Source of the DNA: a virus
DNA: 64,000 bases
Direction: 5' to 3' (one strand)
Virus record (IMG/VR): IMGVR_UViG_3300007734_000751
Coordinates: 8,556-72,555 of that record
This document shows, piece by piece, positions 1 to 64,000 of the stretch. The first letter of the stretch is position 1. The number at the start of each line of letters is the position of its first letter. The translations under genes were made by a program, and so were the position numbers. A model generated the notes under the pieces. That model was not told the DNA's origin, searched no databases, and saw nothing but the letters and a program-made list of their open reading frames with translations.

Positions 1-2
1 CC

Positions 3-290
3 ACGGTTGACGCTCTGCCGGTTTCCGGCGCGGCTGTCACGTTCCTCGGCGCTGCTTCTACGCAGTATCCACAGAACTTGATCTATCACCGCGACGCGAT
101 CACCTTCGCCACCGCCGACCTTCTGCTTCCGCAGGGCGTCGATATGGCAAGCCGTCAAGTTCACAATGGCATTTCGCTCCGCGTTGTTCGTCAGTATGAC
201 ATCAACAACGACCGTCTGCCTTGCCGTATTGACGTGCTCTATGGCTACAGCGTGATTCGTCCGCAGATGGCCGTTCGCCTTTGGGGCTAA
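3..290 (+). CDS. Major capsid (P22 coat-like) protein, C-terminal part truncated by window start
   Basis: Last ~70 aa match the C-terminus of 36736..37932 (RIDVLYGYSVIRPQMAVRLWG). Confidence 0.92.
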   Translation, partial: TVDALPVSGAAVTFLGAASTQYPQNLIYHRDAITFATADLLLPQGVDMASRQVHNGISLRVVRQYDINNDRLPCRIDVLYGYSVIRPQMAVRLWG

Positions 291-292
291 TA

Positions 293-314
293 GAGGGGGC
301 GAAAGCCCCTTCTT
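293..314 (+). terminator. Hairpin / putative intrinsic terminator after coat
   Basis: GGGGC-GAAA-GCCCC followed by TTCTT. Confidence 0.55.
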
Positions 315-341
315 ACATCTCATCTTTTGGAGTTCATTAAT

Positions 342-800
342 ATGGCTACAACTACTGCAAATGCGGCTTATCCGCTTGACTCGTTTGGCCCAACCCCCGC
401 CATTCCAAATGGCGATGGTGGCTATCAGCTCGGCGCAGGCAATCTTGTCGAAGCTAACATGCAAGTTGCTACCGTTACATCTGCTACCGGCGACATCACA
501 TTGACCGCCGCGCAGCTTCTTGGCGGTATCATTTCTTGCAATAAGGGCAGCGACGCCGCTCTTACGGTTACGACGCCTACGGCTGCGTTGATCGACACGG
601 GTTTGCCTAGCGCAAAAGTCGGGTCTACTTTTGAAGTAACGATCACCAACAACAATAACAGCGGCGCTTCGTCTACTGTTACGTTCTCAGGTGGCACAGG
701 CGTTACCGTCGTCGGCTCTGGCACTGTTGCTCGGTATGGCGGATCAACGTATCGTTTTATCAAAACGGGCACCGCTGCATACTCAGCTTACCTGAAATAA
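342..800 (+). CDS. Putative capsid cement/decoration protein (Thr/Gly-rich)
   Basis: Directly after coat; GGAG RBS; homologue at 37985..38440. Confidence 0.65.
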   Translation: MATTTANAAYPLDSFGPTPAIPNGDGGYQLGAGNLVEANMQVATVTSATGDITLTAAQLLGGIISCNKGSDAALTVTTPTAALIDTGLPSAKVGSTFEVTITNNNNSGASSTVTFSGGTGVTVVGSGTVARYGGSTYRFIKTGTAAYSAYLK

Positions 801-802
801 TA

Positions 803-830
803 AGGTGGGCTTCGGCCCGCCTTTCTCTTT
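803..830 (+). terminator. Intrinsic terminator
   Basis: AGGTGGGC-TTCG-GCCCGCCT plus T-rich tail. Confidence 0.7.
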
Positions 831-845
831 CCAGAGGGTATTTCC

Positions 846-1316
846 ATGCCAAACACCAAACCAGTTGGTGTTGCTTTTTCTGATCCTGAACTCGTCGCTG
901 GCACAACCATCACGGGCGCAACGATCAGCGGCGGCACCGTTTCTAGCGCTACATCAGTTAGCGCCACTTCTGTTAGCGCAGGCGATCTCACCACAACAGG
1001 CGGTCTTTATCTGAAGACGGCTACTGTGGCGGCTACTGGCTCGACACAAGCCGACGCGGCTTCAGTGTCGGACGGTCTTACGCTTGTAACAGCGGCAGAC
1101 GGCACTAAAGGCATTAAACTTCCTGCGGCGGTTGCTGGCCGCACGGTCATCTTAAAAAATGGCGCAGCCGCTATTTTAAAAGTATGGCCTGCTTCGGGCG
1201 ACGGCATCAACGCAATCACGGTTGATTCCAACTATGTGCTTGCAGCCAATACCTCTTCGTTGCTCATCGCTTATGATGCGACGACCTGGTATTCTGTCCC
1301 GCTGCTTGCTTCTTAA
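846..1316 (+). CDS. Putative virion decoration protein, variant A
   Basis: N-terminal MPNTKxVGVAFSDPEL shared with 38483..38755; remainder unrelated. Confidence 0.65.
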   Translation: MPNTKPVGVAFSDPELVAGTTITGATISGGTVSSATSVSATSVSAGDLTTTGGLYLKTATVAATGSTQADAASVSDGLTLVTAADGTKGIKLPAAVAGRTVILKNGAAAILKVWPASGDGINAITVDSNYVLAANTSSLLIAYDATTWYSVPLLAS

Positions 1317-1321
1317 TATAT

Positions 1322-1349
1322 AGCGGCCTACGGGCCGCTGTATTTCTTT
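1322..1349 (+). terminator. Hairpin / terminator
   Basis: AGCGGCC-TACG-GGCCGCT; equivalent at 38762-38781. Confidence 0.55.
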
Positions 1350-1361
1350 AGAAAGTAACCA

Positions 1362-1565
1362 ATGGCTGTTATTTATTTGAAACACCCCGAACATGGGGTT
1401 AAAGTGGCGTGTCTCGACCTAGAGGCCGAAGCCGACGAAGAGAACGGCTGGATAAGGTTCGACCCAGATGACGACATACAGTGCATACGACCAGATTTGC
1501 GGAGCGTTGAGGCTCCTAGGAGTGTTAGCCGAAGGCGAAACGCCCTCGTCAGAAACAGCGAATGA
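1362..1565 (+). CDS. Small conserved phage protein overlapping the next gene by 98 nt
   Basis: Almost identical ORF at 38801..39004. Confidence 0.6.
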   Translation: MAVIYLKHPEHGVKVACLDLEAEADEENGWIRFDPDDDIQCIRPDLRSVEAPRSVSRRRNALVRNSE

Positions 1566-2184
1566 CGCGCTGTATGCGCTGAATCAAATGATCGACAGTT
1601 GGGACACTGAGCGTTTGGCGGTGTTTTCAACTAAAGATGATGTCTATCTTTGGCCTGCGGGTCAAATATCGCGCACTTATGGCCCTACCGGCGATGTGGT
1701 TGGCGAGCGCCCTGTCCTATTAGATGACTCAACCTATTTCCGCGATCCACAGACCAACGTGTCTTACGGGATCAAGTTTATCAATCAACAACAATATGAT
1801 GGCATTGCTGTTAAAACAGTAACGTCAACTTATCCACAGGTCATGTGGATAAATATGAGCTACCCAAATATTGAAATGTATGTTTACCCAGTGCCGTTGC
1901 GGTTGCTGGAATGGCATTTCATCTCCGTCGAACGGCTAACGCAGCCCGCGACGTTGGCGACTTCGATTCTCTTCCCGCCAGGTTATCTGCGCGCTTTCCG
2001 CTACAATCTAGCCTGCGAGTTAGCGCCTGAGTTTGGTATCGAGCCATCGCCGACGGTTAGCCGTATTGCTATGTATAGCAAGCGCGACTTAAAGCGTATC
2101 AATAATCCTGACGACATCATGGCTCTGCCTTACAGCATCGTCGGCACACGTCAGCGCTATAACATCTACGCGGGCAACTACTGA
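1468..2184 (+). CDS. Head-tail adaptor, P22 gp4-like
   Basis: Position before gp10-like gene; ALRLLGVL and YNLACELAPEFG motifs. Confidence 0.7.
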   Translation: MTTYSAYDQICGALRLLGVLAEGETPSSETANDALYALNQMIDSWDTERLAVFSTKDDVYLWPAGQISRTYGPTGDVVGERPVLLDDSTYFRDPQTNVSYGIKFINQQQYDGIAVKTVTSTYPQVMWINMSYPNIEMYVYPVPLRLLEWHFISVERLTQPATLATSILFPPGYLRAFRYNLACELAPEFGIEPSPTVSRIAMYSKRDLKRINNPDDIMALPYSIVGTRQRYNIYAGNY

Positions 2185-3962
2185 TGAAGACGCCGATCTT
2201 AGGCAGCTCGTATGTAACCAGAAGCCCAAACGCGGCGGACAGCCGCATGGTCAATCTCTTCCCAGAGGTTATACCAGAAGGCGGCAAAGAAGCCGCTTGG
2301 CTTCAACGAGCGCCAGGACTGCGGTATCTTCAAACATTAGGCGCTGGGCCAGTTCGCGGGCTTTGGACGTTTTACAGCGACGCTATAGCCCCTGCCCCTG
2401 GCGAACCTACTAAAGTAAATTATGGCTATGCTATTTCGGCTAAAAAATTATACCGTATTGACTCTGAATTTAACGCTACGGAAATAGGAACTATTGAAGG
2501 CACTACGCAAGTAAATATGACCGATAATGGTCGTCAGATGTTTATTGCCGCCGATACTTATGGATATATCTATAATAGCACGTATCAAACGCTAGTTTGC
2601 AATACCACTAATACAAGCACAACAGTTGTTACCACAGACACAGCTTATGTTTACCCTGGGCAACCAGTTTCAGGCACAGGCATACCAACCGGCGCAACGG
2701 TTGCTAGTGTTACGGACGCGACGCATTTTGTATTGTCTGCCGCTGCAACTGCCACCAATACAGGCGTTACGTTAACATTTACGCCTTTTCTTACGCAGCT
2801 CACAACGCCTTTTGAAGGCGCGGTTGGGTGTGGATTTCTCGACGGTTGGTTCGTGTTTAATCAACCAAACAGTCAGATCTTTTGGGTTATGGATTCTACT
2901 GGCACAACGATTGATCCGTTGTATTTTGCCAGCGCGGAAGGCTCGCCTGACAATCTTGTCACACTGATTGTCGATCACCGCGAGATCTGGCTATTTGGAA
3001 CTAATTCCGTCGAAGTCTGGTATGACGCTGGTCTTCCTGACTTTCCTATGGCGCGCATCCAAGGCGCGTTTAATGAAATCGGTTGTCTTGCCGCCTACTC
3101 AGTTGCCAAGCTCGACAACGGTTTGTTCTGGCTCGGCGCTGACGCGCGCGGTAATGGTATCGTCTACCGCTCAAAAGGCTATAGCGGCGAGCGTGTTTCT
3201 ACCCATGCGGTTGAATGGCAGATCCAACAATACGCTAACCTGTCTGATGCGGTCGGTTATACTTATCAACAGGACGGCCACAGCTTCTATGTCCTAAACT
3301 TTCCGACCGCCAACACGACATGGGTTTATGACGTGGCGACGGGCGCATGGCATGAACGCGCTGGTTGGGAAAATGACACTTACACGCGGACACGCGGCAA
3401 CTGCCAAATGAATTTCAATAATGAAATTGTCATCGGCGATTACCGCACAGGCGAGCTTTATGCCTATGATTTAAATGTATATTCAGAAGCCGGAACACGT
3501 CAAAAGTGGTTACGGTCATGGCGCGCGCTGCCGACAGGCCAGAACGATCTGAACCGCACAGCGCAGCATAGTCTTCAGTTAGATTGTCAAGCGGGCGTCG
3601 GTCTTCCAGGCTACAGCCAAGAGGAAGTCAATGACATTATTTATATTTATGATCGCGCACATGATTATATTCTTGACCGCGCTGGATCTCCTTTAAAAAT
3701 TCGCGATTACGCCAATTATCAGATTACAGTTGGCGCTAATCCACAAGTCATGTTGCGTTGGTCTGATGATGGCGGTCACACTTGGTCAAATGAGCATTGG
3801 AAGTCTATGGGTCAGATCGGCCAGACTGGCTACCGCACGATTTGGCGTCGGCTTGGCATGACATTAAAACTTCGCGATAGAGTATATGAGATCTCCGGCA
3901 CCGACCCCGTAAAGATCGCTATTATGGGGGCCGAGTTGCATGTGAGTCCGACCAATGCCTAA
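2184..3962 (+). CDS. Tail hub / packaged-DNA stabilisation protein, P22 gp10-like
   Basis: AEGSPD, TWVYDVATGAWHER and MLRWSDDGGHTWS motifs. Confidence 0.85.
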   Translation: MKTPILGSSYVTRSPNAADSRMVNLFPEVIPEGGKEAAWLQRAPGLRYLQTLGAGPVRGLWTFYSDAIAPAPGEPTKVNYGYAISAKKLYRIDSEFNATEIGTIEGTTQVNMTDNGRQMFIAADTYGYIYNSTYQTLVCNTTNTSTTVVTTDTAYVYPGQPVSGTGIPTGATVASVTDATHFVLSAAATATNTGVTLTFTPFLTQLTTPFEGAVGCGFLDGWFVFNQPNSQIFWVMDSTGTTIDPLYFASAEGSPDNLVTLIVDHREIWLFGTNSVEVWYDAGLPDFPMARIQGAFNEIGCLAAYSVAKLDNGLFWLGADARGNGIVYRSKGYSGERVSTHAVEWQIQQYANLSDAVGYTYQQDGHSFYVLNFPTANTTWVYDVATGAWHERAGWENDTYTRTRGNCQMNFNNEIVIGDYRTGELYAYDLNVYSEAGTRQKWLRSWRALPTGQNDLNRTAQHSLQLDCQAGVGLPGYSQEEVNDIIYIYDRAHDYILDRAGSPLKIRDYANYQITVGANPQVMLRWSDDGGHTWSNEHWKSMGQIGQTGYRTIWRRLGMTLKLRDRVYEISGTDPVKIAIMGAELHVSPTNA

Positions 3963-4560
3963 TTATGTCGATAACAACACACAAATTCCTGCCGCTCGCG
4001 TTAAAATGAACGACGATTTGACAGGGTTTGTTAATCGACCTTGGTATCGTTGGTTTTTTAATATGTATCAAGCTCTTGAAGCAGGGCGACGATACGGATC
4101 TTTTTATAGCACGGCGACGCAAACAGCGGCTGCGGCGAATACCGCCTACGCCATGACCTACAACGCCACGACTAAGAATAACCAAGGCACTGATCTTACT
4201 TACGGCGTCTATATTGGCACACCAATATCCCGCGTTTATGTAGATAATACAGCTACTTATAACATACAATTTTCCGCGCAATTTGTTAGCACTAACGCCG
4301 CGTCTAAGAACGTAACAATATGGCCTGCTATTAATGGCACGGCGGTTACAGCCTCTGCTACGCAGATTACAATGTCTGGTTCTAGCGGTGCCTATGTTGC
4401 TGCGTGGAATTTTCTGCTAAACCTTAACTCCGGCGATTATTTTGAGTTATATTGGGAAACGACCAATACTAACGTCTCAATTTATGCCGCCGCCGCGTCG
4501 GGGCATATCCCCGCTATTCCTTCGGTCATCCTGACCGTAACAAGTTGTGTAGGTGTTTAA
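3955..4560 (+). CDS. Tail protein (gp26-like position) with C-terminal beta-sandwich
   Basis: RPWYRWF N-terminal motif; YNIQFSAQF and LNSGDYFELYW; homologue at 41394. Confidence 0.55.
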   Translation: MPNYVDNNTQIPAARVKMNDDLTGFVNRPWYRWFFNMYQALEAGRRYGSFYSTATQTAAAANTAYAMTYNATTKNNQGTDLTYGVYIGTPISRVYVDNTATYNIQFSAQFVSTNAASKNVTIWPAINGTAVTASATQITMSGSSGAYVAAWNFLLNLNSGDYFELYWETTNTNVSIYAAAASGHIPAIPSVILTVTSCVGV

Positions 4561-5757
4561 ATGACCGTTGTATCGCCCACAGCCAAAGCTCAATTTATAG
4601 ACGCGGCTGGCGTCCCGCTTAATGGCGGTCTTCTCTATACCTACGCCGCTGGCACGACTACACCGCAAGCTACTTATACGGACTCAACGGGCGCGACAGC
4701 TAATAGCAACCCTATTGTTTTAGATTCGCGTGGCGAAGCCAACATTTGGCTTGGGTCATCTACCTATAAATTCAAACTTTGCGATTCAACTAATACTGAG
4801 ATTTGGACAGTTGATAACGTATCCGCACCAACAACGGCGCTGTCGCCGGTCTTGTCTGGTAACGTCACGATTGACTCTGACTCGGCAGGAACAGCGTTAA
4901 CGATTACTCAGACAGGCTCTGGCCCTGTTCTTAGAGTTCAAGATTCGGTGGATCCTGACGCCACGCCATTTATCATTGATACAACTGGTCAAGTTGGTAT
5001 TGGAACGGCGACACCGGCAAATGCCCTTGATATTGCAGGCGGCACATTTCAGATTTCATCTTCGGCAGGAACATCGCGCACGACTATATCGGCGGACGCT
5101 ACGGATTCAATTTTTGCTGTCACTAATGACCGTAATTTTACAATTAAAACTAATACGGCGACCCGATTAACTATTAATTCTACCGATGCTACGTCTACTG
5201 TTCCTATAGTATTACCCGCTGCCCCAACAACAACTCTTCAAGCGGCTACTAAAGGATATGTTGACGGATTAACTGGCTCACCTTCAGGTATTATCGCACC
5301 TTTTGCCGGAACAACAGCGCCGTCAGGCTGGTTAGCTTGTGATGGTTCTGCGGTATCTCGGACAACTTATGCTACTCTTTTTGCCGCTATTGGCACGACG
5401 TGGGGCGCAGGTAACGGCACGACTACGTTTAACGTGCCTGACCTTCGCGGTATGTTTCTTCGCGGTACAGGCACTAACGCGACTGGATCGTCAAGCGGCG
5501 CTGTTGGCCCATCAGTCGGCACCTATGCGGCAGATACATATCTAAACCATACGCATACAGATAGCGGTCATACGCATACGATAAATATTGGTAATAGTGG
5601 ACTTACTTGGAATACCACAGCTACTTCAGGATCTGTCGTATTCCCTGGTTATTCTACCACTACAGCTACTGGCACCGCCAATATTCAAACATCCACGACC
5701 GGCGGCACGGAAACAAAGCCAAAGAACTATGGCGTGCTATACATCATCAAGACCTAG
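4561..5757 (+). CDS. Tail fibre with phage tail collar domain
   Basis: N-terminal NPIVLDSRGEA; collar motif FAGTTAPSGWLACDG...FNVPDLRGMFLRG. Confidence 0.85.
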   Translation: MTVVSPTAKAQFIDAAGVPLNGGLLYTYAAGTTTPQATYTDSTGATANSNPIVLDSRGEANIWLGSSTYKFKLCDSTNTEIWTVDNVSAPTTALSPVLSGNVTIDSDSAGTALTITQTGSGPVLRVQDSVDPDATPFIIDTTGQVGIGTATPANALDIAGGTFQISSSAGTSRTTISADATDSIFAVTNDRNFTIKTNTATRLTINSTDATSTVPIVLPAAPTTTLQAATKGYVDGLTGSPSGIIAPFAGTTAPSGWLACDGSAVSRTTYATLFAAIGTTWGAGNGTTTFNVPDLRGMFLRGTGTNATGSSSGAVGPSVGTYAADTYLNHTHTDSGHTHTINIGNSGLTWNTTATSGSVVFPGYSTTTATGTANIQTSTTGGTETKPKNYGVLYIIKT

Positions 5758-5774
5758 TATTATAGTGAGGCATT

Positions 5775-6749
5775 ATGGATCCGTTCACACTAGCCCTTTT
5801 AGGTGGCTCCGCTTTAGCTTCAGGCGGTCTAAGCTACATGGGGTCAAAGCAAGCCGCTGGAGCGCAGCAACAGGCCGCGCAACAGTCGGGTATGCTTGGG
5901 CTATTAGCGCAGCAACAGGCTGCGGCTCAAGCTCAACGCATGGCCGAACAGGGCGCTGCGGCTGGGCGTGAGTATTATGATAAAGGCCGCGCGGATCTAC
6001 TAGCTCAAGGCAAACTCGGCGCAGATACGGCGCGCGATTTCTACGGCCAGGGCGTAGGCTTTCAAGAGCCATACATGGGCGCAGGAGCTGGAGCTACCAA
6101 TCAGCTCGCGTCGCTCTTTGGTCAAGGCGGCGCGTATACGCAACAGCCTACCTATGAACAACTCCAGATGGATCCTGGCTATGCCTTCCGGCAACAGCAA
6201 GGCGAGCAAGCGATGCTCAACGCCGCGCGGGGTGGTGGCCTAGCTGGATCGGGCGCTGCGTTAAAAGCTGCTACGCGGTATGGTCAAGAGGCTGGCAGTC
6301 AAGAATATACTAACGCCTATAATCGCTTTATGGCTAACCGCGCGCAGGCAGTTCAGGGTCTTCAGAATCTTGCAGGCACGGGCGCAGGCGCTGCGGGCAC
6401 AGCTTCACAACTCGCCGGTAGCATGGGCAACGCTCTGTCGGGTAATCAATTTAATGTTGGCTCTAACCTCGGCACGATGGCGTCAAACGCTGGTTCGACA
6501 GTCGCTGGTGCATACACCGGCGCGATCCCAACGATGGCGGCGCTTACATCAGCTAACCCATACGGGCAAGCGATGGAGAATGTCGGACAAGCTAGAGCTT
6601 CTGGCTATGTCGGCGGCACATCAGCCCTCAGTAACGCATTAAACAGCGGTATGGGTAATGCGCTGGCGTATAACATGATGAGTAGGTATGCGCCTCAAGG
6701 CCCAACAGGCTCATATCAATTTGGCGGTCAAAATGTCCCTTATTTTTAG
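5775..6749 (+). CDS. Ejection (DNA transfer) protein 1, P22 gp7-like
   Basis: Gly/Ala/Gln-rich; MDPFT start; DPGYAFR motif; position. Confidence 0.7.
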   Translation: MDPFTLALLGGSALASGGLSYMGSKQAAGAQQQAAQQSGMLGLLAQQQAAAQAQRMAEQGAAAGREYYDKGRADLLAQGKLGADTARDFYGQGVGFQEPYMGAGAGATNQLASLFGQGGAYTQQPTYEQLQMDPGYAFRQQQGEQAMLNAARGGGLAGSGAALKAATRYGQEAGSQEYTNAYNRFMANRAQAVQGLQNLAGTGAGAAGTASQLAGSMGNALSGNQFNVGSNLGTMASNAGSTVAGAYTGAIPTMAALTSANPYGQAMENVGQARASGYVGGTSALSNALNSGMGNALAYNMMSRYAPQGPTGSYQFGGQNVPYF

Positions 6750-6758
6750 GTGATTTAA

Positions 6759-8153
6759 ATGGTTGACTACACAATAGCTGCACGCGGCGCACAAGCTAAC
6801 GCAGCGCCTGACTTTGCAAATATGCTGGCGCAATACCAGATGATGGGCGCTCGCGCGCAACAGCAACAGCTTCAACAGCGTGAATTAGACCGTCAGAATC
6901 AATTGATTAGCCTATTAGGCGGCGCGGATATTAACTCGCCTGAAACTATTAACGCGCTTGCGAGAGCTGGGTATTTACCTGAGTCTATCAGCGTCATGGG
7001 CGCGCAACGCCAAGCGGAAGCGCAGCGGGCAGCGGCTGACGCACAGCGCGCTACCGCACTATATCATCAAGGTATGCTCGGCATAGCGCAGGCTAAACTT
7101 CCTTTTGAAGAGCGTAAACTAACGCAGGAAGCTCTTAAAGAAGAACGGCTTGCTGGCGAAGCGGAAACTAAAGCCGCCAAGACGCAGTTAGAGCGCGATG
7201 CAGAGATGTTTAAAACCGCTGAAAATACAGCGGCTAAGATCGTCATGGCTGGCGGCAAAGGCTATAAGCCTTTCTATGATAAATTACCCGATCCTTTGAA
7301 AAATGTATTGCGCCCTGACTACGACGAAGAGGCGTTGACAAACTTCACAACTCAGATGGCGACGTTCCAAGATCAAATTAAACGCCGCGATGAGTATGAG
7401 CTTAAAGAAAGAATTAATCCGGCTACAGGTCTTAAGGAAACAATCGCTATTCCTAAGTATCAGCCAGGAAAAGGCGCTACAGTTGTTCCTGGCAGCGCGG
7501 GCGGGATTGCGGATAAGTATAAATTTTTGGCTGGCCCTGAAGGAACAGGTACGGTCATTCGCACAAATGAAGCTGCGGGGACTGCCGAGTCCTTACCGCT
7601 TACCAGCGGCGGTATCCCCGCACCGCGTGTTCAAGCTACGCCAGAAGGCAAATTAACGCCGCGCGTTGATATGGCCGCGCCTCCTGGCGCTCCGGCTAAT
7701 GTGCCTGAACCTGTGCCTGGAACGCCTGAATTTACTAACCGTCGGTTTGCTAATCAAGTATTTAAAGATATCGAATACAATCCTAAGACAGGGGATGATC
7801 GGCTATCTACGTTAATTAAGAAATCTACTAGCGGCGGTCTTGAAGCGGCGGCGTCTGGCGTCAGCGGATTCTTTGGTCGATCTACGACGGGCGCTAAAGC
7901 TATTGCTCAGATCGGGACGCTTGTTAACGATATTGTCTTGGAAAGAATGAACGGCAAGTTAGGCGCTGGCGTATCTAACGAAGATCGTGAGTTCTTTAAA
8001 TCCTTGCAAGGTAATCTCGACAATCCGTCGATTCCTGTCGAAACACGATTGGCAGCATGGAATGAAGCCAAACGACGCATGGCAAAATATGCGGGCGACG
8101 CTGGTGCCGCACCAAAAGCAGGCGGCATTATTGACTTTGGGGATCTGAAATAA
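6759..8153 (+). CDS. Ejection protein 2 (gp20-like position)
   Basis: Gln/Ala-rich helical protein; GAGVSNEDREF motif; homologue at 44209. Confidence 0.65.
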   Translation: MVDYTIAARGAQANAAPDFANMLAQYQMMGARAQQQQLQQRELDRQNQLISLLGGADINSPETINALARAGYLPESISVMGAQRQAEAQRAAADAQRATALYHQGMLGIAQAKLPFEERKLTQEALKEERLAGEAETKAAKTQLERDAEMFKTAENTAAKIVMAGGKGYKPFYDKLPDPLKNVLRPDYDEEALTNFTTQMATFQDQIKRRDEYELKERINPATGLKETIAIPKYQPGKGATVVPGSAGGIADKYKFLAGPEGTGTVIRTNEAAGTAESLPLTSGGIPAPRVQATPEGKLTPRVDMAAPPGAPANVPEPVPGTPEFTNRRFANQVFKDIEYNPKTGDDRLSTLIKKSTSGGLEAAASGVSGFFGRSTTGAKAIAQIGTLVNDIVLERMNGKLGAGVSNEDREFFKSLQGNLDNPSIPVETRLAAWNEAKRRMAKYAGDAGAAPKAGGIIDFGDLK

Positions 8154-10057
8154 TGGATGTTCGGCTCCCTGACGGCACAGTCATAAAAAATGTTCCTGAA
8201 GGAACAACCAAAGCGCAGCTTGTAGAAAAGCTGAAAGCTAATGGGTATGACATTGGCGCGCTTGAAGCCAAGCCATCCGAGCCTCAAGAGATCGTTACGA
8301 CGCCGCAAAAGATAGCGGGCTATCTTGGCGAAACGATTGGAAATATCCCCGCGAGCACACTTAATCTCGCGCAAGGCGTTTACGAGACTGCGACGCACCC
8401 ACTTCAGACAGCGGAAGCATTAGGACAGGCTGCGATGAGTCCTGTCCAGACGGCTAAAGCTATTGGTGGATATTTTGGCGAACGCTATGCGTCGCCGTTA
8501 GAGACATTCAAGCAAGATCCTGTCGGCGTTTTATCTGACATATCCGCTATCGCAGGTGGTGTCGGAGCTGGCGCGCGTTTAGCCGGCAAAGGCCCATTAG
8601 CGCAGGGCGCTATGAAATTAGCGCAACAAACCGCACCTTCAAATGTTTTAGCGGGCATGGTGCAGGCTCCTTTTAACGCCGCCGCGCCTACTTACGAGTT
8701 CGCGCGTAACATGATGGCTCCTAAGTATGCAGCCTACATGGCGGCGACTGAGGGCAGAACGCCTGAAATTATCTCGGCGCTTCGCAGCCCACAAGCTCAG
8801 ATTGTTCCTGGCGCTATGCCTACGGCGGCTCAAGCCGCTGCGCCTGTTGGTGCGGCTAAGTTCCAGGCTCTCGGCGCTACAGCCGCCGAGACAATGCCAT
8901 CTGAATATATGCAACGTGCTCAAGAGCAAGGCGCGGCGCGGCTAAAAGCTTTAAGAACTGTAGCTGGATCTGAGCGCACGCTAGAAGCGGCTAAAGAAGG
9001 CCGGTCTAAAGAAGCTGCGTATCTTTACGGAAAAGCAGATAAGATGCTTGTGCCTGAAGATAAGAAATTAGCTGAGTTACTCACACGTCCTTCGATGGAC
9101 AAAGCGCTTGCTCGCGCTGAAGAGTTAGCCGCAGAGCGCGGCCATACCTTCCAGCTTGGCGAGACTAAACCTGCTACGACTGTAGAGTCCGCTATCGTCG
9201 ATGAGTATGGTAACCCGATCAAGCGCACGATTCCTGCGACAACCGCTAAGTATCCTGTTAGCAGCTTGCACGCGCTCAAGATGTCTATGGACGATCTTAT
9301 ACGCAATCCAGAACGCTTTGGCATCGGCGCATCTGAAGCCGCTGCTATAGGTAACACGCGTAAGCAATTAATTAGCTGGATCAAACAAAAATCACCGCTG
9401 TATGAACAAGCGCGCGGACAATTCGCAAAACGTAGCGGCCCGATCAATCAAATGGAGATCGGCCAATATCTTGAAAGCAAATTGCTGGCACCGTTGAGCG
9501 AAGAAGCGCCGCAACGCGCAGGTGTGTTTGCGACGGCTGTTGAGGCTGCACCGCGCACGATCAAACAAGCGCTTGAAGGTGGTGGGCCTCGGTTTGAGAA
9601 ACTGTCTCAGGTTTTAACGCCCGCACAAGTAAAAGCTATTGAGAATATCCAAGCTGACTTAGCGCGCGAGGCGCAAGCAGATCGTATGGCGCGTGTGGCT
9701 AGAGAAGCTGCGCCTGACGCGACTGAAATAACCAAAGGTGTGTTGCCGCGTGCTCCTAACTGGATGAACCGCATCACATCGACCGTCAATAAAATAATGG
9801 ATAAATCGCAGGGCGCGCTTGATCGTAAATATGCGCTTGAGATCGCAACTGAGATGTTGGATCCCGAACAGACTGCAAAGGTTCTTGAAGCCGCTGTGGC
9901 GTATGCGGAAAAGACTAAAAAGACCGCAGAAAAGATAAAAGGCATGGGCGCAGGTGTAAAAGACACTGTGCAGAAACTTGGCCCCGCGATCTCTGGAGCT
10001 GTGACCGTTCAGAACGTGATGCGCCGGAGAGACAACCAGAACGCGATGGCAAGATAA
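8153..10057 (+). CDS. Ejection protein 3 (gp16-like position)
   Basis: Large Ala-rich helical protein closing the tail module; homologue at 45621. Confidence 0.65.
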   Translation: MDVRLPDGTVIKNVPEGTTKAQLVEKLKANGYDIGALEAKPSEPQEIVTTPQKIAGYLGETIGNIPASTLNLAQGVYETATHPLQTAEALGQAAMSPVQTAKAIGGYFGERYASPLETFKQDPVGVLSDISAIAGGVGAGARLAGKGPLAQGAMKLAQQTAPSNVLAGMVQAPFNAAAPTYEFARNMMAPKYAAYMAATEGRTPEIISALRSPQAQIVPGAMPTAAQAAAPVGAAKFQALGATAAETMPSEYMQRAQEQGAARLKALRTVAGSERTLEAAKEGRSKEAAYLYGKADKMLVPEDKKLAELLTRPSMDKALARAEELAAERGHTFQLGETKPATTVESAIVDEYGNPIKRTIPATTAKYPVSSLHALKMSMDDLIRNPERFGIGASEAAAIGNTRKQLISWIKQKSPLYEQARGQFAKRSGPINQMEIGQYLESKLLAPLSEEAPQRAGVFATAVEAAPRTIKQALEGGGPRFEKLSQVLTPAQVKAIENIQADLAREAQADRMARVAREAAPDATEITKGVLPRAPNWMNRITSTVNKIMDKSQGALDRKYALEIATEMLDPEQTAKVLEAAVAYAEKTKKTAEKIKGMGAGVKDTVQKLGPAISGAVTVQNVMRRRDNQNAMAR

Positions 10058-10317
10058 TGAATAGCGAGATCCAAGTATTCTTCGACGTAGCGGTCGGCGT
10101 GATCGGCGTTCTGGGCGGATGGGTATTGAATACCGTCTGGAGCGCCGTGAAAGATTTGCAGACCGCTGATAAAGAACTGGCTGAAAAAGTAGGCCAGATC
10201 GAAGTTCTTGTCGCTGGACGCTATGTTACCCGCGAAGAGTTTAACACGACACTTAGCCAAGTGTTCATAAAGCTCGATACGATTCGAGATATTGTGAGCC
10301 AGAAAGCGGATAGATGA
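10057..10317 (+). CDS. Single-TM coiled-coil lysis-cassette protein (holin/antiholin-like)
   Basis: N-terminal hydrophobic helix; directly upstream of endolysin. Confidence 0.5.
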   Translation: MNSEIQVFFDVAVGVIGVLGGWVLNTVWSAVKDLQTADKELAEKVGQIEVLVAGRYVTREEFNTTLSQVFIKLDTIRDIVSQKADR

Positions 10318-10817
10318 AAGAGAACTACGCCCAGGCGCTGAAACAAGTCCTGAAGTATGAGGGCGGCTACGTTGACCATCCAAAAGACCCAGGTGGCCCG
10401 ACGAATAAGGGAGTTACGCAAGCGGTTTATGATAGCTGGCGCAAGTCACAGAATCTCCCAACGCAAAGCGTGCGCGCTATCGCTGATTCAGAAGTTGCGG
10501 CGATTTACAAGAACCTATACTGGGATCGTATTTCTGGAGATAATCTGCCCTCTGGCGTTGATTTTGCTGTGTTCGATTATGCTGTCAATTCCGGCGTAAG
10601 CCGCGCAGCCAAGACCTTGCAGGCTGTTGTCGGCGTTACGCAAGACGGCGTGATCGGGCCTGCAACCATAGAAGCTACTAAGACATATGTTGCGATGGCT
10701 GTTACCAACAAACGCTTGGCGTTTATGCAGTCCTTGTCGATCTGGTCTACGTTCGGCAAAGGATGGGCTGCACGGATCGCTGACGTCAAGAACCAGATCA
10801 AAGCATTATGCGGATAA
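10314..10817 (+). CDS. Endolysin, glycoside hydrolase family 108 with C-terminal PG-binding domain
   Basis: EGGY..DPGGxTNxGVT; FDxAVNSG; FGKGWxxR. Confidence 0.9.
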   Translation: MKENYAQALKQVLKYEGGYVDHPKDPGGPTNKGVTQAVYDSWRKSQNLPTQSVRAIADSEVAAIYKNLYWDRISGDNLPSGVDFAVFDYAVNSGVSRAAKTLQAVVGVTQDGVIGPATIEATKTYVAMAVTNKRLAFMQSLSIWSTFGKGWAARIADVKNQIKALCG

Positions 10818-10903
10818 TCTTACTCTGCCTTTTACTTTCTGGCTGTGCGCCGGCTAAGTATATCTTTGACTGCACAGTGACGCAGCCGGAGAACTGTAAC
10901 TAA
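10808..10903 (+). CDS. 31-aa lipoprotein (MRIILLCLLLSGCAPAKYIFDCTVTQPENCN), not in ORF track
   Basis: Hand translation; LSGC lipobox; stop coupled to next ATG (TAATG); absent in variant B. Confidence 0.55.
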   Translation: MRIILLCLLLSGCAPAKYIFDCTVTQPENCN

Positions 10904-11016
10904 TGGATCCGCGATTGGCGTATATTGTTTACGCTGTCGCTGCCGCCGCATCGGTTGCTTACGGGGCCAAACTATTATTCATGCTCGGCATTTATTTCAG
11001 GAGGACAATGGAATGA
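10903..11016 (+). CDS. 37-aa membrane peptide
   Basis: Hand translation MDPRLAYIVYAVAAAASVAYGAKLLFMLGIYFRRTME; homologue at 48320..48424. Confidence 0.55.
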   Translation: MDPRLAYIVYAVAAAASVAYGAKLLFMLGIYFRRTME

Positions 11017-11174
11017 TTAAGAATTGGAAAACCACAATCCCTGGCATCATCACTCTCATCGGCGTTCTCTTTAACGCTTGGCAGACCAAGACGCTTGACT
11101 GGTCTTCGCTGCAAGCAGCGCTTGTCGCCATCGGTCTTATCGGCGCTAAAGATTTTAACGTCACGGGCGCATGA
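11013..11174 (+). CDS. Small two-TM holin (53 aa, NWKTT type), not in ORF track
   Basis: AGGAGG RBS; MIKNWKTTIPGIITLIG...IGLIGAKD; conserved at 48421..48585. Confidence 0.75.
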   Translation: MIKNWKTTIPGIITLIGVLFNAWQTKTLDWSSLQAALVAIGLIGAKDFNVTGA

Positions 11175-11383
11175 CAACTGTTATCTTAATTGGCATAGTT
11201 TTAGTCGTTCTGTATGGGGCGGCTAAGATGCTAACGGCTGAAGCCTATGAGCGCGGACGACGCGAGGAAGTTGTGCGTCGATTAGACCTTGCAGCCAAAT
11301 TAAAAGAAAGACAGACCAATGTCGTTATGGCCCCTAAAACCGTGGACGATACTGCTACTGATCTCGACAACGGCACTTTCTAG
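11171..11383 (+). CDS. Inner-membrane spanin (Rz-like)
   Basis: N-terminal TM helix then helical region; overlapped by a lipoprotein gene. Confidence 0.65.
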   Translation: MTTVILIGIVLVVLYGAAKMLTAEAYERGRREEVVRRLDLAAKLKERQTNVVMAPKTVDDTATDLDNGTF

Positions 11384-11540
11384 CTGCCAGTCAACGAGCG
11401 GCGGGTCTTGCCCGCCACTCGCTCAATACTCACTCGCTCAACAGCGCGCTGTCGCCAGTGAACTTCGGCGGCTCCGTGGAACCGAAACGGCTCAGTTTAT
11501 CGTCGATTACGGCAAGCTCCGCGCGGCGTGTAGACTTTAG
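11319..11540 (+). CDS. Outer-membrane spanin lipoprotein (Rz1-like)
   Basis: LSSC lipobox; CPP motif; overlaps i-spanin 3' end; conserved at 48730. Confidence 0.7.
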   Translation: MSLWPLKPWTILLLISTTALSSCQSTSGGSCPPLAQYSLAQQRAVASELRRLRGTETAQFIVDYGKLRAACRL

Positions 11541-11882
11541 CGGCTCGATCTTAGCCGGCTTCAACTCTACCTTCTTCTTGTAACCGATGTTAGCGCCGGT
11601 TGCTGCTTTCTGTGCGATGTAATCGGCAGCAAACATGCTCGCAAACGCTTCATAGTTCATAGCGTCTATGCGGCTATCAAGATGTGTCGGGTCATTAAAC
11701 GCCCGCGCATTCTTAACGCAGACCATAATAATCGCCACCTCAAACGGATGGATGTCACGCCCCAAACGTAACGACGCCAGATCCGCTACAAGCTGGAAAT
11801 TATTTTCGATTCCGCCGTATGTCTCACCGCGCTCGGCGATGATATCAGCGGCCTGTCTTAGGAGATCGGTAGGTGTATGCAT
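11430..11882 (-). CDS. DUF6378-like phage protein
   Basis: AADIIAERGETYG..NFQ and VKNAR...DS.ID motifs; homologue at 48841. Confidence 0.65.
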   Translation of the reverse strand: MHTPTDLLRQAADIIAERGETYGGIENNFQLVADLASLRLGRDIHPFEVAIIMVCVKNARAFNDPTHLDSRIDAMNYEAFASMFAADYIAQKAATGANIGYKKKVELKPAKIEPLKSTRRAELAVIDDKLSRFGSTEPPKFTGDSALLSE

Positions 11883-12051
11883 CTTTCAACAGTTCCTCTC
11901 TTTCGCGCAACACTCGCAGAATGTTGTAGCGTTGATGCAAGCGGGTCATAATAAAAGCGCGCCGCCCATTCGCGCGTTCATCCTGAAGCAGGTCGTAAAC
12001 TTGCTTCTCAGATAAATCAGCTAATTTCTTATTCAGTTCGTTCCAGTGCAT
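11845..12051 (-). CDS. Conserved hypothetical phage protein
   Basis: RLHQRY motif; homologue at 49232..49465. Confidence 0.65.
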   Translation of the reverse strand: MHWNELNKKLADLSEKQVYDLLQDERANGRRAFIMTRLHQRYNILRVLREREELLKDAYTYRSPKTGR

Positions 12052-13325
12052 AATTCCTCCAACGCCAATTCCGACATGGAGCGCTTGTCTTTCAGCGCGG
12101 TTTGGATCTTTTCATCGATGGTGTTAGCACAAATAATATTGTAACACCAGACATCTTTTGTTTGCCCGCTGCGATGCAAGCGCCCGATGGTTTGTTCGTA
12201 CAGTTCAAGCGACCAAGGCAACGACAAGAAAATCATTTTGTTGCCGCCAAACTGTAGATTCAGTCCATGCCCAGCGGATTTAGGATGTATCGCTAAAAGT
12301 TCTGTTTCGCCTCTGTTCCACTTGTCCACAGCCTGTGGATCGTCCATAGTGGAAAGTTTCGGAAATAGTTCTCGTAACTTAGCAAGCTCTTCCTTGTAGT
12401 TATACACAACGATGGTGTTGTCGTGTTGGTTCTCTTCGAGCACTTCTTTTAATAGGTCATACTTATGCGAAGTAAGCCACTCCGCGCCGTCTGCGCCGTA
12501 GACGAAGCCGCCGGCGAGTTGCTGTAGTTTCTGCGTCACGACCGCAGCGGTCGGCGCTGTAATGGTCTGGCCCAGCTCCAAAACAAAATCTCGTTTCATC
12601 TTGTTGTACGGCCCCATATCCATCGTGCAGCGCATATCCACGACATGCAGTTCCGGCAGCTTGTCCTTATACTCTCCAGGCTCTAGCACGTATGTCGCCG
12701 GCTTGATCGCGTGCATGACGCTCTCTAGCGCGGTGGGTAGTGGCACCCATTGTTGATACTCGCGGTTTAAACAGTAGAAATACTGTTGCAGAAACGCGCC
12801 TTTAGATCTGCCGAGTAGTTTCTGATCAACGACCTTGCATTGACCAAACACGTCTTCCAAGCCGTTCGACGTAAACGATCCAGTCAAACCCCAGCGTATG
12901 TGAAACTGATCAAGGATCTTTAACAGATGCTTAAAGCGTTTGCCGCTTGGGTTCTTAAGCCGCGTTAATTCATCAAATACTATTCCATCAAAGCCTGTAG
13001 GATCAATTGACGGTATATTGTCGTAATTAGTTACGACGACATCAACGTCCGCAGCGAACGCCGCTTGACGCTGTGTTGGTGAACCGACAGCCACGGCTAT
13101 AGGCATTTCAGGTGCCCACTTCGGGCCTTCAACAGGCCACACGTCAGTGCACACACGCTTGGGCGCGAGCACAAGCCAGCGGCTTACGAAGCCCTTCTCC
13201 AGCATGTCGCGCATAGCTGTTAATGTTATTGCTGTCTTCCCCGCGCCGACTGGCGCGAGGATCATGGCTCTGTCACGACAGAAAAGAAAATCCGCCGCCT
13301 CATCTTGATAAGGACGCAGCTTCAT
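12033..13325 (-). CDS. SNF2-family (SF2) helicase
   Basis: LRPYQ, GAGKT, DE, LTGS, SAGHGLNLQ and QTIGRLHRSGQ motifs. Confidence 0.9.
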   Translation of the reverse strand: MKLRPYQDEAADFLFCRDRAMILAPVGAGKTAITLTAMRDMLEKGFVSRWLVLAPKRVCTDVWPVEGPKWAPEMPIAVAVGSPTQRQAAFAADVDVVVTNYDNIPSIDPTGFDGIVFDELTRLKNPSGKRFKHLLKILDQFHIRWGLTGSFTSNGLEDVFGQCKVVDQKLLGRSKGAFLQQYFYCLNREYQQWVPLPTALESVMHAIKPATYVLEPGEYKDKLPELHVVDMRCTMDMGPYNKMKRDFVLELGQTITAPTAAVVTQKLQQLAGGFVYGADGAEWLTSHKYDLLKEVLEENQHDNTIVVYNYKEELAKLRELFPKLSTMDDPQAVDKWNRGETELLAIHPKSAGHGLNLQFGGNKMIFLSLPWSLELYEQTIGRLHRSGQTKDVWCYNIICANTIDEKIQTALKDKRSMSELALEELCTGTN

Positions 13326-13501
13326 TTTGGTCTTTTTTTAGTAAGAAGAGTTATCATGTCTTTAGCTAAAAACTCACCTAACATGTACATACGCACGCCA
13401 GCTAAAGGCTTTTCGTCTTTATGAAGATTTAAATAAATTTTATCTACTTCACGGCATCTTTCTTCAACTAACTGCCTAAATACAATCTCTAGCCGAGTCA
13501 T
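13322..13501 (-). CDS. AT-rich hypothetical protein present only in variant A
   Basis: ATGA-coupled to both neighbours; absent at 50732. Confidence 0.5.
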   Translation of the reverse strand: MTRLEIVFRQLVEERCREVDKIYLNLHKDEKPLAGVRMYMLGEFLAKDMITLLTKKRPK

Positions 13502-13791
13502 ATGCTCTTCTTTTTTGAGTCTCTTTCTATCGCCCATCGGTCTACTTGCTCCCTATTCCACAGACACGCGTAATGCTGATTCATACGCTTCATGTCTTGT
13601 GCAAAGATTTTTTGAAGCGCCGACAACTTGCCCCCTGTTGTCTTCACTTCGATGAACCACGTCTCGCCATTTGGTAAACACACAACGCGATCACTCACGC
13701 CGCGATGCGATAACGAGTTGAATTTGTAGGCTTCGCCGTCCATAGCGCGGACGGTTTTAACCAAATATTGTTCAATGTCTGATTCTTTCAT
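13498..13791 (-). CDS. VRR-NUC nuclease
   Basis: ESDIE, GVSDR, FIEVK and LSALQ motifs; start placed at MKES by comparison with B. Confidence 0.85.
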   Translation of the reverse strand: MKESDIEQYLVKTVRAMDGEAYKFNSLSHRGVSDRVVCLPNGETWFIEVKTTGGKLSALQKIFAQDMKRMNQHYACLWNREQVDRWAIERDSKKKSI

Positions 13792-13853
13792 AAAAAAGTT
13801 ATTGCATAAACAAAAAAAGTTGTCTAGTGTGATTCGCATAAGGGAGATAATAA
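13792..13853. promoter_or_regulatory. Divergent promoter region of the replication module
   Basis: + strand TTGCAT-17-TAGTGT; - strand TAGACA -35-like box; equivalent in B at 50993-51057. Confidence 0.55.
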
Positions 13854-14951
13854 ATGGCACATTCTACTATTGTCGGCGGCTCATCAGCCAAGCGCGTCAT
13901 CAACTGCCCTGGCAGTGTTGCGCTGGTTAGTAAAGTGCCGCCGAAGCCTACGTCGTCATACGCAGAAGAAGGCACGTTCCTGCATGAGTGCATGGAGCGT
14001 ATACTCAATGGCGAATCAATTGACACGTTTACTGATGCGACTGAGGAACAGTTAAATGAGAAACTACGGCCTGCATTCGCCGCGCTCGATGAGATCGATC
14101 CAGAAGGCAAGTTGGAGTTCCAGACTGAAGTTCACGTCGCGTTTCCTGAACCATTACAAGAAGTGTTTGGATCTTGCGACGTGGTTGGTCGCCGTGGCGA
14201 TACTGCTATTATTCTTGACTGGAAGTTCGGTAGCGGCGTCTGGGTTGACGCAGAAGAAAACGATCAGCTCATGTTCTACGCAGCCGCAGCTATGCACACA
14301 GAGAGCTGCCGCTGGGCGTTTGAAGGCGTCAACAAAATCGAATGCATCATCGTCCAGCCCCCTTACATCAAGGTCTGGGAAACAACCCCTGGACGCATCA
14401 AAAACTTTGAGCGTGAACTGGTGCGTGCTATTCATTCTGCCATGCGTGAAGACGCCCCTCTAAAGAAGGGTGATCATTGTCGCTGGTGCGCCGCCAAAGC
14501 TATTTGTCCTTTGATGAACGGCGAGGCTAAACGCGCAGCTAAGATACAACTAAAGCAACTGCCGGATCTTTCAGATGCTCTTAAACTTGCTGATTTGCTT
14601 GAGCCGTGGATTAAAGATGTGCGAGAGCTTGCTCTTCGCAGTATGGAAGAAGGAACACAAATCACAGATTTTAAACTGGTCTCAAAACGAGCAACACGCC
14701 AATGGGTGGATGCTGAAGGAGCGCGAGAAGCTCTTGAGAAAATGGGACTGGATATGTCGGAATTGATGGAGACGAAGCTCCTATCGGTAGCGCAAGCGGA
14801 AAAGGTGTTGAAAAAGCACAAGCTCGCTTTACCAAAAGAGCATGTTGTGTCCATCTCATCGGGCAACACAATCGCGCCAAAGGATGATCCTAGGCCGGCG
14901 GTGTCGCAACTCAGCCAGAGTCTTCTGGCTTTTAGCAAAATGGAAAGATAG
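13854..14951 (+). CDS. DUF2800 PD-(D/E)XK (Cas4-like) exonuclease
   Basis: H..GGSSAKR..CPGS, GSCD, DWKFG, QLMFYA and HCRWC...C motifs. Confidence 0.85.
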   Translation: MAHSTIVGGSSAKRVINCPGSVALVSKVPPKPTSSYAEEGTFLHECMERILNGESIDTFTDATEEQLNEKLRPAFAALDEIDPEGKLEFQTEVHVAFPEPLQEVFGSCDVVGRRGDTAIILDWKFGSGVWVDAEENDQLMFYAAAAMHTESCRWAFEGVNKIECIIVQPPYIKVWETTPGRIKNFERELVRAIHSAMREDAPLKKGDHCRWCAAKAICPLMNGEAKRAAKIQLKQLPDLSDALKLADLLEPWIKDVRELALRSMEEGTQITDFKLVSKRATRQWVDAEGAREALEKMGLDMSELMETKLLSVAQAEKVLKKHKLALPKEHVVSISSGNTIAPKDDPRPAVSQLSQSLLAFSKMER

Positions 14952-14954
14952 AAA

Positions 14955-15584
14955 ATGACAGACTTTGCAAACTTACCGGCAGTCGCTGATTTAGGTGCAG
15001 CTCTTGAAAAGTTCGCGGCAGGTTCGCCTACGCGTCTTAAAGAAGTGTATCTAAAAATGGATAAAACAGGTCATTGGGTTTACGGCGCTGATCAAACTGA
15101 GATCGAGCGCGACTCACTTTGGGCTATTAATCCATTCTCATTTGTAGAAGGTTTCGTATGTTGGGGCGCGCAAGACACGCCTAACATGGGTAAGCTTCTT
15201 GGTGAGGTCATGAAGCCGCTGGGAAAAGATGAACTTGTTATGCCTGAAGATATTCCTGACTCTAATGGTTGGGAAGAGCAAGTTGGTATATCATTACAAT
15301 GCATTAGCGGAAATGATAAAGGATTATCCGCGCGATATACAACTAAAACCAAAGGCGGTGTGCCGGAAGTTCGGCGCGTGGCTTTTGAAACAGGCATGAA
15401 CTATAGGATTCGTAAATCGGAACCTGTTCCTATCGTAAAGTTAAAGAGTACTCATTATACTCACAACGCCGGCTATGGGCGCGTGTATACGCCTGTAATC
15501 GAGATCGTGAAATTCGTGAGTAATGAGACAGAACCCACTGTTGAAGAAGTAACGGAAGCTCCCGTTCGTCGTCGCAGAGGTTAA
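14955..15584 (+). CDS. Putative ssDNA-binding / annealing protein
   Basis: Position between nuclease and polymerase; YGRVYTPV motif; acidic then RRRR tail. Confidence 0.55.
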   Translation: MTDFANLPAVADLGAALEKFAAGSPTRLKEVYLKMDKTGHWVYGADQTEIERDSLWAINPFSFVEGFVCWGAQDTPNMGKLLGEVMKPLGKDELVMPEDIPDSNGWEEQVGISLQCISGNDKGLSARYTTKTKGGVPEVRRVAFETGMNYRIRKSEPVPIVKLKSTHYTHNAGYGRVYTPVIEIVKFVSNETEPTVEEVTEAPVRRRRG

Positions 15585-15590
15585 TGAGTT

Positions 15591-15614
15591 GGGGCGCGTG
15601 AAGCGCCCCTTCTT
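15591..15614 (+). terminator. Hairpin / terminator
   Basis: GGGGCGC-GTGAA-GCGCCCC-TTCTT. Confidence 0.55.
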
Positions 15615-15631
15615 ATCTCAGGAGAAATCAA

Positions 15632-16225
15632 ATGTTATTTGTGCCTGCCTATTGGCCGTTCTTTAAGAGCGGCGAACTGAGACGCTTTGACTATAGCAAC
15701 CCTAACGCGCCTAGCTTCACATCTGTGTTTAGCTACGATAAGGGCAGCGATAGCATGCTGTACAACAATTATGATTCAGCCGGCACCTGGCTGAACAAAT
15801 GGTATTATCAATACCGCACAGGCTTTGGCGTTGCTGAATGGCGCGATGATTATCCAGGCAACAAGAAGGTCGTACTTAACCCGCCGATTGGCTGGGGCGA
15901 GTTCCAAGAAGTCGGGTCTGACTACGTAAATTACCCGCGCTTTGATTTCTTTAAATGCTGGCCCCCAGCGTCAAGTAAGGGCGTACAGATCGTACACTTT
16001 GAAGAGCATATCTCGCAGATGTCTGCGCTTGGTGTGTATTACCAAGACGTGATCAAGTTCAGCTATTTGCAGAATTGGGATGGCAAACCTGCGACCGGCG
16101 CGCGCTATTGGATGGCGCTTGGCGTTGGGCCAATACAAACACAGTTCTTAACGCAAGACGCAAAAGATCCAACAAAGATAACGGAGTCAATCGTATGGGA
16201 AGCGAAGATAACGACCGTGAATTAA
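15632..16225 (+). CDS. Aromatic-rich hypothetical protein
   Basis: AGGAG RBS; strongly conserved at 53033..53638. Confidence 0.75.
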   Translation: MLFVPAYWPFFKSGELRRFDYSNPNAPSFTSVFSYDKGSDSMLYNNYDSAGTWLNKWYYQYRTGFGVAEWRDDYPGNKKVVLNPPIGWGEFQEVGSDYVNYPRFDFFKCWPPASSKGVQIVHFEEHISQMSALGVYYQDVIKFSYLQNWDGKPATGARYWMALGVGPIQTQFLTQDAKDPTKITESIVWEAKITTVN

Positions 16226-16383
16226 GACTAAAGCAATTGATGGGCGATCTATTGTTCACCATCAAACAATATTCTGACAAACATGAGAAACCCGATGAGA
16301 TCCTTTTTGTTCTTGACCGTATCGTTGACGCTTATCACACAGCCATTAAAATCACAAGAAGTGGAGACGCCAAGGTTCACTGA
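16075..16383 (+). CDS. Small helical hypothetical protein (true start probably later than ORF start)
   Basis: RLKQLM..LLFTIKQYSDKHE..DEILFVLDRIVDAY conserved at 53635..53877. Confidence 0.55.
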   Translation: MGWQTCDRRALLDGAWRWANTNTVLNARRKRSNKDNGVNRMGSEDNDRELRLKQLMGDLLFTIKQYSDKHEKPDEILFVLDRIVDAYHTAIKITRSGDAKVH

Positions 16384-16522
16384 GATGAACTACGGCGAGC
16401 AAACTTTCATCTATGATCGCAACGGGCGCATGGTCGCTGCGGGCGTAGGCGATGAGTATGGCATGTATTACAGCAACCGCTACGGCCAGACTATCGGCAC
16501 AAGATATGATGCACCAAAATGA
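16283..16522 (+). CDS. Small exported protein with Sec-type signal peptide
   Basis: Basic N-terminus, hydrophobic core, LKSQ/LKAQ cleavage-like site; mature part nearly identical at 53777..54016. Confidence 0.6.
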   Translation: MRNPMRSFLFLTVSLTLITQPLKSQEVETPRFTEMNYGEQTFIYDRNGRMVAAGVGDEYGMYYSNRYGQTIGTRYDAPK

Positions 16523-18411
16523 TCTGGCTTGATTTTGAAACGCGGAGCGAGTGCGATCTAAAATCGATGGGCGTATATAACTACGCCCGTCATCCCACAA
16601 CAGAAGTGTTGTGTATGTCTTACGCATACAACGACGATCCTGTGCAGACGTGGCGTCCAGGCGAGCCGTTCCCACGCTTGAACGGTCAGATCCGCGCGCA
16701 CAACGCAGCGTTTGAGCGTCTGATTTTCTGGCATGTGTTAGACAAACAGATCCCGCTTGAACAATTCTACTGCACCGCGTCACAAGCGAGAGCTAACTGT
16801 GCGCCAGGATCGCTCGAAGACGTTGCGCGTTTTGCTGGCACAAGCATGCGTAAAGATCACCGAGGCAACTACTTGGTGCGTAAGCTCTGCATCCCGCCGT
16901 TCAGCAACGACGTGCGTTTGCTGCAAGAGCTGGTAGAATATTGCGAACAAGACGTGCGTACGATGCGCGCGGCATCTAAGGCGATGCGGGAACTGACAGA
17001 TGAAGAGCTGGCAGATTATCATACTAATGAGCGGATCAATGATCGCGGCGTCTTGGTTGACGTATTTTTATGCCAAGCGGCGGTTCGATTTGCGGCTGAT
17101 GAATTACAGGAAATCGAACGAATCGTTCGTGAGGTTACGAATGGCGAGATTACATCAGTCCGAAGCCCTAAGATGCGACAATGGGTTCAAGATCGTGTCG
17201 GCCCCGCAGCCCTCAAGCTCATGGAGCGCGACGACAAGTATAGTATCGACAAGACGGCGCGCGCAAATTTATTGGCGATGGACGATCCTGAAGAAGTGCC
17301 GCCAGATGTTGCCGACGTTATACAGTGCGCTGACGATCTTTGGGCGTCTTCTGTAGCAAAGTTCAAGCGCCTTAACGATCTCGCCGGCGATGACCACAGA
17401 GTACGCGGCGCGTTCGTGTTCGCAGGTGGCAGCGCAACAGGGCGCGCGTCTAGCTACGGCGCGCAGGTTCATAATTTCACGCGCGTCTGCGCCGAAGAGC
17501 CAGAGGCTGTGCGTCATGCGATGGTGCGCGGACATAAGATCGTGCCTAAGTTCGGCAAGCGCGTCACTGATGTGCTCAAAGGTATGTTACGTCCTGCGAT
17601 GATTCCGGCCAAGGGTCATCAGTTCGTCGTCGCCGATTGGTCGTCCATAGAAGCCCGTGTTACTCCGTGGTTGTCCATGAATGGCGATGACAAGCTTGCG
17701 TTATTTAATTCTGGACAAGATGTGTATAAGTTCAACGCATCAAAAACCTTTGGTTGTGCAATAGAAGATGTGACAAAAGACCAACGCCAGGTTGGTAAAG
17801 TGCAAGAGCTTGCGTGTGGTTTTGCCGGCGGTGTCGGCGCGTTTGCTGCGATGGGTCGTGTATACGGAATTAACATGCCGGAAGACGAAGCCAGACGCAT
17901 GGTAAACGCCTGGAGACTCGCAAATAAATGGTCAGTGCCGTTCTGGAATGACATCGAGATGGCGTACACGCGGGCGCTAGGTCGTCAAGACGAAATATTT
18001 AGCGCGGGTAGAATTAAATACTTGTTTCGCGGTGAGCACCTTTGGTATGCTCTCCCTTCGGGTCGCGTTCTTTGTTATCCCTATGCGCGGTTTGAAGATG
18101 ACGGCAGTATAACTTACGCCAAAGCATCTTGGAAACCAGCCGCAGACGCAAAGGAATGGCCCCGTGCACGGCTATGGCGTGGGCTTGCATGTGAGAATGT
18201 AACCCAAGCAGTTGCAAATGATTTATTAAGGTACAGTCTACGAAATTTAAATAATGTTGTGCTTCATGTGCATGACGAAATAGTTGTCGAATCAGATGAG
18301 CCGGAAATAGCAAGGGAGGCTATGGTTCGTGTGATGACAACGCCGCCAGATTGGGCGGTTGGATTACCACTTGCCGTTGAGGCTAATATTATGGGGCGTT
18401 ATGGAAAATAG
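16519..18411 (+). CDS. Family A DNA polymerase (APSE-like)
   Basis: DFET and AHNAAFE exonuclease motifs; ADWSSIEAR; RQVGKVQELACGF; HVHDE. Confidence 0.93.
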   Translation: MIWLDFETRSECDLKSMGVYNYARHPTTEVLCMSYAYNDDPVQTWRPGEPFPRLNGQIRAHNAAFERLIFWHVLDKQIPLEQFYCTASQARANCAPGSLEDVARFAGTSMRKDHRGNYLVRKLCIPPFSNDVRLLQELVEYCEQDVRTMRAASKAMRELTDEELADYHTNERINDRGVLVDVFLCQAAVRFAADELQEIERIVREVTNGEITSVRSPKMRQWVQDRVGPAALKLMERDDKYSIDKTARANLLAMDDPEEVPPDVADVIQCADDLWASSVAKFKRLNDLAGDDHRVRGAFVFAGGSATGRASSYGAQVHNFTRVCAEEPEAVRHAMVRGHKIVPKFGKRVTDVLKGMLRPAMIPAKGHQFVVADWSSIEARVTPWLSMNGDDKLALFNSGQDVYKFNASKTFGCAIEDVTKDQRQVGKVQELACGFAGGVGAFAAMGRVYGINMPEDEARRMVNAWRLANKWSVPFWNDIEMAYTRALGRQDEIFSAGRIKYLFRGEHLWYALPSGRVLCYPYARFEDDGSITYAKASWKPAADAKEWPRARLWRGLACENVTQAVANDLLRYSLRNLNNVVLHVHDEIVVESDEPEIAREAMVRVMTTPPDWAVGLPLAVEANIMGRYGK

Positions 18412-20701
18412 AATCTTAGACTATGTCATTAGTCTTGCCGAAACCGGCGAAACGCCGCTTATCGTGCGTCAGATTCCACTTATGCGTGGTGGGGTTCATC
18501 AACAATATTTGGACGGATCTTATAAATATACTTGGCCCGCTTACTTGCCCGCGCATAAGCGCAAGAAAGGTGAAGCATGGTATATTAATACAGGTTCTTT
18601 TATTGTTGAGCGATTAAAAGACCGCATAAGCGCCGCAACAGCAAATTGCGAATACGTGCTCTTTATGATGTTGGACGATATCGGCACTAAGTCCAAGATA
18701 CCGCCGCTTAAGCCGACATGGATCGTTGAGACAAGCCCAGGCAATTTTCAGTGGTGTTACGCATTTAGAGAACAACCTACAATAGGAGAATATTGTGCAG
18801 CCATTACAGCTATCGCCGACGCTGGTTATACCGACAAGGGCGCTACTAATGCTGTGCGTAATTGCCGCTTGCCTGGTTCAGTTAATCTAAAGCCAGGACG
18901 CGATGCATTTACCTGCGTAGAAATAGAATTTAATCCTACTATAGACTACACGTTAAAAGAAATATGCGATGCGCTCGGCGTTGTGCCAGGTGAAGCGTCT
19001 ACGTCAATTTATAAATCAGTAACTGTAGAAGATACCGGCATTGATAACGTAATGACGTGGCTCAACGAGCAAGGGCTTGTTCTGTCGCGTCCTAATCCTG
19101 CGGGATGGATGGGCGTTGTATGTCCTAATCACGAAGAACATAGTGATGGACAGATTGAAGGCCGGTACAAGCCACTAGACAGATCTTATTGCTGTAAACA
19201 CGCGCATTGCGAGCACCTTAACAGCGAAGCGTTTCTTACATGGGTCGCCGACAATGGTGGCCCGCGCGAGCGCCAAGGTATTCGAGGCGATCTTATTGCA
19301 AATGAATTTAAAGCAATGTTTGAAGGCATCAAGCCTAACGCGCTCTATCCAGATGTTGCATCTGAGCGTGTGGCGCAGGTAGATCGAGAAGAGGCTGGGC
19401 GTGTTGAGCGCGGTAGCTGGTATGAGCGCTTTGCGTACATCGTAGATGACGACGCTTACTTTGACATGACAACGCGTAACGAGATCTCGCGCGGATCTTT
19501 CAATGCTATCTTTCGGCACATCAACTGCACATCAGTGCACAACCCCAAGCGCCGCATCGAGGCGTCTGTTTGTTTCGATGAGAACAGGCAAGAGCACAAA
19601 GCAAAATTATTGAAAGGCTTAACCTATGCGGCAGGTGAAAAGATCTTGGTGCATAAAGATGGCGAAGTCTATGGCAATAGATGGCGAGATGCGCGTCCCA
19701 CTGTCGCACGAACAACTAGTGATATATCTCGCTTTACTGCCCATTGTGAACGATTGGTGGGAGATGAGATTGAACGAAACCATTGCTACGACGTTATGGC
19801 GTTTAAGCTCCAACACCCAGAAGTAAAAGTAAATCACGCCGTGTTGCATGGCGGCGATGAAGGCTCCGGCAAAGATACGATGTGGGCACCATTCATTTGG
19901 TCTGTCTGTGGCCCGAACAATCACAACTGGGGTATCATAGACAACGAGAGCCTCTCTTCGCAGTGGGGCTATCAGCTAGAGAGCGAGATACTCATTCTTA
20001 ACGAGCTACGCGAGCCGGAGGCCCGTGAGCGCCGCGCGCTGGCTAACAAGCTCAAGCCCATTATTGCTGCGCCGCCTGACATGCTGCCGATCAACCGCAA
20101 GGGTCTGCATCCTTACGAGATGATCAACCGGCTGCTTGTGCTCGCGTTCACCAACGATCCGATTCCGATCTCTATACCGTCGCAAGACCGCCGCTGGTTC
20201 TGTCTGTGGTCTACTGCGCCGCGCATGTCGCCCGATGAGGCGCGTGAGATCTGGGCCTGGTATAAGGCCGGTGGCTTTGAGGCTATCGCCGCTTGGCTCT
20301 ATGCGCGCGATGTGAGCAAGTTCAACCCTACCGCTGCGCCGCCTATCACTGATTTCAAGCTTTCGCTTGTTGAGCATGGCATGTCTATGGCCGAGAGCTT
20401 TATCGTCGAGATGGCGCGCGGTCGCAAAGGCGATTTTGCTGCCGGCGTTATCGGTGGCCCGTTCCACGACATATGCTCGCGTATAAGCACCATGGCAGGC
20501 AATGGCGTTAAGGTGCCACAGGCAGCGCTTCTCCATGCGCTCAAGGAGGCCGGCTGGATAGATTGCGGGCGGCTGCACTCAGGTAAATATCAGACCAAGC
20601 GCCATGTGTTCTGCGCGCCTGAGATGGCTAGTCATAAAAATTCCGACCTTCGGAACATGTGCGAACCCAATCCAACCCCAACCCTACAGGTGGTCAAATG
20701 A
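18401..20701 (+). CDS. AEP (RepB-like) primase fused to DUF5906-type helicase
   Basis: MLDDIG, ETSPGNFQ, RLPGSVN; C/H zinc motif; Walker A GDEGSGKD; DRRWF. Confidence 0.85.
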   Translation: MENRILDYVISLAETGETPLIVRQIPLMRGGVHQQYLDGSYKYTWPAYLPAHKRKKGEAWYINTGSFIVERLKDRISAATANCEYVLFMMLDDIGTKSKIPPLKPTWIVETSPGNFQWCYAFREQPTIGEYCAAITAIADAGYTDKGATNAVRNCRLPGSVNLKPGRDAFTCVEIEFNPTIDYTLKEICDALGVVPGEASTSIYKSVTVEDTGIDNVMTWLNEQGLVLSRPNPAGWMGVVCPNHEEHSDGQIEGRYKPLDRSYCCKHAHCEHLNSEAFLTWVADNGGPRERQGIRGDLIANEFKAMFEGIKPNALYPDVASERVAQVDREEAGRVERGSWYERFAYIVDDDAYFDMTTRNEISRGSFNAIFRHINCTSVHNPKRRIEASVCFDENRQEHKAKLLKGLTYAAGEKILVHKDGEVYGNRWRDARPTVARTTSDISRFTAHCERLVGDEIERNHCYDVMAFKLQHPEVKVNHAVLHGGDEGSGKDTMWAPFIWSVCGPNNHNWGIIDNESLSSQWGYQLESEILILNELREPEARERRALANKLKPIIAAPPDMLPINRKGLHPYEMINRLLVLAFTNDPIPISIPSQDRRWFCLWSTAPRMSPDEAREIWAWYKAGGFEAIAAWLYARDVSKFNPTAAPPITDFKLSLVEHGMSMAESFIVEMARGRKGDFAAGVIGGPFHDICSRISTMAGNGVKVPQAALLHALKEAGWIDCGRLHSGKYQTKRHVFCAPEMASHKNSDLRNMCEPNPTPTLQVVK

Positions 20702-20898
20702 AACCCGGTGCTATGCATGCCTTGAAAGATCCGTCACGTCTAACGCCTGCCGAGGAGCGCATATACGCCTACATGAAAGAGGGTTTGACCGCGAAGGAGA
20801 TTGCTGTGAGAATAGGAACTGGAACTGCGGGAGCGATGAACTGCCGCATCAAGGTCATACGAGAAAAGCTTGCTACGCGCCTTATGCCTACTGGTTAG
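20698..20898 (+). CDS. LuxR/GerE-like HTH protein
   Basis: LTPAEERI..GLTAKEIA; ATGA-coupled to the primase stop. Confidence 0.65.
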   Translation: MKPGAMHALKDPSRLTPAEERIYAYMKEGLTAKEIAVRIGTGTAGAMNCRIKVIREKLATRLMPTG

Positions 20899-20960
20899 GG
20901 TTACCGTTTTATGGATGCTTTTCATTTGGTTCTTTATTGAGAACCGAAAGAGGGTAGGTA

Positions 20961-21413
20961 ATGGTTGACGAAGTAAACGCATTGCTCGGCAGGATAGCCA
21001 GGGAGCGCTATTCTAGCAAAGAGGCGCTCAAAGACCTGCCGGAACCATCCTACTTGGATGACCTTACGTTTATGTATCAGCATAACTTTATGCCGCGATA
21101 CAACGCGCTCGCGGCGCAATTGTTCGGGCCTGGGCCATCCTACAGCGACCCCTTAACGAGCCGTGAGCGCTCGCCTGTAGGGTTTATGGGCGACATGCCT
21201 ACACAGGCTACCCCAGCCCAGCCGATGGCCCTGAACGCCTTCGTCTTTAATCCTATGCGCGCCTATCCGCGCTATTACACCGCAACTGAAACCTCTAATG
21301 AAGACGTTAAAGGCCCAAGCAAGTTGATGGAAGGTTTTAGCTATTTAGGCAACGACCGCCCCTGGGGCTTTATGGATATGACCTCGGGGCGCTATCCAGG
21401 CTTCGTCAAATAA
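20961..21413 (+). CDS. Hypothetical Pro/Met-rich protein (moron-like)
   Basis: GAGG RBS; downstream terminator; syntenic non-identical ORF at 58641. Confidence 0.6.
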   Translation: MVDEVNALLGRIARERYSSKEALKDLPEPSYLDDLTFMYQHNFMPRYNALAAQLFGPGPSYSDPLTSRERSPVGFMGDMPTQATPAQPMALNAFVFNPMRAYPRYYTATETSNEDVKGPSKLMEGFSYLGNDRPWGFMDMTSGRYPGFVK

Positions 21414-21445
21414 AAGCCCTCTAGCTATGGGGGCAGCTAGAGGGC
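21409..21445. terminator. Intrinsic terminator hairpin (T-tail on - strand)
   Basis: GCCCTCTAGCT-N8-AGCTAGAGGGC, 11-bp perfect stem. Confidence 0.75.
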
Positions 21446-21483
21446 AGGAGGCTTGCATATAAGGCCAAGGGAGGAGGCCATAG
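21409..21483 (-). ncRNA. Putative ~75-nt anti-SD small RNA with CCUCCUCCC (cuckoo-like) loop
   Basis: TTGTAG-17-TAGGGT promoter at 21517-21489; GGCC-TCCTCCCTT-GGCC hairpin; second CCTCCT; terminator. Confidence 0.5.
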
Positions 21484-21541
21484 GCCGCACCCTAACGCAT
21501 CACGATAAACGCTACAAGACCTAAAACGAAAAGCGTTAAGA

Positions 21542-21727
21542 TCAAAACATCGTATCCAGATACTGGACAATTTCCGCTTCTGTCATGCCTGTCTTTCTAG
21601 TCCATTTTGTCCAGAAACGCCACAGAGGCTTGTTGACATTCTCGCATGGCTCGTCGCGTGGAATGTCGGGAATGGTGCATTGCAGCTCCTCGTATTGCTC
21701 TAGAAAATATTCTTTTATTTTAGACAT
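21542..21727 (-). CDS. Hypothetical early protein
   Basis: GAGG RBS; last gene of the leftward operon. Confidence 0.55.
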   Translation of the reverse strand: MSKIKEYFLEQYEELQCTIPDIPRDEPCENVNKPLWRFWTKWTRKTGMTEAEIVQYLDTMF

Positions 21728-21736
21728 AGCAGCACC

Positions 21737-22015
21737 TCAATGATTGCTGTTACTAGGACAATAAACGCCGATTCTTCGTTTTTCATAGTTAATCCCGCTT
21801 ATGATGGTTGTATGGTCGCGTTTAAAGACGCGCGCTATTTGCGTATAAGTTTTATCGGTTTCTATATGCGCGCGATACATGGCCTTGCGGCGCACTGCGA
21901 TAACGCGCAGCGTGTTGTTATAAGAGATAAGGGTTTCATAGCTTAACCCCGCCGCTTTCGCCTCCTCTTGTATTATTTGCTTTATTGTTTTCATGTGGCC
22001 CCATATTAAAAGCAA
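21737..22015 (-). CDS. DnaA C-terminal (domain IV)-like HTH protein
   Basis: RRKAMY...IARVFKRDHTTIISG; homologue at 59174. Confidence 0.75.
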   Translation of the reverse strand: MLLIWGHMKTIKQIIQEEAKAAGLSYETLISYNNTLRVIAVRRKAMYRAHIETDKTYTQIARVFKRDHTTIISGINYEKRRIGVYCPSNSNH

Positions 22016-22196
22016 AATTTAAAGCGCTCGCTATTGTCGCCAAACCGCGCAAGTCTGCATGCGTTACGTAAAGGCGCATGATCGGCGTTTCTTTTCCATC
22101 ACACTTGTAAATGATAACGCAGCTAGTGTTATCAGTCTTGATTGCTTTAGCTTTCATGCGCCCTGGGTGGTCACAAAATAAATCAAGATGTAGCAT
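21936..22196 (-). CDS. Hypothetical early protein
   Basis: ORF within a tightly packed leftward operon. Confidence 0.5.
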   Translation of the reverse strand: MLHLDLFCDHPGRMKAKAIKTDNTSCVIIYKCDGKETPIMRLYVTHADLRGLATIASALNFAFNMGPHENNKANNTRGGESGGVKL

Positions 22197-22434
22197 TTAA
22201 TTTTTCCTTGTATTTTTTGACCATGCCTTCAAGGTAGCCATTGCGGACTGATAACTCTAAAATCTTGTCCTCCATGTCTTTAACTGTCCCAAACCCCCTT
22301 GCGACATAATTTAATTGTCTTTGAAGGCGTTCAATTTCCTTGTTTGCCTTTTTTAACTCGCGCAACAATAAGATCGGCTTGTTAAGCTCGTTAATCACAT
22401 CATCTATTGGATTAGTTTTTCGTGGCGCGCGCAT
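22183..22434 (-). CDS. Coiled-coil hypothetical protein
   Basis: GAGGGGG RBS; heptad pattern. Confidence 0.55.
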   Translation of the reverse strand: MRAPRKTNPIDDVINELNKPILLLRELKKANKEIERLQRQLNYVARGFGTVKDMEDKILELSVRNGYLEGMVKKYKEKLNATS

Positions 22435-22543
22435 TGATTTCCCCCTCTATTAACTCGCGGCGTGTCTCGTCACCCTCACCCTGTAACATTAGCTCAAGCG
22501 CCGGTGTGGATAGGCGATAAAGCAAACAGCAAAAATCGTACAT
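22412..22543 (-). CDS. 43-aa protein, not in ORF track
   Basis: Hand translation: LYRL...LIEGEI.AR shared with 59860..60000. Confidence 0.55.
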   Translation of the reverse strand: MYDFCCLLYRLSTPALELMLQGEGDETRRELIEGEINARATKN

Positions 22544-22544
22544 G

Positions 22545-22643
22545 CTAGCCTCGTTCTATTAGGTAAAGTATGGTTATGATTGCCGCAGGTATGGCTAGGC
22601 TAACGCTTGCCGCTAGCCCTATGAGATAAAGAGCTTGCCTCAT
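22545..22643 (-). CDS. 32-aa membrane peptide, not in ORF track
   Basis: MRQALYLIGLAASVSLAIPAAIITILYLIERG; ATGA-coupled to upstream gene. Confidence 0.45.
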   Translation of the reverse strand: MRQALYLIGLAASVSLAIPAAIITILYLIERG

Positions 22644-22954
22644 ATGTCTGCCTCATAACATGCGTCTTCTTCACATGATTGCTGCACATGGTCGCTATTT
22701 ATTAGCGCGTCATATATAAGCTTATAAAGCCAGTGATCCTGGCTAAGATTAAGAGGCGACAAGTCTTTTTTATTGTTATGCAAAACAATTGACGTGATAT
22801 CGATATCAGTGGCCCAGGCGTCAAAAATTCCTACGTCCGGCTCCGCGTCAGCCATTGTATACTCTATATCCGCTTCCCCTGTAGCTGTGACGGCATAGCC
22901 TGGAATTAACTCCAGCTCCTCAAAATTATATGTGAACGTGTTCGTCTTTTTCAT
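22640..22954 (-). CDS. Acidic hypothetical protein
   Basis: FTY.F.ELE, AEPDVGIF and SQDHWLYK conserved at 60548..60856. Confidence 0.7.
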   Translation of the reverse strand: MKKTNTFTYNFEELELIPGYAVTATGEADIEYTMADAEPDVGIFDAWATDIDITSIVLHNNKKDLSPLNLSQDHWLYKLIYDALINSDHVQQSCEEDACYEADI

Positions 22955-22964
22955 GTTATCCCCC

Positions 22965-23150
22965 TTAGTCGTTCTCAGCCGTTCTATCCCAGTCATACCG
23001 CGCGCAGTGTTGGCGCTCGGCTTCGTTGTCGTACTCTTCTTGCATAGTGTGCAGCGCGTCGATTAAATGCCAAGGCAAGGGCGCGGGTTGAGCGTTTAAG
23101 ATTTTAATAAGCGCCTCGACCGCCTCATGTTCTAGTGTTAGCTCTATCAT
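22965..23150 (-). CDS. Hypothetical protein
   Basis: QPAPLPWH motif conserved at 60853..61035; start reassigned. Confidence 0.65.
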   Translation of the reverse strand: MIELTLEHEAVEALIKILNAQPAPLPWHLIDALHTMQEEYDNEAERQHCARYDWDRTAEND

Positions 23151-23151
23151 G

Positions 23152-23358
23152 TTACACCCCATAGGTTTCGATATATTGACGCGCCGCGCGATAGCCCATG
23201 ACGGTAAACGCGTCATTAATTTGATCGATATATTTAAGCTCGGCTTGCTCATTAACGCCGCGCATAGCGTCAGCAGCAGCTCTCGCGTCTTTAACAATAT
23301 ATTCAAGCTCGGCGTCAGTCTTTTTATGATATGGGTGATCTTTTAATGGCTTTTTCAT
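23152..23358 (-). CDS. Hypothetical early protein
   Basis: ATGA-coupled ORF with RBS. Confidence 0.6.
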   Translation of the reverse strand: MKKPLKDHPYHKKTDAELEYIVKDARAAADAMRGVNEQAELKYIDQINDAFTVMGYRAARQYIETYGV

Positions 23359-23582
23359 TTTAACATCCCCTTCAATTCTGCCTTAACGCGCCGCGCGGTA
23401 TCGCCGCGCCATGTCGAGGCGTTACATAAAAAATAGCGAACAATACTTTCGCCGCTATCATAACCATAGGGTTGATTGATATCGTCCAGCGTCGACATAG
23501 CTTGCAGGTATGGTACCGCGCCAAAGTATGGCTTGCGCCAGTCTTGCGCTATCTCGCGCGCTATTGTTGATAGTGTTCTCAT
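23355..23582 (-). CDS. Conserved small phage protein
   Basis: IAREI..DW..PYFGAVPYL...TWRG..AR.VKAELK pattern recalled from other phages. Confidence 0.65.
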   Translation of the reverse strand: MRTLSTIAREIAQDWRKPYFGAVPYLQAMSTLDDINQPYGYDSGESIVRYFLCNASTWRGDTARRVKAELKGMLK

Positions 23583-23851
23583 AATATAACCCCCTCTCTT
23601 AAAGCTTGCGCCATGTCATCTTGCGCCGTGTAAGTAACGCGCCCCCTATGATCTTTTATTGGTGTTGTTTTGTATCGTGTCCCGAACAAGCGCCCGCGCT
23701 CATAGGCCCATTGATCGTTGAGCGTTTTTCCCGCGTCATAATTAAATGGTTTACCTTCACGCGCCTCTTTAACGCCGCGATTGAATAGAGCGCTCCTCAT
23801 TATAATTTTTAACGAAACGGTCTTAGTAGTAACTTGCTGTATGGTAGCCAT
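23579..23851 (-). CDS. Hypothetical early protein
   Basis: Coupled ORF with GGAGG RBS. Confidence 0.6.
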   Translation of the reverse strand: MATIQQVTTKTVSLKIIMRSALFNRGVKEAREGKPFNYDAGKTLNDQWAYERGRLFGTRYKTTPIKDHRGRVTYTAQDDMAQALREGVIL

Positions 23852-24645
23852 TATGCGGCCCTCCCTACGCGGAACCCGTGAAGGTTAATCACGATATCTT
23901 TAGACGATTTACTGCTATTGCCAGCGCATAGGCCGCATTTATCGCAGCTAGTGCGCGCGCCGTTTTCTTTAGCGGCAGGGCAACCAATTTCATTAGATGA
24001 TTTAACGTCTTTAGATTTTTTGGCGCGGAAGGTTCGCCATCCACAAGCGCTAGCAAGTAAATGGTCTGATTCTGATTCGCAGCTAGCCATACATAGCAGC
24101 GAGAAAGCCTGAAAGCGCGGGTCGCGCCATTGGTGGCTATAGCCTGTAATCTTGGCAGCTCTTAACGTCGCGGCGCGCCATATCTGAAAAGGTATTGCGG
24201 CAGGGTCGCCATACGTGCCAAGTCTAAACGCTAGCCCTTCAAATAGCTCCGGCAATATAGCAGGGTCATAGTCTATGCCAGGGCGCGCATAGCGCTTGCG
24301 CTCATATGCGCCGTAAACGCTCACTACTGATTTAGCCACGTCAACGTAGCATTTACCGCCCTTGAAGGGTCGCTGGGGGCAATCTCCACAAATGCTATGA
24401 TCACGCCCGTCTTTAATTGCTGTAAAAGGATTAACATCGGCGCGTATTATGAAAGTCTGAACCATTGCGCCGGTCTTAGCATTGGCGCTATTCGCGATAA
24501 TGCGATTAGCTATCGCCACGATAGGCGCGCCATCGATGGCGCTTGGCCCTTCATATAATATCACGCCGGTAAATTGATTGCGCTTTATCGCTAGGCGCAA
24601 GGCGCTTGCTGTATCAATCATTAGACTACCCTCATATTGAGACAA
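23851..24645 (-). CDS. Cys-rich protein, candidate Fe-S / radical-SAM-like enzyme
   Basis: N.KTG, CGDC...CYV, RLGTYGDP, GYSHQW, CPA...CDKCGLC motifs. Confidence 0.55.
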   Translation of the reverse strand: MSQYEGSLMIDTASALRLAIKRNQFTGVILYEGPSAIDGAPIVAIANRIIANSANAKTGAMVQTFIIRADVNPFTAIKDGRDHSICGDCPQRPFKGGKCYVDVAKSVVSVYGAYERKRYARPGIDYDPAILPELFEGLAFRLGTYGDPAAIPFQIWRAATLRAAKITGYSHQWRDPRFQAFSLLCMASCESESDHLLASACGWRTFRAKKSKDVKSSNEIGCPAAKENGARTSCDKCGLCAGNSSKSSKDIVINLHGFRVGRAA

Positions 24646-24657
24646 AAAGACATTAGG

Positions 24658-24689
24658 ACGTTAACACAAAATCTTTATTAGTCAATAGC
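24658..24689 (-). promoter_or_regulatory. Internal early promoter
   Basis: TTGACT-16-TAACGT; shares 12 bp GCTATTGACTAA with the promoter at 25245-25256. Confidence 0.5.
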
Positions 24690-24954
24690 CTCTATTGTGA
24701 TCATAGTTACGAATTTTTGATCTTTTTTCGCGCGCGACGCGTTCGCGGAATTTTGGGTTGCTATTCGTTCTCTCGCGATAGCGAACGATAAACAACGACG
24801 CGTCGCAATCCTCCTCTAGGTAAAGATCGTCGCCTCGGCGATAGCTATATGAGCTAAAGTCCGCCGACGTTAATCCTAGAGCGAACAAATCGCGGGTGTT
24901 TACCTTCAACCATCCATGACCAGGGTCAGATATAAAATCAAATGTCGTACGCAT
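24682..24954 (-). CDS. Conserved phage protein with DPGHGWL / YLEEDCDA motifs
   Basis: Motif recognition; AAGGA RBS. Confidence 0.65.
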   Translation of the reverse strand: MRTTFDFISDPGHGWLKVNTRDLFALGLTSADFSSYSYRRGDDLYLEEDCDASLFIVRYRERTNSNPKFRERVAREKRSKIRNYDHNRGY

Positions 24955-24992
24955 GATATTTAATCCTTTTTAGTTAGAGATTAGAGCGGCGC

Positions 24993-25190
24993 TTATGCGC
25001 GCCGCTTTCTTTTCTTTGGTGCTACGTATTGCGCCGCTTGTTGCTCATAGTGCTCGACATGTCTTTGCAATTGCTCGACCGTCGTAAAGAAAGCGCAAAA
25101 AGTCATTATGTCTTGGTTGATATTTGCGGGATGATTTTGCGCCGATGTTAAACGCGCCATCAGTTCGGGGTTGCTTTTCCATATGGTCAT
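24993..25190 (-). CDS. First gene of the leftward early operon, hypothetical
   Basis: GAGGAG RBS directly downstream of promoter. Confidence 0.65.
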   Translation of the reverse strand: MTIWKSNPELMARLTSAQNHPANINQDIMTFCAFFTTVEQLQRHVEHYEQQAAQYVAPKKRKRRA

Positions 25191-25224
25191 TTTGGGTTGC
25201 TCCTCTTTGCGATTTGATGATCAT

Positions 25225-25285
25225 ATATTAGCAAAGATTTTTTGTTAGTCAATAGCTTTTTTGTTAAAAGCAAAGATTTTTTGTT
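25225..25285 (-). promoter_or_regulatory. Main leftward early promoter with repeated operator-like 16-mer
   Basis: TTGACT-16-TAATAT; GCAAAGATTTTTTGTT at 25231 and 25270. Confidence 0.65.
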
Positions 25286-25289
25286 TATT

Positions 25290-25675
25290 CTGGTCTTGAT
25301 GGTCTTGAATGGTTAAATATATTTTAAAAATGACCATGTTAAACGTGTTGAATTGGCGGGTTTTAGTGTTAAATGGTCATTATGGTCATTATTGTTTAAT
25401 TCTAAGAAAAATTTATATATGTATACAAATAAAGATAGTGTGTCACCATTCTTGGCGCGATTTTTTCCGCGTGACCATTTGACCATAATGACCAAAAGCC
25501 CCTCTTCTTTGCCGCGTTTTCTTCCCCCATGTTGACATATATGTTTACATTCATATACCAGTGTGACCTCCGACTAGTAAACGCGTGACCATAATGACCA
25601 TGAGTTATGTCGACATTTGAATGACAACTTAGTTTATGTAAACATAGTTGACAATCATTTGACTAAACGACCATG
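25290..25675. repeat. Putative replication origin A: TGACCAT/ATGGTCA iterons around an AT-rich core
   Basis: ATGGTCATT x2 (25373, 25382); AT-rich 25390-25437; TGACCA at 25472, 25480, 25489, 25586, 25595 and others. Confidence 0.65.
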
Positions 25676-25770
25676 CGCGCCAATTCGACGGCATGCGACG
25701 CGACGGGGGGACTGGGCCTTGCGTGGTCTGGGAATATCTACGCAGGGATTACACAAACTTTTTTTTATTT
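25627..25770. promoter_or_regulatory. Conserved block upstream of terS (candidate pac site / late promoter)
   Basis: ACTTAGTTTATGTAAAC, G-run-CTGGGCC, GGGAATATCTACGCAGGG and CACAAACTTTTTT all shared with 62786-62880. Confidence 0.5.
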
Positions 25771-25794
25771 TTAAAATATGGTAATAAAGATTCT

Positions 25795-26319
25795 ATGTTT
25801 GAAAGCTTGCCATATGAGCCTCGAAAAATAGAGGCCACAGAAAAGAATCTCGAACTAATCTACGAGGCCGCGCGCAAAGGACTTAAAGGTGACGCGTTGG
25901 CGCTAGCTGCCGGCATGATGCCGGTAGAGTATCGCCGGCTTGTGCAGTTCGACCCTATCGCTGAGTATGCGGAAACCAAAGGCCGCGCAGACGGCGAGGC
26001 TGAGATGGCGAACGTGCTCCGCACAGCCGCGTTGAACGGCGACACTAAGGCGGCGCTTGAGATGCTCAAGCACGCGCATGGCTGGGTCGCCAAGCAGGCC
26101 GTCAGCGTAGAAGTGAACCAGACCATATCTATTACGGCGGCGCTTCAGGAGGCGCAGCAACGAGTCATCGAAGGGCAAATCATAGATGCAAACGACTATT
26201 TACAGTCCGGAGGAAGAACAGCGTTTGATGGCGACGCTGTGGAATCCGGCGCTGAAGGACGACCCGCTGGCCTTCGTGAGATTAGCCTTCCCGTGGAAGA
26301 AGCCGAATACGCCCCTTGA
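25795..26319 (+). CDS. terS: Terminase small subunit
   Basis: Immediately upstream of terL; helical; GDTKAA..LKH..W motif; homologue at 62907. Confidence 0.7.
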   Translation: MFESLPYEPRKIEATEKNLELIYEAARKGLKGDALALAAGMMPVEYRRLVQFDPIAEYAETKGRADGEAEMANVLRTAALNGDTKAALEMLKHAHGWVAKQAVSVEVNQTISITAALQEAQQRVIEGQIIDANDYLQSGGRTAFDGDAVESGAEGRPAGLREISLPVEEAEYAP

Positions 26320-27712
26320 GCACTTCGAAGGCCCACGCAAATGGCAGCGCGAGGTGCTCGTTGAACTGCGCGATCACATCCACGCAAACAACGGACGAAT
26401 AGACTTCGAGACGCTGCGGCTGGCGGTCAGTTCAGGACGCGGTATCGGTAAGTCTGCGCTAGTCAGTTGGCTGACAATTTGGATGCTGACCACGCGGATC
26501 GGCTCGACGACCATCGTGTCGGCTAACTCGGAAGCGCAGCTCCGTAGCGTCACCTGGGCCGAGATAACAAAGTGGTTGAGCATGGCGATTCACAGCCACT
26601 GGTTCGAGGTATCCGCAACGCGGGTGCTACCGGCTAAGTGGATCGCGGAGTTGGTCGAACGTGATCTGAAAATGGGAACGCGCTACTGGGGCGTAGAAGG
26701 GCGGTTGTGGAGTGCGGAGAATCCTGACGCATACGCTGGTGTGCACAACTTCGCGGGTGTCATGCTGGTATTCGATGAGGCGAGCGGAATTGATGATTCT
26801 ATCTGGTCAGTTGCAGCGGGCTTTTTTACGGAAAATACCCCTAATCGCTTTTGGTTGTGCTTCAGCAACCCCCGTCGTAACTCTGGTTACTTTTATGAGT
26901 GTTTTAACTCCAAGCGCGACTTCTGGCGAAATAAGATTGTCGATGCCCGATCTGTCGAAGGGACGGATAAAGCCGTCTACCAGCAAATCATTGACGAGTA
27001 TGGGCCAGACTCCAGCGCGGCGCATGTCGAAGTCTACGGTCAGTTCCCCAACGCATCAGACGACCAGTTCATCGGAAACGCGCTGGTTGACGAGGCAATG
27101 GAACGTCCCGCTGTCGCCGACCAGTCCGCCCCCATCGTGGTCGGAGTGGATCCAGCACGCTTTGGGGCCGACGCCACCGTTATAGCCATAAGGCAGGGCA
27201 GAGACATCCTAGCCATCAAGCGCTACCGAGGCGACGACACGATGGAGGTTGTCGGTCGTGTCATCGATGTCATCGAAGAGTTCAAGCCAGCCTTGGTCGT
27301 CATCGACGAAGGCGGCTTGGGTGCGGGTGTAGTGGATCGGTTGAAGGAGCAGCGCTACAAGGTGCGCGGCGTGAACTTCGGCAATAAGAGCACGAAGCCC
27401 ATGATGTATGGGAACAAGCGCGCTGAGATGTGGGGCGCGATGAAGGACTGGCTGAAGGACGCGAGCATACCGAAGGATCGCTACTTAAAATCTGACCTCA
27501 TCGGGCCAATGATGAAGCCGGACTCGAAAGGCACCATATTCCTAGAGTCTAAGAAGGACATGAAAAGCAGAGGACTGGCGTCTCCAGACGCGGCGGACGC
27601 TATCGCGATAACCTTCGCATTTCCCGTAGCTAGACGCGAACAGCGAGTAGACAACACACGTCGCCTCGCGTATGGTGGCAACGCAGCCTCTTCAGGATGG
27701 ATGGCAAGCTAA
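26186..27712 (+). CDS. terL: Terminase large subunit
   Basis: Walker A SGRGIGKS; Walker B VFDEAS; SNP; nuclease GVDPARFG.D and SPDAADA. Confidence 0.95.
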   Translation: MQTTIYSPEEEQRLMATLWNPALKDDPLAFVRLAFPWKKPNTPLEHFEGPRKWQREVLVELRDHIHANNGRIDFETLRLAVSSGRGIGKSALVSWLTIWMLTTRIGSTTIVSANSEAQLRSVTWAEITKWLSMAIHSHWFEVSATRVLPAKWIAELVERDLKMGTRYWGVEGRLWSAENPDAYAGVHNFAGVMLVFDEASGIDDSIWSVAAGFFTENTPNRFWLCFSNPRRNSGYFYECFNSKRDFWRNKIVDARSVEGTDKAVYQQIIDEYGPDSSAAHVEVYGQFPNASDDQFIGNALVDEAMERPAVADQSAPIVVGVDPARFGADATVIAIRQGRDILAIKRYRGDDTMEVVGRVIDVIEEFKPALVVIDEGGLGAGVVDRLKEQRYKVRGVNFGNKSTKPMMYGNKRAEMWGAMKDWLKDASIPKDRYLKSDLIGPMMKPDSKGTIFLESKKDMKSRGLASPDAADAIAITFAFPVARREQRVDNTRRLAYGGNAASSGWMAS

Positions 27713-27963
27713 TGGTATCATTATCTGTAGGTCGTGGCGAGAAGCTATCGACGAAAGCGGGGGCTGGACTGACAGCCAAAGGCCGCGCTAAATACAATAA
27801 AGCCACTGGCAGCAAGTTAAAAGCGCCAGCTCCGAATCCTAAGACCGAAGCAGATAAGGGCCGTAAGGCTAGTTTTTGTGCGCGCATGGGCGGCGTAGTC
27901 GCTAAGTCTAAGAACGCAGACCGCGCTAAAGCATCAATGAAAAGGTGGAACTGTGGCAAGTAA
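27712..27963 (+). CDS. Small basic protein (DUF6321-like)
   Basis: GAGLTAKGRAKYN...LKAP...RKASFCARM...RW.C. Confidence 0.65.
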   Translation: MVSLSVGRGEKLSTKAGAGLTAKGRAKYNKATGSKLKAPAPNPKTEADKGRKASFCARMGGVVAKSKNADRAKASMKRWNCGK

Positions 27964-28102
27964 GCCAGGGCTATACGCCAACATACACGCTAAACGCGCG
28001 CGCATCGCAGCCGGATCGGGTGAGAAGATGCGTAAGGTCGGCGCTAAAGGCGCACCGACAGCGAAAGCGTTTAAAGAATCCGCTAAGACGAGGAAAAAAT
28101 AA
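27953..28102 (+). CDS. 49-aa basic protein, not in ORF track
   Basis: Hand translation KPGLYANIHAKRARIAAGSGEKMRK...APTAKAFKESAKT; coupled to next ORF. Confidence 0.6.
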   Translation: MASKPGLYANIHAKRARIAAGSGEKMRKVGAKGAPTAKAFKESAKTRKK

Positions 28103-28266
28103 TGCCTCTAGTTAAGTCCACATCTAAGAACGCCTTTCGGAAAAATATCAAAGCTGAAGTCGCTGCCGGTAAGCCGGTCAAGCAAGCCGTTGCAATCGCG
28201 TATGCTACTAAGCGTAGCGCAGCGGCTAAGAAAGGCGGCATGAGCAAGAAAAGCGGTAAATGCTAA
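28102..28266 (+). CDS. 54-aa basic protein, not in ORF track
   Basis: Hand translation MPLVKSTSKNAFRKNIKAEVAAGKPVKQAVAIAY...; TAATG coupling. Confidence 0.6.
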   Translation: MPLVKSTSKNAFRKNIKAEVAAGKPVKQAVAIAYATKRSAAAKKGGMSKKSGKC

Positions 28267-28823
28267 TCTACGACGTTGGCATACCGTGCCGCAAAGGACA
28301 CACAACAGGCCGATATACAGTCAGCCGCAAGTGCGTTCAATGCGCTAAAGATACGGCATTGGCGTGGAATAAAGCTAATCCTGAACGCTATAAAGAGATA
28401 AAACGTAAGTCGCGCGACCCCGAAAAAGAATCGGAAAGATATCGCAAATGGCGGCTAGAAAATCCCGATAAAGTAAAAGCCAAAAATGCTAATTGGCGTG
28501 ATAAGAATTGGGATAAGTATTTAGATATATCGGCAAGTTGGAAACGACGAAATCGCGGGCATACAAACGCTAAGACTAAAGAGCGACGACTATCTCAGAT
28601 ACAACGCACGCCGAAATGGCTGACAGATCAAGATTTTGCTGATATAAAGAAATTCTATGATTTGGCCCATGAACTTTCGCAGGCTTACGGCTTTCCTTGG
28701 CATGTAGATCATATTATACCATTACAAGGTAAAACCGTTTCAGGATTGCATGTAGTCGATAATCTCCAAGTTATTCCTGGGTCGGAAAATTCTCGAAAAG
28801 GCAATAGATTCTATGGCTGCTAG
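28260..28823 (+). CDS. HNH endonuclease with N-terminal Zn finger
   Basis: CRKGH...CVQC; HVDHIIPL..GLHV..NLQ...N..KGN. Confidence 0.85.
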   Translation: MLIYDVGIPCRKGHTTGRYTVSRKCVQCAKDTALAWNKANPERYKEIKRKSRDPEKESERYRKWRLENPDKVKAKNANWRDKNWDKYLDISASWKRRNRGHTNAKTKERRLSQIQRTPKWLTDQDFADIKKFYDLAHELSQAYGFPWHVDHIIPLQGKTVSGLHVVDNLQVIPGSENSRKGNRFYGC

Positions 28824-30942
28824 TGACGTTGAAGGAGCCGGAAAAGTCTCCGATACCCCAGACCATGATCGTCTGGCTACTATGCGGCATCGCTTTACCG
28901 TTGCCTCTGCCGCTTATAGCGATTCACGGGAAGACGAATTAGATGACCTTCGTTTTATGGCCGGAAGTCCTGACAACAGTTGGCAGTGGCCAGCCGACGT
29001 CTTGGCGACCAGAGGCGCGGTGCAGGGCCAGACGATCAACGCGCGGCCATGCCTGACGATTAACAAGCTGCCACAGCATGTTAGGCTGGTAACAAATGAA
29101 CAACGACAGAACCGCCCCTCCGGCAAAGTCATCCCAGCGGACGATAAAGCCGACGTCGCGGTCGCAGAAGTCTTTCAAGGTATTGTCAGACACATCGAAT
29201 ATTTGTCGGACGCGGACGTTGCTTATGATACCGCCTGCGACAATCAAGTTACCTACGGCGAAGGTTATATCCGAATCCTTACGGAATATTGCCGCGAAGA
29301 CTCGTTTGACCAAGACCTGAAGATCGGTCGCGTTCGCAACAGCTTCAGCGTCTATATGGATCCGATGATTCACGATCCATGCGGATCAGACGCCGAGTGG
29401 TGCTTCATAACCGAAGACATTCCGAAAGAAGAGTATGAGCGTCTTTATCCTGACGCGCTGCCGATTTCTGTGATGATGTCGCAGGGCGTTGGCGATCAGT
29501 CACTTAGCATGTGGATGAGCCAGGAAACCGTCCGTATTGCTGAGTATTTTTATATCGAACATCAGAAGCGCAAGCTGAACCTGTATCCAGACAATATGAC
29601 GGCGTTCGATGGCACGCCGCTGGATAAGCAGCTCAAGGCGATGTTTGGCAAGCCGCTGAAATCTCGCACAAGCGAGCATCGTCAGGTGAAATGGCTAAAG
29701 ACCAACGGCTTCGAGGTTCTTGAAGAGCGCGATTGGGCGGGTAAATGGATTCCTGTCATCCGCGTGGTTGGCAATGAGTTTGAGGTAGACGGGCAGTTAT
29801 ACATCAGCGGTTTGGTGCGAAACGCCAAAGACGCGCAGCGCATGTATAACTACTGGGTCAGCCAGGAAGCAGAGATGCTGGCGCTGGCTCCGAAAGCACC
29901 GTTTATCGGATATGGGGGTCAGTTTGAAGGATACGAAACAAACTGGAAAACGGCCAATACGAACAACTGGCCCTACCTCGAAGTCAACCCCGACGTCACC
30001 GATGGCGCTGGAAATCCTCTGCCATTACCTGAACGCGCGCAGCCACCTATGGCGCAAACCGGCCTTATCCAGGCCAAAATGGGCGCTGGGGAAGATATCA
30101 AATCCACCACGGGTCAATACGACAGCTCCATTGGTGCGACCAGTAACGAGAGGACGGGTCGTGCGATTTTGGCTCGGCAAAACCAAGGCGATACCTCCAC
30201 ATACCACTATGTGGACAATCTCGCCCGTGCGGTCAGATATACGACAAGACAACTGGTAGATCTGATCCCTAAGATCTACGACACGGAACGCGTGGCACGC
30301 ATCGTCGGACTCGACGGCGAAGTGGGTATGGTGAAAATCAACCCAAATCAGCCTGAACCAGTGCGCGTCATCAAGGATCCGATCACGGGTCTGGACATTG
30401 AAAAGATCTACAACCCATCGGTCGGCACATACGACGTGGTAGTGACGACAGGCCCAAGCTACGCGACCAAGCGCCAAGAGGCGATGGAAGCGATGCAGAT
30501 GATCTTGCAGACCAACCCGCAGCTCTGGGGTGTGGCAGGCGACCTGTTCATCAAGAACATGGACTGGCCTGGAGCGCAGGAAATGGCGGCTCGGTTCGCC
30601 AAGACGCTCGATCCGAAGGTTCTGGATAATACGGATGAGTCGCCAGAAGCGCAGATGATGCGCGCTCAGATGAACGACATGGCGAACCAGATGGAACAGA
30701 CTGCGGCGTTGGTTCAGCAACTGCAACAGTCTTACGATATGCAGAAACTGGCGATTGACGAGCAAAATACGCAGATTAAGGCGTATGACGCAGAGACAAA
30801 ACGTCTTCAGGCCATGCAAAGCGGGCTGTCGCCTGAACAGATCCAAGACATCGTAATGGGAACGGTCGCAGCGGCGATGGATACGGGCGATATTGTCCCG
30901 CGTAACACGCCGATGCAACCACAACTGCCAGGATTAGAATAA
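28813..30942 (+). CDS. Portal protein, P22 gp1-like
   Basis: 709 aa; RPCLTINKL, AKDAQRMYNY and GPSYATKRQE motifs; Gln-rich barrel tail. Confidence 0.92.
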   Translation: MAASDVEGAGKVSDTPDHDRLATMRHRFTVASAAYSDSREDELDDLRFMAGSPDNSWQWPADVLATRGAVQGQTINARPCLTINKLPQHVRLVTNEQRQNRPSGKVIPADDKADVAVAEVFQGIVRHIEYLSDADVAYDTACDNQVTYGEGYIRILTEYCREDSFDQDLKIGRVRNSFSVYMDPMIHDPCGSDAEWCFITEDIPKEEYERLYPDALPISVMMSQGVGDQSLSMWMSQETVRIAEYFYIEHQKRKLNLYPDNMTAFDGTPLDKQLKAMFGKPLKSRTSEHRQVKWLKTNGFEVLEERDWAGKWIPVIRVVGNEFEVDGQLYISGLVRNAKDAQRMYNYWVSQEAEMLALAPKAPFIGYGGQFEGYETNWKTANTNNWPYLEVNPDVTDGAGNPLPLPERAQPPMAQTGLIQAKMGAGEDIKSTTGQYDSSIGATSNERTGRAILARQNQGDTSTYHYVDNLARAVRYTTRQLVDLIPKIYDTERVARIVGLDGEVGMVKINPNQPEPVRVIKDPITGLDIEKIYNPSVGTYDVVVTTGPSYATKRQEAMEAMQMILQTNPQLWGVAGDLFIKNMDWPGAQEMAARFAKTLDPKVLDNTDESPEAQMMRAQMNDMANQMEQTAALVQQLQQSYDMQKLAIDEQNTQIKAYDAETKRLQAMQSGLSPEQIQDIVMGTVAAAMDTGDIVPRNTPMQPQLPGLE

Positions 30943-31304
30943 TGAGCTGCGGGGATCTGATAGGCCACCTCTTCTTAGCCCGCGATGTGACTCATAGCGT
31001 GCATCTAAACACCCGTTCTTATGCAAAACATAAGGCTCTGGGCGGTTTTTATGAGAATGTGATCGAATTAGCGGACGATTTGGCCGAAGCCTATCAAGGC
31101 AGACATGGCCTAATCGGGCCGATTACGCTTCATTCAGCCAAGAAAACGGGCAATGTTATCGAGTTTCTTGAAGATTCACTGAAAGATGTTGAAGATCTTC
31201 GCTATAAAGTCTGTGAAAAGGACGATACGGCGATCCAAAACATTATCGATGAGATAGTTGGTCTTTATCTCAAAACCCTGTATAAATTGAAATTCCTAGC
31301 GTGA
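30942..31304 (+). CDS. Ferritin/Dps-like four-helix protein (DUF5856-like)
   Basis: H..H.....Y..H.AL..FY.....D..AE..QG and NIIDEI...YKL pattern. Confidence 0.65.
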   Translation: MSCGDLIGHLFLARDVTHSVHLNTRSYAKHKALGGFYENVIELADDLAEAYQGRHGLIGPITLHSAKKTGNVIEFLEDSLKDVEDLRYKVCEKDDTAIQNIIDEIVGLYLKTLYKLKFLA

Positions 31305-31311
31305 GGAAATC

Positions 31312-31581
31312 ATGGCTTATTATGCACATCTGACCGCCACAACACAGCTTAAGGTCGGTCTTGGCAAGCTGAAAGGCATTTTTGCCAGCTCTGGCTCATC
31401 GCCAACAGTAGCTGTTTACGACACGCCTGACGGCGACACGAATGACCCTATCGTAATCGCTCAATTCACGGCTGCAACGCCTGGAAATTATGTGTTTACG
31501 GCGGAAGGTATCAGCTTAAATAACGGCCTTTACGTTGTTCTAGGCGGAACAAACCCGAAGGTTACAATCCTTTTCGAGTAA
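31312..31581 (+). CDS. Small beta-rich virion protein
   Basis: GAGG RBS; within structural operon. Confidence 0.6.
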   Translation: MAYYAHLTATTQLKVGLGKLKGIFASSGSSPTVAVYDTPDGDTNDPIVIAQFTAATPGNYVFTAEGISLNNGLYVVLGGTNPKVTILFE

Positions 31582-31586
31582 TCTAA

Positions 31587-34163
31587 ATGGCCTTTATTTA
31601 TAATCTTACTGACACTTGGAATGACGTTACAACTACATGGAACGGCATTAAATTAGCCGTTACCGACTCTGGTTCGTCATCGACTTCCAAACTCCTGAAT
31701 TTAACGATTTCTGGCTCGTCAACGGGCTATTTTTATGTCGATAAAAGCGGAAATCTGACGCTTTCAGGAACTGTCAATAAGGTTACTTTAACGGCTCCAG
31801 CTACCAGCGCAACGCTTACGCTGGCTGATGGCTCTACTTTTGCGACTTCTGGCGCTTATACGAGCACTTTTACCTTCACCGGCACGACTGCGCTGACGTT
31901 CCCAACGAGCGGCACGGTTACAGCGCTCGGTAACTCAACAACTGGCTCTGGTAGCATCGTCCTTCAGTCAAGCCCAACTCTGGTCACGCCTAATCTTGGC
32001 ACGCCATCATTTGCAACGCTTACAAATGCTACTGGTCTGCCGATCTCGTCAGGTGTTAGCGGTCTTGGCACCAATGTGGCAACGGCGCTTGGCGTAAGTG
32101 TCGGCACAGACGGCGCATTTGTTGTAAAAGGCGGGGCGTTAGGCACACCATCGTCAGGTAATTTATCAAGCTGCACAGGTTATGTCGTCGGTAATCTATC
32201 TGGCCTCGGCACAGGCGTAGCGACATGGCTTGCGACGCCATCTAGCGCCAATTTAGCAGCCGCTGTCACGGATGAGACAGGATCAGGCTCATTAGTTTTC
32301 GCTACATCACCAACCCTCGTTACACCTGCACTTGGGACGCCATCTTCGGCGACGCTAACCAATGCGACGGGATTACCTATTAGCACAGGCGTTAGCGGCC
32401 TTGGGACAGGTGTTGCGACGTTCTTGGCGACGCCGACGAGCGCGAATCTCGCGGCGGCTGTCACGAATGAAACAGGATCTGGGCCTCTAGTCTTCGCAAC
32501 CAGCCCGACTTTCACGTCTCAGGTTACGCTTGGCACGGCTAGTTCGACACGCGGCACGTTGGTTCTTGCTAATACAAGCGCCAATACGGTCACGCTACAA
32601 TCCTCAAATACCACCGCAGCGGCTTACACGCTGACGTTCCCAGCGGCTGCGCCTGTTAATGGTTACTACCTTCAGACCGACAATCTTGGCGTCCTATCTT
32701 GGGCGGCAGGGGGCGGCGGTGGCGGTGGGTCACCTGGCGGGTCTAACACGCAGGTTCAGTTTAACGATTCCGCGACATTCGGCGGCGAAGCTGCTTTTAC
32801 ATATACTAAAGCAACATACACGCTTGGGCTTGGCGTTGCCTCTACATCTACTGGCACATTCAGCCTTTATAACTCAGCCAGCGCCAATTCTGTTAGCTTA
32901 AAGTCAGGCAATAATAGCGTCGCTTGGTCGTTGACCTTACCTACGACCGCAGGCACAGCTAATTACTTCCTGCAAACTGACGGCTCTGGCAACACCACAT
33001 GGGCTGCGGCTGCGGCAGGCACGATCAACACCGGCACAGTCGGTCAGATCACCTATTACAGCGGCACAAACACGCTGTCTGGCACAACTACTGGCACGGG
33101 TGTCTTAACGGCTCTTGGTAACAACACGAACACCGCTGGCGGCGTTCTTGTTCCTGCGGCAGCTCTTACAGCAAGTGCTATCGTTCTTGGCGGCGGGTCT
33201 GGTACCGGCCCAGCTACGACGACAACAGGCACAGGCGTCATCACAGCCATCGGCAATGCTGTTAATACGGCAGGCGGTTTGTTAGCCCCTGCGGCAGCTC
33301 TCACTGCAAGCTCTCTTGTTGTCGGCGGAGGTTCTGGCACTGGCCCGTCAACGATAACGACCGGCACGGGCGTTGTTACGGCTCTCGGTGTCAACACAGG
33401 ATCTGCCGGAGCGTTTGTCGTCAACGGCGGCGCGCTCGGCACACCGTCATCTGGCACACTCTCAAGCTGCACAGGGTTATCTCTTACAACTGGCGTTTCT
33501 GGCGTTCTTCCTGTCGCTAACGGCGGCACGAACGCATCTTCAGCCGGTATTACAGCGTTTAATAATATTACGGGTTACACAGCGGCGGGCGCGACAGGAA
33601 CCACAAGCACCAATCTTGTGTTTTCGACCAGCCCGACACTTGTTACGCCGGTTCTTGGTGCAGCAACAGCTACAAGCATCAACGGTCTGACGATCACATC
33701 GTCTACTGGCACGCTGACCGTTACTAACGGTAAAACGGCTTCTTTCAGTAACTCGATAACCTTTGCGGGCACTGATTCTACAACGATGACGTTCCCTGCA
33801 ACGTCGTCGACAGTGCTTACGACAGGCAATACCGCTACAATTACAAAAGGCTATACTGTAACGCCATATAGCATTGGCACTGTATCTAGTGGCACATCAA
33901 CGCCAGATCCGGCAAACGGTAACTATCAATATCTGACGAATGGCGGCGCATTTACTTTGGCAGCTCCGTCATCTGATTGTGCTATTGATATTCTTGTTAT
34001 TAATGGCGCATCTTCAGGAGCTATTACTTTTAGTGGATTCAAAACACCTGGGACGGGTGTAACAGGAGCTACTTACGCTACTACCAATAGCACTTGGTGG
34101 GTTCTATCTATTCGCCGAACTAATAGTGTATCCACATATTCTTGGAATGGGCCTTGGACGTAA
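31587..34163 (+). CDS. Long Thr/Gly/Ser-rich fibre protein with internal repeats
   Basis: Repeats LVFATSPTLVTP.LGTPSS, TGLPISxGVSGLGT and ~45-aa PAAALTAS..GGGSGTGP units. Confidence 0.75.
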   Translation: MAFIYNLTDTWNDVTTTWNGIKLAVTDSGSSSTSKLLNLTISGSSTGYFYVDKSGNLTLSGTVNKVTLTAPATSATLTLADGSTFATSGAYTSTFTFTGTTALTFPTSGTVTALGNSTTGSGSIVLQSSPTLVTPNLGTPSFATLTNATGLPISSGVSGLGTNVATALGVSVGTDGAFVVKGGALGTPSSGNLSSCTGYVVGNLSGLGTGVATWLATPSSANLAAAVTDETGSGSLVFATSPTLVTPALGTPSSATLTNATGLPISTGVSGLGTGVATFLATPTSANLAAAVTNETGSGPLVFATSPTFTSQVTLGTASSTRGTLVLANTSANTVTLQSSNTTAAAYTLTFPAAAPVNGYYLQTDNLGVLSWAAGGGGGGGSPGGSNTQVQFNDSATFGGEAAFTYTKATYTLGLGVASTSTGTFSLYNSASANSVSLKSGNNSVAWSLTLPTTAGTANYFLQTDGSGNTTWAAAAAGTINTGTVGQITYYSGTNTLSGTTTGTGVLTALGNNTNTAGGVLVPAAALTASAIVLGGGSGTGPATTTTGTGVITAIGNAVNTAGGLLAPAAALTASSLVVGGGSGTGPSTITTGTGVVTALGVNTGSAGAFVVNGGALGTPSSGTLSSCTGLSLTTGVSGVLPVANGGTNASSAGITAFNNITGYTAAGATGTTSTNLVFSTSPTLVTPVLGAATATSINGLTITSSTGTLTVTNGKTASFSNSITFAGTDSTTMTFPATSSTVLTTGNTATITKGYTVTPYSIGTVSSGTSTPDPANGNYQYLTNGGAFTLAAPSSDCAIDILVINGASSGAITFSGFKTPGTGVTGATYATTNSTWWVLSIRRTNSVSTYSWNGPWT

Positions 34164-35332
34164 TGTTATATGAACGGCATTTTGAGTGTAAAACCAGAGG
34201 GTTAGTTCAAGGGCCAACTAGTTTAGATGGCTTTCCTGGCGCTGTAACGTCCATAAAAACACCAAAACAATTTCGTTTTATAAATAAACGCGAATTTTTT
34301 GTTGAGGATTTTTTTAAAGATTTGCGTGAAGAAAATCAGCCTTGGATTAGAACATATAAAATTGTTATTCGTTCACATGAAAGCAAAGAAGAGATATGGG
34401 TTCGCCCTTTTGCGGATAAGTCCGAATGTTTTCTAATTTGGGCGCGTTTGATTGGTATGGATTTAGAACGCCTACCGACCGATAAACCGTTTGTCTGTCC
34501 GACTATTTGGATAGATGGTGAGATAGAATATTTGTTTGCTACAGTTGACCAATTTACTACTGTTGGGACTTTTACTTGGTCGCCAACAGGTAATGTTGTC
34601 GCTACAGATTATCTTATAGTTGCTGGCGGGGCTTCTGGCGGCGGCGCACCTACAGGTAGTTATGGCGGCGCGGGTGGGGGAGGCGGCGGCGAACTTAAAA
34701 CAACGACAAACTATACGTTTACTACTAAAACCGTTGTAGTTGGAAATTATGGCGCTGCTTCGGGAGCGGGACAGAATAATGGTAATCCTGGGTATGATAG
34801 CTCTTTTGATGGAATAACATCAAAAGGCGGTGGCTATGGTTCAAAAGCATATGGCACTGGCGGCGCTGCTTCAGCTAGTGGCGGAACTGCGGCTTGTGGA
34901 GGCGGCGGCTCAAATGGTAGTGGCGGTACTGGGTCTAAATATAGCGGTGGTACAGGAGCGGATGGCGGCGGCGGCGGGGCTGGAGATAGCCAAAATGGTG
35001 TAAGCGGAAGCGGGGCAAATGGCGGTAACGGCGGAAACGGCACTTCTAGTTCTTTAACGGGATCTTCAGTTGCTTATTCTGGCGGCGGCGGCGGCGGCGC
35101 ATATCAATCTGGCACCGTTGGCGCGGCAGGAAACGCGGCGGCTACTGCTGGTGCGGCAAATCTTGCTAGTAGTTCTAACGCTACTGCAAATAGAGGTGGC
35201 GGGTCTGGCGGCGGCGGCGGAACTTTTACATCTGGTACAACTGGATCGGGTAACGGCGGCACAGGATTTGTGGCGTTAAGCTATACACCTATTACGCTTG
35301 TAGTTCGCAATATGCCAATGTTAGGAATGTAG
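34163..35332 (+). CDS. Glycine-rich domain protein (fibre-associated)
   Basis: YLIVAGG..GG, YSGGGGG and G.GG.G.V motifs; TAATG coupling. Confidence 0.7.
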   Translation: MLYERHFECKTRGLVQGPTSLDGFPGAVTSIKTPKQFRFINKREFFVEDFFKDLREENQPWIRTYKIVIRSHESKEEIWVRPFADKSECFLIWARLIGMDLERLPTDKPFVCPTIWIDGEIEYLFATVDQFTTVGTFTWSPTGNVVATDYLIVAGGASGGGAPTGSYGGAGGGGGGELKTTTNYTFTTKTVVVGNYGAASGAGQNNGNPGYDSSFDGITSKGGGYGSKAYGTGGAASASGGTAACGGGGSNGSGGTGSKYSGGTGADGGGGGAGDSQNGVSGSGANGGNGGNGTSSSLTGSSVAYSGGGGGGAYQSGTVGAAGNAAATAGAANLASSSNATANRGGGSGGGGGTFTSGTTGSGNGGTGFVALSYTPITLVVRNMPMLGM

Positions 35333-35334
35333 AA

Positions 35335-35763
35335 ATGCAAGTTGGATATAAGCTTATTGAAATTGCAACAGGCAATGTTATTCAATCTTGGGGCGGTAAT
35401 TGGGGTCAGCTTCCTAATCCCCCAAGCCCAATAGAACTTCCTACTGGCGAGCAAGTATGCGGCGCTCAGACAGGAGACGAGTTTAACGGATATAGATTAG
35501 ATCCGTGGAATATGGATAGTCCTCCAGTTCCTCAACAAGCCCCTATGTGGGCTGTTAGAACAGTTCTTCAAAATGACAATCTGTTTGACCAAGCTCAAGC
35601 AGCCATTACGGCGTCAACAGATAACGCGCTTAAGAATGTCTGGGAATACGGTAATTTTGCTGACAGAAATTCCAAAGCTATTGCATCTTTAGCCGTAACA
35701 CTTAATTTGACAGACGCACAAGTAGATCAAATGTTTTTCGACGCAAACAGTCTGGAAGTCTGA
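35335..35763 (+). CDS. Putative fibre assembly chaperone
   Basis: WEY...R and LTDAQVDQMF C-terminal motif. Confidence 0.55.
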   Translation: MQVGYKLIEIATGNVIQSWGGNWGQLPNPPSPIELPTGEQVCGAQTGDEFNGYRLDPWNMDSPPVPQQAPMWAVRTVLQNDNLFDQAQAAITASTDNALKNVWEYGNFADRNSKAIASLAVTLNLTDAQVDQMFFDANSLEV

Positions 35764-35897
35764 TGAAAATTGAACTTACATCGCAAGAATGGACTTATAT
35801 TTTAAATGTGTTGGCTCAACGCCCTTATGGCGAAGTTGTTGAACTCATAGCCAAGATACAGAAACAAGCCGTTGACGATGTTTCTGTAAACGAGTAA
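35763..35897 (+). CDS. 44-aa protein, not in ORF track
   Basis: Hand translation MKIELTSQEWTYILNVLAQRPYGEVVELIAKIQKQA...; TGATG coupling. Confidence 0.6.
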   Translation: MKIELTSQEWTYILNVLAQRPYGEVVELIAKIQKQAVDDVSVNE

Positions 35898-35945
35898 TTA
35901 TATACGTTACCGACTAGCCGGATAGCTAGGATGATAGGAGGTCGC

Positions 35946-36728
35946 GTGAGCGACGAAGACCTTGCTACAGCGGAGATAAGCACCGCGTCAGAGTTGGAAG
36001 CTACGGTGGCCCCAACGACTGAGGAAACCAAACCGGAAGAACAGCCGTCCGAGAAGTTGTTCACTCAAAAAGAGCTGGACAAACTTATCGACAAACGGTT
36101 TCGCAAAGAGAAGCTAGACGCGGCTAAAGCAGCCCAGGAGTTAGCTCGACTTCAGGCAGAATTGCAGGCCAAAACTGCAAATCCGCCAGCGCCAGATGAC
36201 TTTGAGAACGCTCATGCTTATGCGGAAGCATTAGCAGAGCAAAAAGCTCAACAGCTTCTGTTGCGTAAAGAAGAAGAGCGGCAACAAGCGGCAGCGCTTG
36301 AGGCGTATAGAGAGCGTGAAGAGGAAGCGCGCGAAAAATACGACGACTTTGAACAAGTCGCGTATAACGAGCACCTCCCCGTAACGGACTATATGGCCCA
36401 AGTCATTCAGGCTTCAGACATCGGCCCCGAAGTGATTTATCACTTAGGATCTAACCCGAAAGAAGCCCATCGAATAGCCAAGTTACCGCCGATCTTGCAA
36501 GCAAGAGAAATCGGGCGAATCGAAGCCAAATTGGCCGCTGATCCACCGACTAAACGCACTTCAACTGCGCCAGCTCCGCTTGCTCCTGTTTCAGCTACTC
36601 GGTCGAGTTCAGGCCCAAGGTATGACACGACAGATCCTAGAGCTATCAAGGATATGACGCCGTCTCAATGGATTGAAGCCGACAGGTTGCGACAGATCAA
36701 GAAGATGGAAGCGCAAAACCGTAGGTAA
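35946..36728 (+). CDS. Capsid scaffolding protein
   Basis: AGGAGG RBS with GTG start; acidic coiled coil; FTQKELD; precedes coat. Confidence 0.8.
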   Translation: MSDEDLATAEISTASELEATVAPTTEETKPEEQPSEKLFTQKELDKLIDKRFRKEKLDAAKAAQELARLQAELQAKTANPPAPDDFENAHAYAEALAEQKAQQLLLRKEEERQQAAALEAYREREEEAREKYDDFEQVAYNEHLPVTDYMAQVIQASDIGPEVIYHLGSNPKEAHRIAKLPPILQAREIGRIEAKLAADPPTKRTSTAPAPLAPVSATRSSSGPRYDTTDPRAIKDMTPSQWIEADRLRQIKKMEAQNRR

Positions 36729-36735
36729 TTAAGTC

Positions 36736-37932
36736 ATGTCAAACTCAATTTTAACAATTGACATGATTACTCGCAAGGCTCTTGAGATCCTTGAGAATAA
36801 TCTTGTCCTTACGCGCACTGTAAACCGTCAGTATGACGACTCTTTCGCCGTTGAAGGCGCTAAGATCGGCTCGACCCTTCGCATCCGTCTTCCTGACCGC
36901 GCTCTGGTCACGGACGGCGCTGCCCTTCAGGTTCAGGACGACAACGAGCAATACACCACGCTCGCTGTTTCCAGCCAGAAGCACATCGGCGTAAACTTTA
37001 CGACCGCCGAACTGACGATGCAGTTGGACGACTTCGCTGAACGTGTTCTGAAGCCTCGTATTTCGCAGCTTGCGTCTTCTATCGACGCTGACGTTGCGAA
37101 TAGCTTCAAATACATCGGCAACTCGGTCGGCACCCCAGGCACCACGCCTGCTACGTCGCTCGTCCTGTTGCAAGCTCAACAGAAGCTCAACGAGAACGCC
37201 GCTGTTATGCAGCCTCGTTATGCCACTGTTAACCCAGCCGCTAACGCTGCGTTGATCGAAGGCATGAAAGGTCTGTTCAACCCTGTGTCGGCTATCTCGA
37301 AGCAGTTCAAGAACGGCGTATTTGGCGAAGGCATCCTCGGCTACGACGAGCTGAATATGTCTCAGTCAATCAAGCAGTTCACGACTGGCTCACGCGCTGG
37401 CACCGTTACGGTTAGCACGACTGTTACTTCGGAAGGTTCAACCAGCATCGTTCTTACGGGCCTTGGCTCAACGACGATCAAAGCTGGCGACGTCTTCACG
37501 ATTGCTAACGTCTACGCTGTTAACCCACAGACCCGTGAATCAACCGGCTCGCTCTATCAGTTCGTTGCTCTTGCTGACGTTACGGCGTCAACGACCGCTA
37601 CGGTCACTGTTCCTGCGATGTATTCGGCTTCACAGGCTCTTGCTACGGTTGACGCGCTTCCTGTTGCTACGGCTGCGGTCACGTTCCTCGGCGCTGCTTC
37701 TACGCAGTATCCACAGAACTTGATCTATCATCGTGACGCGATCACCTTCGCCACCGCCGATCTTCTGCTTCCGCAGGGCGTCGATATGGCAAGCCGTCAG
37801 GTTCACAATGGCATCAGCTTACGCGTTGTTCGTCAGTATGACATCAATAACGACCGTCTGCCTTGCCGTATTGACGTGCTCTATGGCTACAGCGTGATTC
37901 GTCCGCAGATGGCCGTTCGCCTTTGGGGCTAA
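36736..37932 (+). CDS. Major capsid protein, P22 gp5-like
   Basis: KIGSTLRIRLP and RIDVLYG motifs; follows scaffold. Confidence 0.93.
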   Translation: MSNSILTIDMITRKALEILENNLVLTRTVNRQYDDSFAVEGAKIGSTLRIRLPDRALVTDGAALQVQDDNEQYTTLAVSSQKHIGVNFTTAELTMQLDDFAERVLKPRISQLASSIDADVANSFKYIGNSVGTPGTTPATSLVLLQAQQKLNENAAVMQPRYATVNPAANAALIEGMKGLFNPVSAISKQFKNGVFGEGILGYDELNMSQSIKQFTTGSRAGTVTVSTTVTSEGSTSIVLTGLGSTTIKAGDVFTIANVYAVNPQTRESTGSLYQFVALADVTASTTATVTVPAMYSASQALATVDALPVATAAVTFLGAASTQYPQNLIYHRDAITFATADLLLPQGVDMASRQVHNGISLRVVRQYDINNDRLPCRIDVLYGYSVIRPQMAVRLWG

Positions 37933-37934
37933 TA

Positions 37935-37960
37935 GAGTGGGCTTCGGCCCGCTCTTTTTT
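37935..37960 (+). terminator. Intrinsic terminator
   Basis: GAGTGGGC-TTCG-GCCCGCTC-TTTTTT. Confidence 0.8.
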
Positions 37961-37984
37961 CTCATCATTCTTGGAGTTTAACCC

Positions 37985-38440
37985 ATGACAACTACTCAGA
38001 ACGCGGCTTATCCGCTTGAGACGTTTGGCCCTTATGGCCCTATCCCAAATGGCGATGGCGGCTATCAGCTCGGCGCAGGCAATCTGTTAGAAGGAAATAT
38101 GCAGGTAGCTACCGTTACGTCTTTGACGGGCGATGCTACTTTGACGGCAGCGCAGGTCGCTGGCGGCATCATTTCCTGCAATAAAGGCAGCGACGCTGGC
38201 CTCACGGTTACGACGCCTACCGGCACGTTGCTTGACGCTGGTTTTCCAAGCGCCAAAGTTGGCTCAACCTTTGAGCTGACGATCACCAACAACAATAACA
38301 GCGGCGCTTCGTCGACTGTTACGTTCTCAGGTGGCACAGGCGTTACGGTTGTTGGCTCTGGCACTGTTGCTCGTTACGGCGGCGCTACCTATCGCTTCGT
38401 CAAGACCGGCACGGCTACTTACTCTGCCTATCTGAAATAA
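37985..38440 (+). CDS. Putative capsid cement/decoration protein
   Basis: Homologue of 342..800. Confidence 0.65.
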   Translation: MTTTQNAAYPLETFGPYGPIPNGDGGYQLGAGNLLEGNMQVATVTSLTGDATLTAAQVAGGIISCNKGSDAGLTVTTPTGTLLDAGFPSAKVGSTFELTITNNNNSGASSTVTFSGGTGVTVVGSGTVARYGGATYRFVKTGTATYSAYLK

Positions 38441-38442
38441 TA

Positions 38443-38470
38443 GGGTGGGCTTTGGCCCACTCTTTCCTTT
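38443..38470 (+). terminator. Intrinsic terminator
   Basis: GGGTGGGC-TTTG-GCCCACTC-TTT. Confidence 0.65.
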
Positions 38471-38482
38471 AGGAGATTAAAA

Positions 38483-38755
38483 ATGCCAAACACCAAAGCG
38501 GTTGGTGTTGCGTTCTCTGATCCAGAACTCAGCGGCGCATCTATCACCAACTCGACATTCACATCGTCAGCTACGACGGGCGCTGTTATCGCTAACGCGA
38601 CGGCAGGTCTTTACTTTCTGACATCTGCCATTACGGCTAACTCGACCACGACAACGGCACCTGCCGGTTCGATTGCTACGACAACGAACGCAACAGGCAC
38701 CGGCAAATTGTTTGTGTCAGATGGCACCAAATGGCAGTTTGCAGTAGTAGCCTAA
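38483..38755 (+). CDS. Putative virion decoration protein, variant B
   Basis: AGGAG RBS; same N-terminal peptide as 846; ends GKLFVSDGTKW. Confidence 0.65.
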   Translation: MPNTKAVGVAFSDPELSGASITNSTFTSSATTGAVIANATAGLYFLTSAITANSTTTTAPAGSIATTTNATGTGKLFVSDGTKWQFAVVA

Positions 38756-38800
38756 CAAACTCAGCGGCCTTTGGGCCGCTGTTTCCTTAGAAAGTTACAC

Positions 38801-39004
38801 ATGGCTGTTATTTATTTGAAACACCCCGAACATGGGGTTAAAGTGGCGTGTCTCGACCTAGAGGCCGAAGCCGACGAAGAGAACGGCTGGATAAGGTTCG
38901 ACCCAGATGACGACATACAGTGCGTACGACCAGATTTGCGGAGCGTTGAGGCTCCTAGGAGTGTTAGCCGAAGGCGAAACGCCCTCAGTAGAAACAGCGA
39001 ATGA
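38801..39004 (+). CDS. Small conserved phage protein
   Basis: Homologue of 1362..1565. Confidence 0.6.
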   Translation: MAVIYLKHPEHGVKVACLDLEAEADEENGWIRFDPDDDIQCVRPDLRSVEAPRSVSRRRNALSRNSE

Positions 39005-39623
39005 TGCGCTGTATGCGCTGAATCAAATGATCGACAGTTGGGACACCGAGCGTTTGGCGGTGTTCTCAACTAAAGATGATGTCTATCTTTGGCCTGCGGG
39101 TCAAATATCGCGCACTTATGGCCCTACCGGCGACGTGGTTGGCGAGCGCCCTGTCCTATTAGATGACTCAACCTACTTCCGCGATCCGCAGACCAACGTG
39201 TCTTACGGAATCAAGTTTATCAATCAACAACAATATGATGGGATTGCCGTTAAGACGGTAACGTCAACTTATCCACAGGTCATGTGGATAAATATGAGCT
39301 ACCCAAATATTGAAATGTATGTTTATCCAGTGCCGTTGCGGTTGTTGGAATGGCATTTCATTTCCGTTGAACGGCTAACGCAGCCAGCGACATTAGCTAC
39401 GGCGATCCTTTTCCCGCCAGGTTATCTGCGCGCTTTCCGTTACAATCTGGCTTGCGAGCTTGCGCCTGAGTTTGGTGTTGAGCCATCGCCGACGGTTAGC
39501 CGCATCGCCATGTATAGCAAGCGCGATCTGAAGCGTATCAATAACCCTGACGACATTATGGCCCTGCCTTACAGCATCGTCGGCACACGTCAGCGCTATA
39601 ACATCTACGCGGGCAATTACTGA
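38907..39623 (+). CDS. Head-tail adaptor, P22 gp4-like
   Basis: Near-identical to 1468..2184. Confidence 0.7.
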   Translation: MTTYSAYDQICGALRLLGVLAEGETPSVETANDALYALNQMIDSWDTERLAVFSTKDDVYLWPAGQISRTYGPTGDVVGERPVLLDDSTYFRDPQTNVSYGIKFINQQQYDGIAVKTVTSTYPQVMWINMSYPNIEMYVYPVPLRLLEWHFISVERLTQPATLATAILFPPGYLRAFRYNLACELAPEFGVEPSPTVSRIAMYSKRDLKRINNPDDIMALPYSIVGTRQRYNIYAGNY

Positions 39624-41401
39624 TGAAGACGCCGATCTTAGGCAGCTCATATGTAACCAGAAGCCCCAACGCGGCGGACAGCCGTATGGTCAATCTCTTC
39701 CCAGAGGTCATACCAGAAGGCGGCAAAGAAGCCGCATGGTTACAGCGCGCGCCTGGACTGCGGTATCTTCAGACATTAGGCGCAGGGCCAGTGCGCGGAT
39801 TGTGGACGTTTACAAGCGATAGAATCGCGCCTGCCGTCGGCGAATCTGCTACAGCGACTTATGGATATGCAGTATCGGCTAAAACTTTATACCGTATTGA
39901 TACTGATTGGAATTATACTTCGTTAGGAACGATTGAAGGTGTAGATCAAGTTACCATGACAGATAACGGACGGCAGATGTTTATCGCCGCCGGAACGTAC
40001 GGCTACATTTATAACAGCACGTATAAAAAAGTTGCCTTCAACACGACGAATACAAGCACAACTGTATCGGGCGGCGATACGACTTATGTTTACCCTGGTC
40101 AACCTGTGTCAGGCACCGGCATACCTGTAGGCGCGACCGTTGTTAGTGTAACTAATGCCACGACGTTTGTCTTATCGGCAGCGGCTACAGCAACAAATAC
40201 CGGCACAACGCTGACATTCTCACCTTTTATAACTCAACTTACATCGCCGTTTGCTGGCGCTGTTGGTTGTGGCTTTCTTGACGGCTGGTTTGTATTTAAC
40301 CAACCAAACAGTCAGATCTTTTGGGTTATGGATTCTACCGGCACAACGATTGACCCGCTCTATTTTGCCAGTGCGGAAGGCTCACCTGACAATCTTGTTA
40401 CGCTGATTGTCGATCACCGCGAAATCTGGCTGTTTGGCACTAACTCCGTCGAAGTTTGGTATGACGCCGGTTTGCCTGACTTTCCTATGGCGCGCATCCA
40501 AGGCGCGTTTAATGAAATAGGTTGTCTTGCGGCCTATTCGGTTGCGAAGCTCGACAACGGCTTGTTTTGGCTCGGCACCGACGCGCGCGGTAACGGTATT
40601 GTTTATCGCTCGAAAGGCTATTCCGGCGAGCGCGTTTCAACCCACGCCGTTGAATGGCAGATCCAACAATACTCAACGCTTTCCGATGCTGTGGGATATA
40701 CCTACCAACAAGACGGCCACAGCTTCTACGTTCTGAACTTTCCGAACGCCAACACGACATGGGTTTATGACGTGGCGACTGGCGCATGGCATGAGCGCGC
40801 TGGATGGGAAAACAATCAATTTACCCGCACACGCGGCAACTGTCAGATGAACTTCAACAATGAGATCGTCATTGGAGACTATCGCACAGGCGAGATCTTT
40901 GCCTACGATCCGACAGTTTATACCGAAGCTGGCGCTACGCAGAAATGGCTACGCTCTTGGCGCGCGTTGCCAACTGGTCAAAACGATTTAAACCGCACGG
41001 CGCAGCATAGTCTTCAACTGGACTGTCAAGCAGGTGTCGGTCTGGCTGGCTACAGCCAGGAGGAAGTCAATGATATTATTTATATTTATGATCGCGCACA
41101 TGATTATATTCTTGACCGCGCTGGGTCTGCTTTAAAGATCCGCGACTACGCTCAATACACCATCACCATTGGCGCTGACCCACAAGTCATGTTGCGCTGG
41201 TCTGACGATGGGGGTCATACTTGGTCAAATGAACATTGGAAATCTATGGGCCAGATCGGCGAAACAGGCTATCGCACAATCTGGCGTCGGCTTGGCATGA
41301 CTTTAAAACTCCGTGATAGAGTCTATGAAATTTCCGGCACGGATCCTGTGCAGATAGCGATCATGGGCGCTGAGTTGCACGCGAGTCCGACCAATGCCTA
41401 A
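39623..41401 (+). CDS. Tail hub, P22 gp10-like
   Basis: Homologue of 2184..3962. Confidence 0.85.
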   Translation: MKTPILGSSYVTRSPNAADSRMVNLFPEVIPEGGKEAAWLQRAPGLRYLQTLGAGPVRGLWTFTSDRIAPAVGESATATYGYAVSAKTLYRIDTDWNYTSLGTIEGVDQVTMTDNGRQMFIAAGTYGYIYNSTYKKVAFNTTNTSTTVSGGDTTYVYPGQPVSGTGIPVGATVVSVTNATTFVLSAAATATNTGTTLTFSPFITQLTSPFAGAVGCGFLDGWFVFNQPNSQIFWVMDSTGTTIDPLYFASAEGSPDNLVTLIVDHREIWLFGTNSVEVWYDAGLPDFPMARIQGAFNEIGCLAAYSVAKLDNGLFWLGTDARGNGIVYRSKGYSGERVSTHAVEWQIQQYSTLSDAVGYTYQQDGHSFYVLNFPNANTTWVYDVATGAWHERAGWENNQFTRTRGNCQMNFNNEIVIGDYRTGEIFAYDPTVYTEAGATQKWLRSWRALPTGQNDLNRTAQHSLQLDCQAGVGLAGYSQEEVNDIIYIYDRAHDYILDRAGSALKIRDYAQYTITIGADPQVMLRWSDDGGHTWSNEHWKSMGQIGETGYRTIWRRLGMTLKLRDRVYEISGTDPVQIAIMGAELHASPTNA

Positions 41402-41999
41402 TTATATCGACAATAACACGCAAATCCCTGCGGCCCGCGTCAAGATGAATGACGACTCTACGGGATTTGTGAACCGGCCTTGGTATCGTTGGTTCTTTAA
41501 TATGTATCAAGCCGTCGAAGCAGGGCGGCGATACGGATCTTTTTATAGCACGGCGACACAAACTGCGACGGCGGCAAATACCGCATACGCCATGACTTAC
41601 AATGCCACGACAGCTAATAAGCAAGGCACTGATCTTACTTACGGTGTATATACGGGCACACCAAATTCGCGTGTTTATGTAGATAATACAGCTACATATA
41701 ACATACAGTTTTCCGCGCAATTTGTTAGCACTAACGCCGCGTCTAAAAACGTAACAATATGGCCTGCTATTAATGGCACGGCGGTTACAGCTTCTGCTAC
41801 GCAAATTACAATGTCTGGTTCTAGCGGTGCCTATGTCGCTGCGTGGAATTTTCTGCTAAACCTTAACTCCGGCGATTATATTGAGATATATTGGGAAACG
41901 ACCAATACAAACGTCTCAATCTATGCCGCCGCCGCATCGGGGCATATCCCCGCTATTCCTTCGGTCATCCTGACCGTAACAAGCTGTGTAGGTGTCTAA
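41394..41999 (+). CDS. Tail protein
   Basis: Homologue of 3955..4560. Confidence 0.55.
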   Translation: MPNYIDNNTQIPAARVKMNDDSTGFVNRPWYRWFFNMYQAVEAGRRYGSFYSTATQTATAANTAYAMTYNATTANKQGTDLTYGVYTGTPNSRVYVDNTATYNIQFSAQFVSTNAASKNVTIWPAINGTAVTASATQITMSGSSGAYVAAWNFLLNLNSGDYIEIYWETTNTNVSIYAAAASGHIPAIPSVILTVTSCVGV

Positions 42000-43202
42000 A
42001 TGGCTGTCGTAACGCCAACCGCAAAAGCCCAATTTATTGACGCCGCAGGCATACCGCTCGCAGGCGGTTTTCTTTATACCTACGCCGCTGGCACGACCAC
42101 GCCGCAGGCGACTTATACGGATTCGACCGCATCTACGGCAAACAGTAATCCAATTGTCTTAGACTCGCGCGGCGAAGCTAATATTTGGCTTACTGGCGCA
42201 AACTATAAATTTAAACTAACGGACGCTAACGGCACAGAGATCTGGACGGTTGATAACATCGCTGCGCCTTCTACGGCGTTGTCGCCTGTGTTCGATAGTA
42301 ACGTCACGATTTCGGCCAACACTTCTGGCCCTGCACTTCTTGTTACGCAGACAGGCGCGGGCGCGGCTATTCGTATTCAAGATTCTACGGATCCTGACTC
42401 ATCGCCTTTTGTGGTCGATAACGCAGGCAATGTTGGTATTGGCACAGCGTCTCCGGCTAATGCACTTGATTTAGCGGGCGGCGCTATTCAGGTATCATCT
42501 TCCGGCGGCACAGCCCGCACTATCATGTCAGCGGATTCTACGGATTCTATTTTTGCAGTTAGCGACGACCGTAATTTTACTGTTAAGACCAATACAGTAA
42601 CACGACTGACCGTTAACAGCTCAACGGCAACTTCTACTGTTCCTGTCGTGCTTCCTGGCGATCCCACATCCGCGCTTCAAGCTGCACCTAAACAGTATGT
42701 TGACGCGGCTGGCCCTGCGGGCGCTATTATGGCCTTTGCGGGCACGACCGCACCGTCAGGTTGGTTGAAGTGCGAAGGCCAAGCAGTATCACAAACTACA
42801 TATGCAAGTCTCTACGCCGCGATAGGAACGAACTGGAATACAGGCGGCGAAGGCGCGGGCAATTTTAGATTGCCAGATCTTCGCGGGATGTTTGTGCGCG
42901 GCACAGGCACCAATGCGACTGGTTCGTCTAGCGGTGCAGTAGGCCCATCAGTCGGCACATACGCAGCCGATACATATTTGAACCATAGCCACGCTGTAAC
43001 AGATCCAGGCCATACACATTCATTTCCTGGCTATGCAGGTTCATCTCCAAGCTCCGCAGTAAGTGGAAGTACTTGGTATATTACTGGTTCTAGCACTAAC
43101 ACCAATTCAAATACCACTGGCCTGACCGTTAACACATCCACGACCGGCGGCACGGAAACAAAGCCAAAGAACTATGGCGTGCTATACATCATCAAGACCT
43201 AG
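42000..43202 (+). CDS. Tail fibre with collar domain
   Basis: Homologue of 4561..5757; FRLPDLRGMFVRG. Confidence 0.85.
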   Translation: MAVVTPTAKAQFIDAAGIPLAGGFLYTYAAGTTTPQATYTDSTASTANSNPIVLDSRGEANIWLTGANYKFKLTDANGTEIWTVDNIAAPSTALSPVFDSNVTISANTSGPALLVTQTGAGAAIRIQDSTDPDSSPFVVDNAGNVGIGTASPANALDLAGGAIQVSSSGGTARTIMSADSTDSIFAVSDDRNFTVKTNTVTRLTVNSSTATSTVPVVLPGDPTSALQAAPKQYVDAAGPAGAIMAFAGTTAPSGWLKCEGQAVSQTTYASLYAAIGTNWNTGGEGAGNFRLPDLRGMFVRGTGTNATGSSSGAVGPSVGTYAADTYLNHSHAVTDPGHTHSFPGYAGSSPSSAVSGSTWYITGSSTNTNSNTTGLTVNTSTTGGTETKPKNYGVLYIIKT

Positions 43203-43219
43203 TATTATAGTGAGGCATT

Positions 43220-44206
43220 ATGGATCCGTTAACATTAGGCTTATTGATGGGTGGCACGTCGTTAGCGACGGGCGGACTCAATTATCTAGGTTCCAAGCAA
43301 GCCGCTGGGACGCAGAGCGCGGCTGCACAACAGTCCGGCATATTTGGTATGCTGGCTCAACAGCAAGCGCTTCAGCAAGCCAAACAAATGGCCGAACAAG
43401 GCGCTGCGGCTGGACGTGAGTATTATGATAAAGGCCGCGCGGATCTTTTAAACCAAGGTAAGATCGCAGCGGATACGACTAATCAATTTTATGGGCAAGG
43501 CATAGGCTATCAACAGCCTTATATGCAAGCTGGCGAACAAGCGACGAATCAGCTCGCGCAACTTTACGGCCCTAATGGCGCTTATACGCAGATGCCAACC
43601 ATCGCTCAGATTGAAATGGATCCTAGCTATGCGTGGCGCACCCAACAGGGGCAACAAGCACTTCTTAACGCAACGCGGGCTGGCGTAGGCGGCGCTAATG
43701 CCGGATCTGGTGCAGCGGGTAAAGCTTTTATTAACTACGGTCAGAACGCTGCCAGCCAAGAATATGCTAGTGCGTATAATCGCTTTATGGCTAACCGCGC
43801 TCAAGCTGTTCAAGGTCTTCAAAACTTGGCCGGCACAGGCGCAGGTGCAGCTCAGACAGCGACAGGTCTAGCCGGTAGCATGGGCAATGCGTTGTCAGGC
43901 AATCAATTTAATCTCGGTTCCAATCTCGGTACGATGGCGTCTAACGCTGGTTCGACGGTCGCCGGCGCTTACACAGGCGCGATTCCAACGGTCGCGGGGC
44001 TTGCGTCCGCTAATCCTTACGGCACAGCGGCTGAGAATGCTGCCGCAGCTCGCGCTTCAGGATATGTTGGCGGCACGTCAGCGCTGGGCAACGCCCTACA
44101 GGGCGGCGTCAACGGTATGTTGGCTTATAGCATGTTAAACCGTATGCCGCAGCAAGCCACTAATTTTGGCGCTTATGGGCCGCAACCAACTTATAATGGG
44201 CTTTAA
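43220..44206 (+). CDS. Ejection protein 1
   Basis: Homologue of 5775..6749. Confidence 0.7.
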   Translation: MDPLTLGLLMGGTSLATGGLNYLGSKQAAGTQSAAAQQSGIFGMLAQQQALQQAKQMAEQGAAAGREYYDKGRADLLNQGKIAADTTNQFYGQGIGYQQPYMQAGEQATNQLAQLYGPNGAYTQMPTIAQIEMDPSYAWRTQQGQQALLNATRAGVGGANAGSGAAGKAFINYGQNAASQEYASAYNRFMANRAQAVQGLQNLAGTGAGAAQTATGLAGSMGNALSGNQFNLGSNLGTMASNAGSTVAGAYTGAIPTVAGLASANPYGTAAENAAAARASGYVGGTSALGNALQGGVNGMLAYSMLNRMPQQATNFGAYGPQPTYNGL

Positions 44207-44208
44207 CT

Positions 44209-45621
44209 ATGCCAGTTGACTACACAATAGCTGCACGCGGCGCACAGGCTAACACAGCTCCTGACTTTGCGAATACACTCGCTCAGTATCAGATGATGGG
44301 CGCACGCGCACAGCAAGAACAGCTTCAACAGCTTCAAACGCAAAAGCTTCAACAAGAGCAACAACAACAGAACATGTTGCTTAATACTTTGCGTAATTTG
44401 GATATTAACTCACCTGAAGCGATTAATGTTTTAGCGCGCGGCGGCAATCTATCTGAAGCTTTGTCTGTTCAACAAGCTCAACGGCAAAATGAAGCGCTTC
44501 GCGCCCAAACGGCAGCGCAAAATGCGACCGCTGGATATCACACAGGTATGCTTGGTTTAGCTCAAGCTAAACTTCCGCTTGAGCAAAGAAAGCTAGAGCA
44601 AGAAGCTCTTAAAGAAGAACGTCTTGCAGGAGAGGCTGAAATTAAGTCTCAAAAAACTGCATATGAGCGCGACGCTGAAGTATTAAAAAAGCATGAAAAC
44701 CTTGCTGCTAAAATCGTTATGAACGGCGGTAAAGGATATGATAATTTTTATAAAAATGCGCCAGATGAATTAAAGCCATATCTTTCGCCGAAATATGACG
44801 AAGATATGCTCACCAATTTTACAACTCAAATGTCGACGGTTCAGGAAAACTTGAAGCGCGCGCATGAGTTTGAGTTAGTTGATAGGATCAATCCTCAGAC
44901 TGGTCTTAAAGAAAAAATTGCTGTTCCTAAATACGCGCCTGAAAAGGGCGGCAAAGCTGTTGCTGGCACGCAAGGCGTTGTTCAAGAAAAATACGGATTT
45001 ATGCCTGGGCCTGAAGGAACTGGCACTGTTATTCGTACCAATCCTCTAGCTGGCACCGCCGAGTCTTTACCGCTTACCAGCGGCATACCTGCGCCCCGCG
45101 TCCAAGCGCCGCCTGAAGGCAAGCTAACGCCCCGCGTTGATATGAACGCGCCTCCTGGCGCTCCGGCTAACGCTCCTGAACCTGTGCCTGGAACGCCTGA
45201 ATATACTAATCGTCGTTTTGGCCGTGAAGCTCTAGAGGCTATTGGTTTTAATCCGCAGACCGGCGAAGACCGCGTGTCAAAATTGATTAGCCAATCTACA
45301 AGTGGTGGATTGCAATCCATCGGTGCAGGCGTTCGCGGGTTTCTTGGTAAAGGCACGTCAGGTGCTCAAGCTATTGGTCAGATCAAACCAATCATCAATA
45401 ACCTTATTTTGGAAAAAATGAATGGTAAGCTCGGCGCAGGCATATCAAACGAAGACCGCGAGTTCTTTAAATCGACGCTTGGCAATCTAGATGACCCAAG
45501 CATTCCGTCAAACGTAAGACTTGCATCTTGGGAAGAGGCTAAACGCCGGCTTGCTAAGTATGCTGGCGGTATGGCCGCACCATCTGATAACCGTCCATCT
45601 CTTAACGAGATCTTTAAATAA
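44209..45621 (+). CDS. Ejection protein 2
   Basis: Homologue of 6759..8153 with a different C-terminal peptide. Confidence 0.65.
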   Translation: MPVDYTIAARGAQANTAPDFANTLAQYQMMGARAQQEQLQQLQTQKLQQEQQQQNMLLNTLRNLDINSPEAINVLARGGNLSEALSVQQAQRQNEALRAQTAAQNATAGYHTGMLGLAQAKLPLEQRKLEQEALKEERLAGEAEIKSQKTAYERDAEVLKKHENLAAKIVMNGGKGYDNFYKNAPDELKPYLSPKYDEDMLTNFTTQMSTVQENLKRAHEFELVDRINPQTGLKEKIAVPKYAPEKGGKAVAGTQGVVQEKYGFMPGPEGTGTVIRTNPLAGTAESLPLTSGIPAPRVQAPPEGKLTPRVDMNAPPGAPANAPEPVPGTPEYTNRRFGREALEAIGFNPQTGEDRVSKLISQSTSGGLQSIGAGVRGFLGKGTSGAQAIGQIKPIINNLILEKMNGKLGAGISNEDREFFKSTLGNLDDPSIPSNVRLASWEEAKRRLAKYAGGMAAPSDNRPSLNEIFK

Positions 45622-47567
45622 TGGCTAATTTCTCCGCTAAGATCCAGACAGCGCGCGATGCCGGATACTCTGATGAAGAGATCAAACGGTTTCTTATGTC
45701 TACGCCTGAAGCGGAGAAAGCCAAAGAAGCTGGCTATACAGACGTAGAGATCGCGTCACATTTTGGATTAGCGCCATCAGAACCTAAAGAGATCGTTACG
45801 ACTCCGCAAAAGATTGCCGGATATGTTGGCGAGACATTAGGCAATATTCCTGAAAGCACGCTTAATTTTGCTCAAGGCATTTATGAAACCGCCACCAATC
45901 CTATGCAAACGGTGGAAGCATTAGGACAGGCCGCGATGAGTCCTGTCCAGACGGCTAAAGCTATTGGTGGTTATTTAGGTGAACGCTACGGGTCGCCTAC
46001 ACAGGCATTAGAAACTTTTAAGACCGATCCTGTTGGCGTGTTGTCTGATATTTCTGCGGGTGCAGGTATTGGTGGATTGACTGCGCGGCTTGGCGGTAAA
46101 GGCGTTTTAGCTCAGAATGCAATGCGTTTAGCTGAACGCACTGCGCCTTCAAACGTATTAGCCGGCGCTTTACAAGCTCCTTTTAATGCCGCCGCGCCTA
46201 CTTATGAGTTTGCGCGCAACATGATGGCTCCTAAGTACGCAGCATACATGGCGGCGACTGAGGGCAGAACGCCTGAAATTATCTCGGCGCTTCGCAGCCC
46301 ACAAGCGCAGATCGTTCCTGGCGCTATGCCTACAGCGGCGCAAGCCGCTGCGCCTGTTGGTGCGGCTAAGTTCCAGGCGCTCGGCGCTACAGCCGCCGAA
46401 ACAATGCCGTCCGAATATATGCAACGTGCTCAAGAGCAAGGCGCGGCGCGTCTAAAAGCATTAAGAACTGTAGCTGGATCTGAGCGCACGTTAGAAGCGG
46501 CTAAAGAAGGCCGGTCTAAAGAAGCTGCGTATCTTTACGGAAAAGCAGATAAAATGCTTGTACCTGAAGATAAAAAACTAGCTGAGTTACTAACGCGTCC
46601 TTCGATGGACAAAGCGCTTGCTCGCGCTGAAGAGTTAGCCGCAGAGCGCGGCCATACGTTCCAGCTTGGCGAAACTAAACCTGCTACGACTGTAGAGTCC
46701 GCTATCGTCGATGAATATGGCAATCCGATCAAGCGCACAATTCCTGCAACGACCGCTAAGTATCCTGTTAGCAGCTTGCACGCGCTCAAGATGTCTATGG
46801 ACGATCTTATACGCAACCCAGAACGCTTTGGCATCGGCGCATCTGAAGCCGCTGCTATAGGTAACACGCGCAAGCAATTAATTAGTTGGATCAAACAAAA
46901 ATCACCGCTGTATGAACAAGCGCGCGGTCAGTTTGCCAAGCGTAGCGGGCCGATCAATCAAATGGAGATCGGCCAATATCTCGAAAGCAAATTGCTGGCA
47001 CCGTTGAGCGAAGAAGCACCGCAACGCGCAGGTGTATTTGCGACGGCTGTTGAGGCTGCACCACGCACGATCAAACAAGCGCTCGAAGGTGGTGGGCCTC
47101 GATTCGAGAAACTGTCTCAAGTATTAACGCCCACACAAGTAAAAGCTATTGAGAATATCCAAGCTGACTTAGCGCGCGAGGCGCAAGCAGATCGTATGGC
47201 GCGTGTGGCTAGAGAAGCTGCGCCTGACGCGACTGAAATAACTAAAGGTGTGTTGCCGCGTGCTCCTAACTGGATGAACCGCATCACATCGACCGTCAAT
47301 AAAATAATGGATAAATCGCAGGGCGCGCTTGATCGTAAATATGCGCTTGAGATCGCGACTGAGATGTTGGATCCCGAACAGACCGCAAAGGTTCTTGAAG
47401 CCGCTGTGGCATATGCGGAAAAAACTAAAAAGACCGCAGCAAAAATAAAAGGCATGGGCGCAGGTGTAAAAGAAACTGTGCAGAAACTTGGCCCCGCGAT
47501 CTCTGGAGCTGTGACCGTTCAGAACGTGATGCGCCGCAGAGACAATCAAAACGCGATGGCGAGATGA
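45621..47567 (+). CDS. Ejection protein 3
   Basis: Homologue of 8153..10057 with a different N-terminal domain. Confidence 0.65.
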   Translation: MANFSAKIQTARDAGYSDEEIKRFLMSTPEAEKAKEAGYTDVEIASHFGLAPSEPKEIVTTPQKIAGYVGETLGNIPESTLNFAQGIYETATNPMQTVEALGQAAMSPVQTAKAIGGYLGERYGSPTQALETFKTDPVGVLSDISAGAGIGGLTARLGGKGVLAQNAMRLAERTAPSNVLAGALQAPFNAAAPTYEFARNMMAPKYAAYMAATEGRTPEIISALRSPQAQIVPGAMPTAAQAAAPVGAAKFQALGATAAETMPSEYMQRAQEQGAARLKALRTVAGSERTLEAAKEGRSKEAAYLYGKADKMLVPEDKKLAELLTRPSMDKALARAEELAAERGHTFQLGETKPATTVESAIVDEYGNPIKRTIPATTAKYPVSSLHALKMSMDDLIRNPERFGIGASEAAAIGNTRKQLISWIKQKSPLYEQARGQFAKRSGPINQMEIGQYLESKLLAPLSEEAPQRAGVFATAVEAAPRTIKQALEGGGPRFEKLSQVLTPTQVKAIENIQADLAREAQADRMARVAREAAPDATEITKGVLPRAPNWMNRITSTVNKIMDKSQGALDRKYALEIATEMLDPEQTAKVLEAAVAYAEKTKKTAAKIKGMGAGVKETVQKLGPAISGAVTVQNVMRRRDNQNAMAR

Positions 47568-47830
47568 CACCAATGGCTGAATATCAAGTGTTCTTTGACG
47601 TGGCCGTTGGTATGATTGGCGTCCTGGGCGGATGGGTATTGAATACCGTCTGGGGCGCTGTCAAAGACCTGCAAGAAGCCGATAAGGATCTGGCTGAGAA
47701 GGTCGGTCAGATCGAGGTTCTTGTCGCTGGACGTTACGTTACCCGCGAAGAGTTTAACACGACACTTAGCCAAGTGTTCATAAAGCTCGATACGATTCGA
47801 GATATTGTGAGCCAGAAAGCGGATAGATGA
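47564..47830 (+). CDS. Single-TM lysis-cassette protein
   Basis: Homologue of 10057..10317. Confidence 0.5.
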   Translation: MTPMAEYQVFFDVAVGMIGVLGGWVLNTVWGAVKDLQEADKDLAEKVGQIEVLVAGRYVTREEFNTTLSQVFIKLDTIRDIVSQKADR

Positions 47831-48330
47831 AAGAGAACTACGCGCAGGCGCTGAAGCAAGTCTTGAAATACGAAGGTGGCAAAGTAGATGACCCTCGTGA
47901 TCCAGGCGGCAGGACTGCTTTTGGCATCACTCAGGATACCTATGACGCGTGGCGTAAAAAACAGAATCTGCCGACAGTTGACGTGTTCACGATCAGTCAG
48001 GCGGATGTTGCGGCCATTTACCGTCAAGAATATTGGGATCGTATTTCTGGAGATAATTTGCCCTCTGGCGTTGATTTTGCTGTGTTCGACTTTGCTGTCA
48101 ATTCCGGCGTAAGCCGCGCGGCTAAAACATTGCAAGCCGTTGTCGGCGTTACGCAAGACGGCGTGATTGGCCCCGCTACTATTCAAGCCGCTAAGACCTA
48201 TGTTGCGATGTCGATAACTAATCGACGTCTAGCGTTTATGCAGTCCCTGTCGATCTGGTCTACGTTCGGCAAAGGATGGTCTGCGCGAATAGCTGACGTT
48301 AAATCGCAGATCATAGCGCTTGTTAAATAG
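47827..48330 (+). CDS. GH108 endolysin
   Basis: EGG..DPGG.T.FGIT; homologue of 10314. Confidence 0.9.
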   Translation: MKENYAQALKQVLKYEGGKVDDPRDPGGRTAFGITQDTYDAWRKKQNLPTVDVFTISQADVAAIYRQEYWDRISGDNLPSGVDFAVFDFAVNSGVSRAAKTLQAVVGVTQDGVIGPATIQAAKTYVAMSITNRRLAFMQSLSIWSTFGKGWSARIADVKSQIIALVK

Positions 48331-48424
48331 AATAGTATATATCGTCGCGGTTGCCGCTTCGATTTCATACGGTGCAAAACTAGCATTTATGCTTGGCATT
48401 TATTTTAGGAGGACAATGGAATGA
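48320..48424 (+). CDS. 34-aa membrane peptide (TTG start)
   Basis: Hand translation ...YGAKLAFMLGIYFRRTME; homologue of 10903. Confidence 0.5.
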   Translation: MLNRIVYIVAVAASISYGAKLAFMLGIYFRRTME

Positions 48425-48585
48425 TTAAGAATTGGAAAACCACAATTCCTGGCGTTATTACTCTTATTGGCGTTGTCTTCAATGCTTGGCAGACCAAAAC
48501 GCTTGACTGGTCTTCACTGCAAGCTGCGCTCGTCGCTATTGGTCTGATCGGCGCTAAAGATTTTAACGTCACTGGCGGCGCATGA
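48421..48585 (+). CDS. Small two-TM holin (54 aa)
   Basis: MIKNWKTTIPG...; AGGAGG RBS. Confidence 0.75.
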   Translation: MIKNWKTTIPGVITLIGVVFNAWQTKTLDWSSLQAALVAIGLIGAKDFNVTGGA

Positions 48586-48794
48586 CGACTGCCATTCTCG
48601 TTGGTTTATTTTTAATTGTGCTTTACGGCGCGGTTAAAATGTTAATCGCCGACGCTTATGATCGCGGGCGACGCGAGGAAGTTGTGCGTCGTTTAGATCT
48701 TGCGGCTAAGTTAAAAGAAAGACAGACCAATGTCGTTATGGCCCCTAAAACCGTGGACGATACTGCTACTGATCTTGACAACGGCACTTTCTAG
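48582..48794 (+). CDS. Inner-membrane spanin
   Basis: Homologue of 11171. Confidence 0.65.
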   Translation: MTTAILVGLFLIVLYGAVKMLIADAYDRGRREEVVRRLDLAAKLKERQTNVVMAPKTVDDTATDLDNGTF

Positions 48795-48951
48795 TTGCCA
48801 GTCAACGAGCGGCGGGTCTTGCCCGCCACTCGCTCAATATTCACTCGCTCAACAGCGCGCCGTTGCCGCTGAACTTAGGCGGCTCCGTGGAACCGAAACG
48901 GCTCAGTTTATCGTCGATTACGGCAAGCTCAGGGCGGCGTGTCGGCTTTAG
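48730..48951 (+). CDS. Outer-membrane spanin lipoprotein
   Basis: LSSC lipobox; homologue of 11319. Confidence 0.7.
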   Translation: MSLWPLKPWTILLLILTTALSSCQSTSGGSCPPLAQYSLAQQRAVAAELRRLRGTETAQFIVDYGKLRAACRL

Positions 48952-49290
48952 ATCTTCTCTTTTAGCGGGTTTTAAATCCGTACGCTTCTTGTATCCGATG
49001 TTAGCGCCAGTCGCGGCCTTCTGATTTGCATAATCATTAGCAAACATCGCCGCAAACGCTTCATAGTTCATCGCGTCAAGGCGGCTGTCGATATGCGTCG
49101 GGCTGCTAAACGCGCGAGCGTTCTTAACGCAGACCATGATAATCGCTACCTCAAAGGGGTGAATATCGCGGCCCAAACGCAGAGATGCCAAATCAGCAAT
49201 AAGCTGAAAATTATCTTCAATTCCACCGTAGTCAGCCCCGCGCTCTCCGATAATTTCGCTGGCTTGTTGTAGTAGATCGTGCGGATTCAT
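48841..49290 (-). CDS. DUF6378-like protein
   Basis: Homologue of 11430. Confidence 0.65.
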   Translation of the reverse strand: MNPHDLLQQASEIIGERGADYGGIEDNFQLIADLASLRLGRDIHPFEVAIIMVCVKNARAFSSPTHIDSRLDAMNYEAFAAMFANDYANQKAATGANIGYKKRTDLKPAKREDLKPTRRPELAVIDDKLSRFGSTEPPKFSGNGALLSE

Positions 49291-49465
49291 CTATTTCCCC
49301 TATTAGTTCGGCACGCTCACGCAACATCCGCAGCGTCGTGTAACGCTGATGCAAACGTATAATGACCGTAGACCGCCGAGCGTTCTTGCGCTCGTCTTCC
49401 AAGAGATCCAATACCTCTTGTTCCGTGTAGTCCGTCAGGACTTCATTCAATTCACGCCAGTTCAT
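49232..49465 (-). CDS. Conserved hypothetical protein
   Basis: RLHQRY; homologue of 11845. Confidence 0.65.
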   Translation of the reverse strand: MNWRELNEVLTDYTEQEVLDLLEDERKNARRSTVIIRLHQRYTTLRMLRERAELIGEIDESARSTTTSQRNYRRARG

Positions 49466-50732
49466 TTAAGGCTAACTCCGCTAACGAACGCTTGTCGTGC
49501 AGACTTGCGTAGATGCGCTCGTCAATAGTCTTATTACAAATCATAACGTAACACCACACTTCTTTTGTTTGGCCGCTACGGTGCAGGCGTCCAATGGTTT
49601 GCTCGTAAAGTTCGAGCGACCACGGCAACGATAGAAAGATGATCTTGTTGCCGCCAAACTGTAAGTTCAGTCCGTGACCTGCGCTCTTTGGATGCAGGGC
49701 CAATAGCTCCAGTTCACCTTTGTTCCACTTGTCAACGACATTCTCGTCGTCCATAGTAGAGAGTTGTGGATATTGTCGTTTTAATTCTGCTAGTTCTTCT
49801 TTATAATTGTAGACAATGATTGTGTTGGCGTGTTGGTTTTCTTCGAGCACTTCTCTTAATAGATCAAACTTATGCGAAGTTAGCCACTCCGCGCCGTTAG
49901 CGCCGTAAATGAATCCGCCCGCGAGCTGTTGTAGTTTCTGAGTGACGACAGCCGCTGTCGGCGCTGTGATGGTCTGTCCTAACTCAAGGACAAAATCCTT
50001 TTTCATTTTATTGTATGGCGCTAGATCCATGTCGCAGCGCAACTCTACGACGTTGAGCGGCGGTAGCTTGTCCTTGTATTCGCCAGCCTCTAACACATAT
50101 GTCGCTGGTTTGATCGCGGTCATTACATGGTTCAACGCCTCAGGCAGCGGCTCCCACTGTTGATACTCGCGGTTGATGCAGTAGAAATACTGTTGCAGAA
50201 ACGCGCCTTTGCTACGGCCTAACAGCTTCTGGTCAACAACTTTGCACTGGCCGAACACGTCTTCAAGACCGTTCGACGTGAACGATCCTGTCAAGCCCCA
50301 GCGTATGTGGAACTTGTCAAGGATTTTCAGTAAGTATTTAAAGCGTTTTCCACTAGGATTTTTTAGTCGCGTAAGCTCATCAAAAACCACACCGTCAAAA
50401 CCAGTGGGATCAATGCTAGGTATATTGTCATAGTTCGTCACCACAATGTCAGCGTCGGAATCAAAAGCGGCTTTGCGTTGCGCTGGCGTCCCAACGGCTA
50501 TGCTTATGTCAAACTCAGGACACCACTTTTGACCCTCTTGCTTCCAAACATCAGTGCAAACTCGTTTGGGTGCAAGCACTAACCAGCGGTCAACAAAACC
50601 TCGCGCTAACATTTCTGTCATTGCGGTTAATGTAATTGCAGTCTTACCAGCGCCGACGGGCGCTAAGATCATGGCGCGGTCACGACAGAAAAGGAAGTCG
50701 GCTGCGTCGTGTTGATACGGTCGTAAGTCCAT
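49452..50732 (-). CDS. SNF2-family helicase
   Basis: Homologue of 12033. Confidence 0.9.
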   Translation of the reverse strand: MDLRPYQHDAADFLFCRDRAMILAPVGAGKTAITLTAMTEMLARGFVDRWLVLAPKRVCTDVWKQEGQKWCPEFDISIAVGTPAQRKAAFDSDADIVVTNYDNIPSIDPTGFDGVVFDELTRLKNPSGKRFKYLLKILDKFHIRWGLTGSFTSNGLEDVFGQCKVVDQKLLGRSKGAFLQQYFYCINREYQQWEPLPEALNHVMTAIKPATYVLEAGEYKDKLPPLNVVELRCDMDLAPYNKMKKDFVLELGQTITAPTAAVVTQKLQQLAGGFIYGANGAEWLTSHKFDLLREVLEENQHANTIIVYNYKEELAELKRQYPQLSTMDDENVVDKWNKGELELLALHPKSAGHGLNLQFGGNKIIFLSLPWSLELYEQTIGRLHRSGQTKEVWCYVMICNKTIDERIYASLHDKRSLAELALNELA

Positions 50733-50992
50733 CTATCTACCTGTTCACGATTCCAGAGGCACGCATAACGCTGATTCAACTTTTTCATGTCTTCGGCAAA
50801 TATCTTTTGCAACGCCGATAGCTTGCCGCCCTCTTGTTTTAACTCTACAAACCATGTTTCGCCGTTTGGTAAACAAACAATTCTGTCAGAAACGCCACGA
50901 TTGGACAGGCTGTTAAATTTAAACGCAACGCCGTTAAGTGATTGAACGGACTTTACAAAGTAGCGTTCAATATCTTTTTCCAAATCAGTCAT
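50669..50992 (-). CDS. VRR-NUC nuclease
   Basis: EKDIE, GVSDR and FVELK motifs. Confidence 0.85.
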   Translation of the reverse strand: MTDLEKDIERYFVKSVQSLNGVAFKFNSLSNRGVSDRIVCLPNGETWFVELKQEGGKLSALQKIFAEDMKKLNQRYACLWNREQVDRWTYDRINTTQPTSFSVVTAP

Positions 50993-51057
50993 AAAAAACT
51001 ATTTGACACATCCGTAATAAATTGTCTAGTATGCAAATCACAGAAAGGTAATATACA
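50993..51057. promoter_or_regulatory. Divergent promoter region
   Basis: + strand TTGACA-18-TAGTAT; TTGTCTAGT shared with A. Confidence 0.6.
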
Positions 51058-52164
51058 ATGCACTCGGATATAGTCGGCGGCTCAACTGCAAAGCGCGTAA
51101 TGAACTGCCCTGGCTCTGTAAAGCTCGCGCAATCCGTTCCCCCAAGACCAACATCAAAATATGCAGAGGAAGGATCACTCTTACATGATGCGATACACAA
51201 GATCTTATCTCACGGTGCATCTGTTGATGATTTTGGCCTTGGCGATGATCTCATTGAGCGTAAACTACGCGTTGCCCTTGATGCGCTGAATGAGATTGAT
51301 CCTAACTCACAGATGGAGTTTCAGACTGAGATCTCCGTCTCCTTTGGAGGGTATCTAGCTGGCGTATTCGGATCATGTGACCTCATTGGTCGTATTGGCA
51401 ATCGTGCAGTTGTTCTCGATTGGAAGTTTGGTGATGGGGTGGCGGTGGATGCTGTCGAGAACCATCAGCTTTTGTTCTATGCCGCTGCGGCTATGCGGAC
51501 TGACGAAGCCCGTTGGGCGTTCGAGGGCGTCACTGAAATAGAGTGCATCATCGTCCAACCGCCATATGTCAAGCGTTGGACTACTACGCCAGGTCGCGTC
51601 AAAGCGTTCGAGCGGGATCTTTACGACGCCGTTACAACAGCGCTGCGCGGTAACGCTCCTGTAAAGATTGGCGATCATTGCAAATGGTGTCCTGCCAAGC
51701 CAATATGTCCTGCCATGACTGGCGAGACTGAGCGCGCGTTACGGATACAACTGAACAGCATATCGCCAGAGGGCTACAGCAATGCGCTTGTTATCGCAGA
51801 TCGCCTTGAAGACTGGATCAAATCTGTGCGTGAGATGGCGCAACAGGCGCTTGAGAACGACATTGCCATCCCAGGATTTAAACTTGTGCCAAAGCGCGCC
51901 ACACGTCAATGGGTCAACGACGAAGGCGCATTGGAAGCTCTTAAAGAAATGGGACTTGAGCTTGATGAATTAACAGAAACGAAATTGAGATCGCCAGCGC
52001 AGCTAGAGAAAGTGTTGAAGAAACACAAGCTCGAATTGCCTAAAGATCACGTCGTCGCTGTTTCAACGGGTAACACGATTGCGCCGGAGTCAGATCCGCG
52101 CCCAGCCGCGTTACAACTCGGTAAGCACATCCGTGCTGCCACACTCAAACTACAGGTAAAATAA
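51058..52164 (+). CDS. DUF2800 PD-(D/E)XK exonuclease
   Basis: Homologue of 13854. Confidence 0.85.
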   Translation: MHSDIVGGSTAKRVMNCPGSVKLAQSVPPRPTSKYAEEGSLLHDAIHKILSHGASVDDFGLGDDLIERKLRVALDALNEIDPNSQMEFQTEISVSFGGYLAGVFGSCDLIGRIGNRAVVLDWKFGDGVAVDAVENHQLLFYAAAAMRTDEARWAFEGVTEIECIIVQPPYVKRWTTTPGRVKAFERDLYDAVTTALRGNAPVKIGDHCKWCPAKPICPAMTGETERALRIQLNSISPEGYSNALVIADRLEDWIKSVREMAQQALENDIAIPGFKLVPKRATRQWVNDEGALEALKEMGLELDELTETKLRSPAQLEKVLKKHKLELPKDHVVAVSTGNTIAPESDPRPAALQLGKHIRAATLKLQVK

Positions 52165-52796
52165 TGTCTAATCTAGTAAAGTTCGCTGGCGAAAACGCTA
52201 AACTTCCTAACTTATCACAAGTGTTGCGTTCGGTTAAGACCGAATCAGCGCCGATAGGCATGGCAATTATCAAGATGGACAAGACCGGCCACTGGGTTGT
52301 CGGCGCTGACCAGACTGAGATTGAGAAGACAAGCGTATGGGCGGTTAATCCTTTCTCCTTTGTTCACGGCTTTATTGCTTGGGGCCAAGGCGAAGTGTTA
52401 GCTGAGAAGATGTTTCCGATTGATGTCAAACTTGCTGACGTTGATCTGGGGCCAGCTCCGGCAGGCGCGCAGCGCGGTTGGGAAGATCAGTTCGGCATGT
52501 CTGTGAAATGCGTAGAAGGTGCCGACGAAGGACTTGATGCGCGTTTCTCAACAACATCTGTCGGTGGGCGGCGCGCTATGGCGACGTTGATGAACACCGT
52601 CGGCGAACAAGAAGAGAAAGACCCAACCAACATTGTGCCGTTGGTTGAGCTTGGTAGCGAGTATTATGCACATAAGGTTTATGGTCGCGTTTACACACCT
52701 GTATTCAAGATCATTAACTGGATCAGCTTAGACGGTAACGCCGCTGACGAGGCGCAAGTCGAGTCGGCAAGCACGGGGCGTCGCCGCCGTAGCTGA
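52164..52796 (+). CDS. Putative ssDNA-binding protein
   Basis: KMDKTGHWV, YGRVYTPV and RRRR tail as in 14955. Confidence 0.55.
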   Translation: MSNLVKFAGENAKLPNLSQVLRSVKTESAPIGMAIIKMDKTGHWVVGADQTEIEKTSVWAVNPFSFVHGFIAWGQGEVLAEKMFPIDVKLADVDLGPAPAGAQRGWEDQFGMSVKCVEGADEGLDARFSTTSVGGRRAMATLMNTVGEQEEKDPTNIVPLVELGSEYYAHKVYGRVYTPVFKIINWISLDGNAADEAQVESASTGRRRRS

Positions 52797-52863
52797 TACG
52801 ATGGGGCGGCGTTCGCGTGACACCGTGCCGCCCCGTCACCCTTCCTAACAGAAAGATAAGAAG

Positions 52864-53043
52864 ATGGCCGAACGTAAAGTTTGGAACGACGCAACACGTC
52901 TAACGCCCAAAGAACAACAGGTGTATGATCTATTCCGTAAGGGCTTTAGAGTTAAAGACATCGCTGTGATTCTTAGCATTACGCCAAGCGCAGCGCGGAC
53001 AAGACTAGCTCTAGCAAAGGATAAGGTGCGCTGTGGCGGATAA
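52864..53043 (+). CDS. 59-aa LuxR/GerE-like HTH protein, not in ORF track
   Basis: Hand translation RLTPKEQQVYDLFRKGFRVKDIAVILSITPSAARTRL; absent at this position in A. Confidence 0.65.
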   Translation: MAERKVWNDATRLTPKEQQVYDLFRKGFRVKDIAVILSITPSAARTRLALAKDKVRCGG

Positions 53044-53638
53044 ACTTTTCATACCGGCTTACTGGCCTTTCTTCAAATCGGGTGAGTTGCGTCGCTTTGA
53101 CTATCAAGCGCCGGACACGCCATCGTTTACGTCTGTGTTTAGTTATGACAAGGGCAGCGACAGTATGCTCTACAATAACTATGACAGCGCAGGCACATGG
53201 TTGAACAAATGGTTCTACCGATACAATCCTGGCTTCGGCGTTGCTGAGTGGCGTGACGACTATCCTGGCAACAAGAAGGTAGTTCTATCACCAGCGATAG
53301 GATGGGGCGAATTTCAGGACGTTGGGTCTGATTACATCAACTATCCGCGCTTTGACTTCTTTAAATGCTGGCCGCCAGCGTCAAGCAGCGGTGTGCAAAT
53401 CGTGCATTTCGAAGAACACATCTCACAAATGAACGTGATGGGCGCATACTATCAAGACGTGATCCAGTTCACTTACTTGCAGAACTGGAACGGCAAGCCA
53501 GCCACAGGCGCGCGTTATTGGATGGCGCTCGGTGTTGGCCCGATCAAGACGCAGTTCTTAACTCAGGAGGCAACAGACCCAACAAAGATAACGGAATCTG
53601 TAATATGGGACGCTAAAATAACGAGGATAAACCAATGA
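53033..53638 (+). CDS. Aromatic-rich hypothetical protein
   Basis: Homologue of 15632. Confidence 0.75.
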   Translation: MADKLFIPAYWPFFKSGELRRFDYQAPDTPSFTSVFSYDKGSDSMLYNNYDSAGTWLNKWFYRYNPGFGVAEWRDDYPGNKKVVLSPAIGWGEFQDVGSDYINYPRFDFFKCWPPASSSGVQIVHFEEHISQMNVMGAYYQDVIQFTYLQNWNGKPATGARYWMALGVGPIKTQFLTQEATDPTKITESVIWDAKITRINQ

Positions 53639-53877
53639 GTGACCGAAGCGATATGGAATACTATTTAGACGCCTTAGACCGCGAAGACCGTAAAGATCGC
53701 CGCGATGATCGTGAAGAGCGATTAAAAGAGCTGATGAGCGATCTACTGTCCACCATCAAAAACTATTCAGACAAACATGAGAGGCCAGATGAAATCCTAT
53801 TCGTTCTTGATCGTATCGTTGACGCTTATCGCACAGCCTTTGAAAGCACAGGAGGTAGAGACGCCAAGGTTCAGTGA
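53635..53877 (+). CDS. Small helical hypothetical protein
   Basis: GAGGA RBS; ATGA coupling. Confidence 0.6.
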   Translation: MSDRSDMEYYLDALDREDRKDRRDDREERLKELMSDLLSTIKNYSDKHERPDEILFVLDRIVDAYRTAFESTGGRDAKVQ

Positions 53878-54016
53878 GATGAACTACGGCGAACAGACCT
53901 TCATCTACGACCGCAACGGGCGCATGGTCGCTGCGGGCGTGGGCGATGAGTATGGCATGTATTACAGCAACCGCTACGGCCAGACTATCGGCACAAGATA
54001 TGATGCGCCAAAATGA
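53777..54016 (+). CDS. Small exported protein
   Basis: Signal peptide; ATGA coupling to the polymerase gene. Confidence 0.6.
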   Translation: MRGQMKSYSFLIVSLTLIAQPLKAQEVETPRFSEMNYGEQTFIYDRNGRMVAAGVGDEYGMYYSNRYGQTIGTRYDAPK

Positions 54017-55935
54017 TCTGGTTAGACTTTGAAACGCGCAGCGAGTGCGATCTGAAGGTGGCGGGCGTATATAACTACGCTCGTCATCCTTCGACGCAGA
54101 TACTGTGCATGGGCTTTGCGTTTAATGATGAGAGCGTCAACGTCACAACGAACGTGTCGGAGATGCGTAAGATATTTGCTAACGCTCCAGACCATCAGAT
54201 CTGCGCGCACAACGCAGCCTTTGAGCGGCTAATCATAGAGCATGTGCTTGGTATGCCGATGCCGATAGATCGTTTCTACTGCACGTCTGCACAGGCCCGC
54301 GCTAACTGTATGCCAGGATCGTTAGAAGATGTCGGGCGCTTCATGGGCGCGTCAATGCGTAAAGACAACAAAGGCGGCGCGCTTGTTAAGAAGCTCTGCA
54401 CACCGCCGTTCAAAGGCACTGACGAAGACATGAAAGGTTTGATTAGATATTGCGCGCAGGACGTTCGCGCTATGCGAGACTTCAGCCAACGCATTGAACC
54501 GTTGAGCGAAGAACAGCTAACTGATTATCACGTCAACGAGCGCATCAACGACAGAGGCGTGCGCGTAGATGTTAAACTGTGCAAGGCCGCGCTGCTTTAT
54601 TCTGATGCAGAGATTGTTGATATTCAAAAGCGCGTGGTTGACATAACCAAAGGCGCGATCACATCTGTCCGCAGTCCTAAGATGCGCGAGTGGGTGTTAG
54701 CGCGGCTAGGCCCAGACGCGCGGGCGCTGGCGGTCAAGAACGACAAGCCGTCTATCGACAAGAGCGTACGCGCCGCGCTGTTGTCAATGGGCGACCCTGA
54801 CCAAGTGCCGCCCGATGTCCTTGAGGTCATACAATGCGCCGATGATATGTGGGCGTCCTCGGTCGCTAAGTTCAAGCGGCTTGAACAGCTCGCCGGAGAG
54901 GACGACCGTGTGCGCGGCGCGTTTGTGTTCGCTGGCGGCAGCGCCACGGGTAGAGCGTCATCATACGGCGCACAAGTGCATAACTTCACGCGCAAGTGTG
55001 CAGACAAGCCCGACTCGGTGCGTCAAGATATGGTGCGGCGTAAACCGATTGTGCCTATACATGGTAAGCGTGTCACTGACGTGCTCAAGAGTATGTTACG
55101 CCCCGCGTTAATTCCGGCCACTAATAAAAAGTTTGTAGTAGCAGACTGGTCGTCCATAGAAGCCCGTATAACTCCGTGGTTGTCTAATAATGGTGAAGCT
55201 AAGTTAAAACTATTTGAGACAGGCGCTGATGTTTATAAAGTAAACGCGGCTAAAACATTTAATATATCAGTAGATAAAGTAACAAAAGATCAGCGACAGA
55301 TTGGTAAAGTTCAAGAGCTTGCGTGTGGCTTTGCTGGCGGTATCGGCGCGTTTGCCGCGATGGGGCGCATCTACGGCGTTGATTTGTCTGATACTGAAGC
55401 GAATCAAATGGTTGTCGGTTGGCGCAAGGCTAATGATTGGGCGGCTGACTTTTGGTCTGCATTACAAGAAGCCTACACAAGCGCCATGCGAAATGACGAC
55501 ACGGAGTTTGAAGCAGGCCGCGTAAAATACTTGCGACAGAATAGACACCTTTGGTATATTCTCCCTTCGGGTCGCAGGCTGTGCTATCCGTATGCCGATT
55601 TTAATAGCGCCAAAGAAGAGGTAACATACGCTAAAGCGTCATTTAAGCCTAGCGCCGACGCTAAACAATGGCCGCGTGCAAGACTATGGAAAGGATTAGC
55701 TTGTGAAAATATTACACAAGCTACCGCCGCAGATATTTTACGCCATGCTTTACGCTGCCTTGATGATGAAGGTTTTGATACTGTTCTACACGTTCACGAT
55801 GAAATTGTTATTGAAACAGATAATCCAGACAAAGCACAAAAAGCATTAGAACGAATAATGAAAACGCCGCCGTCATGGGCGGAAGGTTTACCATTAGACA
55901 TAGAAGTTTCCGTTATGGGGCGGTATGGCAAATGA
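54013..55935 (+). CDS. Family A DNA polymerase
   Basis: Same catalytic motifs as 16519. Confidence 0.93.
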   Translation: MIWLDFETRSECDLKVAGVYNYARHPSTQILCMGFAFNDESVNVTTNVSEMRKIFANAPDHQICAHNAAFERLIIEHVLGMPMPIDRFYCTSAQARANCMPGSLEDVGRFMGASMRKDNKGGALVKKLCTPPFKGTDEDMKGLIRYCAQDVRAMRDFSQRIEPLSEEQLTDYHVNERINDRGVRVDVKLCKAALLYSDAEIVDIQKRVVDITKGAITSVRSPKMREWVLARLGPDARALAVKNDKPSIDKSVRAALLSMGDPDQVPPDVLEVIQCADDMWASSVAKFKRLEQLAGEDDRVRGAFVFAGGSATGRASSYGAQVHNFTRKCADKPDSVRQDMVRRKPIVPIHGKRVTDVLKSMLRPALIPATNKKFVVADWSSIEARITPWLSNNGEAKLKLFETGADVYKVNAAKTFNISVDKVTKDQRQIGKVQELACGFAGGIGAFAAMGRIYGVDLSDTEANQMVVGWRKANDWAADFWSALQEAYTSAMRNDDTEFEAGRVKYLRQNRHLWYILPSGRRLCYPYADFNSAKEEVTYAKASFKPSADAKQWPRARLWKGLACENITQATAADILRHALRCLDDEGFDTVLHVHDEIVIETDNPDKAQKALERIMKTPPSWAEGLPLDIEVSVMGRYGK

Positions 55936-58322
55936 ATTTCGTTGACTTTCTTAAAAGCCTTTCATTCGATGGTGAGACAGCGCTTTTTACTAAACAGATA
56001 TTAAAGAAACGTAACGGTGAGGTGCATTACTTCCCCGACGGAACGCCGGAGTCTACTTACCCTGCGTTTTTGCCGGAGCAAGTGCGTATCAAGGACGGCG
56101 ACTCTTGGTATGGTAACACGGGCTGCTACATCAAAGAGCGTTTCGTTGACGGTAAAGTAAGCGCATCAGCCGCTAACTGCGACTACGTTCTTGTTATGAT
56201 GTTAGACGACATCGGATCATTGAAAGATTATGGTCAGTTAATCATACCGCCGCTTGAACCGACATGGAAGATGGAGACGTCTGAAGGGTCTATTCAGTGG
56301 GGATATGCGTTTGATCCAGACAATCAACCAACAACAGGTGAATTTAGCGCAGCGATCAACGCCATAGCTGATGCGCTTTACACTGACAAAGGCGCAGTCA
56401 ATCCAGTTCGTAACTTTCGTCTGCCAGGTAGCGTTAATTTAAAACGCGGGCGTAACAACTTTGCAGCTAAATTACTTGAGTTTCATCCAGACCGTTTGTT
56501 CACGCTTGAACAGATTTGCACCGCACTTAACGTAACGCCAGGTGATGCGAACACAACGCGCAGCCAACATATCCGCATCAAAGATACAGGCAATGATAAC
56601 ATCACCGCTTGGTTGAACGATAATGATTATATTCTGTCTAGCATTAACGGCGAAGGCTGGCGCAGCGTTGTTTGTCCTAACCATGAAGAACACAGTGAAG
56701 GTATTGAAGGACGCTATCACGCTGCAACGCGATCTTATTTTTGTTTTCACGGTCATTGCAGAGACAAGATCGACAGCAATTATTTTTTGAAATGGGTTGC
56801 TGACAATGGTGGGCCAACTGAAAAGCAAGGGCTGCGTAGCGAGCTTATATCAGAGCTTGGTCAAAAGATGCGCGCGAACAGCGAGCCTAACGATATATTC
56901 CCAGATGATGCAAAGGCGCGTCAAGCTGATGCAGATCGGCGCACTGAGGTTATAGAAGATCGCGCGGGTTGGTTTGATGAGTGGGCTTATGTTGTAACTG
57001 ATGATGGTTATTTTAATAAGGTGACGCGGCGTGAGGTGTCGCGGCCTTCGTTTAACGCCATCTACCGTGGGACTAAGTGCATCTCAGTTCACACGGGGCG
57101 CAAAGTTGAGGCAGCTACTTTTTATGATGAAAACAGACAAGCCAAAGGAGCAGAGATTGTCGATGAGATCACTTACGCATCGGGTGAGGACGCGACGATT
57201 ACGCGCGATGGTCTTGTCTATGGCAATAAATGGCTTGAAGCGCGGCCAGCTATCGTTCCGTCAACCGCGAGTATAGACCGCTGGCACAAGCATTGTGAGC
57301 TGCTTGTCCCTGAGACTGGCGAGCGTGAACACATTTTTGATATGATGGCGTTCAAGCTGCAAAAACCTAAAGTCAAAATAAACCATGCGGTCTTACACGG
57401 TGGCGATGAAGGCGCTGGTAAGGATCTTATGTGGGCACCGTTTATCTGGAGTATATGCGGCCCGTTCCATCGTAACTATGGCTTGATAAAGAACGAGCTA
57501 ATCAACAATCAGTGGGGCTATCTTTTAGAAAGCGAGATCGTTGTCCTTAACGAGTTGAAAGAAGGCGAGGCCGTTGAACGCCGTGCATTGGCTAACCAAC
57601 TCAAACCGCTTATCGCTGCGCCGCCGGATCTGATCTCGATCAATCGTAAAGGTATGCACCCGTATTACATGCTCAACCGTTTATTCGTTCTAGCGTTTAC
57701 GAATCATCGGCTACCGATCACGCTTGAGTCTACCGACCGTCGCTGGTTCTGCGTCTGGTCTACTGCGCCGCGTATGCACCCACGCGATGGCGCGGCTATG
57801 GCTGCATGGTATCAGCGTGAGGGCTTCAACGCTATCGCTCAGTGGTTACACGACCGCGACGTGTCTAAGTTCAATCCAGGCATGATGCCGCCGCTGACCG
57901 ATTATAAAGCATCGCTGATCGAAAGCGGCATGTCGCTGGCTGAGAGTTACATCTTAGACGCGATAAGAAACAAAGAGCCGCCATTTGATCGTGAAGTTAT
58001 TGGCAGTCCGTTCCATAAGATCTGTCAAGAGTTAGCCGTATCAACTAAAGCGCCAGCTACTAAAATGAAGATACCGCCAGCGGCGCTGTTCCAAGCGCTT
58101 AAGGAAGCGGGCTGGATTGACTGTGGGTCTGTGGCAACGCCGGAGCATCAAACTAAAAAGCACATATTCTGCGCGCCGCATATGTTGGTCGAGCACAAGA
58201 AACCTAAACTTAGGGATATGTTAGCAAACACGGTGAAGTTCGATGAGAAGCCTAAAGATGATGAGAAGCCTAAAGACGATAATGTTGTGCCTATCACTAA
58301 GTCTAAGCCTAAGTGGGTGTGA
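55932..58322 (+). CDS. AEP primase-DUF5906 helicase
   Basis: MLDDIG, RLPGSVN, GDEGAGKD, DRRWF; start at ATGA overlap. Confidence 0.85.
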   Translation: MNFVDFLKSLSFDGETALFTKQILKKRNGEVHYFPDGTPESTYPAFLPEQVRIKDGDSWYGNTGCYIKERFVDGKVSASAANCDYVLVMMLDDIGSLKDYGQLIIPPLEPTWKMETSEGSIQWGYAFDPDNQPTTGEFSAAINAIADALYTDKGAVNPVRNFRLPGSVNLKRGRNNFAAKLLEFHPDRLFTLEQICTALNVTPGDANTTRSQHIRIKDTGNDNITAWLNDNDYILSSINGEGWRSVVCPNHEEHSEGIEGRYHAATRSYFCFHGHCRDKIDSNYFLKWVADNGGPTEKQGLRSELISELGQKMRANSEPNDIFPDDAKARQADADRRTEVIEDRAGWFDEWAYVVTDDGYFNKVTRREVSRPSFNAIYRGTKCISVHTGRKVEAATFYDENRQAKGAEIVDEITYASGEDATITRDGLVYGNKWLEARPAIVPSTASIDRWHKHCELLVPETGEREHIFDMMAFKLQKPKVKINHAVLHGGDEGAGKDLMWAPFIWSICGPFHRNYGLIKNELINNQWGYLLESEIVVLNELKEGEAVERRALANQLKPLIAAPPDLISINRKGMHPYYMLNRLFVLAFTNHRLPITLESTDRRWFCVWSTAPRMHPRDGAAMAAWYQREGFNAIAQWLHDRDVSKFNPGMMPPLTDYKASLIESGMSLAESYILDAIRNKEPPFDREVIGSPFHKICQELAVSTKAPATKMKIPPAALFQALKEAGWIDCGSVATPEHQTKKHIFCAPHMLVEHKKPKLRDMLANTVKFDEKPKDDEKPKDDNVVPITKSKPKWV

Positions 58323-58399
58323 ACTGACTAAAATTGTCTATCACACCTGCAAAGAGGGGCTATGCCGTTGACATTTATGGCAAACGGTAGGATCATGGT

Positions 58400-58435
58400 C
58401 TGACCCTTTGGAGGGTTAGCTTATGATTTTCTTTG
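58400..58435 (+). terminator. Hairpin / terminator after primase
   Basis: CTGACCCT-TTGG-AGGGTTAG then T-rich sequence. Confidence 0.45.
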
Positions 58436-58642
58436 CATTACTCCAAGAATTCTTGTTTTTGTTGTTTCGTCCGCACCAACCAGCGCCTCTTCGAGCGCCA
58501 AGCGAAGGCGGTTGCTTTCGTCAACGGCGGCGCTGATCGTCCATTGTGAGCGTTGCCTAGCTTCCTCGTATCCTTTAAGATAGGCCGAACTAACCTCTTG
58601 CTGTAACGCCTTCAAGCGGCGTTCGTATTCGGAATCGGTCAT
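58421..58642 (-). CDS. Coiled-coil hypothetical protein
   Basis: MTDSEYERRL...AYLKGYEEA; start uncertain. Confidence 0.45.
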   Translation of the reverse strand: MTDSEYERRLKALQQEVSSAYLKGYEEARQRSQWTISAAVDESNRLRLALEEALVGADETTKTRILGVMQRKS

Positions 58643-59030
58643 GCCGGACACTCTTAATAGAAACGCTATGGCGGCATTGGCCGACGAAAGCATCTTTGAC
58701 AAGATCAAACGGTTTCAGTCCGACATGCGCGCCATCAACTGGGGCGAGATGCCTGACGAATACGCGCGCGCTATACCAGAAAATCCTAATTATGGCTATC
58801 TGGTTGATACTCAGAATTACATGAGAGAGGCGCTGATGCCCTATTTGGAGCGGTTTGGTCTGGCTATACCTGACACGCGACAAGGTGCGCCAGCGGACTA
58901 TTACAACCCCGTTATGAGGGCTGGCGAAGCGTCGGATTTTTTTACGCCGCCACTTAACTCGCCTAACTTCAGCGTCAATTACATGACAAATGCGCCGCGC
59001 TTGTTTGGTAGGGGCTTGATCGGTAAATAA
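58641..59030 (+). CDS. Hypothetical Pro/Met-rich protein (moron-like)
   Basis: Syntenic with 20961; YNPVMRA resembles FNPMRA; terminator downstream. Confidence 0.55.
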   Translation: MPDTLNRNAMAALADESIFDKIKRFQSDMRAINWGEMPDEYARAIPENPNYGYLVDTQNYMREALMPYLERFGLAIPDTRQGAPADYYNPVMRAGEASDFFTPPLNSPNFSVNYMTNAPRLFGRGLIGK

Positions 59031-59140
59031 AAATAACCCCACGCCGTTAGGCATGGGGCCAAGTCTAGGGGAGGTCAACACGTCCCTCTTAGTAACATAT
59101 GCCTAGGCCATCGTATAGCAGGGCCGGATCGACTAGCTGA
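59029..59140 (-). ncRNA. Putative small RNA with CCUCCCC anti-SD segment and terminator
   Basis: Non-coding gap syntenic with 21409-21483; CCCCATGCC-TAAC-GGCGTGGGG-TTATTTTT terminator. Confidence 0.35.
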
Positions 59141-59173
59141 TATGTATACATTCATTTGATCCCTAACAAGACT

Positions 59174-59500
59174 TCAATCAACACTGTTACTAGCACCGTC
59201 AGCGCGCTTTGCTCTTTTGTATTGTTTGCCATCTAACCTAGCCTCCCAACATCTAACACCGTGGATAACGGTTGTATGATCCCGCTTGAATATGCGCGCT
59301 AGTTTTAGATAGCTCGCGTCTGTTTCTTGTCGTGCGCGATACATCGCCTTATGACGCGCGCTGACGTATTTAGGTTTCTTTTTGTGCGCGATGATGTCTG
59401 ACGGAAAAACCTTAAACTCATCGGCCACCTCTGCGATTATGTCGCGAATAAACAACTCTTGCTCTCTTTCTGTTAGATCATCCCACCATGCGGAGCGCAT
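59174..59500 (-). CDS. DnaA domain IV-like HTH protein
   Basis: ARHKAMY...LARIFKRDHTTVIHG. Confidence 0.75.
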   Translation of the reverse strand: MRSAWWDDLTEREQELFIRDIIAEVADEFKVFPSDIIAHKKKPKYVSARHKAMYRARQETDASYLKLARIFKRDHTTVIHGVRCWEARLDGKQYKRAKRADGASNSVD

Positions 59501-59714
59501 CTTGCAAGCTCACTTTCTCTTTTATTGTTTTCATGCGCGCCGCCACACTCGCTGGCAGTTGCCCCGTTATGTCGCCAATTTGTTTGTTTGTTAATCCTAG
59601 CTTGCGTAAGTCCCATATATTCTGCTCATAGGGCGTTAGCGCGCTAGGGTCTTTTAGCTGTCTTTGTGCGCCTGGTTTCAGCATTTTTGTCTCTCTCGTT
59701 CTATCTTTATCCAA
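59478..59714 (-). CDS. LuxR/GerE-like HTH protein
   Basis: KPGA...LKDPS.LTP.E shared with 20698..20898. Confidence 0.65.
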   Translation of the reverse strand: MDKDRTRETKMLKPGAQRQLKDPSALTPYEQNIWDLRKLGLTNKQIGDITGQLPASVAARMKTIKEKVSLQDALRMVG

Positions 59715-59863
59715 TCGTCATTTTTCAATGCAGATTTTAAATCTTCGTGTTTCATATATGTTGCGACTAACGCTTCGATTTGCCCCTCTAGCTCGTAACA
59801 TCGGTTTATTAAATCAAGGGTGCGCTTTTTCTCGCGCCTATAGCGTTTCTTTAGATTTTTCAT
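59678..59863 (-). CDS. Hypothetical protein
   Basis: ATGA-coupled ORF. Confidence 0.5.
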   Translation of the reverse strand: MKNLKKRYRREKKRTLDLINRCYELEGQIEALVATYMKHEDLKSALKNDDWIKIERERQKC

Positions 59864-60000
59864 TGCCGCGCCCCTATCTCGCCTTCTATTAATTGTCGCT
59901 TGTAATCATCACATTCGTATTCCAACATGACGCGCAAAGCGTCAGTATCGAGTCGATACAACATTTGCAGAAATTCGTAATAATCTTTCATTTTAGACAT
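59860..60000 (-). CDS. Hypothetical protein
   Basis: LYRL...LIEGEI.AR shared with 22412..22543; start reassigned to MSKMK. Confidence 0.55.
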   Translation of the reverse strand: MSKMKDYYEFLQMLYRLDTDALRVMLEYECDDYKRQLIEGEIGARQ

Positions 60001-60002
60001 GA

Positions 60003-60548
60003 TTAACCCCATTGTTCGGCCATAGCATCGGCTATGCCTTGGTATGTTTTTGATCTTTCTTTCCATCGGTCAGGGCTTGGCGGCATCTTGTGGATGCGCG
60101 CCTCGCGGCCATCAACGATGTTAGTCGGTTTTAACTTTGGCAAGTTTTTTAGCCATAGACAGGTAGCTTTAGTCTCGCCATGCCCAAACTGCCAAGGCTG
60201 TATAATCTGATCCGGTTTTCTTATTTTTGAACTGATAACGCTTATAGGGTTTTCTATAGCGATCCTTTCTATTGGCGCGGCCATCAGCGCCTGCACAAAT
60301 GCCAGCGCCTCCGCTTGTTCCTGTTGTTTGTCTTTAAACCATCGCGCGCCGCTAACTGCCAGATGAGTGCAGGGCGGATGCGCGATCATCATGTCCCAAC
60401 CATCGGCAAGGATGTCCCGCACGTCGCCTTGATAATGCACTCCGTCAGTCTCAGGCAATAGCAGGTCACAAGACACGGCATTATGCCCGCGCCGCGCAAA
60501 AGCGTCCCGCACTGTCCCGCTAAATTCACAAGCGATTAAAACATTCAT
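60003..60548 (-). CDS. Short C5 cytosine DNA methyltransferase-like protein
   Basis: IACEFSG (motif I variant), AHPPC (IV), IENP (VI); only 181 aa. Confidence 0.7.
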   Translation of the reverse strand: MNVLIACEFSGTVRDAFARRGHNAVSCDLLLPETDGVHYQGDVRDILADGWDMMIAHPPCTHLAVSGARWFKDKQQEQAEALAFVQALMAAPIERIAIENPISVISSKIRKPDQIIQPWQFGHGETKATCLWLKNLPKLKPTNIVDGREARIHKMPPSPDRWKERSKTYQGIADAMAEQWG

Positions 60549-60856
60549 TAGTAGTCCCTATCTGCCTTGTTGTCATCGTCATCTATGCAAGACTGTAACA
60601 AGTGCTCATCATCAATGAGCGCGTCATAGATCATTTTATACAGCCAATGATCTTGGCTGATGTTGAGCGCTGGCACGTCTTTCTTGTTACTGTTTAAGAC
60701 GATGGCCGTTATGTCTACGTCGTCAATATACGGCTCGAATATGCCAACATCTGGCTCGGCAGGCGAAACGTGATAGTCTACGTCTACTTCGCCTGCTACC
60801 ATGACGGAATAGTTTTTAATGATTTCTAATTCATCGAAAGAGTATGTGAACTTCAT
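60548..60856 (-). CDS. Acidic hypothetical protein
   Basis: Homologue of 22640. Confidence 0.7.
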   Translation of the reverse strand: MKFTYSFDELEIIKNYSVMVAGEVDVDYHVSPAEPDVGIFEPYIDDVDITAIVLNSNKKDVPALNISQDHWLYKMIYDALIDDEHLLQSCIDDDDNKADRDY

Positions 60857-61035
60857 TTGTAATTTTCCCCATCGTTAAAGAAAGCGTCGGCGCGACGCTC
60901 CCATTCGTTGTCTAGTTCTTCCTGTAGTGTCTCGCGCGCGTCGATCATATGCCACGGCAAGGGCGCGGGCTGGCTATCAATCCATGCGATTATTGCGTCG
61001 ATTGTTTCTATGTTGAGAGAGACTGTCAGCATCAT
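60853..61035 (-). CDS. Hypothetical protein
   Basis: QPAPLPWH; homologue of 22965. Confidence 0.65.
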   Translation of the reverse strand: MMLTVSLNIETIDAIIAWIDSQPAPLPWHMIDARETLQEELDNEWERRADAFFNDGENYK

Positions 61036-61310
61036 GCAGCCCTCTCAACGTAGTTTTCGATGATATGGCGCGCAATCTCTGTCCAGTTAACGTCAGACAG
61101 AAACGCCATTGCATAGTCAAAAGCCAGATTAGGCGTAACGTCTACGCAGCCTGACGATATTGTTTCTTCTGCTATCTCTTTTAAAGTTAATCCTAAATGA
61201 TAAGCGTCAACACTACTGTCATGGTTGAGATCATAAGGATCACATCCATCGAATAACTCTAAATTGACGCGCCAAGTGGCGTAATTTGTCCAGCCATTAT
61301 ACTTTTCCAT
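61032..61310 (-). CDS. Conserved phage protein with YNGWTNYATW...VNW.EIA motifs
   Basis: Motif recognition; AGGAG RBS. Confidence 0.7.
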   Translation of the reverse strand: MEKYNGWTNYATWRVNLELFDGCDPYDLNHDSSVDAYHLGLTLKEIAEETISSGCVDVTPNLAFDYAMAFLSDVNWTEIARHIIENYVERAA

Positions 61311-61320
61311 TGTCTTGTCT

Positions 61321-61646
61321 CCTATGTTGATTTGTTACACGTTAGCCGTAATAAATAGGACAGTGCAGCAGCCGTATGGTCGAAAGTCTATCATATCTCC
61401 ATAACTTTCAGTTTTACCGCGCAAGCCCGTGATGCCCACGGCTGCTTTGGCTTTCTTCATTAACTCGCGTTGATAGATCTTGTTAGCTTTGCAATAGTTT
61501 GTTCCTCCGTCGTAACCGTAGTGCGTTAACTCCGGCATGGTTATGGTTGCGCGTCGCACCCATGAATAGTTAGATTCGCCGCCAAAGGTGTCTGTGTATT
61601 CTACGTCATATTGCATGATCTTTACCCCTATGTTGATTTGTTACAC
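61321..61646. repeat. Perfect 20-bp direct repeat CCTATGTTGATTTGTTACAC (61321-61340, 61627-61646); variant at 62233-62250
   Basis: Read directly from sequence. Confidence 0.9.
61335..61616 (-). CDS. Hypothetical protein (TDTFGGESNYSWVRR)
   Basis: ORF flanked by the 20-bp repeats. Confidence 0.65.
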   Translation of the reverse strand: MQYDVEYTDTFGGESNYSWVRRATITMPELTHYGYDGGTNYCKANKIYQRELMKKAKAAVGITGLRGKTESYGDMIDFRPYGCCTVLFITANV

Positions 61647-61970
61647 TTACCGCGCGCGCAATAGGCGCTTTACTCTTTTATAGCTGCTAGGCGTTATATT
61701 TTCAGGCGGGTGGATAGCTCTATATTCTATTATCCCCGTCGCATAATCAATGCGCCCGCTTCCTGTTTCTGTAAACCAGCGCCCGCTATCCTCATCAGGT
61801 TGCGCTAAGTCCAGCGCCTCACGTAACGACATAGTGTAAACGCCGTCTTTATCGGCCATAGCATCATCAATTGGCACCTGCCATTCGCCAGGCAACACAA
61901 AGCCGGTTTCATCATTGTCGCCGTGTTCGGCGCTCTCAGGTGATATTGTCTCATAGGTAACTGTGAACAT
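61647..61970 (-). CDS. Hypothetical protein (VTYE..PESAEHGD)
   Basis: AGGGGG RBS; ends exactly at the repeat. Confidence 0.65.
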   Translation of the reverse strand: MFTVTYETISPESAEHGDNDETGFVLPGEWQVPIDDAMADKDGVYTMSLREALDLAQPDEDSGRWFTETGSGRIDYATGIIEYRAIHPPENITPSSYKRVKRLLRAR

Positions 61971-61982
61971 AATAACCCCCTA

Positions 61983-62081
61983 TCAGTATACAAAGTAAAG
62001 CGTTGCCAGCGCCATCAGTGGCACAAACAGCGTGGCAGCTATCGTGAATACTATCGTCTCGATTATCTGCATGGTTCTCAT
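61983..62081 (-). CDS. 32-aa membrane peptide, not in ORF track
   Basis: GGAGG RBS; MRTMQIIETIVFTIAATLFVPLMALATLYFVY. Confidence 0.5.
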   Translation of the reverse strand: MRTMQIIETIVFTIAATLFVPLMALATLYFVY

Positions 62082-62084
62082 GTC

Positions 62085-62222
62085 TCAGCCCTCCAAAAAT
62101 ACTGGTTCAACACCCCAGGCCCAAGTGGCGCTGGCGGTAATTAAAGAGCACTCGCTATTTTTAAGCGCCGCATAAATGGCGGCCATTACATTGTTAGCTT
62201 GAACGTGGCGATCTTGTTGCAT
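62085..62222 (-). CDS. 45-aa first early gene, not in ORF track
   Basis: AGGAGG RBS just downstream of promoter. Confidence 0.55.
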   Translation of the reverse strand: MQQDRHVQANNVMAAIYAALKNSECSLITASATWAWGVEPVFLEG

Positions 62223-62247
62223 TGTGCTACCTCCTGTTGATTCGTTA

Positions 62248-62276
62248 CATATAGCGCGTTGGGGATAAGTTGTAAA
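62248..62276 (-). promoter_or_regulatory. Main leftward early promoter B
   Basis: TTTACA-17-TATATG. Confidence 0.6.
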
Positions 62277-62309
62277 GACTTTTGTTGCAATTATGTTGAT
62301 AAGTGTGAA

Positions 62310-62760
62310 TTTAGGGTAAATGAAAAGTGAAGGAAATTGCCCTAAACGGGTAGTGATAGGGCGATTTAGGGCGGTTTGACGGGGCGGCGTATCCTTTTGT
62401 AATTGCTAGTTAATTGTCTGTTTTAGGGTAATTAGGGTAATCAATAAAAGTTTATCTTAAATCTTATATAATAGTCTATATAATTGGTATATTAGTAATT
62501 GTATTACTATAGGCCGTGCCGCCGAAAACGATTGCCCTAATTACCCTAAAATCGCCAATGTGCAGGCGTTATCAATGCGTTATGTGCGGTTGTATAAACC
62601 GCCCTAACAATACCCAATAAGGTAATTGTTGCGATATTTTAGGGTAATTGGGCGTTTAGCAGCCCTAGCCGCCCCGCCGATGCAAACTTGCAAACTTCCC
62701 CAGGGAATTCCCCGTGATGCGGTTGCGACTCAAAAAGCAATTGCCCTAATTGCCCTAAAC
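62310..62760. repeat. Putative replication origin B: TTAGGGYAA/TTRCCCTAA iterons around an AT-rich core
   Basis: TTAGGGTAA at 62311, 62423, 62432, 62639; AT-rich 62441-62510; TTRCCCTAA at 62337, 62532, 62541, 62741, 62750. Confidence 0.7.
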
Positions 62761-62906
62761 TTTGTTTATGTAAACTTGAATGTCTACTTAGTTTATGTAA
62801 ACTGTATTGTAGACAGGGGGGCTGGGCCGAAGGGATGGTGGGAATATCTACGCAGGGTTTGCACAAACTTTTTTATTTTTTATTTTTGTGTGCTATAAAT
62901 CCTTTT

Positions 62907-63452
62907 ATGGCTTTCTATGCAGATGGTGGCTTTAGTTCCATCCCCCATGAGCCGCGCGAGGTTCGGGCAACTGAGGCGCGGCTAGAGAAAATATATGAAG
63001 CGGCCAAACGTGGCTTGAAGGGCGACGCGCTGGCGTTAGCTTGCGACATGCTGCCGACTGAATATCGGCGCTTAATTCAGCTCGACCCGATTGCGGAATA
63101 CGCGGAAATCAAAGGACGCGCTGAAGGCGAGATGGAAATGGCTGACGTGTTGCGTCGGGCAGCTATGGCTGGCGACACTAAGGCGGCGCTAGATGTCTTG
63201 AAGCATGTCCACAACTGGGTCGCCAAACAAGCTATGAGCGTTGAGGTCAACCAGACCATATCTATTACGGCGGCGCTGCAAGAGGCGCAGCAAAGAGTCA
63301 TCGAAGGGCAAATCATAGATGCAAACGACGGTATATTCGCCGGAGGAAGAACAGCGCTTAATGGCGACGCTGTGGAACCCCGCGCTGAAGAACGACCCGC
63401 TGGCCTTCGTGAGACTAGCCTTCCCGTGGGGGAAACCGAATACGCCACTTGA
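62907..63452 (+). CDS. terS: Terminase small subunit
   Basis: Homologue of 25795. Confidence 0.7.
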   Translation: MAFYADGGFSSIPHEPREVRATEARLEKIYEAAKRGLKGDALALACDMLPTEYRRLIQLDPIAEYAEIKGRAEGEMEMADVLRRAAMAGDTKAALDVLKHVHNWVAKQAMSVEVNQTISITAALQEAQQRVIEGQIIDANDGIFAGGRTALNGDAVEPRAEERPAGLRETSLPVGETEYAT

Positions 63453-64000
63453 ACATTTCGAAGGCCCGCGCAAATGGCAGCGCGAGGTGTTGGTTGAACT
63501 GCGCGATCACATCCACGCGAACAACGGACGCATAGACTTCGAGACATTACGGCTGGCCGTGTCATCTGGGCGCGGAATCGGTAAGTCCGCCCTCGTAAGC
63601 TGGCTCACAATCTGGATGCTGACCACGCGAATAGGTTCGACGACCATCGTGTCGGCTAACTCGGAAGCGCAGCTACGCTCCGTCACCTGGGCTGAGATAA
63701 CAAAGTGGTTGAGCATGGCGATTCACAGCCATTGGTTCGAGGTATCCGCAACGCGGGTGCTACCGGCCAAGTGGATCGCGGAGTTGGTCGAACGTGATCT
63801 AAAGATGGGAACGCGCTATTGGGGCGTAGAAGGGCGGTTGTGGAGTGCGGAGAATCCTGACGCATACGCTGGTGTGCACAACTTCGCGGGTGTCATGCTG
63901 GTATTCGATGAGGCGAGCGGAATTGATGATTCTATCTGGTCAGTTGCAGCGGGCTTTTTTACGGAAAATACCCCTAATCGCTTTTGGTTGTGCTTCAGCA
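63319..64000 (+). CDS. terL: Terminase large subunit, truncated by window end
   Basis: Near-identical to the 5' part of 26186..27712. Confidence 0.9.
   Translation, partial: MQTTVYSPEEEQRLMATLWNPALKNDPLAFVRLAFPWGKPNTPLEHFEGPRKWQREVLVELRDHIHANNGRIDFETLRLAVSSGRGIGKSALVSWLTIWMLTTRIGSTTIVSANSEAQLRSVTWAEITKWLSMAIHSHWFEVSATRVLPAKWIAELVERDLKMGTRYWGVEGRLWSAENPDAYAGVHNFAGVMLVFDEASGIDDSIWSVAAGFFTENTPNRFWLCFS

Follow-up and report, generated by a model that had tools for sequence, protein, structure and literature searches.

A cassette spanning the E2–E3 gene junction of P22-type phages moves as one unit and may encode a docking pair of ejection proteins

The described systems closest to the locus studied here are the ejection proteins of phages P22 and T7. 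As reported in the parts of PMC10883804 drawn on here, P22 carrying either gene 16 or gene 20 of Sf6 alone forms no plaques, P22 carrying both gives a normal yield, Sf6 gp16 is still packaged in P22 particles that carry P22 gp20, and truncation of gp20 by its 33 C-terminal residues is lethal. The portions used of a preprint (bioRxiv 10.64898/2026.09.03.749273) describe a C-terminal "plinth" of gp20 that adjoins the cytoplasmic membrane in situ and is proposed as a template for gp16, while gp20 residues 436-471 and the gp16 N-terminus are unmodelled in this latest in situ structure. The same source presents an AlphaFold3 prediction for gp20 PP3 with gp16 1-205, in which the extreme C-terminus of gp20 is wrapped around the plinth and directed towards the membrane. 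Mutations that escape SieA map to residues 338-350 of gp20 and 532-546 of gp16, and gp16 supplied by a different particle can complement in trans, outside the cytoplasm (PMC10883804; bioRxiv 10.64898/2026.09.03.749273). Few virion genes are as variable as genes 16 and 20 (PMC10883804), and both are highly mosaic, with "very different intragenic modules" (Casjens & Thuman-Commike 2011, as cited in PMC10883804). In T7, residues 157-228 of gp16 bind and stabilise the C-terminal region of gp15, according to a review (PMC8954989, citing PDB 7K5C).

We analysed one stretch of viral DNA of 64,000 nt, hereafter the window, a single record in which two related P22-type podophage genomes (A and B) are found. 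The genes run in the order adaptor (Ad3-like), hub (Hc3, phrog_578, E 4e-112), Collar fibre, E1, E2, E3 and lysis genes, and a P22-type coat (PF11651, E 1e-41) and the scaffold phrog_8865 are also encoded in the window. E1-E2-E3 have the position of a P22-type ejection operon, downstream of the adaptor, hub and fibre genes, and phrog_598 is common to E1 of the window (E 4.4e-18) and P22 gp7 (2e-95), which identifies E1 as a gp7 homologue. The E2 stop and the E3 start overlap by one base in both A and B. A prophage reading of the tandem genomes was dropped, a 430-aa reverse-strand ORF being an SNF2 helicase and not an integrase.

E2 has no detectable sequence homology to gp20 (phrog_917): its PHROG match is only to phrog_33352 (unknown function), and hhalign of the E2 profile with P22 gp20 returned a probability of 0.1%. 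The AF2 model of E2, of low confidence (mean pLDDT 59.8), has helices at residues 20-53, 73-163 and 323-445, its last 17 residues are below 50, and Foldseek found nothing in the PDB at E <= 0.001 with it. Neither E2 nor E3 has a sequence match among the solved structures of the PDB. E3 of A and B match no family in PHROG or Pfam (gp16 is phrog_770), and Pfam detected no lytic transglycosylase domain in them, RepB_primase_C being sub-threshold with 16.3 bits versus a cut-off of 26.1. E3 of A is 44% identical to a "putative DNA transfer protein" of the cultured phage DSL-LC05, and the N-terminal head of P22 gp16 gives a weak hhalign match of only 15 columns (E 0.0012, probability 19%) to the head class found in A (H1). 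Among cultured phages, the lysozyme gene was the sole blastn match to the region and no relatives of E2 were found by tblastn; a genome scan with a narrower alignment returned one MAG locus, where an E2-like ORF has no recognisable E3. Since homology of E2 and E3 to gp20 and gp16 is not demonstrable, knowledge of P22 is transferred here via synteny, the homology of E1 to gp7 and the junction layout that the two have in common (Table 1).

Table 1. Ejection genes of genomes A and B in the window and parts of the junction cassette
Feature	Positions	Strand	Basis
E1 of A, homologue of P22 gp7 (first ejection protein)	5775..6749	+	phrog_598 "DNA ejection", E 4.4e-18
E2 of A, 464 aa, positional equivalent of P22 gp20 (periplasmic tube protein)	6759..8153	+	ORF, translation, P22 synteny
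E3 of A, 634 aa, positional equivalent of P22 gp16	8153..10057	+	ORF, translation
Variable linker of the E2 tail in A, DAGAAPKAGG, start of the block	8097..8126	+	homology to B and L003 ends after KYAG; position-matched linker codons pN 0.59
T1 tail motif IIDFGDLK, C-terminal peptide of E2 in A	8127..8150	+	upstream of every H1 head examined
H1 head of E3 in A, residues 1-40, MDVRLPDGTVIKNVPEGTTKAQLVEKLKANGYDIGALEAK	8153..8272	+	conserved on otherwise unalignable E3 bodies
E1 of B	43220..44206	+	ORF, collinear with A
E2 of B, 470 aa	44209..45621	+	ORF, translation
Swapped E2 tail in B, GMAAPSDNRPSLNEIFK	45568..45618	+	translation, DNA alignment, breakpoint mapping
T2 motif RPSLNEIFK in B	45592-45618	+	T2-type tails precede all H2 heads with upstream sequence among the matches listed
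E3 of B, 648 aa	45621..47567	+	ORF, translation, BLASTP against A
H2 head of E3 in B, residues 1-51, two AGYxDxEI repeats	45621..45773	+	translation; alignment of 16 diverse H2 heads

A and B differ by a non-alignable block of ~175-205 bp across the E2/E3 junction. E2 terminates in KYAGDAGAAPKAGGIIDFGDLK in A and in KYAGGMAAPSDNRPSLNEIFK in B, and E3 begins with MDVRLPDGTVIKNVPEGTTKAQLVEKLKANGYDIGALEAKPSEPQEIVTT and MANFSAKIQTARDAGYSDEEIKRFLMSTPEAEKAKEAGYTDVEIASHFGLAPSEPKEIVTT, respectively. The gap left by blastn covers 8098-8271 of A and 45569-45772 of B, between flanks that are 77.7% (6.9 kb) and 87.4% (2.5 kb) identical, and pairwise DNA alignment of the two genomes shows the same gap. E3 is 93% identical over 617 aligned residues, with long identical stretches beyond residue ~198, and E2 is 69% identical overall. 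On the E2 side, ~17-18 codons are replaced, within which "AAP" is still alignable, and the conserved, functional-looking portion of the tail is the last 7-9 residues. On the E3 side, BLASTP weakly aligns the head ends (EKLKANGY-D in A with EKAKEAGYTD in B), which leaves approximately residues 1-24 in A and 1-31 in B as the truly unrelated portion of the head; in the AF2 model, the H1 head forms a short beta-hairpin and a helix (20-29), and residues 1-30 have a pLDDT of about 70. The junction block is therefore real: the tails, the heads and the AGYxDxEI repeat of B read as quoted in the preliminary description of this DNA, and its claims of a ~200 bp replacement with homology on both sides and of near-identity of most of E3 agree with the gap, flanks and identity given above.

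Our survey of loci in IMG/VR and metagenomes covered 112 distinct junction DNAs, in which the T1 tail (consensus [IV][IV]DF[GN]xLx, ending at the stop) is found upstream of the H1 head (consensus MDVRLPDG) in 56/56 cases, of the H2 head in 0/50 and of the H3 head in 0/6. Four more T1 tails, first scored as preceding another head, turned out to precede H1 heads with a mis-called start, and none of 119 other junctions has a T1 tail before a non-H1 head. Scans anchored on a single head class gave the same picture. With H1 alone, a T1-type tail is present in 80/80 among the matches listed (80 of 324 loci); with H2 alone, T2-type tails are present at 39/39 distinct junctions with upstream sequence among the matches listed (80 of 137 loci), five more junctions having no usable upstream ORF and one locus no start. 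T1/H1 occurs on 22 clusters of E2 bodies (at >=60% identity; 10 at >=30%) and on 24 clusters of E3 bodies. The classes recorded are T1/H1, T2/H2, T3/H3, a P22 type, an Sf6 type and others, and every head class seen has a two-fold internal repeat: LPDGT and VPEGT in H1, AGYSDEEI twice in H2, DYAAIAKRFGA and DYGALARQFGA in H3, DYSDIISQ[YF]GG twice in the head of locus L152, and NPFAQFA twice in DSL-LC05.

The P22-like prophages form an independent group, for which 80 of 493 loci were listed and 79 were usable, corresponding to 32 distinct junctions. Among the matches listed, the tail SG[IV][KQ]FTV[EK] is paired with the head M(M)[KE]VTANGKTF in 24/24 (P22 type) and the tail SLWGD with the head MAKAWK in 8/8 (Sf6 type), so that P22 and Sf6 belong to different cassette classes. 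Free assortment of tails and heads in relatives, named beforehand as the refuting outcome, was looked for, and no crossed pair was found in the 112 and 32 distinct junctions, the 32 P22-like ones being among the matches listed. Linkage predicts much of this co-occurrence, since tail and head are contiguous on the DNA, and the pattern carries little weight by itself: the classes share no homology, a crossed pair could arise only by an illegitimate event confined to a few bases, and its absence is thus largely expected. Stronger arguments are the class-specific purifying selection on the tail and the positions of the breakpoints.

Breakpoints were mapped in near-isogenic pairs. Backbones that are 87-100% identical on both sides and differ only in the cassette were found in three separate lineages, in support of the earlier proposal that tail and head can be exchanged as one unit. 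In one comparison of an H1 locus (L006) with H2 loci (L003/L078), the E2 body is 96.5% and the E3 body 93% identical; in another (L179 with L066/L057) the E2 body is 87-90% identical and the E3 body 83% (L066) or only 53% (L057). Among P22-like prophages, one cross-class pair (L357 and L377) has E2 bodies 96% and E3 bodies 98.7% identical, and in a second pair (L348 and L417) the E2 bodies are 100% identical. Short conserved boxes flank the cassette (KYAG..PSEPQEIVTT, RGKAGE..GEVGFL and NVNVG..EEPQQPEQSLMQ), and within the block pairwise DNA alignment and breakpoint mapping found no inter-class homology except AAATAATGG. These natural swaps show that both protein bodies tolerate either cassette.

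Tail motif and head are under purifying selection, independently of the protein bodies. The T1 motif has pS 0.66-0.70 and pN 0.29, as compared to pS 0.70 and pN 0.59 for the seven linker codons directly upstream; values are pS 0.76 and pN 0.15 for the H1 head, and pS 0.78 and pN 0.28 for the T2 tail of the RPSLxEIF subtype (n=24 distinct DNAs). By this pattern of pN and pS, the tail is an old feature under protein-level constraint and no recent passenger. Tail conservation is also partly at the nucleotide level: the T1 Gly-Asp codons double as a Shine-Dalgarno-like GGGGA for E3, GGG being used in 24/26 Gly codons at motif position 5 (distinct tail DNAs) to form the E3 ribosome-binding site, and Asn takes the place of Gly in tails with a 9-nt spacer between E2 and E3. 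We observe a cassette structure with strict class co-occurrence, repeated joint swaps between near-identical backbones and purifying selection on both halves.

The reading we favour, and consider somewhat more probable than its alternatives taken together, is that the cassette is a cognate tail–head docking pair of E2 and E3. E1-E2-E3 would be the counterparts of P22 gp7-gp20-gp16 and, after release from the virion, would build a tube from the phage tail to the cytoplasm. E2 would end in a flexible, fast-evolving linker followed by a tail of 7-9 residues, E3 would start with a small head of 25-50 residues, and the two would dock where the periplasmic tube meets the inner-membrane E3 assembly. 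From the sequence patterns, we infer binding between the halves and orthogonality of the classes, unrelated tail and head classes forming mutually orthogonal pairs. Because the halves flank the one-base stop/start overlap and the conserved boxes lie outside, recombination in the boxes moves both together, which would keep the connector functional. The published genetics of P22 and Sf6, where gp20 and gp16 can be replaced only together, agree with this reading. Some observations point the other way. The AlphaFold3 placement of the extreme C-terminus of P22 gp20 gives no obvious contact with the gp16 N-terminus and counts against docking, and the SieA-escape sites of P22, which lie outside tail and head, are a point against it as well. 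Complex prediction with the last 124 aa of E2 and the first 60 aa of E3 (class-1 alignments; two runs, no controls) gave an ipSAE of 0.10, which counts neither for nor against docking.

Linkage by itself might account for the cassette, the E3 head being the exchanged unit and the E2 tail being carried along, with the nearest usable homology upstream of it, and conserved for the ribosome-binding site of E3, for translational coupling or for a generic role of the E2 C-terminus. The stop/start overlap together with SD-like GGGGA/GGGAG in the tail codons, the GGG preference, the change of Gly to Asn when the spacer is present, and the restriction of inter-class homology to AAATAATGG, owing to which internal recombinants are not expected, all fit this account. 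We nevertheless regard it as unlikely, since the constrained [IV][IV]D[FWY] and L positions use many synonymous codons, which is a mark of protein-level selection, and the tail has half the pN of the linker next to it while their pS is equal. Each head class moreover has its own unrelated tail motif, which neither a generic role nor an SD constraint predicts, and different tails sit on E2 bodies that are 96-100% identical, so that the tail's partner is not the E2 body; only the head is seen to co-vary with the tail.

Two further accounts were considered. Tail and head could, without binding each other, both contact a third partner at the inner face of the periplasm, such as a YajC-like protein of the host inner membrane, or both be seen by a SieA-like superinfection-exclusion protein, and the cassette would then diversify for host match or exclusion escape. 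The C-terminal end of gp20 and gp16 do meet at the cytoplasmic membrane in P22, DNA entry needs YajC and SieA acts on gp16/gp20 at the inner membrane, as stated in the parts used of both sources (PMC10883804; bioRxiv 10.64898/2026.09.03.749273), and the variability of genes 16 and 20 noted above is also in line with such diversification. However, P22 with Sf6 genes 16 and 20 infects Salmonella normally and remains subject to exclusion by either SieA type (PMC10883804, Table 4), hence the class is there neither host-specific nor a means to escape exclusion; the single replacements, which are mismatched, do not work in that host (PMC10883804), and both freshwater classes occur in samples that share an IMG/VR taxon-oid prefix, here even in one record. 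A third partner thus appears improbable. Alternatively, the contact might be real but serve inside the capsid, the tail–head bond tethering E3 to E2 so that they are packaged together or leave through the portal in order. The E proteins of P22 are reported to be stored together near the portal (PMC4992974; PMC8402733), which suits a tether, but the packaging of Sf6 gp16 with P22 gp20 and the trans complementation by gp16 outside the cytoplasm (PMC10883804; bioRxiv 10.64898/2026.09.03.749273) imply that a pre-formed tether is required neither for packaging nor for function, and we hold this to be very unlikely.

If the cassette is a true orthogonal connector, as the docking reading holds, it explains how very mosaic genes remain functional, offers a handle for the engineering of hybrid phages and illustrates cleanly how a functional unit can extend across a gene boundary. 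The contact between the tube protein and the inner-membrane protein is the structurally missing part of the P22-type DNA-delivery channel, and the last ~10-30 residues of E2 with the first ~40-60 of E3 are a small candidate determinant for it, in a pattern common to uncultured freshwater phages and the classical P22/Sf6 group. A more speculative and rather doubtful extension is that cassettes define compatibility groups of the ejection channel, in which orthogonal pairs would "privatise" E3 among co-infecting relatives, and E2 and E3 bodies would recombine freely while the connector stays matched. It builds on P22, whose gp16 diffuses and can act in trans on the E2 channel of another particle. 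Since every head class has a two-fold repeat, one E3 head may bind two E2 tails, which would bridge the 12-to-6 mismatch of gp20:gp16 reported for P22.

How new is this? The preliminary description stated that it knew of no description of such a unit. We found none of a junction-spanning tail/head cassette in the literature, leaving aside Casjens & Thuman-Commike 2011; the statement is too strong in part, as the requirement for matched gp20/gp16 (PMC10883804) and the gp15-gp16 contact of T7 (PMC8954989) are already in print, in the parts of these sources used here. Compared with the window, gp20/gp16 of P22 (gp12/gp13 of Sf6) have the same position in the P22-type virion cluster, similar sizes, the one-base stop/start overlap, a gp7-family first protein and a junction cassette with two non-crossing classes, and the gp16 N-terminus resembles the H1 head in pattern, with weak hhalign support. 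The E2 and E3 bodies of the window, however, have no detectable sequence homology to those of gp20/gp16, and the P22 and Sf6 classes differ in sequence from T1/H1 and T2/H2. As far as the P22 literature used here goes, matched gp20 and gp16 are needed genetically and specificity is not mapped to tail and head (PMC10883804). In the gp15-gp16-N tunnel of T7, the "molecular tape", an N-terminal part of the third protein likewise binds a C-terminal part of the second, but that contact involves gp16 residues 157-228, after the transglycosylase domain, and a large surface, and no exchangeable classes are described in the portions used of PMC8954989. The candidate in the window is a terminal peptide and a ~40-residue head. 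The docking domains of PKS/NRPS offer another comparison. There, a short C-terminal tail binds the N-terminal head of the next polypeptide, tail and head are encoded across the gene junction, their pairs sort into orthogonal classes, and a pair can be transplanted as a whole. The logic of the cassette is the same, by analogy only, between unrelated proteins and in unrelated biology.

The preliminary description had reported that genomes A and B, the two related P22-type podophage genomes in the window, differ at the junction between E2 and E3, the second and third of three successive ejection-protein genes. Translation confirmed the sequences it quoted for the E2 C-terminus (tail) and E3 N-terminus (head), and blastn comparison and alignment of A with B confirmed a non-homologous junction between two long homologous blocks of 77.7% and 87.4% identity. 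In E2, homology stops after KYAG, leaving 18 residues in A and 17 in B; in E3, it restarts at PSEPxEIVTT, after 40 and 51 residues, respectively. We refer to tail and head together as the cassette, with classes T1/H1 in A, T2/H2 in B, and T3/H3 for a third class. The E3 ribosome-binding site lies inside the last E2 codons (TTTGGGGATCTGAAATAATG).

Coordinates of features (window positions, unless a locus is named)
Feature	A	B	Other loci	Sequence
Genome	~1-37,640	37,645-end		
DNA ahead of the window and its match in A	30042-37640		record 1-8555 (L425)	
E2 N-terminal stretch	6759-6860	44209-44320		MPVDYTIA.R.A.AN...DF.NMLAQYQMMGARAQ
Unaligned E2/E3 junction	8098-8271	45569-45772		
Boxes flanking the cassette	8085-8096, 8273-8300			KYAG + PSEPQEIVTTPQKIAGY
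Boxes flanking the cassette			L179 ~1112-1130	RGKAGE + GEVGFL
Boxes flanking the cassette			P22-like loci	QYNVNVG + EEPQQPEQSLMQ
E3 ribosome-binding site	8136-8155			
Two-fold head repeat	8153-8272	45621-45773	L152; L341 5863-5940	
Near-identical part of E3	~8684-9984	~46190-47490		
P22-like tail/head pair			L018 ~2018-2050	

The record containing the window, an IMG/VR virus of 72,555 bp, holds two different, collinear and related podophage genomes of ~37.6 kb placed head to tail, with 66-88% DNA identity where alignable. The 8.5 kb ahead of the window is 85-88% identical to its match in A, and the record thus reads, in order, as the end of a B-like genome, A, and the opening 26 kb of B. Either this heteroconcatemer is real, or two co-occurring strains were joined during assembly. 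No integrase was found among seven ORFs scanned; reverse-strand ORFs of 430 aa encode SNF2 helicases, with DNA pol A and a primase also present. Both genomes have a P22-type virion module with a P22-family coat (PF11651, E 1e-41) and scaffold, then an Ad3-like adaptor, an Hc3 hub (phrog_578), and a Collar-domain fibre, followed by E1-E2-E3, a lipoprotein, and a GH108 endolysin. E1 falls in phrog_598, as does P22 gp7. E2 (464 and 470 aa in A and B) and E3 (634 and 648 aa) were assigned to no family, and no sequence homology to P22 gp20 and gp16 was detected; they share with P22 genes 20 and 16 the same positions, similar sizes, and the same one-base stop/start overlap. A related phage in culture, DSL-LC05, has the same gene order, with E1 and E3 annotated as "DNA transfer proteins."

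Outside the cassette, the E3 bodies of A and B are 93% identical in protein and match fully over ~300 residues, and the C-terminal two thirds of E3 show 93-99% DNA identity, against 55-85% for neighbouring DNA, which suggests that this part was exchanged recently or is very strongly constrained. The first ~33-38 residues of E2 are 75-77% identical in loci L062-L077, where E2 is elsewhere unalignable. In P22, according to a 2026 in situ study, the first 47 residues of gp20 lie inside the gp7 channel (bioRxiv 10.64898/2026.09.03.749273). The E2 N-terminal stretch may be a matching E1-E2 connector, with one dominant class here.

Relatives came from searches using E2 or E3, the H1 head by itself (80 listed of 324 loci found), and the H2 head by itself (80 of 137). 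A junction was defined by a long downstream ORF and, upstream of it, a frame of 250 codons or more ending -45 to +15 nt from the ORF start; identical junction DNAs were collapsed, and contig-edge junctions with shorter upstream frames were left out. Among the loci listed, 112 distinct junctions have an H1, H2, or H3 head. The T1 tail, scored as [IV][DEN][FWYL][GNSTKD].[LM] plus 1-2 residues, precedes 56/56 H1 heads, 0/50 H2 heads, and 0/6 H3 heads. Free assortment, the outcome that the preliminary description had named as refuting its proposal, was not found in these 112 junctions. Another 119 distinct junctions have other heads and are mostly from other gene pairs such as E1/E2; the T1 pattern occurs in four, all of which are H1 heads with a start codon placed too far upstream. 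H2 heads are preceded by ..RPSLxEIFK, ..RPPLSSF[YF]xx, ..ILTD[IL]FGxKK, ..SNVGDFFK, or ..KELRSILHGE and H3 heads by ..EFL[ST]YIQRMEVGKR. Further classes pair ..AAIAARGGR with MADYSDIISQYGG.. (L152) and ..AARVLKGK with MAENPFAQFA.. (DSL-LC05), and locus L024 carries yet another.

Every head class contains a two-fold internal repeat (LPDGT/VPEGT; AGYSDEEI and AGYTDVEI; DYAAIAKRFGA/DYGALARQFGA; DYSDIISQ[YF]GG twice; NPFAQFA twice), one possible meaning of which is that two E2 tails meet each E3 head. In class 3 (L039-L046, L050, L162), the E2 C-terminus has an H1-like hairpin-helix pattern (..GFKVTDPSGSSHTFSDRKQA.EFL..) and the E3 head (MVDYAAIAKRFGAK..) is similar to the usual E2 N-terminus (MPVDYTIAARGA..); this may reflect modules passing from one gene to the other.

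We then compared cassettes with the genes around them. E2 C-terminal bodies found with T1/H1 fall into 22 clusters at 60% identity or more (10 at 30% or more), and the E3 bodies into 24, which means that the pair was retained while its surroundings were replaced or diverged past alignment. Conversely, locus L006 (H1) is 96.5% identical in the E2 body and 93% in the E3 body to loci L003/L078 (H2), with breakpoints at KYAG and PSEPQEIVTT, and L179 (H1) shares E2 bodies 87-90% identical with L066/L057 (H2), their E3 bodies being 83% (L066) and 53% (L057) identical, with breakpoints at RGKAGE and GEVGFL. The two lineages thus have different flanks around an insert of the same kind, and the tail is always part of it. 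On this evidence, the co-occurrence of tail and head goes beyond shared ancestry. In each lineage the cassette is flanked by short, well-conserved boxes. Recombination "linkers" have been postulated in modular phage evolution, and the cassette-flanking boxes look like them.

The same organization is found in the P22 group, where P22 gp20 ends ..SAGGSYTSKSGIKFTVE, while in Sf6 gp12 ends ..TTGSNFSSLWGD and gp13 starts MAKAWKDVIASPQYQ... Of 493 P22-like loci found, 80 were listed and 79 were usable, giving 32 distinct junctions, 24 of P22 type and 8 of Sf6 type, with crossed pairs in 0/32 among the loci listed. Here too, near-isogenic loci carry different classes: L357 and L377 have E2 bodies 96% and E3 bodies 98.7% identical, and the E2 body of L348 is 100% identical to that of L417/L371, with breakpoints at ..QYNVNVG and EEPQQPEQSLMQ.. 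on the E2 and E3 sides. The P22 head and H1 share a hairpin-then-helix pattern (F.FPDGTS.EDI vs NVPEGTTKAQL), with a weak profile match (E 0.0012, probability 19%). The freshwater relative L018 has an E3 body 43% identical to the window E3 and a cassette of the P22 kind (tail ..KSGVTYTVED, head MPTYTINGKR..TEDQI..), a resemblance that would link the enterobacterial and freshwater groups via the cassette, not the protein bodies.

Selection was assessed using Nei-Gojobori proportions of synonymous (pS) and nonsynonymous (pN) differences. The seven codons of the T1 motif have pS 0.70 and pN 0.29 (39 distinct DNAs); in a paired set of 53 distinct DNAs, the motif has pS 0.66 and pN 0.29, against 0.70 and 0.59 for the seven linker codons directly upstream. 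Values are 0.76 and 0.15 for the first 33 codons of H1 (50 DNAs) and 0.78 and 0.28 for the RPSLxEIF subtype of T2 (24 DNAs). Synonymous sites in these segments are close to saturation, which shows that the pairs are old and that the tail peptide is constrained as protein. Conservation of the tail is also partly at the nucleotide level, since the T1 Gly codon, GGG in 24/26 distinct Gly-carrying tails, forms the GGGGA/GGGAG ribosome-binding site of E3. When a 9-nt spacer separates E2 and E3, Asn replaces this Gly.

Few crossed pairs would also be predicted by linkage alone, since tail and head abut on DNA. Against this, the tail is class-specific and under selection, different tails occur on E2 bodies that are 96-100% identical, and only the head was seen to co-vary with the tail. 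Alternatively, a third partner may recognise both tail and head; in P22 and Sf6, the available data speak against host or SieA specificity. We favour direct tail-head binding, in which a flexible E2 linker would offer a short C-terminal peptide to a small N-terminal E3 module, probably at the boundary between the periplasmic tube and the inner-membrane assembly. Different classes would be mutually orthogonal, and a single exchange between the conserved boxes would move both halves. An AF2 model of H1 shows a short beta-hairpin and helix at moderate confidence (pLDDT ~70 for residues 1-30), and E2 is predicted to be disordered over its last 17 residues; contact by strand addition or helix packing is plausible. 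Overall, the observation stands, and the exchangeable docking pair originally proposed has partial support: the co-swap holds robustly and generally. The sequences show the make-up of the cassette, co-occurrence of its halves, repeated co-swaps, and selection; binding, orthogonality, and the place of action are inferred. In the accessible literature searched, which did not extend to the principal comparative study of mosaicism in P22-like phages, we found no description of a junction-spanning tail/head cassette.

Leavitt et al. swapped P22 ejection-protein genes for those of Sf6 and found that gene 7 alone was functional, that neither gene 16 nor gene 20 gave plaques by itself, though Sf6 gp16 was packaged, and that genes 16 and 20 together were functional; they concluded that a gp16-gp20 interaction is necessary and that P22/Sf6 partners are incapable of it, and removing the last 33 residues of gp20 was lethal (PMC10883804). 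In the 2026 in situ study, gp20 is a dodecamer whose C-terminal "plinth" sits against the cytoplasmic membrane; the authors propose it as a template for gp16, best fitted by six copies, with gp20 436-471 and the gp16 N-terminus unresolved (bioRxiv 10.64898/2026.09.03.749273). In T7, gp15 C-terminal regions are taped together by gp16 residues 157-228 (PMC8954989). The value of the cassette is that it brings the contact between these two proteins within reach of a few cassette-swap and peptide-binding experiments.

Follow-up and report, generated by a model that had tools for sequence, protein, structure and literature searches.

Anti-Shine-Dalgarno (anti-SD) small RNAs (sRNAs) of the cuckoo/CcsR and alphaR8 groups are regulators of stress and metabolism in bacteria. 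To our knowledge, few phage regulatory RNAs have been described, and these come mostly from temperate phages of enteric bacteria.

Cuckoo RNAs, which occur in Rhizobiales and Rhodobacterales, consist of two to four adjacent hairpins with CCUCCUCCC in each loop, and the settings used to match them were hairpins of 24-50 nt with loops of 9-27 nt (PMC4615179). The same motif is found in CcsR1-4, which are cut from the 3' untranslated region (UTR) of a small-protein mRNA (PMC8034643). The alphaR8 sRNAs have a weak hairpin followed by a single-stranded UUUCCUCCCU and a terminator (PMC12559287). In Rfam the cuckoo/CcsR/ar14 group (RSs0680, NfeR1) corresponds to RF02344, with a gathering score of 58.8 bits, and alphaR8 (MmgR, SisA-D) to suhB, RF00519, with a gathering score of 41 bits.

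Regulatory RNAs described from phages and prophages include c4 of P1 and P7, StxS and AsxR/AgvB, which act on specific targets or as sponges, and c4 blocks a ribosome-binding region from its loops (PMC12197685, PMC12559287). Our literature search found no paper on phage-borne cuckoo or alphaR8 RNAs, and the available text of a 2025 review of phage sRNAs mentions none (PMC12197685).

Location and anatomy of the element

The element lies on the minus strand at 21408-21517 of the window, by which we mean the whole 64,000-nt stretch of viral DNA that was analysed, and is flanked by two converging gene ends. The features of the site are as follows.

20961-21413, plus strand: 150-aa ORF from the ORF list, convergent, its stop codon inside the terminator tail; outside the element
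21408-21445, minus strand: intrinsic terminator from the terminator scan, with a 12-bp stem, a 6-nt loop and a UUUUAUUU tail
21446-21451, minus strand: second CCUCCU, unpaired, directly 5' of the terminator, read from the sequence
21463-21479, minus strand: hairpin GGCC-UCCUCCCUU-GGCC (GGCC 21479-21476, loop 21475-21467, GGCC 21466-21463)
21477-21469, minus strand: CCUCCUCCC motif, two C's of which sit in the hairpin stem
21489-21517, minus strand: claimed promoter TTGTAG-17-TAGGGT (TTGTAG 21517-21512, TAGGGT 21494-21489)
21492-21545, minus strand: 17-codon micro-ORF, its TTG start overlapping the TGA of the 61-aa ORF (TTTTGAT) and its TAG stop at 21494-21492
21542-21727, minus strand: 61-aa ORF from the ORF list, the last full-size gene of the leftward operon
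25225-25252, minus strand: candidate promoter of the leftward operon, TTGACT-16-TAATAT with extended TG, from a consensus scan only (9 of 12 positions)

All of the minus-strand motifs named in the original prediction, which was made from the letters of the window alone, are present where it had placed them. The terminator and T-tail it described were also recovered, with a stem of 12 pairs instead of the 11 given. Seven of these pairs are G-C, the stem-loop extends over 21445-21416 and is followed by TTTTATTT at 21415-21408, and the T-run is found on the minus strand only, with none on the plus strand. The distance from the micro-ORF stop codon to the terminator stem is 46 nt.

The hairpin, the second CCUCCU and the terminator form the 3' untranslated tail of the leftward operon, which spans ~3.8 kb, comprises about a dozen small genes and ends with the element. 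Based on the consensus match listed above, the operon probably starts near 25252-25225, in a region that has operator-like repeats. CCTCCTCCC occurs only once across the whole 72.5-kb record. The record consists of two related podovirus genomes of ~37.4 kb each, joined head to tail, such that 1-26.9 kb of the window is 66-87% identical to 37.6-64 kb. Genes in the window include those for a P22-type portal, a family A DNA polymerase, a primase and an SNF2 helicase.

On the plus strand AGGAGG is found twice, at 21446-21451 and 21472-21477, and as originally predicted neither copy has a usable, properly spaced start codon in the window. One group of relatives has an ATG 2 nt after GGAGG, which opens a plus-strand frame of 14-17 codons (seen by eye). 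We rejected a plus-strand ORF behind these motifs, as the frame is absent from the window and from the other relatives. The convergent 150-aa ORF had no family match in Pfam or PHROG and has been exchanged for other DNA in six relatives (L004, L005, L008, L009, L010 and L019).

Conservation of the tail in relatives

Relatives were sought by sequence patterns and also via the 61-aa protein, to keep the sampling independent of the element. Two exact-word scans agreed on 15 homologous viral contigs; the one with the 17-mer added four unrelated loci. The degenerate pattern CCTCCCTTRGCC..TGCAA matched 34 loci in viral contigs, namely the 15 known relatives and 19 unrelated contexts, with no new relatives among them. 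The protein search of metagenome contigs identified 19 loci, 16 of them close, including one without downstream sequence. In viral contigs the same search identified 37 loci, comprising the 15 already known and 22 that are distant.

The conservation in relatives that the original prediction had called for was observed at both levels of divergence. An identical hairpin was present in 14 of the 15 close metagenome loci with downstream sequence. In the fifteenth, L033, the stem is GGCU...AGCC, with a compensatory change of C-G to U-A, the loop has CCUCCC and the same UGCAA follows; its terminator is also retained, with a compensating change of T-A to G-C, and the surrounding bases differ. The 22 distant loci, with protein identities of 45-53%, have no micro-ORF, and their proteins extend further at the C-terminus. 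In every one of them YCUCCC occurs downstream of the stop codon and ahead of an intrinsic terminator, in C-rich tracts that read UUUUCUCCCC, UUUCCUCCCU, CCUCCCCC or CUCCUCCC; UUUCCUCCCU is an exact 10-mer in L081, and UUUCCUCCCC is found in L076 and L084. Of 28 sense-strand copies of YCUCCC in the 64.4 kb of these loci, 22 fall in the 1.24 kb of tails (1.9%), the tails representing 16 unique sequences of few sequence types.

The distant tracts (UCUCCCC) differ from CCUCCUCCC, therefore only a CCUCCC-like tract and the terminator are deeply conserved, and in the loci compared the exact CCUCCUCCC is confined to the close clade. The second CCUCCU has been deleted in L005 and L007 and is CC-CUA in L009, L019, L034 and L037, which indicates that it is dispensable in the close clade. 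Its position is that of the conserved tract in the distant relatives.

The second genome in the window has its own counterpart of the element:

59027-59074, minus strand: CCUCCCCUAGACUU, followed by a terminator, CCCCAUGCC-UAAC-GGCGUGGGG-UUAUUUUU, read from the sequence

This copy has the same layout and scored 8.1 bits with model R1, which is not significant. A covariance model built from the window clade, whose E-values are rough, gave 40.9 bits for L033 (E 3e-12), 21.7 bits for L081 (E 2e-5) and 19.7 bits for L063 (E 1e-4).

Conservation was uneven along the site. Among 24 unique, protein-anchored close sequences, mean pairwise identity was 0.889 in the 61-aa gene and 0.899 in codons 2-10 of the micro-ORF. 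By the same method it was 0.978 over the 29 nt from TTGTAG to TAGGGT, 0.868 over the spacer plus hairpin, 0.790 from hairpin to terminator and 0.990 in the terminator. In the 100 nt beyond the terminator it was 0.460, the sequence there having been swapped between relatives.

Such exchange could mark a site that works at the level of DNA, at which a protein binds or replication or recombination takes place at a mosaic joint, with no RNA element involved. A small protein encoded two genes upstream of the element has a DnaA C-terminal helix-turn-helix domain, which would also suit such a site. Several observations make this explanation most improbable: matches to the conserved 11-mer of the island occur at chance level (17 with up to two mismatches, 18.9 expected), no repeats involve the element, the window has no tRNA and its large ORFs include no integrase, and the tract is always on the coding strand, just before the terminator. 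An attP or a copied host gene was likewise rejected, the element pattern having 0 matches in a set of one genome per prokaryote species.

Structure of the tail RNA

An 86-nt RNA folds with -33 kcal/mol (z = -3.4) and has the motif in a 9-nt loop, in agreement with the unpaired motif originally predicted. The agreement did not extend to folds that include the stop-codon region UAGGG, in which the motif is about half accessible, its mean unpaired probability being 0.46-0.61 in most sequences. A possible pairing partner of UAGGG is the second CCUCCU, or CCCUA where a variant carries this replacement. The loop motif pairs with an upstream AGGAG in three variants; its unpaired probability there drops to 0.29-0.32 and it is paired in the minimum-energy fold. 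The value for the loop motif of L033 is 1.00.

The covariation proposed as a check in the original prediction was absent from the close clade, in which 0 of 20 predicted pairs covary because all of them are invariant. The support for the structure is accordingly provided by L033 and by the terminator variants, as A-to-G and T-A to G-C changes in the terminators of relatives preserve pairing.

Alternatively, the tail could be considered a plain operon terminator with a spacer, whose C-rich tract is non-regulatory and has been kept by descent, for termination or for 3'-end stability. The terminator is the strongest and best conserved part of the tail (0.990), and the pairs of the small hairpin are all invariant in the close clade. 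In addition, the relatives share ancestry, so the repeated presence of the tract is not independent (16 unique tails, few sequence types). However, the tract persists while the surrounding bases, the terminator loops and the C-terminal coding arrangement change, in each distant locus the tail copy is nearly the sole sense-strand YCUCCC (22 of 28 within 1.9% of the sequence), and L033 has a compensatory change in the hairpin stem. We consequently regard a plain terminator as unlikely. As the tract and terminator are kept across divergent relatives, selection on this anti-SD feature of the RNA is likely.

The 61-aa gene, the micro-ORF and the claimed promoter

The 61-aa protein is well conserved, with 93% mean column identity over 12 close sequences and 45-56% in distant relatives. 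Its AF2 model has four helices (pLDDT 78.9) and had no PDB fold match at E <= 0.001. The protein did not match any Pfam or PHROG family, DUF1127 included. Searches with tblastn, using the window protein and one distant relative as queries, identified no homologue in GenBank phages, and a profile of the protein found no relative in one genome per prokaryote species.

The micro-ORF that follows is missing from every ORF list. Its product is hydrophobic, (M)ILTLFVLGLVAFIVMR, and 22 of 22 unique relatives preserve both its length and its frame. Over 16 codons in these relatives the variable sites are distributed 5/4/13 among the three codon positions, replacements are conservative, and the stop codon is TAG in 18 and TAA in 4. 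Locus L033 retains 17 hydrophobic codons despite many synonymous changes. These patterns indicate that the micro-ORF is a real coding sequence, and therefore that the claimed promoter lies inside coding sequence, with the -10 hexamer containing the stop codon.

This location bears on the reading given in the original prediction, in which the element is a free-standing sRNA gene with a dedicated promoter. A sigma-70-type TTGTAG-17-TAGGGT promoter in the end of the micro-ORF would start an RNA of ~75 nt that ends at the terminator, and sRNAs started from promoters within an upstream ORF are a known class. The hexamers are present with a 17-nt spacer, the -10 keeps T1, A2 and T6, and the TAG to TAA change in four sequences preserves the stop codon and the -10 alike. 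Furthermore, the 29 nt over the hexamers are more conserved than the adjoining coding DNA in the 24 unique relatives (0.978 versus 0.889 and 0.899), an island that appears to show some constraint beyond coding.

The conservation of the island also fits an RNA processing site, structure or linkage to the invariant tail. The hexamers agree with the consensus at only 6 of 12 positions, and a sigma-70 scan of 20800-22200 listed no promoter. The -35 is TTGTGG in L030 and L041, and L033 has lost both hexamers (CTGTCG, TAAGGC) while its micro-ORF, hairpin and terminator persist. Since a promoter, a processing site and structure would each account for the island, we keep the free-standing gene as an alternative, if a distinctly unlikely one. 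Of the phage anti-SD small RNA originally proposed, what stands is a conserved element that displays the tract beside a terminator; the dedicated promoter and the free-standing gene are not supported.

Comparison with described RNA families

At gathering thresholds Rfam gave no match anywhere in the window. The element has the exact CCUCCUCCC in a hairpin loop, followed by a terminator, as cuckoo RNAs do. It also resembles CcsR1-4 in being located in the 3' UTR of a small-protein gene, and in its presumed pairing with ribosome-binding sites. In contrast to cuckoo RNAs, it has one motif hairpin and not two to four, two bases of the motif belong to the stem, no DUF1127 match was obtained for the upstream protein and the setting is a phage. 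The hairpin has 17 nt (4 bp and a 9-nt loop), or at most ~23 nt with flanking pairs, such that the loop fits the cuckoo settings and the hairpin size does not. RF02344 scored 16.0 bits against the element (E 0.72 in a 351-nt search), with 35 model positions, those of the second or middle hairpin, deleted. With a single 17-nt hairpin and 16 bits against a threshold of 58.8, the element is not a member of the cuckoo/CcsR/alpha-r14 family to which it had been assigned.

In layout the element resembles alphaR8, with a weak hairpin, a single-stranded C-rich anti-SD tract and a terminator. Moreover, L081, L084 and the second genome have UUUCCUCCCU or CCUCCCCUAGACUU adjoining the terminator, near the consensus GUUUcCUCCCUAgACUU. 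The element differs from alphaR8 in having CCUCCU where the family has UUUCCUCCCU, and in sitting behind a coding gene, not being known as a separate gene. The suhB model had no match at E <= 10 in 21300-21650, and scored 22.6 bits for L084, 17.6 bits for L081 and 18.7 bits for the second-genome copy, against the threshold of 41. Since layout and motif are like those of cuckoo and alphaR8 RNAs and neither threshold is reached, the element would work like these RNAs and belong to neither family.

Three further families, Betaproteobacteria toxic sRNA (RF02278), anti-hemB (RF02837) and NmsRb (RF02877), also have a CU-rich anti-SD stretch next to a terminator. Their scores against the second copy and L033 were weak (13-22 bits, gathering scores 49.5-52), including 19.2 bits for RF02278 against the second-genome copy (gathering score 50). 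The resemblance to these three is one of type, not of family.

Like c4, StxS and AsxR/AgvB, the RNA proposed here would be a short RNA encoded by a phage; in the available text of the two sources, none of those is described as a generic anti-SD RNA that ends the operon of a virulent-type podovirus (PMC12197685, PMC12559287).

Proposed function of the operon tail

We propose, with a probability of about 0.5, that the element is a riboregulator which is derived from the 3' end of the operon and pairs with G-rich ribosome-binding sites. The tail RNA would correspond to the 3' end of the operon transcript and arise either as a processing remnant or from a start internal to the micro-ORF. The C-rich tract would serve as an anti-SD seed that reduces translation by base-pairing to G-rich ribosome-binding sites. 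Genes of the phage's own leftward operon, with their GGGAGGG or GAGGGGG sites, or host mRNAs are candidate targets. The sequences show the anatomy of the tail, that the micro-ORF is coding and that tract and terminator are kept in divergent relatives; that a stable small RNA accumulates, acts by pairing and has targets of these kinds we infer.

sRNAs that are derived from a 3' UTR and share the terminator of their mRNA are a known class. The element likewise has its 3' end and terminator in common with a protein-coding mRNA; its conserved seed is just upstream of this parental terminator, and conservation is higher in the tail than around it.

Among the start sites of 356 candidate ORFs, those of leftward-operon genes (23579-23851, 23355-23582 and 22183-22434) gave three of the four top-ranked duplexes with the loop. 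These duplexes are no more than a lead, given that an anti-SD sequence will pair with any strong site. The 11-nt complement of the loop had 3 matches in the window (8.7 expected), and no extended target of the loop was found in the window beyond a site with two mismatches at 23590-23600, a ribosome-binding site of the same operon. AGGAGG sites, which the original prediction had singled out as targets, are not enriched, with 15 found in the window and 14.6 expected. The complementarity to ribosome-binding sites is generic.

The tract could instead act in cis, folding onto a ribosome-binding site in the same mRNA, such as that of its own 61-aa gene, and limiting translation. In L072, L076 and L078 an extra tail segment, CAAUGGCGCACCCC, is complementary to the start region of the locus's own gene, GGGGUGCGCUAAUG; the duplexes have -25.3 and -23.2 kcal/mol and are among the best 0.2% and 2% of locus windows. 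Loci of the L073 type have GGGGGUAAAAUG opposite CGUUUUCUCCCC, a pairing identified by eye. In the other 15 scored loci, however, the own start region ranks at 7%-88% (L067 has no usable segment), and in the window clade at 21%-42%, in a test that is powerless once the terminator is included. Pairing of the tail with its own gene start was thus an outlier only in L072 and L076 and was rejected for the window clade, and we judge a cis-acting tail very unlikely.

A more specific form of the riboregulator proposal, which we hold to be doubtful, is that the operon-end RNA of these uncultured freshwater podoviruses mimics the 3' end of 16S rRNA and titrates G-rich ribosome-binding sites, thereby timing the shut-off of the phages' own early genes or of host translation. 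If a conserved anti-SD module is real in this virulent-type phage family, it would add a route by which phages tune translation, and would connect phage RNAs with an sRNA design that is widespread in bacteria.

The stretch, or part of it, is contained in 21 listed runs, mostly from metagenomes of freshwater, rivers, lakes and estuaries. Two studies have RNA-library contigs that cover the stretch or a relative of it. These contigs are a weak hint of expression, as they carry no ends, strand or level and could derive from DNA, and gaps in their coverage are uninformative; one, from a relative, has 188 nt at a depth of 183, from which a level is not readable.

Possible host, and alphaR8 cores in viral contigs

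The original prediction also saw in the motif a hint of an alphaproteobacterial host. Among database records, uncultured phages rank nearest, ahead of cultured phages that infect Rhodoferax, Vibrio and Shewanella, and the element and the 61-aa gene are both absent from one genome per prokaryote species, so that the hint finds no backing in relatives or bacterial genomes. For DSL-LC05, a phage assembled from a metagenome, the host is no more than a prediction (PMC10611076). An alphaproteobacterial host is possible in view of the alphaR8-like tails.

The alphaR8 core itself, a 16-mer, is present in at least 118 viral contigs, and phages may often carry alphaR8-type anti-SD sRNAs. The matches listed include 101 distinct contexts, 85 of which have a terminator-like hairpin directly after the core. 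When 20 viral loci with the core were sampled, 13 passed the RF00519 threshold. As many viral contigs have bona fide alphaR8 genes, the idea can be tested beyond one uncultured phage. At loci with the core, 4 of 10 scanned flanking proteins matched phage families, including a terminase small subunit (L147) and an antiterminator (L117).

The 3' End of the Leftward Operon

The C-rich anti-Shine-Dalgarno hairpin lies in the minus-strand 3' tail of a leftward operon of small genes, in which the following features were identified:

21492-21545, minus strand: unannotated hydrophobic micro-ORF of 17 codons, with a UUG start overlapping the UGA of the 61-aa gene
21737-22015, minus strand: 92-aa protein made up almost entirely of the helix-turn-helix domain found at the C-terminus of DnaA (Pfam PF08299 at E 1e-11)
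22434-22455, 23582-23605 and 23851-23875, minus strand: G-rich ribosome-binding sites (GAGGGGG, GGGAGGG)
25225-25601: likely control region, with perfect inverted repeats TGGTCATTATGGTCA / TGACCATAATGACCA

The micro-ORF is in the -1 frame relative to the 61-aa gene, and may be expressed by re-initiation or joined to the 61-aa product through frameshifting. The gene for the DnaA-like protein is immediately upstream of the 61-aa gene. In metatranscriptome run X18, whose contigs may include DNA, a 188-nt contig from a more distant relative aligned to 21462-21526 at a depth of 183 (neighboring contigs, 15-76); it retained the micro-ORF and hairpin, and its sequence differed past UGCAAGCC.

The G content of the operon's ribosome-binding sites was unusually high. 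GGGGG also precedes the homologous gene in distant relatives, where it simultaneously codes for the end of the upstream protein. In the likely control region AGATTTTTTGTTA additionally occurs three times, at intervals of about 20 nt, and the repeats there look like operator sites.

Related Designs in Other Viral Contigs

Distant viral relatives found through the 61-aa protein, and an unrelated viral contig, carried the following:

L072:307-340 (also L076 and L078): extra hairpin segment CAAUGGCGCACCCC in the 3' tail
L097:6320-6365 (also L101): CCUCCCUU immediately 5' of a terminator

The segment CAAUGGCGCACCCC has 14 nt of complementarity to GGGGUGCGCUAAUG, which comprises the ribosome-binding site and start codon of the same relative's own gene, with a duplex energy of about -25 kcal/mol. 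The terminator following CCUCCCUU reads GGCCCCGG-UGCAAU-GCCGGGGCC-UUUUUU, and this site is a further instance of the design in which a C-rich tract precedes a terminator.

Separately, the core of the bacterial alphaR8 sRNA, TTTCCTCCCTAGACTT, was present in at least 118 viral contigs (L104-L221), including:

L147:3148-3224: locus with the alphaR8 core
L117:4078-4158: locus with the alphaR8 core

The Rfam threshold for RF00519 was passed by 13 of 20 sampled core-bearing loci. Some viral copies adjoin a terminase small subunit gene and others come after an antiterminator gene.

Record Architecture

Window positions 1-26900 and 37600-64000 share 66-87% nucleotide identity and an identical gene order. 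The 72.5-kb record is made up of two podovirus genomes, related yet distinct and each about 37.4 kb long, arranged head to tail and probably representing two strains fused by assembly. Genomes of close relatives are 37-38.6 kb.

Follow-up and report, generated by a model that had tools for sequence, protein, structure and literature searches.

Iteron words at a putative replication origin covary with a wing loop of the primase-helicase in a family of freshwater phages

In a family of uncultured, podovirus-like freshwater phages, the word of the short repeats (iterons) located upstream of the packaging genes tracks a loop of about ten residues, namely the wing of the predicted C-terminal winged helix in a RepB-primase/DUF5906 helicase. 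We consider this stretch most likely to be the phage's replication origin; mechanistically, it is probably of the iteron type, with an SF3 primase-helicase that loads itself in the manner of SaPI Rep. Initiator-iteron systems of such kind are already known, and in this phage family the system is unusually far diversified. The phages, at least 590 relatives of which are found in IMG/VR, encode their own PolA and are not satellites. The window, i.e. the whole 64-kb stretch of viral DNA that was analysed, carries two variants of the locus, here called A and B.

In variant A, a non-coding 0.5-kb stretch sits between a leftward accessory operon and the terS-like gene, and the region 25183-25675 contains 8-9-bp repeats arranged as tandem pairs pointing inward at an AT-rich core, with extra copies around them:

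25373-25389, plus strand: left inner iteron pair of origin A, ATGGTCAT at 25373 and 25382, period 9 bp, directed toward the core
25390-25470, no strand: AT-rich core of origin A, 83 bp from arm to arm, AT 0.71, presumed DNA unwinding element
25471-25495, plus strand: right inner iteron triplet of origin A, GTGACCAT at 25471, TTGACCAT at 25479 and ATGACCAA at 25488, period 8-9 bp, in inverted orientation to the left pair
25585-25601, plus strand: distal right iteron pair of origin A, GTGACCAT and ATGACCAT at 25585 and 25594
Starts at 25183, 25217, 25299, 25330, 25667 and 25778: single extra iteron copies of origin A
25230-25286, plus strand: direct repeats AGCAAAGATTTTTTGTT, two exact copies and one variant (repeat search)
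24993-25190, minus strand: first ORF of the leftward accessory operon, 65 aa, bordering the origin region

The GC content drops to 0.167 at 25380-25439, and the inverted arms 25373-25388 and 25586-25601 (16 nt) are complementary over 100% of their length. Exact copies of ATGGTCAT occur five times in the 64-kb window, all of them inside 25183-25601, where 1.38 copies would be expected window-wide and five or more were reached in 3 of 100 shuffles; allowing up to one mismatch, 13 copies are found within the 750 bp upstream of terS. The AGCAAAGATTTTTTGTT repeats are not iterons, are restricted to variant A and overlap a leftward sigma-70-like match. The 'early promoter' of the first-pass annotation corresponds to this promoter-like consensus match (TTGACT-16-TAATAT, minus strand, 25252 to 25225) and is a candidate promoter. 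The 65-aa ORF had no match in Pfam or PHROG, the Pfam and PHROGs searches with the origin-adjacent small ORFs were likewise without match, and Rfam at permissive E-values returned chance-level rows only for 24800-26000.

Variant B shows the same layout, with paired 8-9-bp repeats facing inward round an AT-rich core at 62311-62758 and further copies nearby:

62423-62440, plus strand: left inner iteron pair of origin B, TTAGGGTAA at 62423 and 62432, period 9 bp
62441-62531, no strand: AT-rich core of origin B, 89 bp, AT 0.72
62532-62549, plus strand: right inner iteron pair of origin B, TTGCCCTAA at 62532 and TTACCCTAA at 62541, inverted relative to the left pair
62741-62758, plus strand: distal right iteron pair of origin B, TTGCCCTAA twice, at 62741 and 62750
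About 62311, 62337, 62366, 62600 and 62639: single extra iteron copies of origin B

Here the notable feature is clustering, as 9 of the 11 TTAGGGTAA-like words in the window (up to one mismatch) fall inside 62311-62758, while their window-wide number is unexceptional (9.15 expected; 28 of 100 shuffles reach 11). A second inward-facing iteron cluster is absent from the 64-kb window, both for A and for B. The first-pass annotation had described inward-facing repeat pairs of 9-bp period around an AT-rich core, with the architecture kept and the repeat sequence switched between the variants; both points hold, the iteron word being ATGACCAT in A and TTRCCCTAA in B.

Furthermore, the layout is a property of the family. 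Using a detector for tandem pairs 8-11 bp apart that face inverted tandem pairs across 60-150 bp, we found it in 85 of 115 related phage loci, 74 of these with at least 10 copies, compared with 2 of 115 dinucleotide shuffles (none with at least 10 copies) and 8 of 103 terL coding controls (one with at least 10 copies). The strict architecture test was failed by 30 of the 115 loci, and a clear iteron is absent in 12 of 87. Among called loci the AT-rich core measures approximately 80-145 bp, and at least 20 different iteron words occur in this one shared layout. GC skew, which had been proposed as a check, follows gene direction and gives no origin signal.

The terS side of the region and one ORF further upstream contribute additional elements:

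25529-25654, no strand: GTTTACAT/ATGTAAAC-type motifs, at 25529-25550 and 25633-25654 (repeat search)
25696-25772, plus strand: conserved ~75-nt element shortly before terS, GGGGG..CTGGGCC..GGGAATATCTAYRCAGGG..T-run, outside the variable origin
25795-26319, plus strand: terS-like ORF of A, 174 aa, named by position only
21737-22015, minus strand: HTH ORF consisting of DnaA domain IV (DnaA_C) only, 92 aa, PF08299, E 1.3e-11, 44.8 bits

The GTTTACAT/ATGTAAAC-type motifs are common to A and B and are also present in loci of other iteron classes, with 18 copies in locus L005 and about 15 in MW202483.1; they are possibly a packaging or late-gene signal. The 75-nt element is found in MW202483.1 as well, and within the window 25702-25772 matches 62812-62887 at 78% (self-blastn). 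The terS-like ORF of A lies directly upstream of terL (26186-27712), with which it overlaps and which has weak Terminase_6 matches; Pfam and PHROGs give no match for the terS-like ORFs. Two candidate assignments were rejected: the ORF at 12033-13325 is an SNF2 helicase and not an integrase, and ORF cluster 12 (~-3900) is a coiled-coil protein and not a DnaA_C ORF.

The two primase-helicases are encoded upstream of their respective origins:

18359-20701, plus strand: primase-helicase of variant A, 780 aa counted from the first TTG, true start uncertain
20276-20698, plus strand: predicted winged helix at the C-terminus of primase A, residues 640-780
20570-20614, plus strand: wing segment of primase A, residues 738-752, RLHSGKYQTKRHVFC, hypervariable loop tracking the iteron word
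55875-58322, plus strand: primase-helicase of variant B, 815 aa, collinear with A, 54% identical
58128-58172: wing of primase B, residues 752-766, SVATPEHQTKKHIFC (wing alignment)

Primase A combines a RepB-type primase N-terminus, a DUF5906/SF3 helicase core and the predicted C-terminal winged helix. In Pfam it matches PF16793 (29.4 bits) and PF19263 (39.9 bits), and primase B matches PF19263 (39.1 bits), so that both lie above the PF19263 cut-off of 27.6; PHROG 1156 'DNA primase' matches A and B with E-values of 1e-19 and 2e-20. A Toprim or DnaG domain was not found by Pfam in either protein, and the likeness to P4 alpha put forward in the first-pass annotation thus does not extend to the primase part, which is of the RepB_primase and not the DnaG/Toprim type. 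Between the primase stop and the core lie 4.7 kb in A and 4.1 kb in B, containing 8-12 small ORFs, in agreement with the 4-5 kb given earlier. The primase-helicases had also been counted among the most diverged homologues; diverged they are, though not uniquely so, as the early 209-aa protein is only 44% identical between A and B.

Modelling of the C-terminal domain by AlphaFold2 on a 64-sequence alignment yielded a winged-helix topology (mean pLDDT 81.2) with a strand at 58-60, helices at 63-74 and 82-92 and strands at 95-100 and 109-113, in which the variable segment forms the wing hairpin. The top VIA-align rows covering the C-terminal part are largely winged-helix domains with modest Z-scores of 4-6.6, including the C-terminus of the NrS-1 helicase (6k9c) at Z 4.1. 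A Foldseek search of the PDB with this model had no match at E<=0.001, Pfam had none to either C-terminal domain even at E<=10, and a profile search of PDB sequences gave only noise at E>0.6; neither the P4 alpha origin-binding domain (PDB 1ka8) nor SaPI Rep is among the listed Foldseek and VIA-align rows.

The same winged helix was also observed in nucleases. HNH endonucleases carry one copy of it and Mrr-SF2 restriction-like helicases three to four tandem copies, which in some of these proteins have differing wings; one winged-helix Mrr-SF2 helicase is located on a bacterial chromosome contig (L163). Scanning viral contigs with the HNH-winged-helix alignment returned primase C-termini only, all 80 of the 80 among the matches listed fitting residues ~234-394, and no full-length HNH-winged-helix protein was found in GenBank phages. 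A metagenome scan with the SF2-array alignment recovered a helicase family (L164-L243) with the winged helix in none of the 80 among the matches listed.

Investigating which protein segment follows the iteron, we compared 64 dereplicated loci (2016 pairs, 93 of them with the same iteron). The wing (residues 738-752 of A) was best at telling same-iteron from different-iteron pairs, with an AUC of 0.952, compared with 0.889-0.913 for helicase and primase core segments and 0.798 for TerS. With the primase-helicase core controlled, wing similarity remained correlated with iteron similarity (partial Mantel r=0.234, p=0.001), which bears out the proposed covariation with primase C-terminal residues and maps it to the wing loop of the predicted winged helix. 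The r is modest (0.23), and there is noise in the k-mer measure of similarity, since shared iterons are hidden by unrelated tandem repeats (e.g., L092 vs L100). The partners that the first-pass annotation had named as alternatives, terS and an HTH protein, do not covary: TerS gave r=0.037 (p=0.17) under the same control, with 95% identical TerS proteins accompanying unrelated iterons, and neither an origin-adjacent ORF family nor a DnaA-type HTH ORF follows the motif. In addition, the iteron is not tracked by the 209-aa protein (partial Mantel r=-0.11, p=0.97, 27 loci), the DUF2800 nuclease (r=0.10, p=0.10, 21 loci) or PolA (r=-0.07, p=0.94, 42 loci), while the wing on those subsets gave r=0.19-0.27 (p=0.002-0.006). 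The following wings and iteron words go together:

Wing LKSREFD[ST]KKH: iteron TTGTCCACA
Wing [VI]AS.D[FY].SKK: iteron ATGACCCA
Wing LASAEY.TKKH: iteron TTGCCAAT
Wing LHSGKYQTKRH: iteron [TA]GACCA (A, L007, L008)
Wing V[AG]T.E.QTKKH: iteron TTRCCCTAA (B, L006, L010)

For the KSR wing and the CCACA iteron the 2x2 table is perfect (10 loci with both, 54 with neither), and on the primase-core tree each of them changes four times, with independent pairs concordant in 3 of 3. Overall, the map from wing to word is many-to-one, the off-diagonal loci among the 64 being 2+2 in the ATGACCCA class, three for GCCTAA, one for TTGCCA and two for TGCCCAT. Independent-pairs sign tests gave a median p=0.25 in three tests and p=1 in two, each with at most four informative pairs, so that p 0.05 was out of reach.

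The comparison of loci L104 and L116 separates the two determinants along the genome. Their primase DNA is approximately 90% identical over positions 1-1750 and 53-71% identical over the last ~100 codons; just downstream of the gene identity is back at 92-95%, and from there to the origin it is mostly 67-100%, barring one 0.8-kb insertion and a few short dips. Across the origin it falls to random level, to reach 92-98% again from 220 bp upstream of terS, and the two TerS proteins are 95% identical although the iterons are unrelated. In the L116 lineage, wing codons and origin were thus each exchanged as a patch of its own, while some 3 kb of intervening DNA stayed conserved, and the association of wing and iteron is therefore not simple linkage. 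This clean two-patch replacement was seen in one lineage only (L116), L025 vs L045 being a weaker case.

Considering what else might bind the repeats, pac and cos sites typically lie directly upstream of terS, which is the place of the repeats relative to the terS-like gene, and extra repeat pairs stand no more than 130-210 bp from the terS start. A packaging site of the pac/cos type, bound by the small terminase encoded just downstream in the manner of cosB R sites or pac boxes, is nevertheless highly improbable: the repeat word is not followed by TerS (r=0.04, p=0.17, as above), TerS pairs with 88-95% identity carry unrelated repeats, and L104 and L116 have unalignable repeats next to a 92-98% identical sequence running from 220 bp upstream through the terS region. 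Moreover, the GTTTACAT-type motif and the 75-nt element are conserved like TerS and are better candidates for a packaging signal. The position between divergent leftward and rightward operons and the promoter-like matches inside the region would also fit operators of a regulator, be it a small HTH protein from the accessory operon or the product of the DnaA-domain-IV ORF 3.4 kb away, DnaA domain IV being known to read 9-bp boxes. This is improbable too, since the origin-adjacent ORFs are mosaic, with one iteron class accompanied by different ORF families and the same families by different iterons, and several interval ORF families are 96-100% identical in different-class pairs. Only 37 of 87 loci have the DnaA_C ORF (50 lack it), and it is missing from all 10 CCACA-class loci, the very loci with DnaA-box-like iterons; it retains its DHTT signature across iteron classes, and L032, L035 and L036 share the same C-terminal half of it despite three different iteron words. 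We rejected it as iteron reader given this patchy presence and the one C-terminal half with three words. A DnaA-box origin was rejected as well, as the A and B words differ from the box TTATCCACA, which only the TT[GA]TCCACA iteron class resembles.

Another possibility accepts that the C-terminal domain of the primase-helicase binds the repeats and places initiation elsewhere (e.g., by recombination or at an R-loop), in which case the repeats would serve copy control, handcuffing, autoregulation or helicase parking. Covariation indicates a cognate pair and not its role, and dispersed single copies lie across the leftward promoter region and a start codon at 25183-25190. There is also a precedent in phage P4, where a second alpha-binding repeat cluster (crr) is reportedly not the start site. 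We hold both initiation elsewhere and such an accessory role of the repeats to be unlikely, as inward pairs around an AT-rich core of fixed length (~80-145 bp) are the loading geometry of SF3 initiators as described in PMC9371898, and the window has no second cluster for either origin: every one of the 5 exact copies of ATGGTCAT falls in origin A, and of the 11 words resembling TTAGGGTAA, 9 fall in origin B.

An iteron origin served by the primase-helicase could work as follows. The RepB-primase/SF3-helicase would bind the 8-9-bp iterons via its C-terminal winged helix, with at least two subunits on each side of the core, facing inward; the AT-rich core between the iterons would melt and the helicase would load itself, probably as two opposed hexamers, after which the primase domain would prime and the phage PolA extend. 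The initiator would in this way bind and melt its cognate origin without a separate loader, the evidence for the cognate pairing being the wing-word covariation. As to recognition, the near-invariant helix ALLHALKEAGW would read the conserved part of the repeat (approximately W-T-G-N-C) and the hypervariable wing loop that follows the variable 3' part, so that a change of wing would go with a change of the iteron word and each sibling phage would have its matched initiator-origin pair. A near-invariant 'recognition' helix with specificity borne by the wing would be an unusual arrangement.

What drives this diversification is a matter for more tentative suggestions. Nucleases might find phage origins by mimicking the initiator, as ICP1 Odn finds PLE origins; we regard it as possible, if doubtful, that iteron word and wing diversify because the origin is the target of winged-helix-capturing nucleases, with joint switching as escape. 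Origin-directed nucleases may be at least as plausible a driver as the earlier proposal of private replication against co-infecting relatives. If so, the wings would represent a natural, readable wing-to-DNA recognition code with at least 20 specificities, the nucleases a new kind of immunity or inter-phage weapon directed at origins, and the family a case of conflict-driven origin specificity seen at scale, which in the account of PMC8263062 is so far known mainly from PLE/ICP1. Independent of the driver, the origin reading would explain what the largest non-coding stretch in this extensive, uncultured freshwater phage family does, and likewise what an unannotated C-terminal domain shared by at least 928 proteins is for, and at least 20 matched wing-iteron pairs on a conserved scaffold provide a data set for DNA reading by winged helices and for orthogonal replicons.

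Among known systems, SaPIs encode self-loading SF3 initiators, with or without a fused primase, whose C-terminal winged helix recognises short iterons flanking an AT-rich centre; each flank has two or more of them, the two sets being oppositely oriented, and the origins are cognate and vary from element to element (PMC9371898). The SF3 core and the paired opposed iterons round an AT-rich centre of SaPI Rep/PriRep recur in A and B. In contrast, the SaPI origin lies immediately downstream of rep (a typical feature and not a mechanistic one), whereas here it is 4.1-4.7 kb away and adjoins terS; SaPI iterons measure 5-6 nt compared with a unit of 8-9 bp, SaPIs are satellites whereas these freshwater, podovirus-like phages have their own PolA, and SaPI Rep showed no sequence match and no significant fold match to the primase C-terminal domain. 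P4 alpha resembles the present system in that its repeats are read in both orientations. It combines primase, SF3 helicase and a C-terminal winged-helix origin-binding domain in one polypeptide (PMC2777425), as predicted here, yet its primase is of the DnaG type, compared with RepB_primase (PF16793) in A. The pRN1 protein ORF904 and phage NrS-1 share the kind of domain order, with a prim-pol or AEP-type primase, an SF3 helicase and a C-terminal winged helix (PMC2777425); for ORF904 no cognate site emerged in that paper, whereas here the covariation suggests one, and the fold similarity is weak (6k9c, Z 4.1).

Begomovirus siblings likewise differ in the iteron word and a few Rep residues, a mismatch resulting in replication incompatibility, and recombination exchanges iteron and Rep determinant together (PMC2974675). 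Begomovirus Rep, however, is an HUH rolling-circle nuclease with an N-terminal determinant that adjoins the origin, so that one exchange of 200-360 bp moves both, whereas here a C-terminal wing lies ~4.5 kb from the origin and the single exchange is replaced, in L116, by two separate patches. Vibrio PLEs exchange their cognate modules of RepA and origin iterons among relatives, and ICP1 exerts selection for such exchange through Odn, a nuclease that cleaves the origin and bears a copy of the domain with which the initiator binds it (PMC8263062). Here, copies of the primase winged helix are likewise present in HNH nucleases and in Mrr-SF2 helicases. Both the nuclease families and the DNA-binding fold are different from those of the PLE/ICP1 pair; the putative target here would be a phage, and in at least one case (L163) the carrier is a bacterial chromosome.

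The window corresponds to positions 8556-72555 of an IMG/VR virus record 72,555 bp long. Self-comparison of the window revealed one genome of approximately 37.4 kb present twice end to end in diverged copies, with 66-87% identity between positions 1-26867 and 37645-64000. The initial 127 nt of the record recur as an exact repeat at record position 38597, and its final 181 nt duplicate record positions 35242-35422 exactly (window 30042-30168 and 26687-26867, respectively), with no further exact repeats of at least 127 nt in the record. The record looks like an assembly-graph path via two co-occurring variants, and because the terminal exact repeats fit such a path, A (window 1-26867) and B (30042-64000) are probably separate sibling phages from one sample, not one molecule or concatemer. 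In the primase-to-origin interval, similarity between A and B is confined to one 77-bp stretch (77.5% identity), so that which primase belongs with which origin is secure for both variants.

Gene content of units A and B (window coordinates)
Each unit: DUF2800/PD-(D/E)XK nuclease
Each unit: 209-aa protein, PHROG 9528
Each unit: PolA
Each unit: RepB-primase/DUF5906 (SF3) helicase, 780-815 aa
Each unit: leftward small-ORF block, one member of which (92 aa) is DnaA domain IV alone
21737-22015 (92 aa) and 59174-59500 (108 aa), minus strand: DnaA-domain-IV-only ORFs (PF08299, E 1.3e-11 for A)
Each unit: non-coding putative origin region, between the leftward small-ORF block and the terS-like ORF
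Each unit: terS-like ORF (named from position alone), terL, portal and structural genes
Each unit: SNF2 helicase and VRR-NUC nuclease
12033-13325, minus strand: SNF2/DEAD helicase, large ORF following the structural genes
13498-13860, minus strand: VRR-NUC nuclease, neighbour of the SNF2/DEAD helicase

The window yielded no integrase. In GenBank, the primase has only one full-length relative, encoded by MW202483.1, an uncultured 'Podoviridae sp.' genome of identical gene order, annotated without an origin. In one related locus (L012, 445-2796), the primase reading frame has one internal stop codon, which may reflect a sequencing error, pseudogenization or recoding.

Upstream of terS, the inward-facing repeat pairs (iterons) around an AT-rich core, with words differing between A and B as claimed in the first-pass annotation, were confirmed in both variants.

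Iterons of the putative origins A and B (window coordinates)
25373, 25382: origin A left pair ATGGTCAT, pointing at the right triplet
25471, 25479, 25488: origin A right triplet GTGACCAT/TTGACCAT/ATGACCAA, opposed to the left pair
25585, 25594: origin A further pair, plus single copies nearby
62423, 62432: origin B left pair TTAGGGTAA, opposed to the right pair
62532, 62541: origin B right pair TTGCCCTAA/TTACCCTAA
62741, 62750: origin B further pair

Between the arms, origin A is AT-rich (GC minimum 0.167). All five exact window copies of ATGGTCAT lie inside 420 bp, and 9 out of 11 near-matches to TTAGGGTAA inside 450 bp, the window-wide total of the latter being unremarkable.

Two scans of IMG/VR, with TerL and with a primase alignment, each yielded more than 580 relatives, of which 80 loci per scan were kept. 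Among 115 loci having 650 bp or more of sequence before terS, an automatic detector of inward-facing tandem pairs flanking a 60-150-bp spacer was positive in 85, versus 2 out of 115 dinucleotide shuffles and 8 out of 103 terL coding controls; at a minimum of 10 copies, 74 loci, no shuffle and one terL control remained. Across the phage family the layout is constant and the word variable, and both the observed layout and the word switching are real and general. The words observed across the family include ATGACCAT, AAGACCAA, TTRCCCTAA, ATGACCCAAA, ATGACCTA, ATGACTAT, ATGACGAT, ATGGCGAT, ATTGTCA, TTGCCAAT, TTGCCCAT, TTGCCCAAA, TTGTCCACA, GGMCCACA, CTGCCGAAA, TGACCGAAA, TGCCTAG, AGCCTAAA, CGCCTAAC, GCATAAAC, ACAATCGG and ACTACCAA. 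With the register set by eye, most have in common a G and a C two bases apart (approximately W-T-G-N-C), the 3' side being where they differ. In MW202483.1, iterons TTGGTAGT/ACTACCAA flank an AT-rich core at 7625-7828.

That the word follows C-terminal residues of the primase-helicase, as proposed earlier, was borne out in relatives; among our findings, it is the covariation of word and primase wing that is new and useful. Primase C-terminus and origin were both available for 87 loci, 75 of them with clear iterons and 64 after dereplication. In these 64, identity in the wing (residues 738-752 of primase A, a hypervariable loop of the predicted C-terminal winged helix) distinguished same- from different-iteron pairs with an AUC of 0.952, compared to 0.889-0.913 for primase and helicase core segments and 0.798 for TerS in the same pair test. 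In partial Mantel tests against iteron similarity, controlled for primase-core identity, association was found for the wing (r=0.234, p=0.001) and the helix-2 region (r=0.182, p=0.001; both 64 loci). Covariation with TerS or an HTH protein, which the first-pass annotation had set against its own reading, was not seen: TerS gave r=0.037 (p=0.17, 64 loci), and the DnaA-domain-IV ORF does not follow the iterons. Values for the 209-aa protein (r=-0.11, p=0.97, 27 loci), the DUF2800 nuclease (r=0.10, p=0.10, 21 loci) and PolA (r=-0.07, p=0.94, 42 loci) compare with r=0.19-0.27 (p=0.002-0.006) for the wing on the same locus subsets. Unrelated iterons occur despite 95% identical TerS, and despite up to 97-98% identity of the 209-aa protein, nuclease and PolA.

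Approximately ten residues after the near-invariant ALLHALKEAGW.D.G are variable between iteron classes and common within a class, e.g., a RLHSGKYQTKRH wing with a GACCA core (A, L007, L008) and a V[AG]T.E.QTKKH wing with CCCTAA (B, L006, L010); the wing of MW202483.1 is MCFAPELSTKRH. A KSR wing and a CCACA iteron are both present in 10/10 loci and both absent from 54/54. In a phylogeny of just the primase core, each changed four times, with independent contrasts concordant in 3/3; for four further wing-word pairs, 56-58 loci lacked both, 4-13 had both and 1-4 were exceptions, the contrasts being too few for significance in single sign tests. Since the primase C-terminus lies nearer to the origin than the remaining gene, co-inheritance could mimic such coupling. 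Against this speaks the DNA comparison of two related loci, L104 and L116 (positions from the L104 primase start): identity is about 90% over positions 1-1750, falls to 53-71% in the final ~100 codons of the primase, and returns to 92-95% directly past the stop codon. Onward to position 5254 it is mostly 67-100%, with a few short dips and a single 0.8-kb insert that contains small coiled-coil ORFs; the origin (5295-6030) is unalignable, and from 220 bp upstream of terS on, identity is 92-98%. Two separate patches changed together in the L116 lineage, the one clean event on which this argument against co-inheritance is based. In the 19 pairs whose primase-to-origin intervals align over 60% or more of their length, such a switch was found only in L116 contrasts and in L025 versus L045.

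Other candidate readers of the word were rejected. The origin-adjacent small ORFs are mosaic, with several ORF families per iteron class and many classes per ORF family. The DnaA-domain-IV ORF has homologues in 37 of the 87 related loci (missing in 50), and one is annotated in MW202483.1; its DHTT signature is unchanged across classes, and the same C-terminal half occurs in three loci with three words. These ORFs might bind host DnaA boxes. The TT[GA]TCCACA iteron class (L122, L134, L140, L146, L151, L153) matches a DnaA box or is one base off, with exact TTATCCACA in L122, L134 and L146, and the DnaA_C ORF is missing from 10/10 CCACA-class loci; origins of this class may mimic host DnaA sites or compete for them.

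Further elements were observed around the origin. A second repeat of GTTTACAT/ATGTAAAC type, a candidate packaging or late-gene signal, lies between origin and terS (window 25529-25654 and 62759-62810; MW202483.1 8000-8410); it is common to A and B and found in loci of other iteron classes, at copy numbers of 2-4 (A and B), 18 (L005) and ~15 (MW202483.1). Directly upstream of terS, A, B and MW202483.1 have a conserved element of ~75 nt (G-run, CTGGGCC, GGGAATATCTAYRCAGGG, T-run; window 25696-25772 and 62806-62887; MW202483.1 8408-8480), for which an Rfam search gave no family. In variant A only, direct repeats AGCAAAGATTTTTTGTT (25230-25286; two exact copies and one variant, spaced 19-20 bp) coincide in part with a leftward promoter-like match adjoining the first leftward ORF. 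In MW202483.1, an inserted ORF annotated as homing endonuclease (8519-8965) separates the terS-like gene from the origin/GTTTACAT region.

AlphaFold2 modeling of residues 640-780 on a 64-sequence alignment (mean pLDDT 81) gave a long helix followed by strand-helix-helix-strand-strand, i.e., a predicted winged helix for the C-terminal domain, with a near-invariant helix in the recognition-helix position and the variable stretch as wing hairpin. The top VIA-align rows covering the winged-helix part were largely winged-helix domains (Z 4-6.6) and included the C-terminal region of the NrS-1 primase-helicase; Foldseek with the domain model returned no significant match, and Pfam and PDB sequence searches with the domain returned none. 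In the proposed mechanism, recognition of the conserved iteron half would fall to the near-invariant helix and that of the variable half to the wing, and one protein would serve as initiator, helicase and primase, with iteron binding, melting and helicase loading as putative steps.

As to why words diversify, the private replication proposed in the first-pass annotation is a candidate driver with a precedent by analogy in begomoviruses, where a one-residue plus one-base change results in replication-incompatible strains (PMC2974675). Searching 5.8 billion proteins with the C-terminal domain gave at least 928 matches, nearly all primases of ~766 aa, together with four restriction-like proteins (P0002, P0121, P0122, P0123). 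These contain, in order, an Mrr-type nuclease, a ResIII/DEAD helicase (plus Helicase_C), two HA domains and 3-4 tandem winged-helix copies of the phage domain (37-54% identity); the nuclease domain (N-terminal Mrr_cat_2) is weak or at/near cut-off (P0122, P0123) and was not detected in P0121. For the N-terminal 620 residues, the best PADLOC model was a type IIG restriction enzyme. Wings differ among copies within one protein (P0123: FLKSREYVSKKH, RIASSDYMTKKH, RLKAREFDNKKH), and the last wing of P0123, RLKAREFDNKKH, is identical in 13/15 residues to that of phage L153 (iterons TTGTCCACA). P0002 (L163, 1-2676) is encoded at the end of a bacterial MAG contig, with rpsL-rpsG-fusA-tuf 3.6 kb away. 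When 1.84 billion representatives were searched by profile, the winged-helix domain turned up in 323 proteins; seven out of ten inspected were HNH endonucleases with a single C-terminal copy and variable wings (320-440 aa; P0294, P0304, P0306, P0309, P0312, P0338, P0284; also P0391, P0404). One cluster member is called McrA by its source, and one was recovered from 48 contigs measuring up to 102 kb. HNH-winged-helix proteins and SF2 winged-helix helicases were absent from the IMG/VR viral contig matches listed and from GenBank phages, and 80 metagenome loci of the SF2 helicase family contained no winged helix. These proteins mirror ICP1 Odn (PMC8263062), a nuclease that shares its origin-binding domain with the PLE initiator, cleaves PLE origins and, apparently, selects for the swapping of replicons. 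By analogy, we hypothesize that the winged-helix nucleases cut phage origins, as a second driver of diversification.

The interpretation of the region as a replication origin is well supported by the comparisons among relatives, fits a known kind of system and, like that of the primase-helicase as initiator, is based on likeness to the SaPI replicon, the closest described system. In SaPIs, an SF3 helicase, at times primase-fused, binds iterons through a C-terminal winged helix, with at least two opposed iterons per side of an AT-rich centre and self-loading of the helicase (PMC9371898). The SaPI origin adjoins the initiator gene, whereas that of phages A and B does not. The likeness to P4 alpha suggested by the first-pass annotation holds for domain order, since primase, SF3 and winged helix follow one another as in P4 alpha and pRN1 ORF904 (PMC2777425), but the phage primase domain is of RepB type and places the protein outside the P4 alpha family in that domain.
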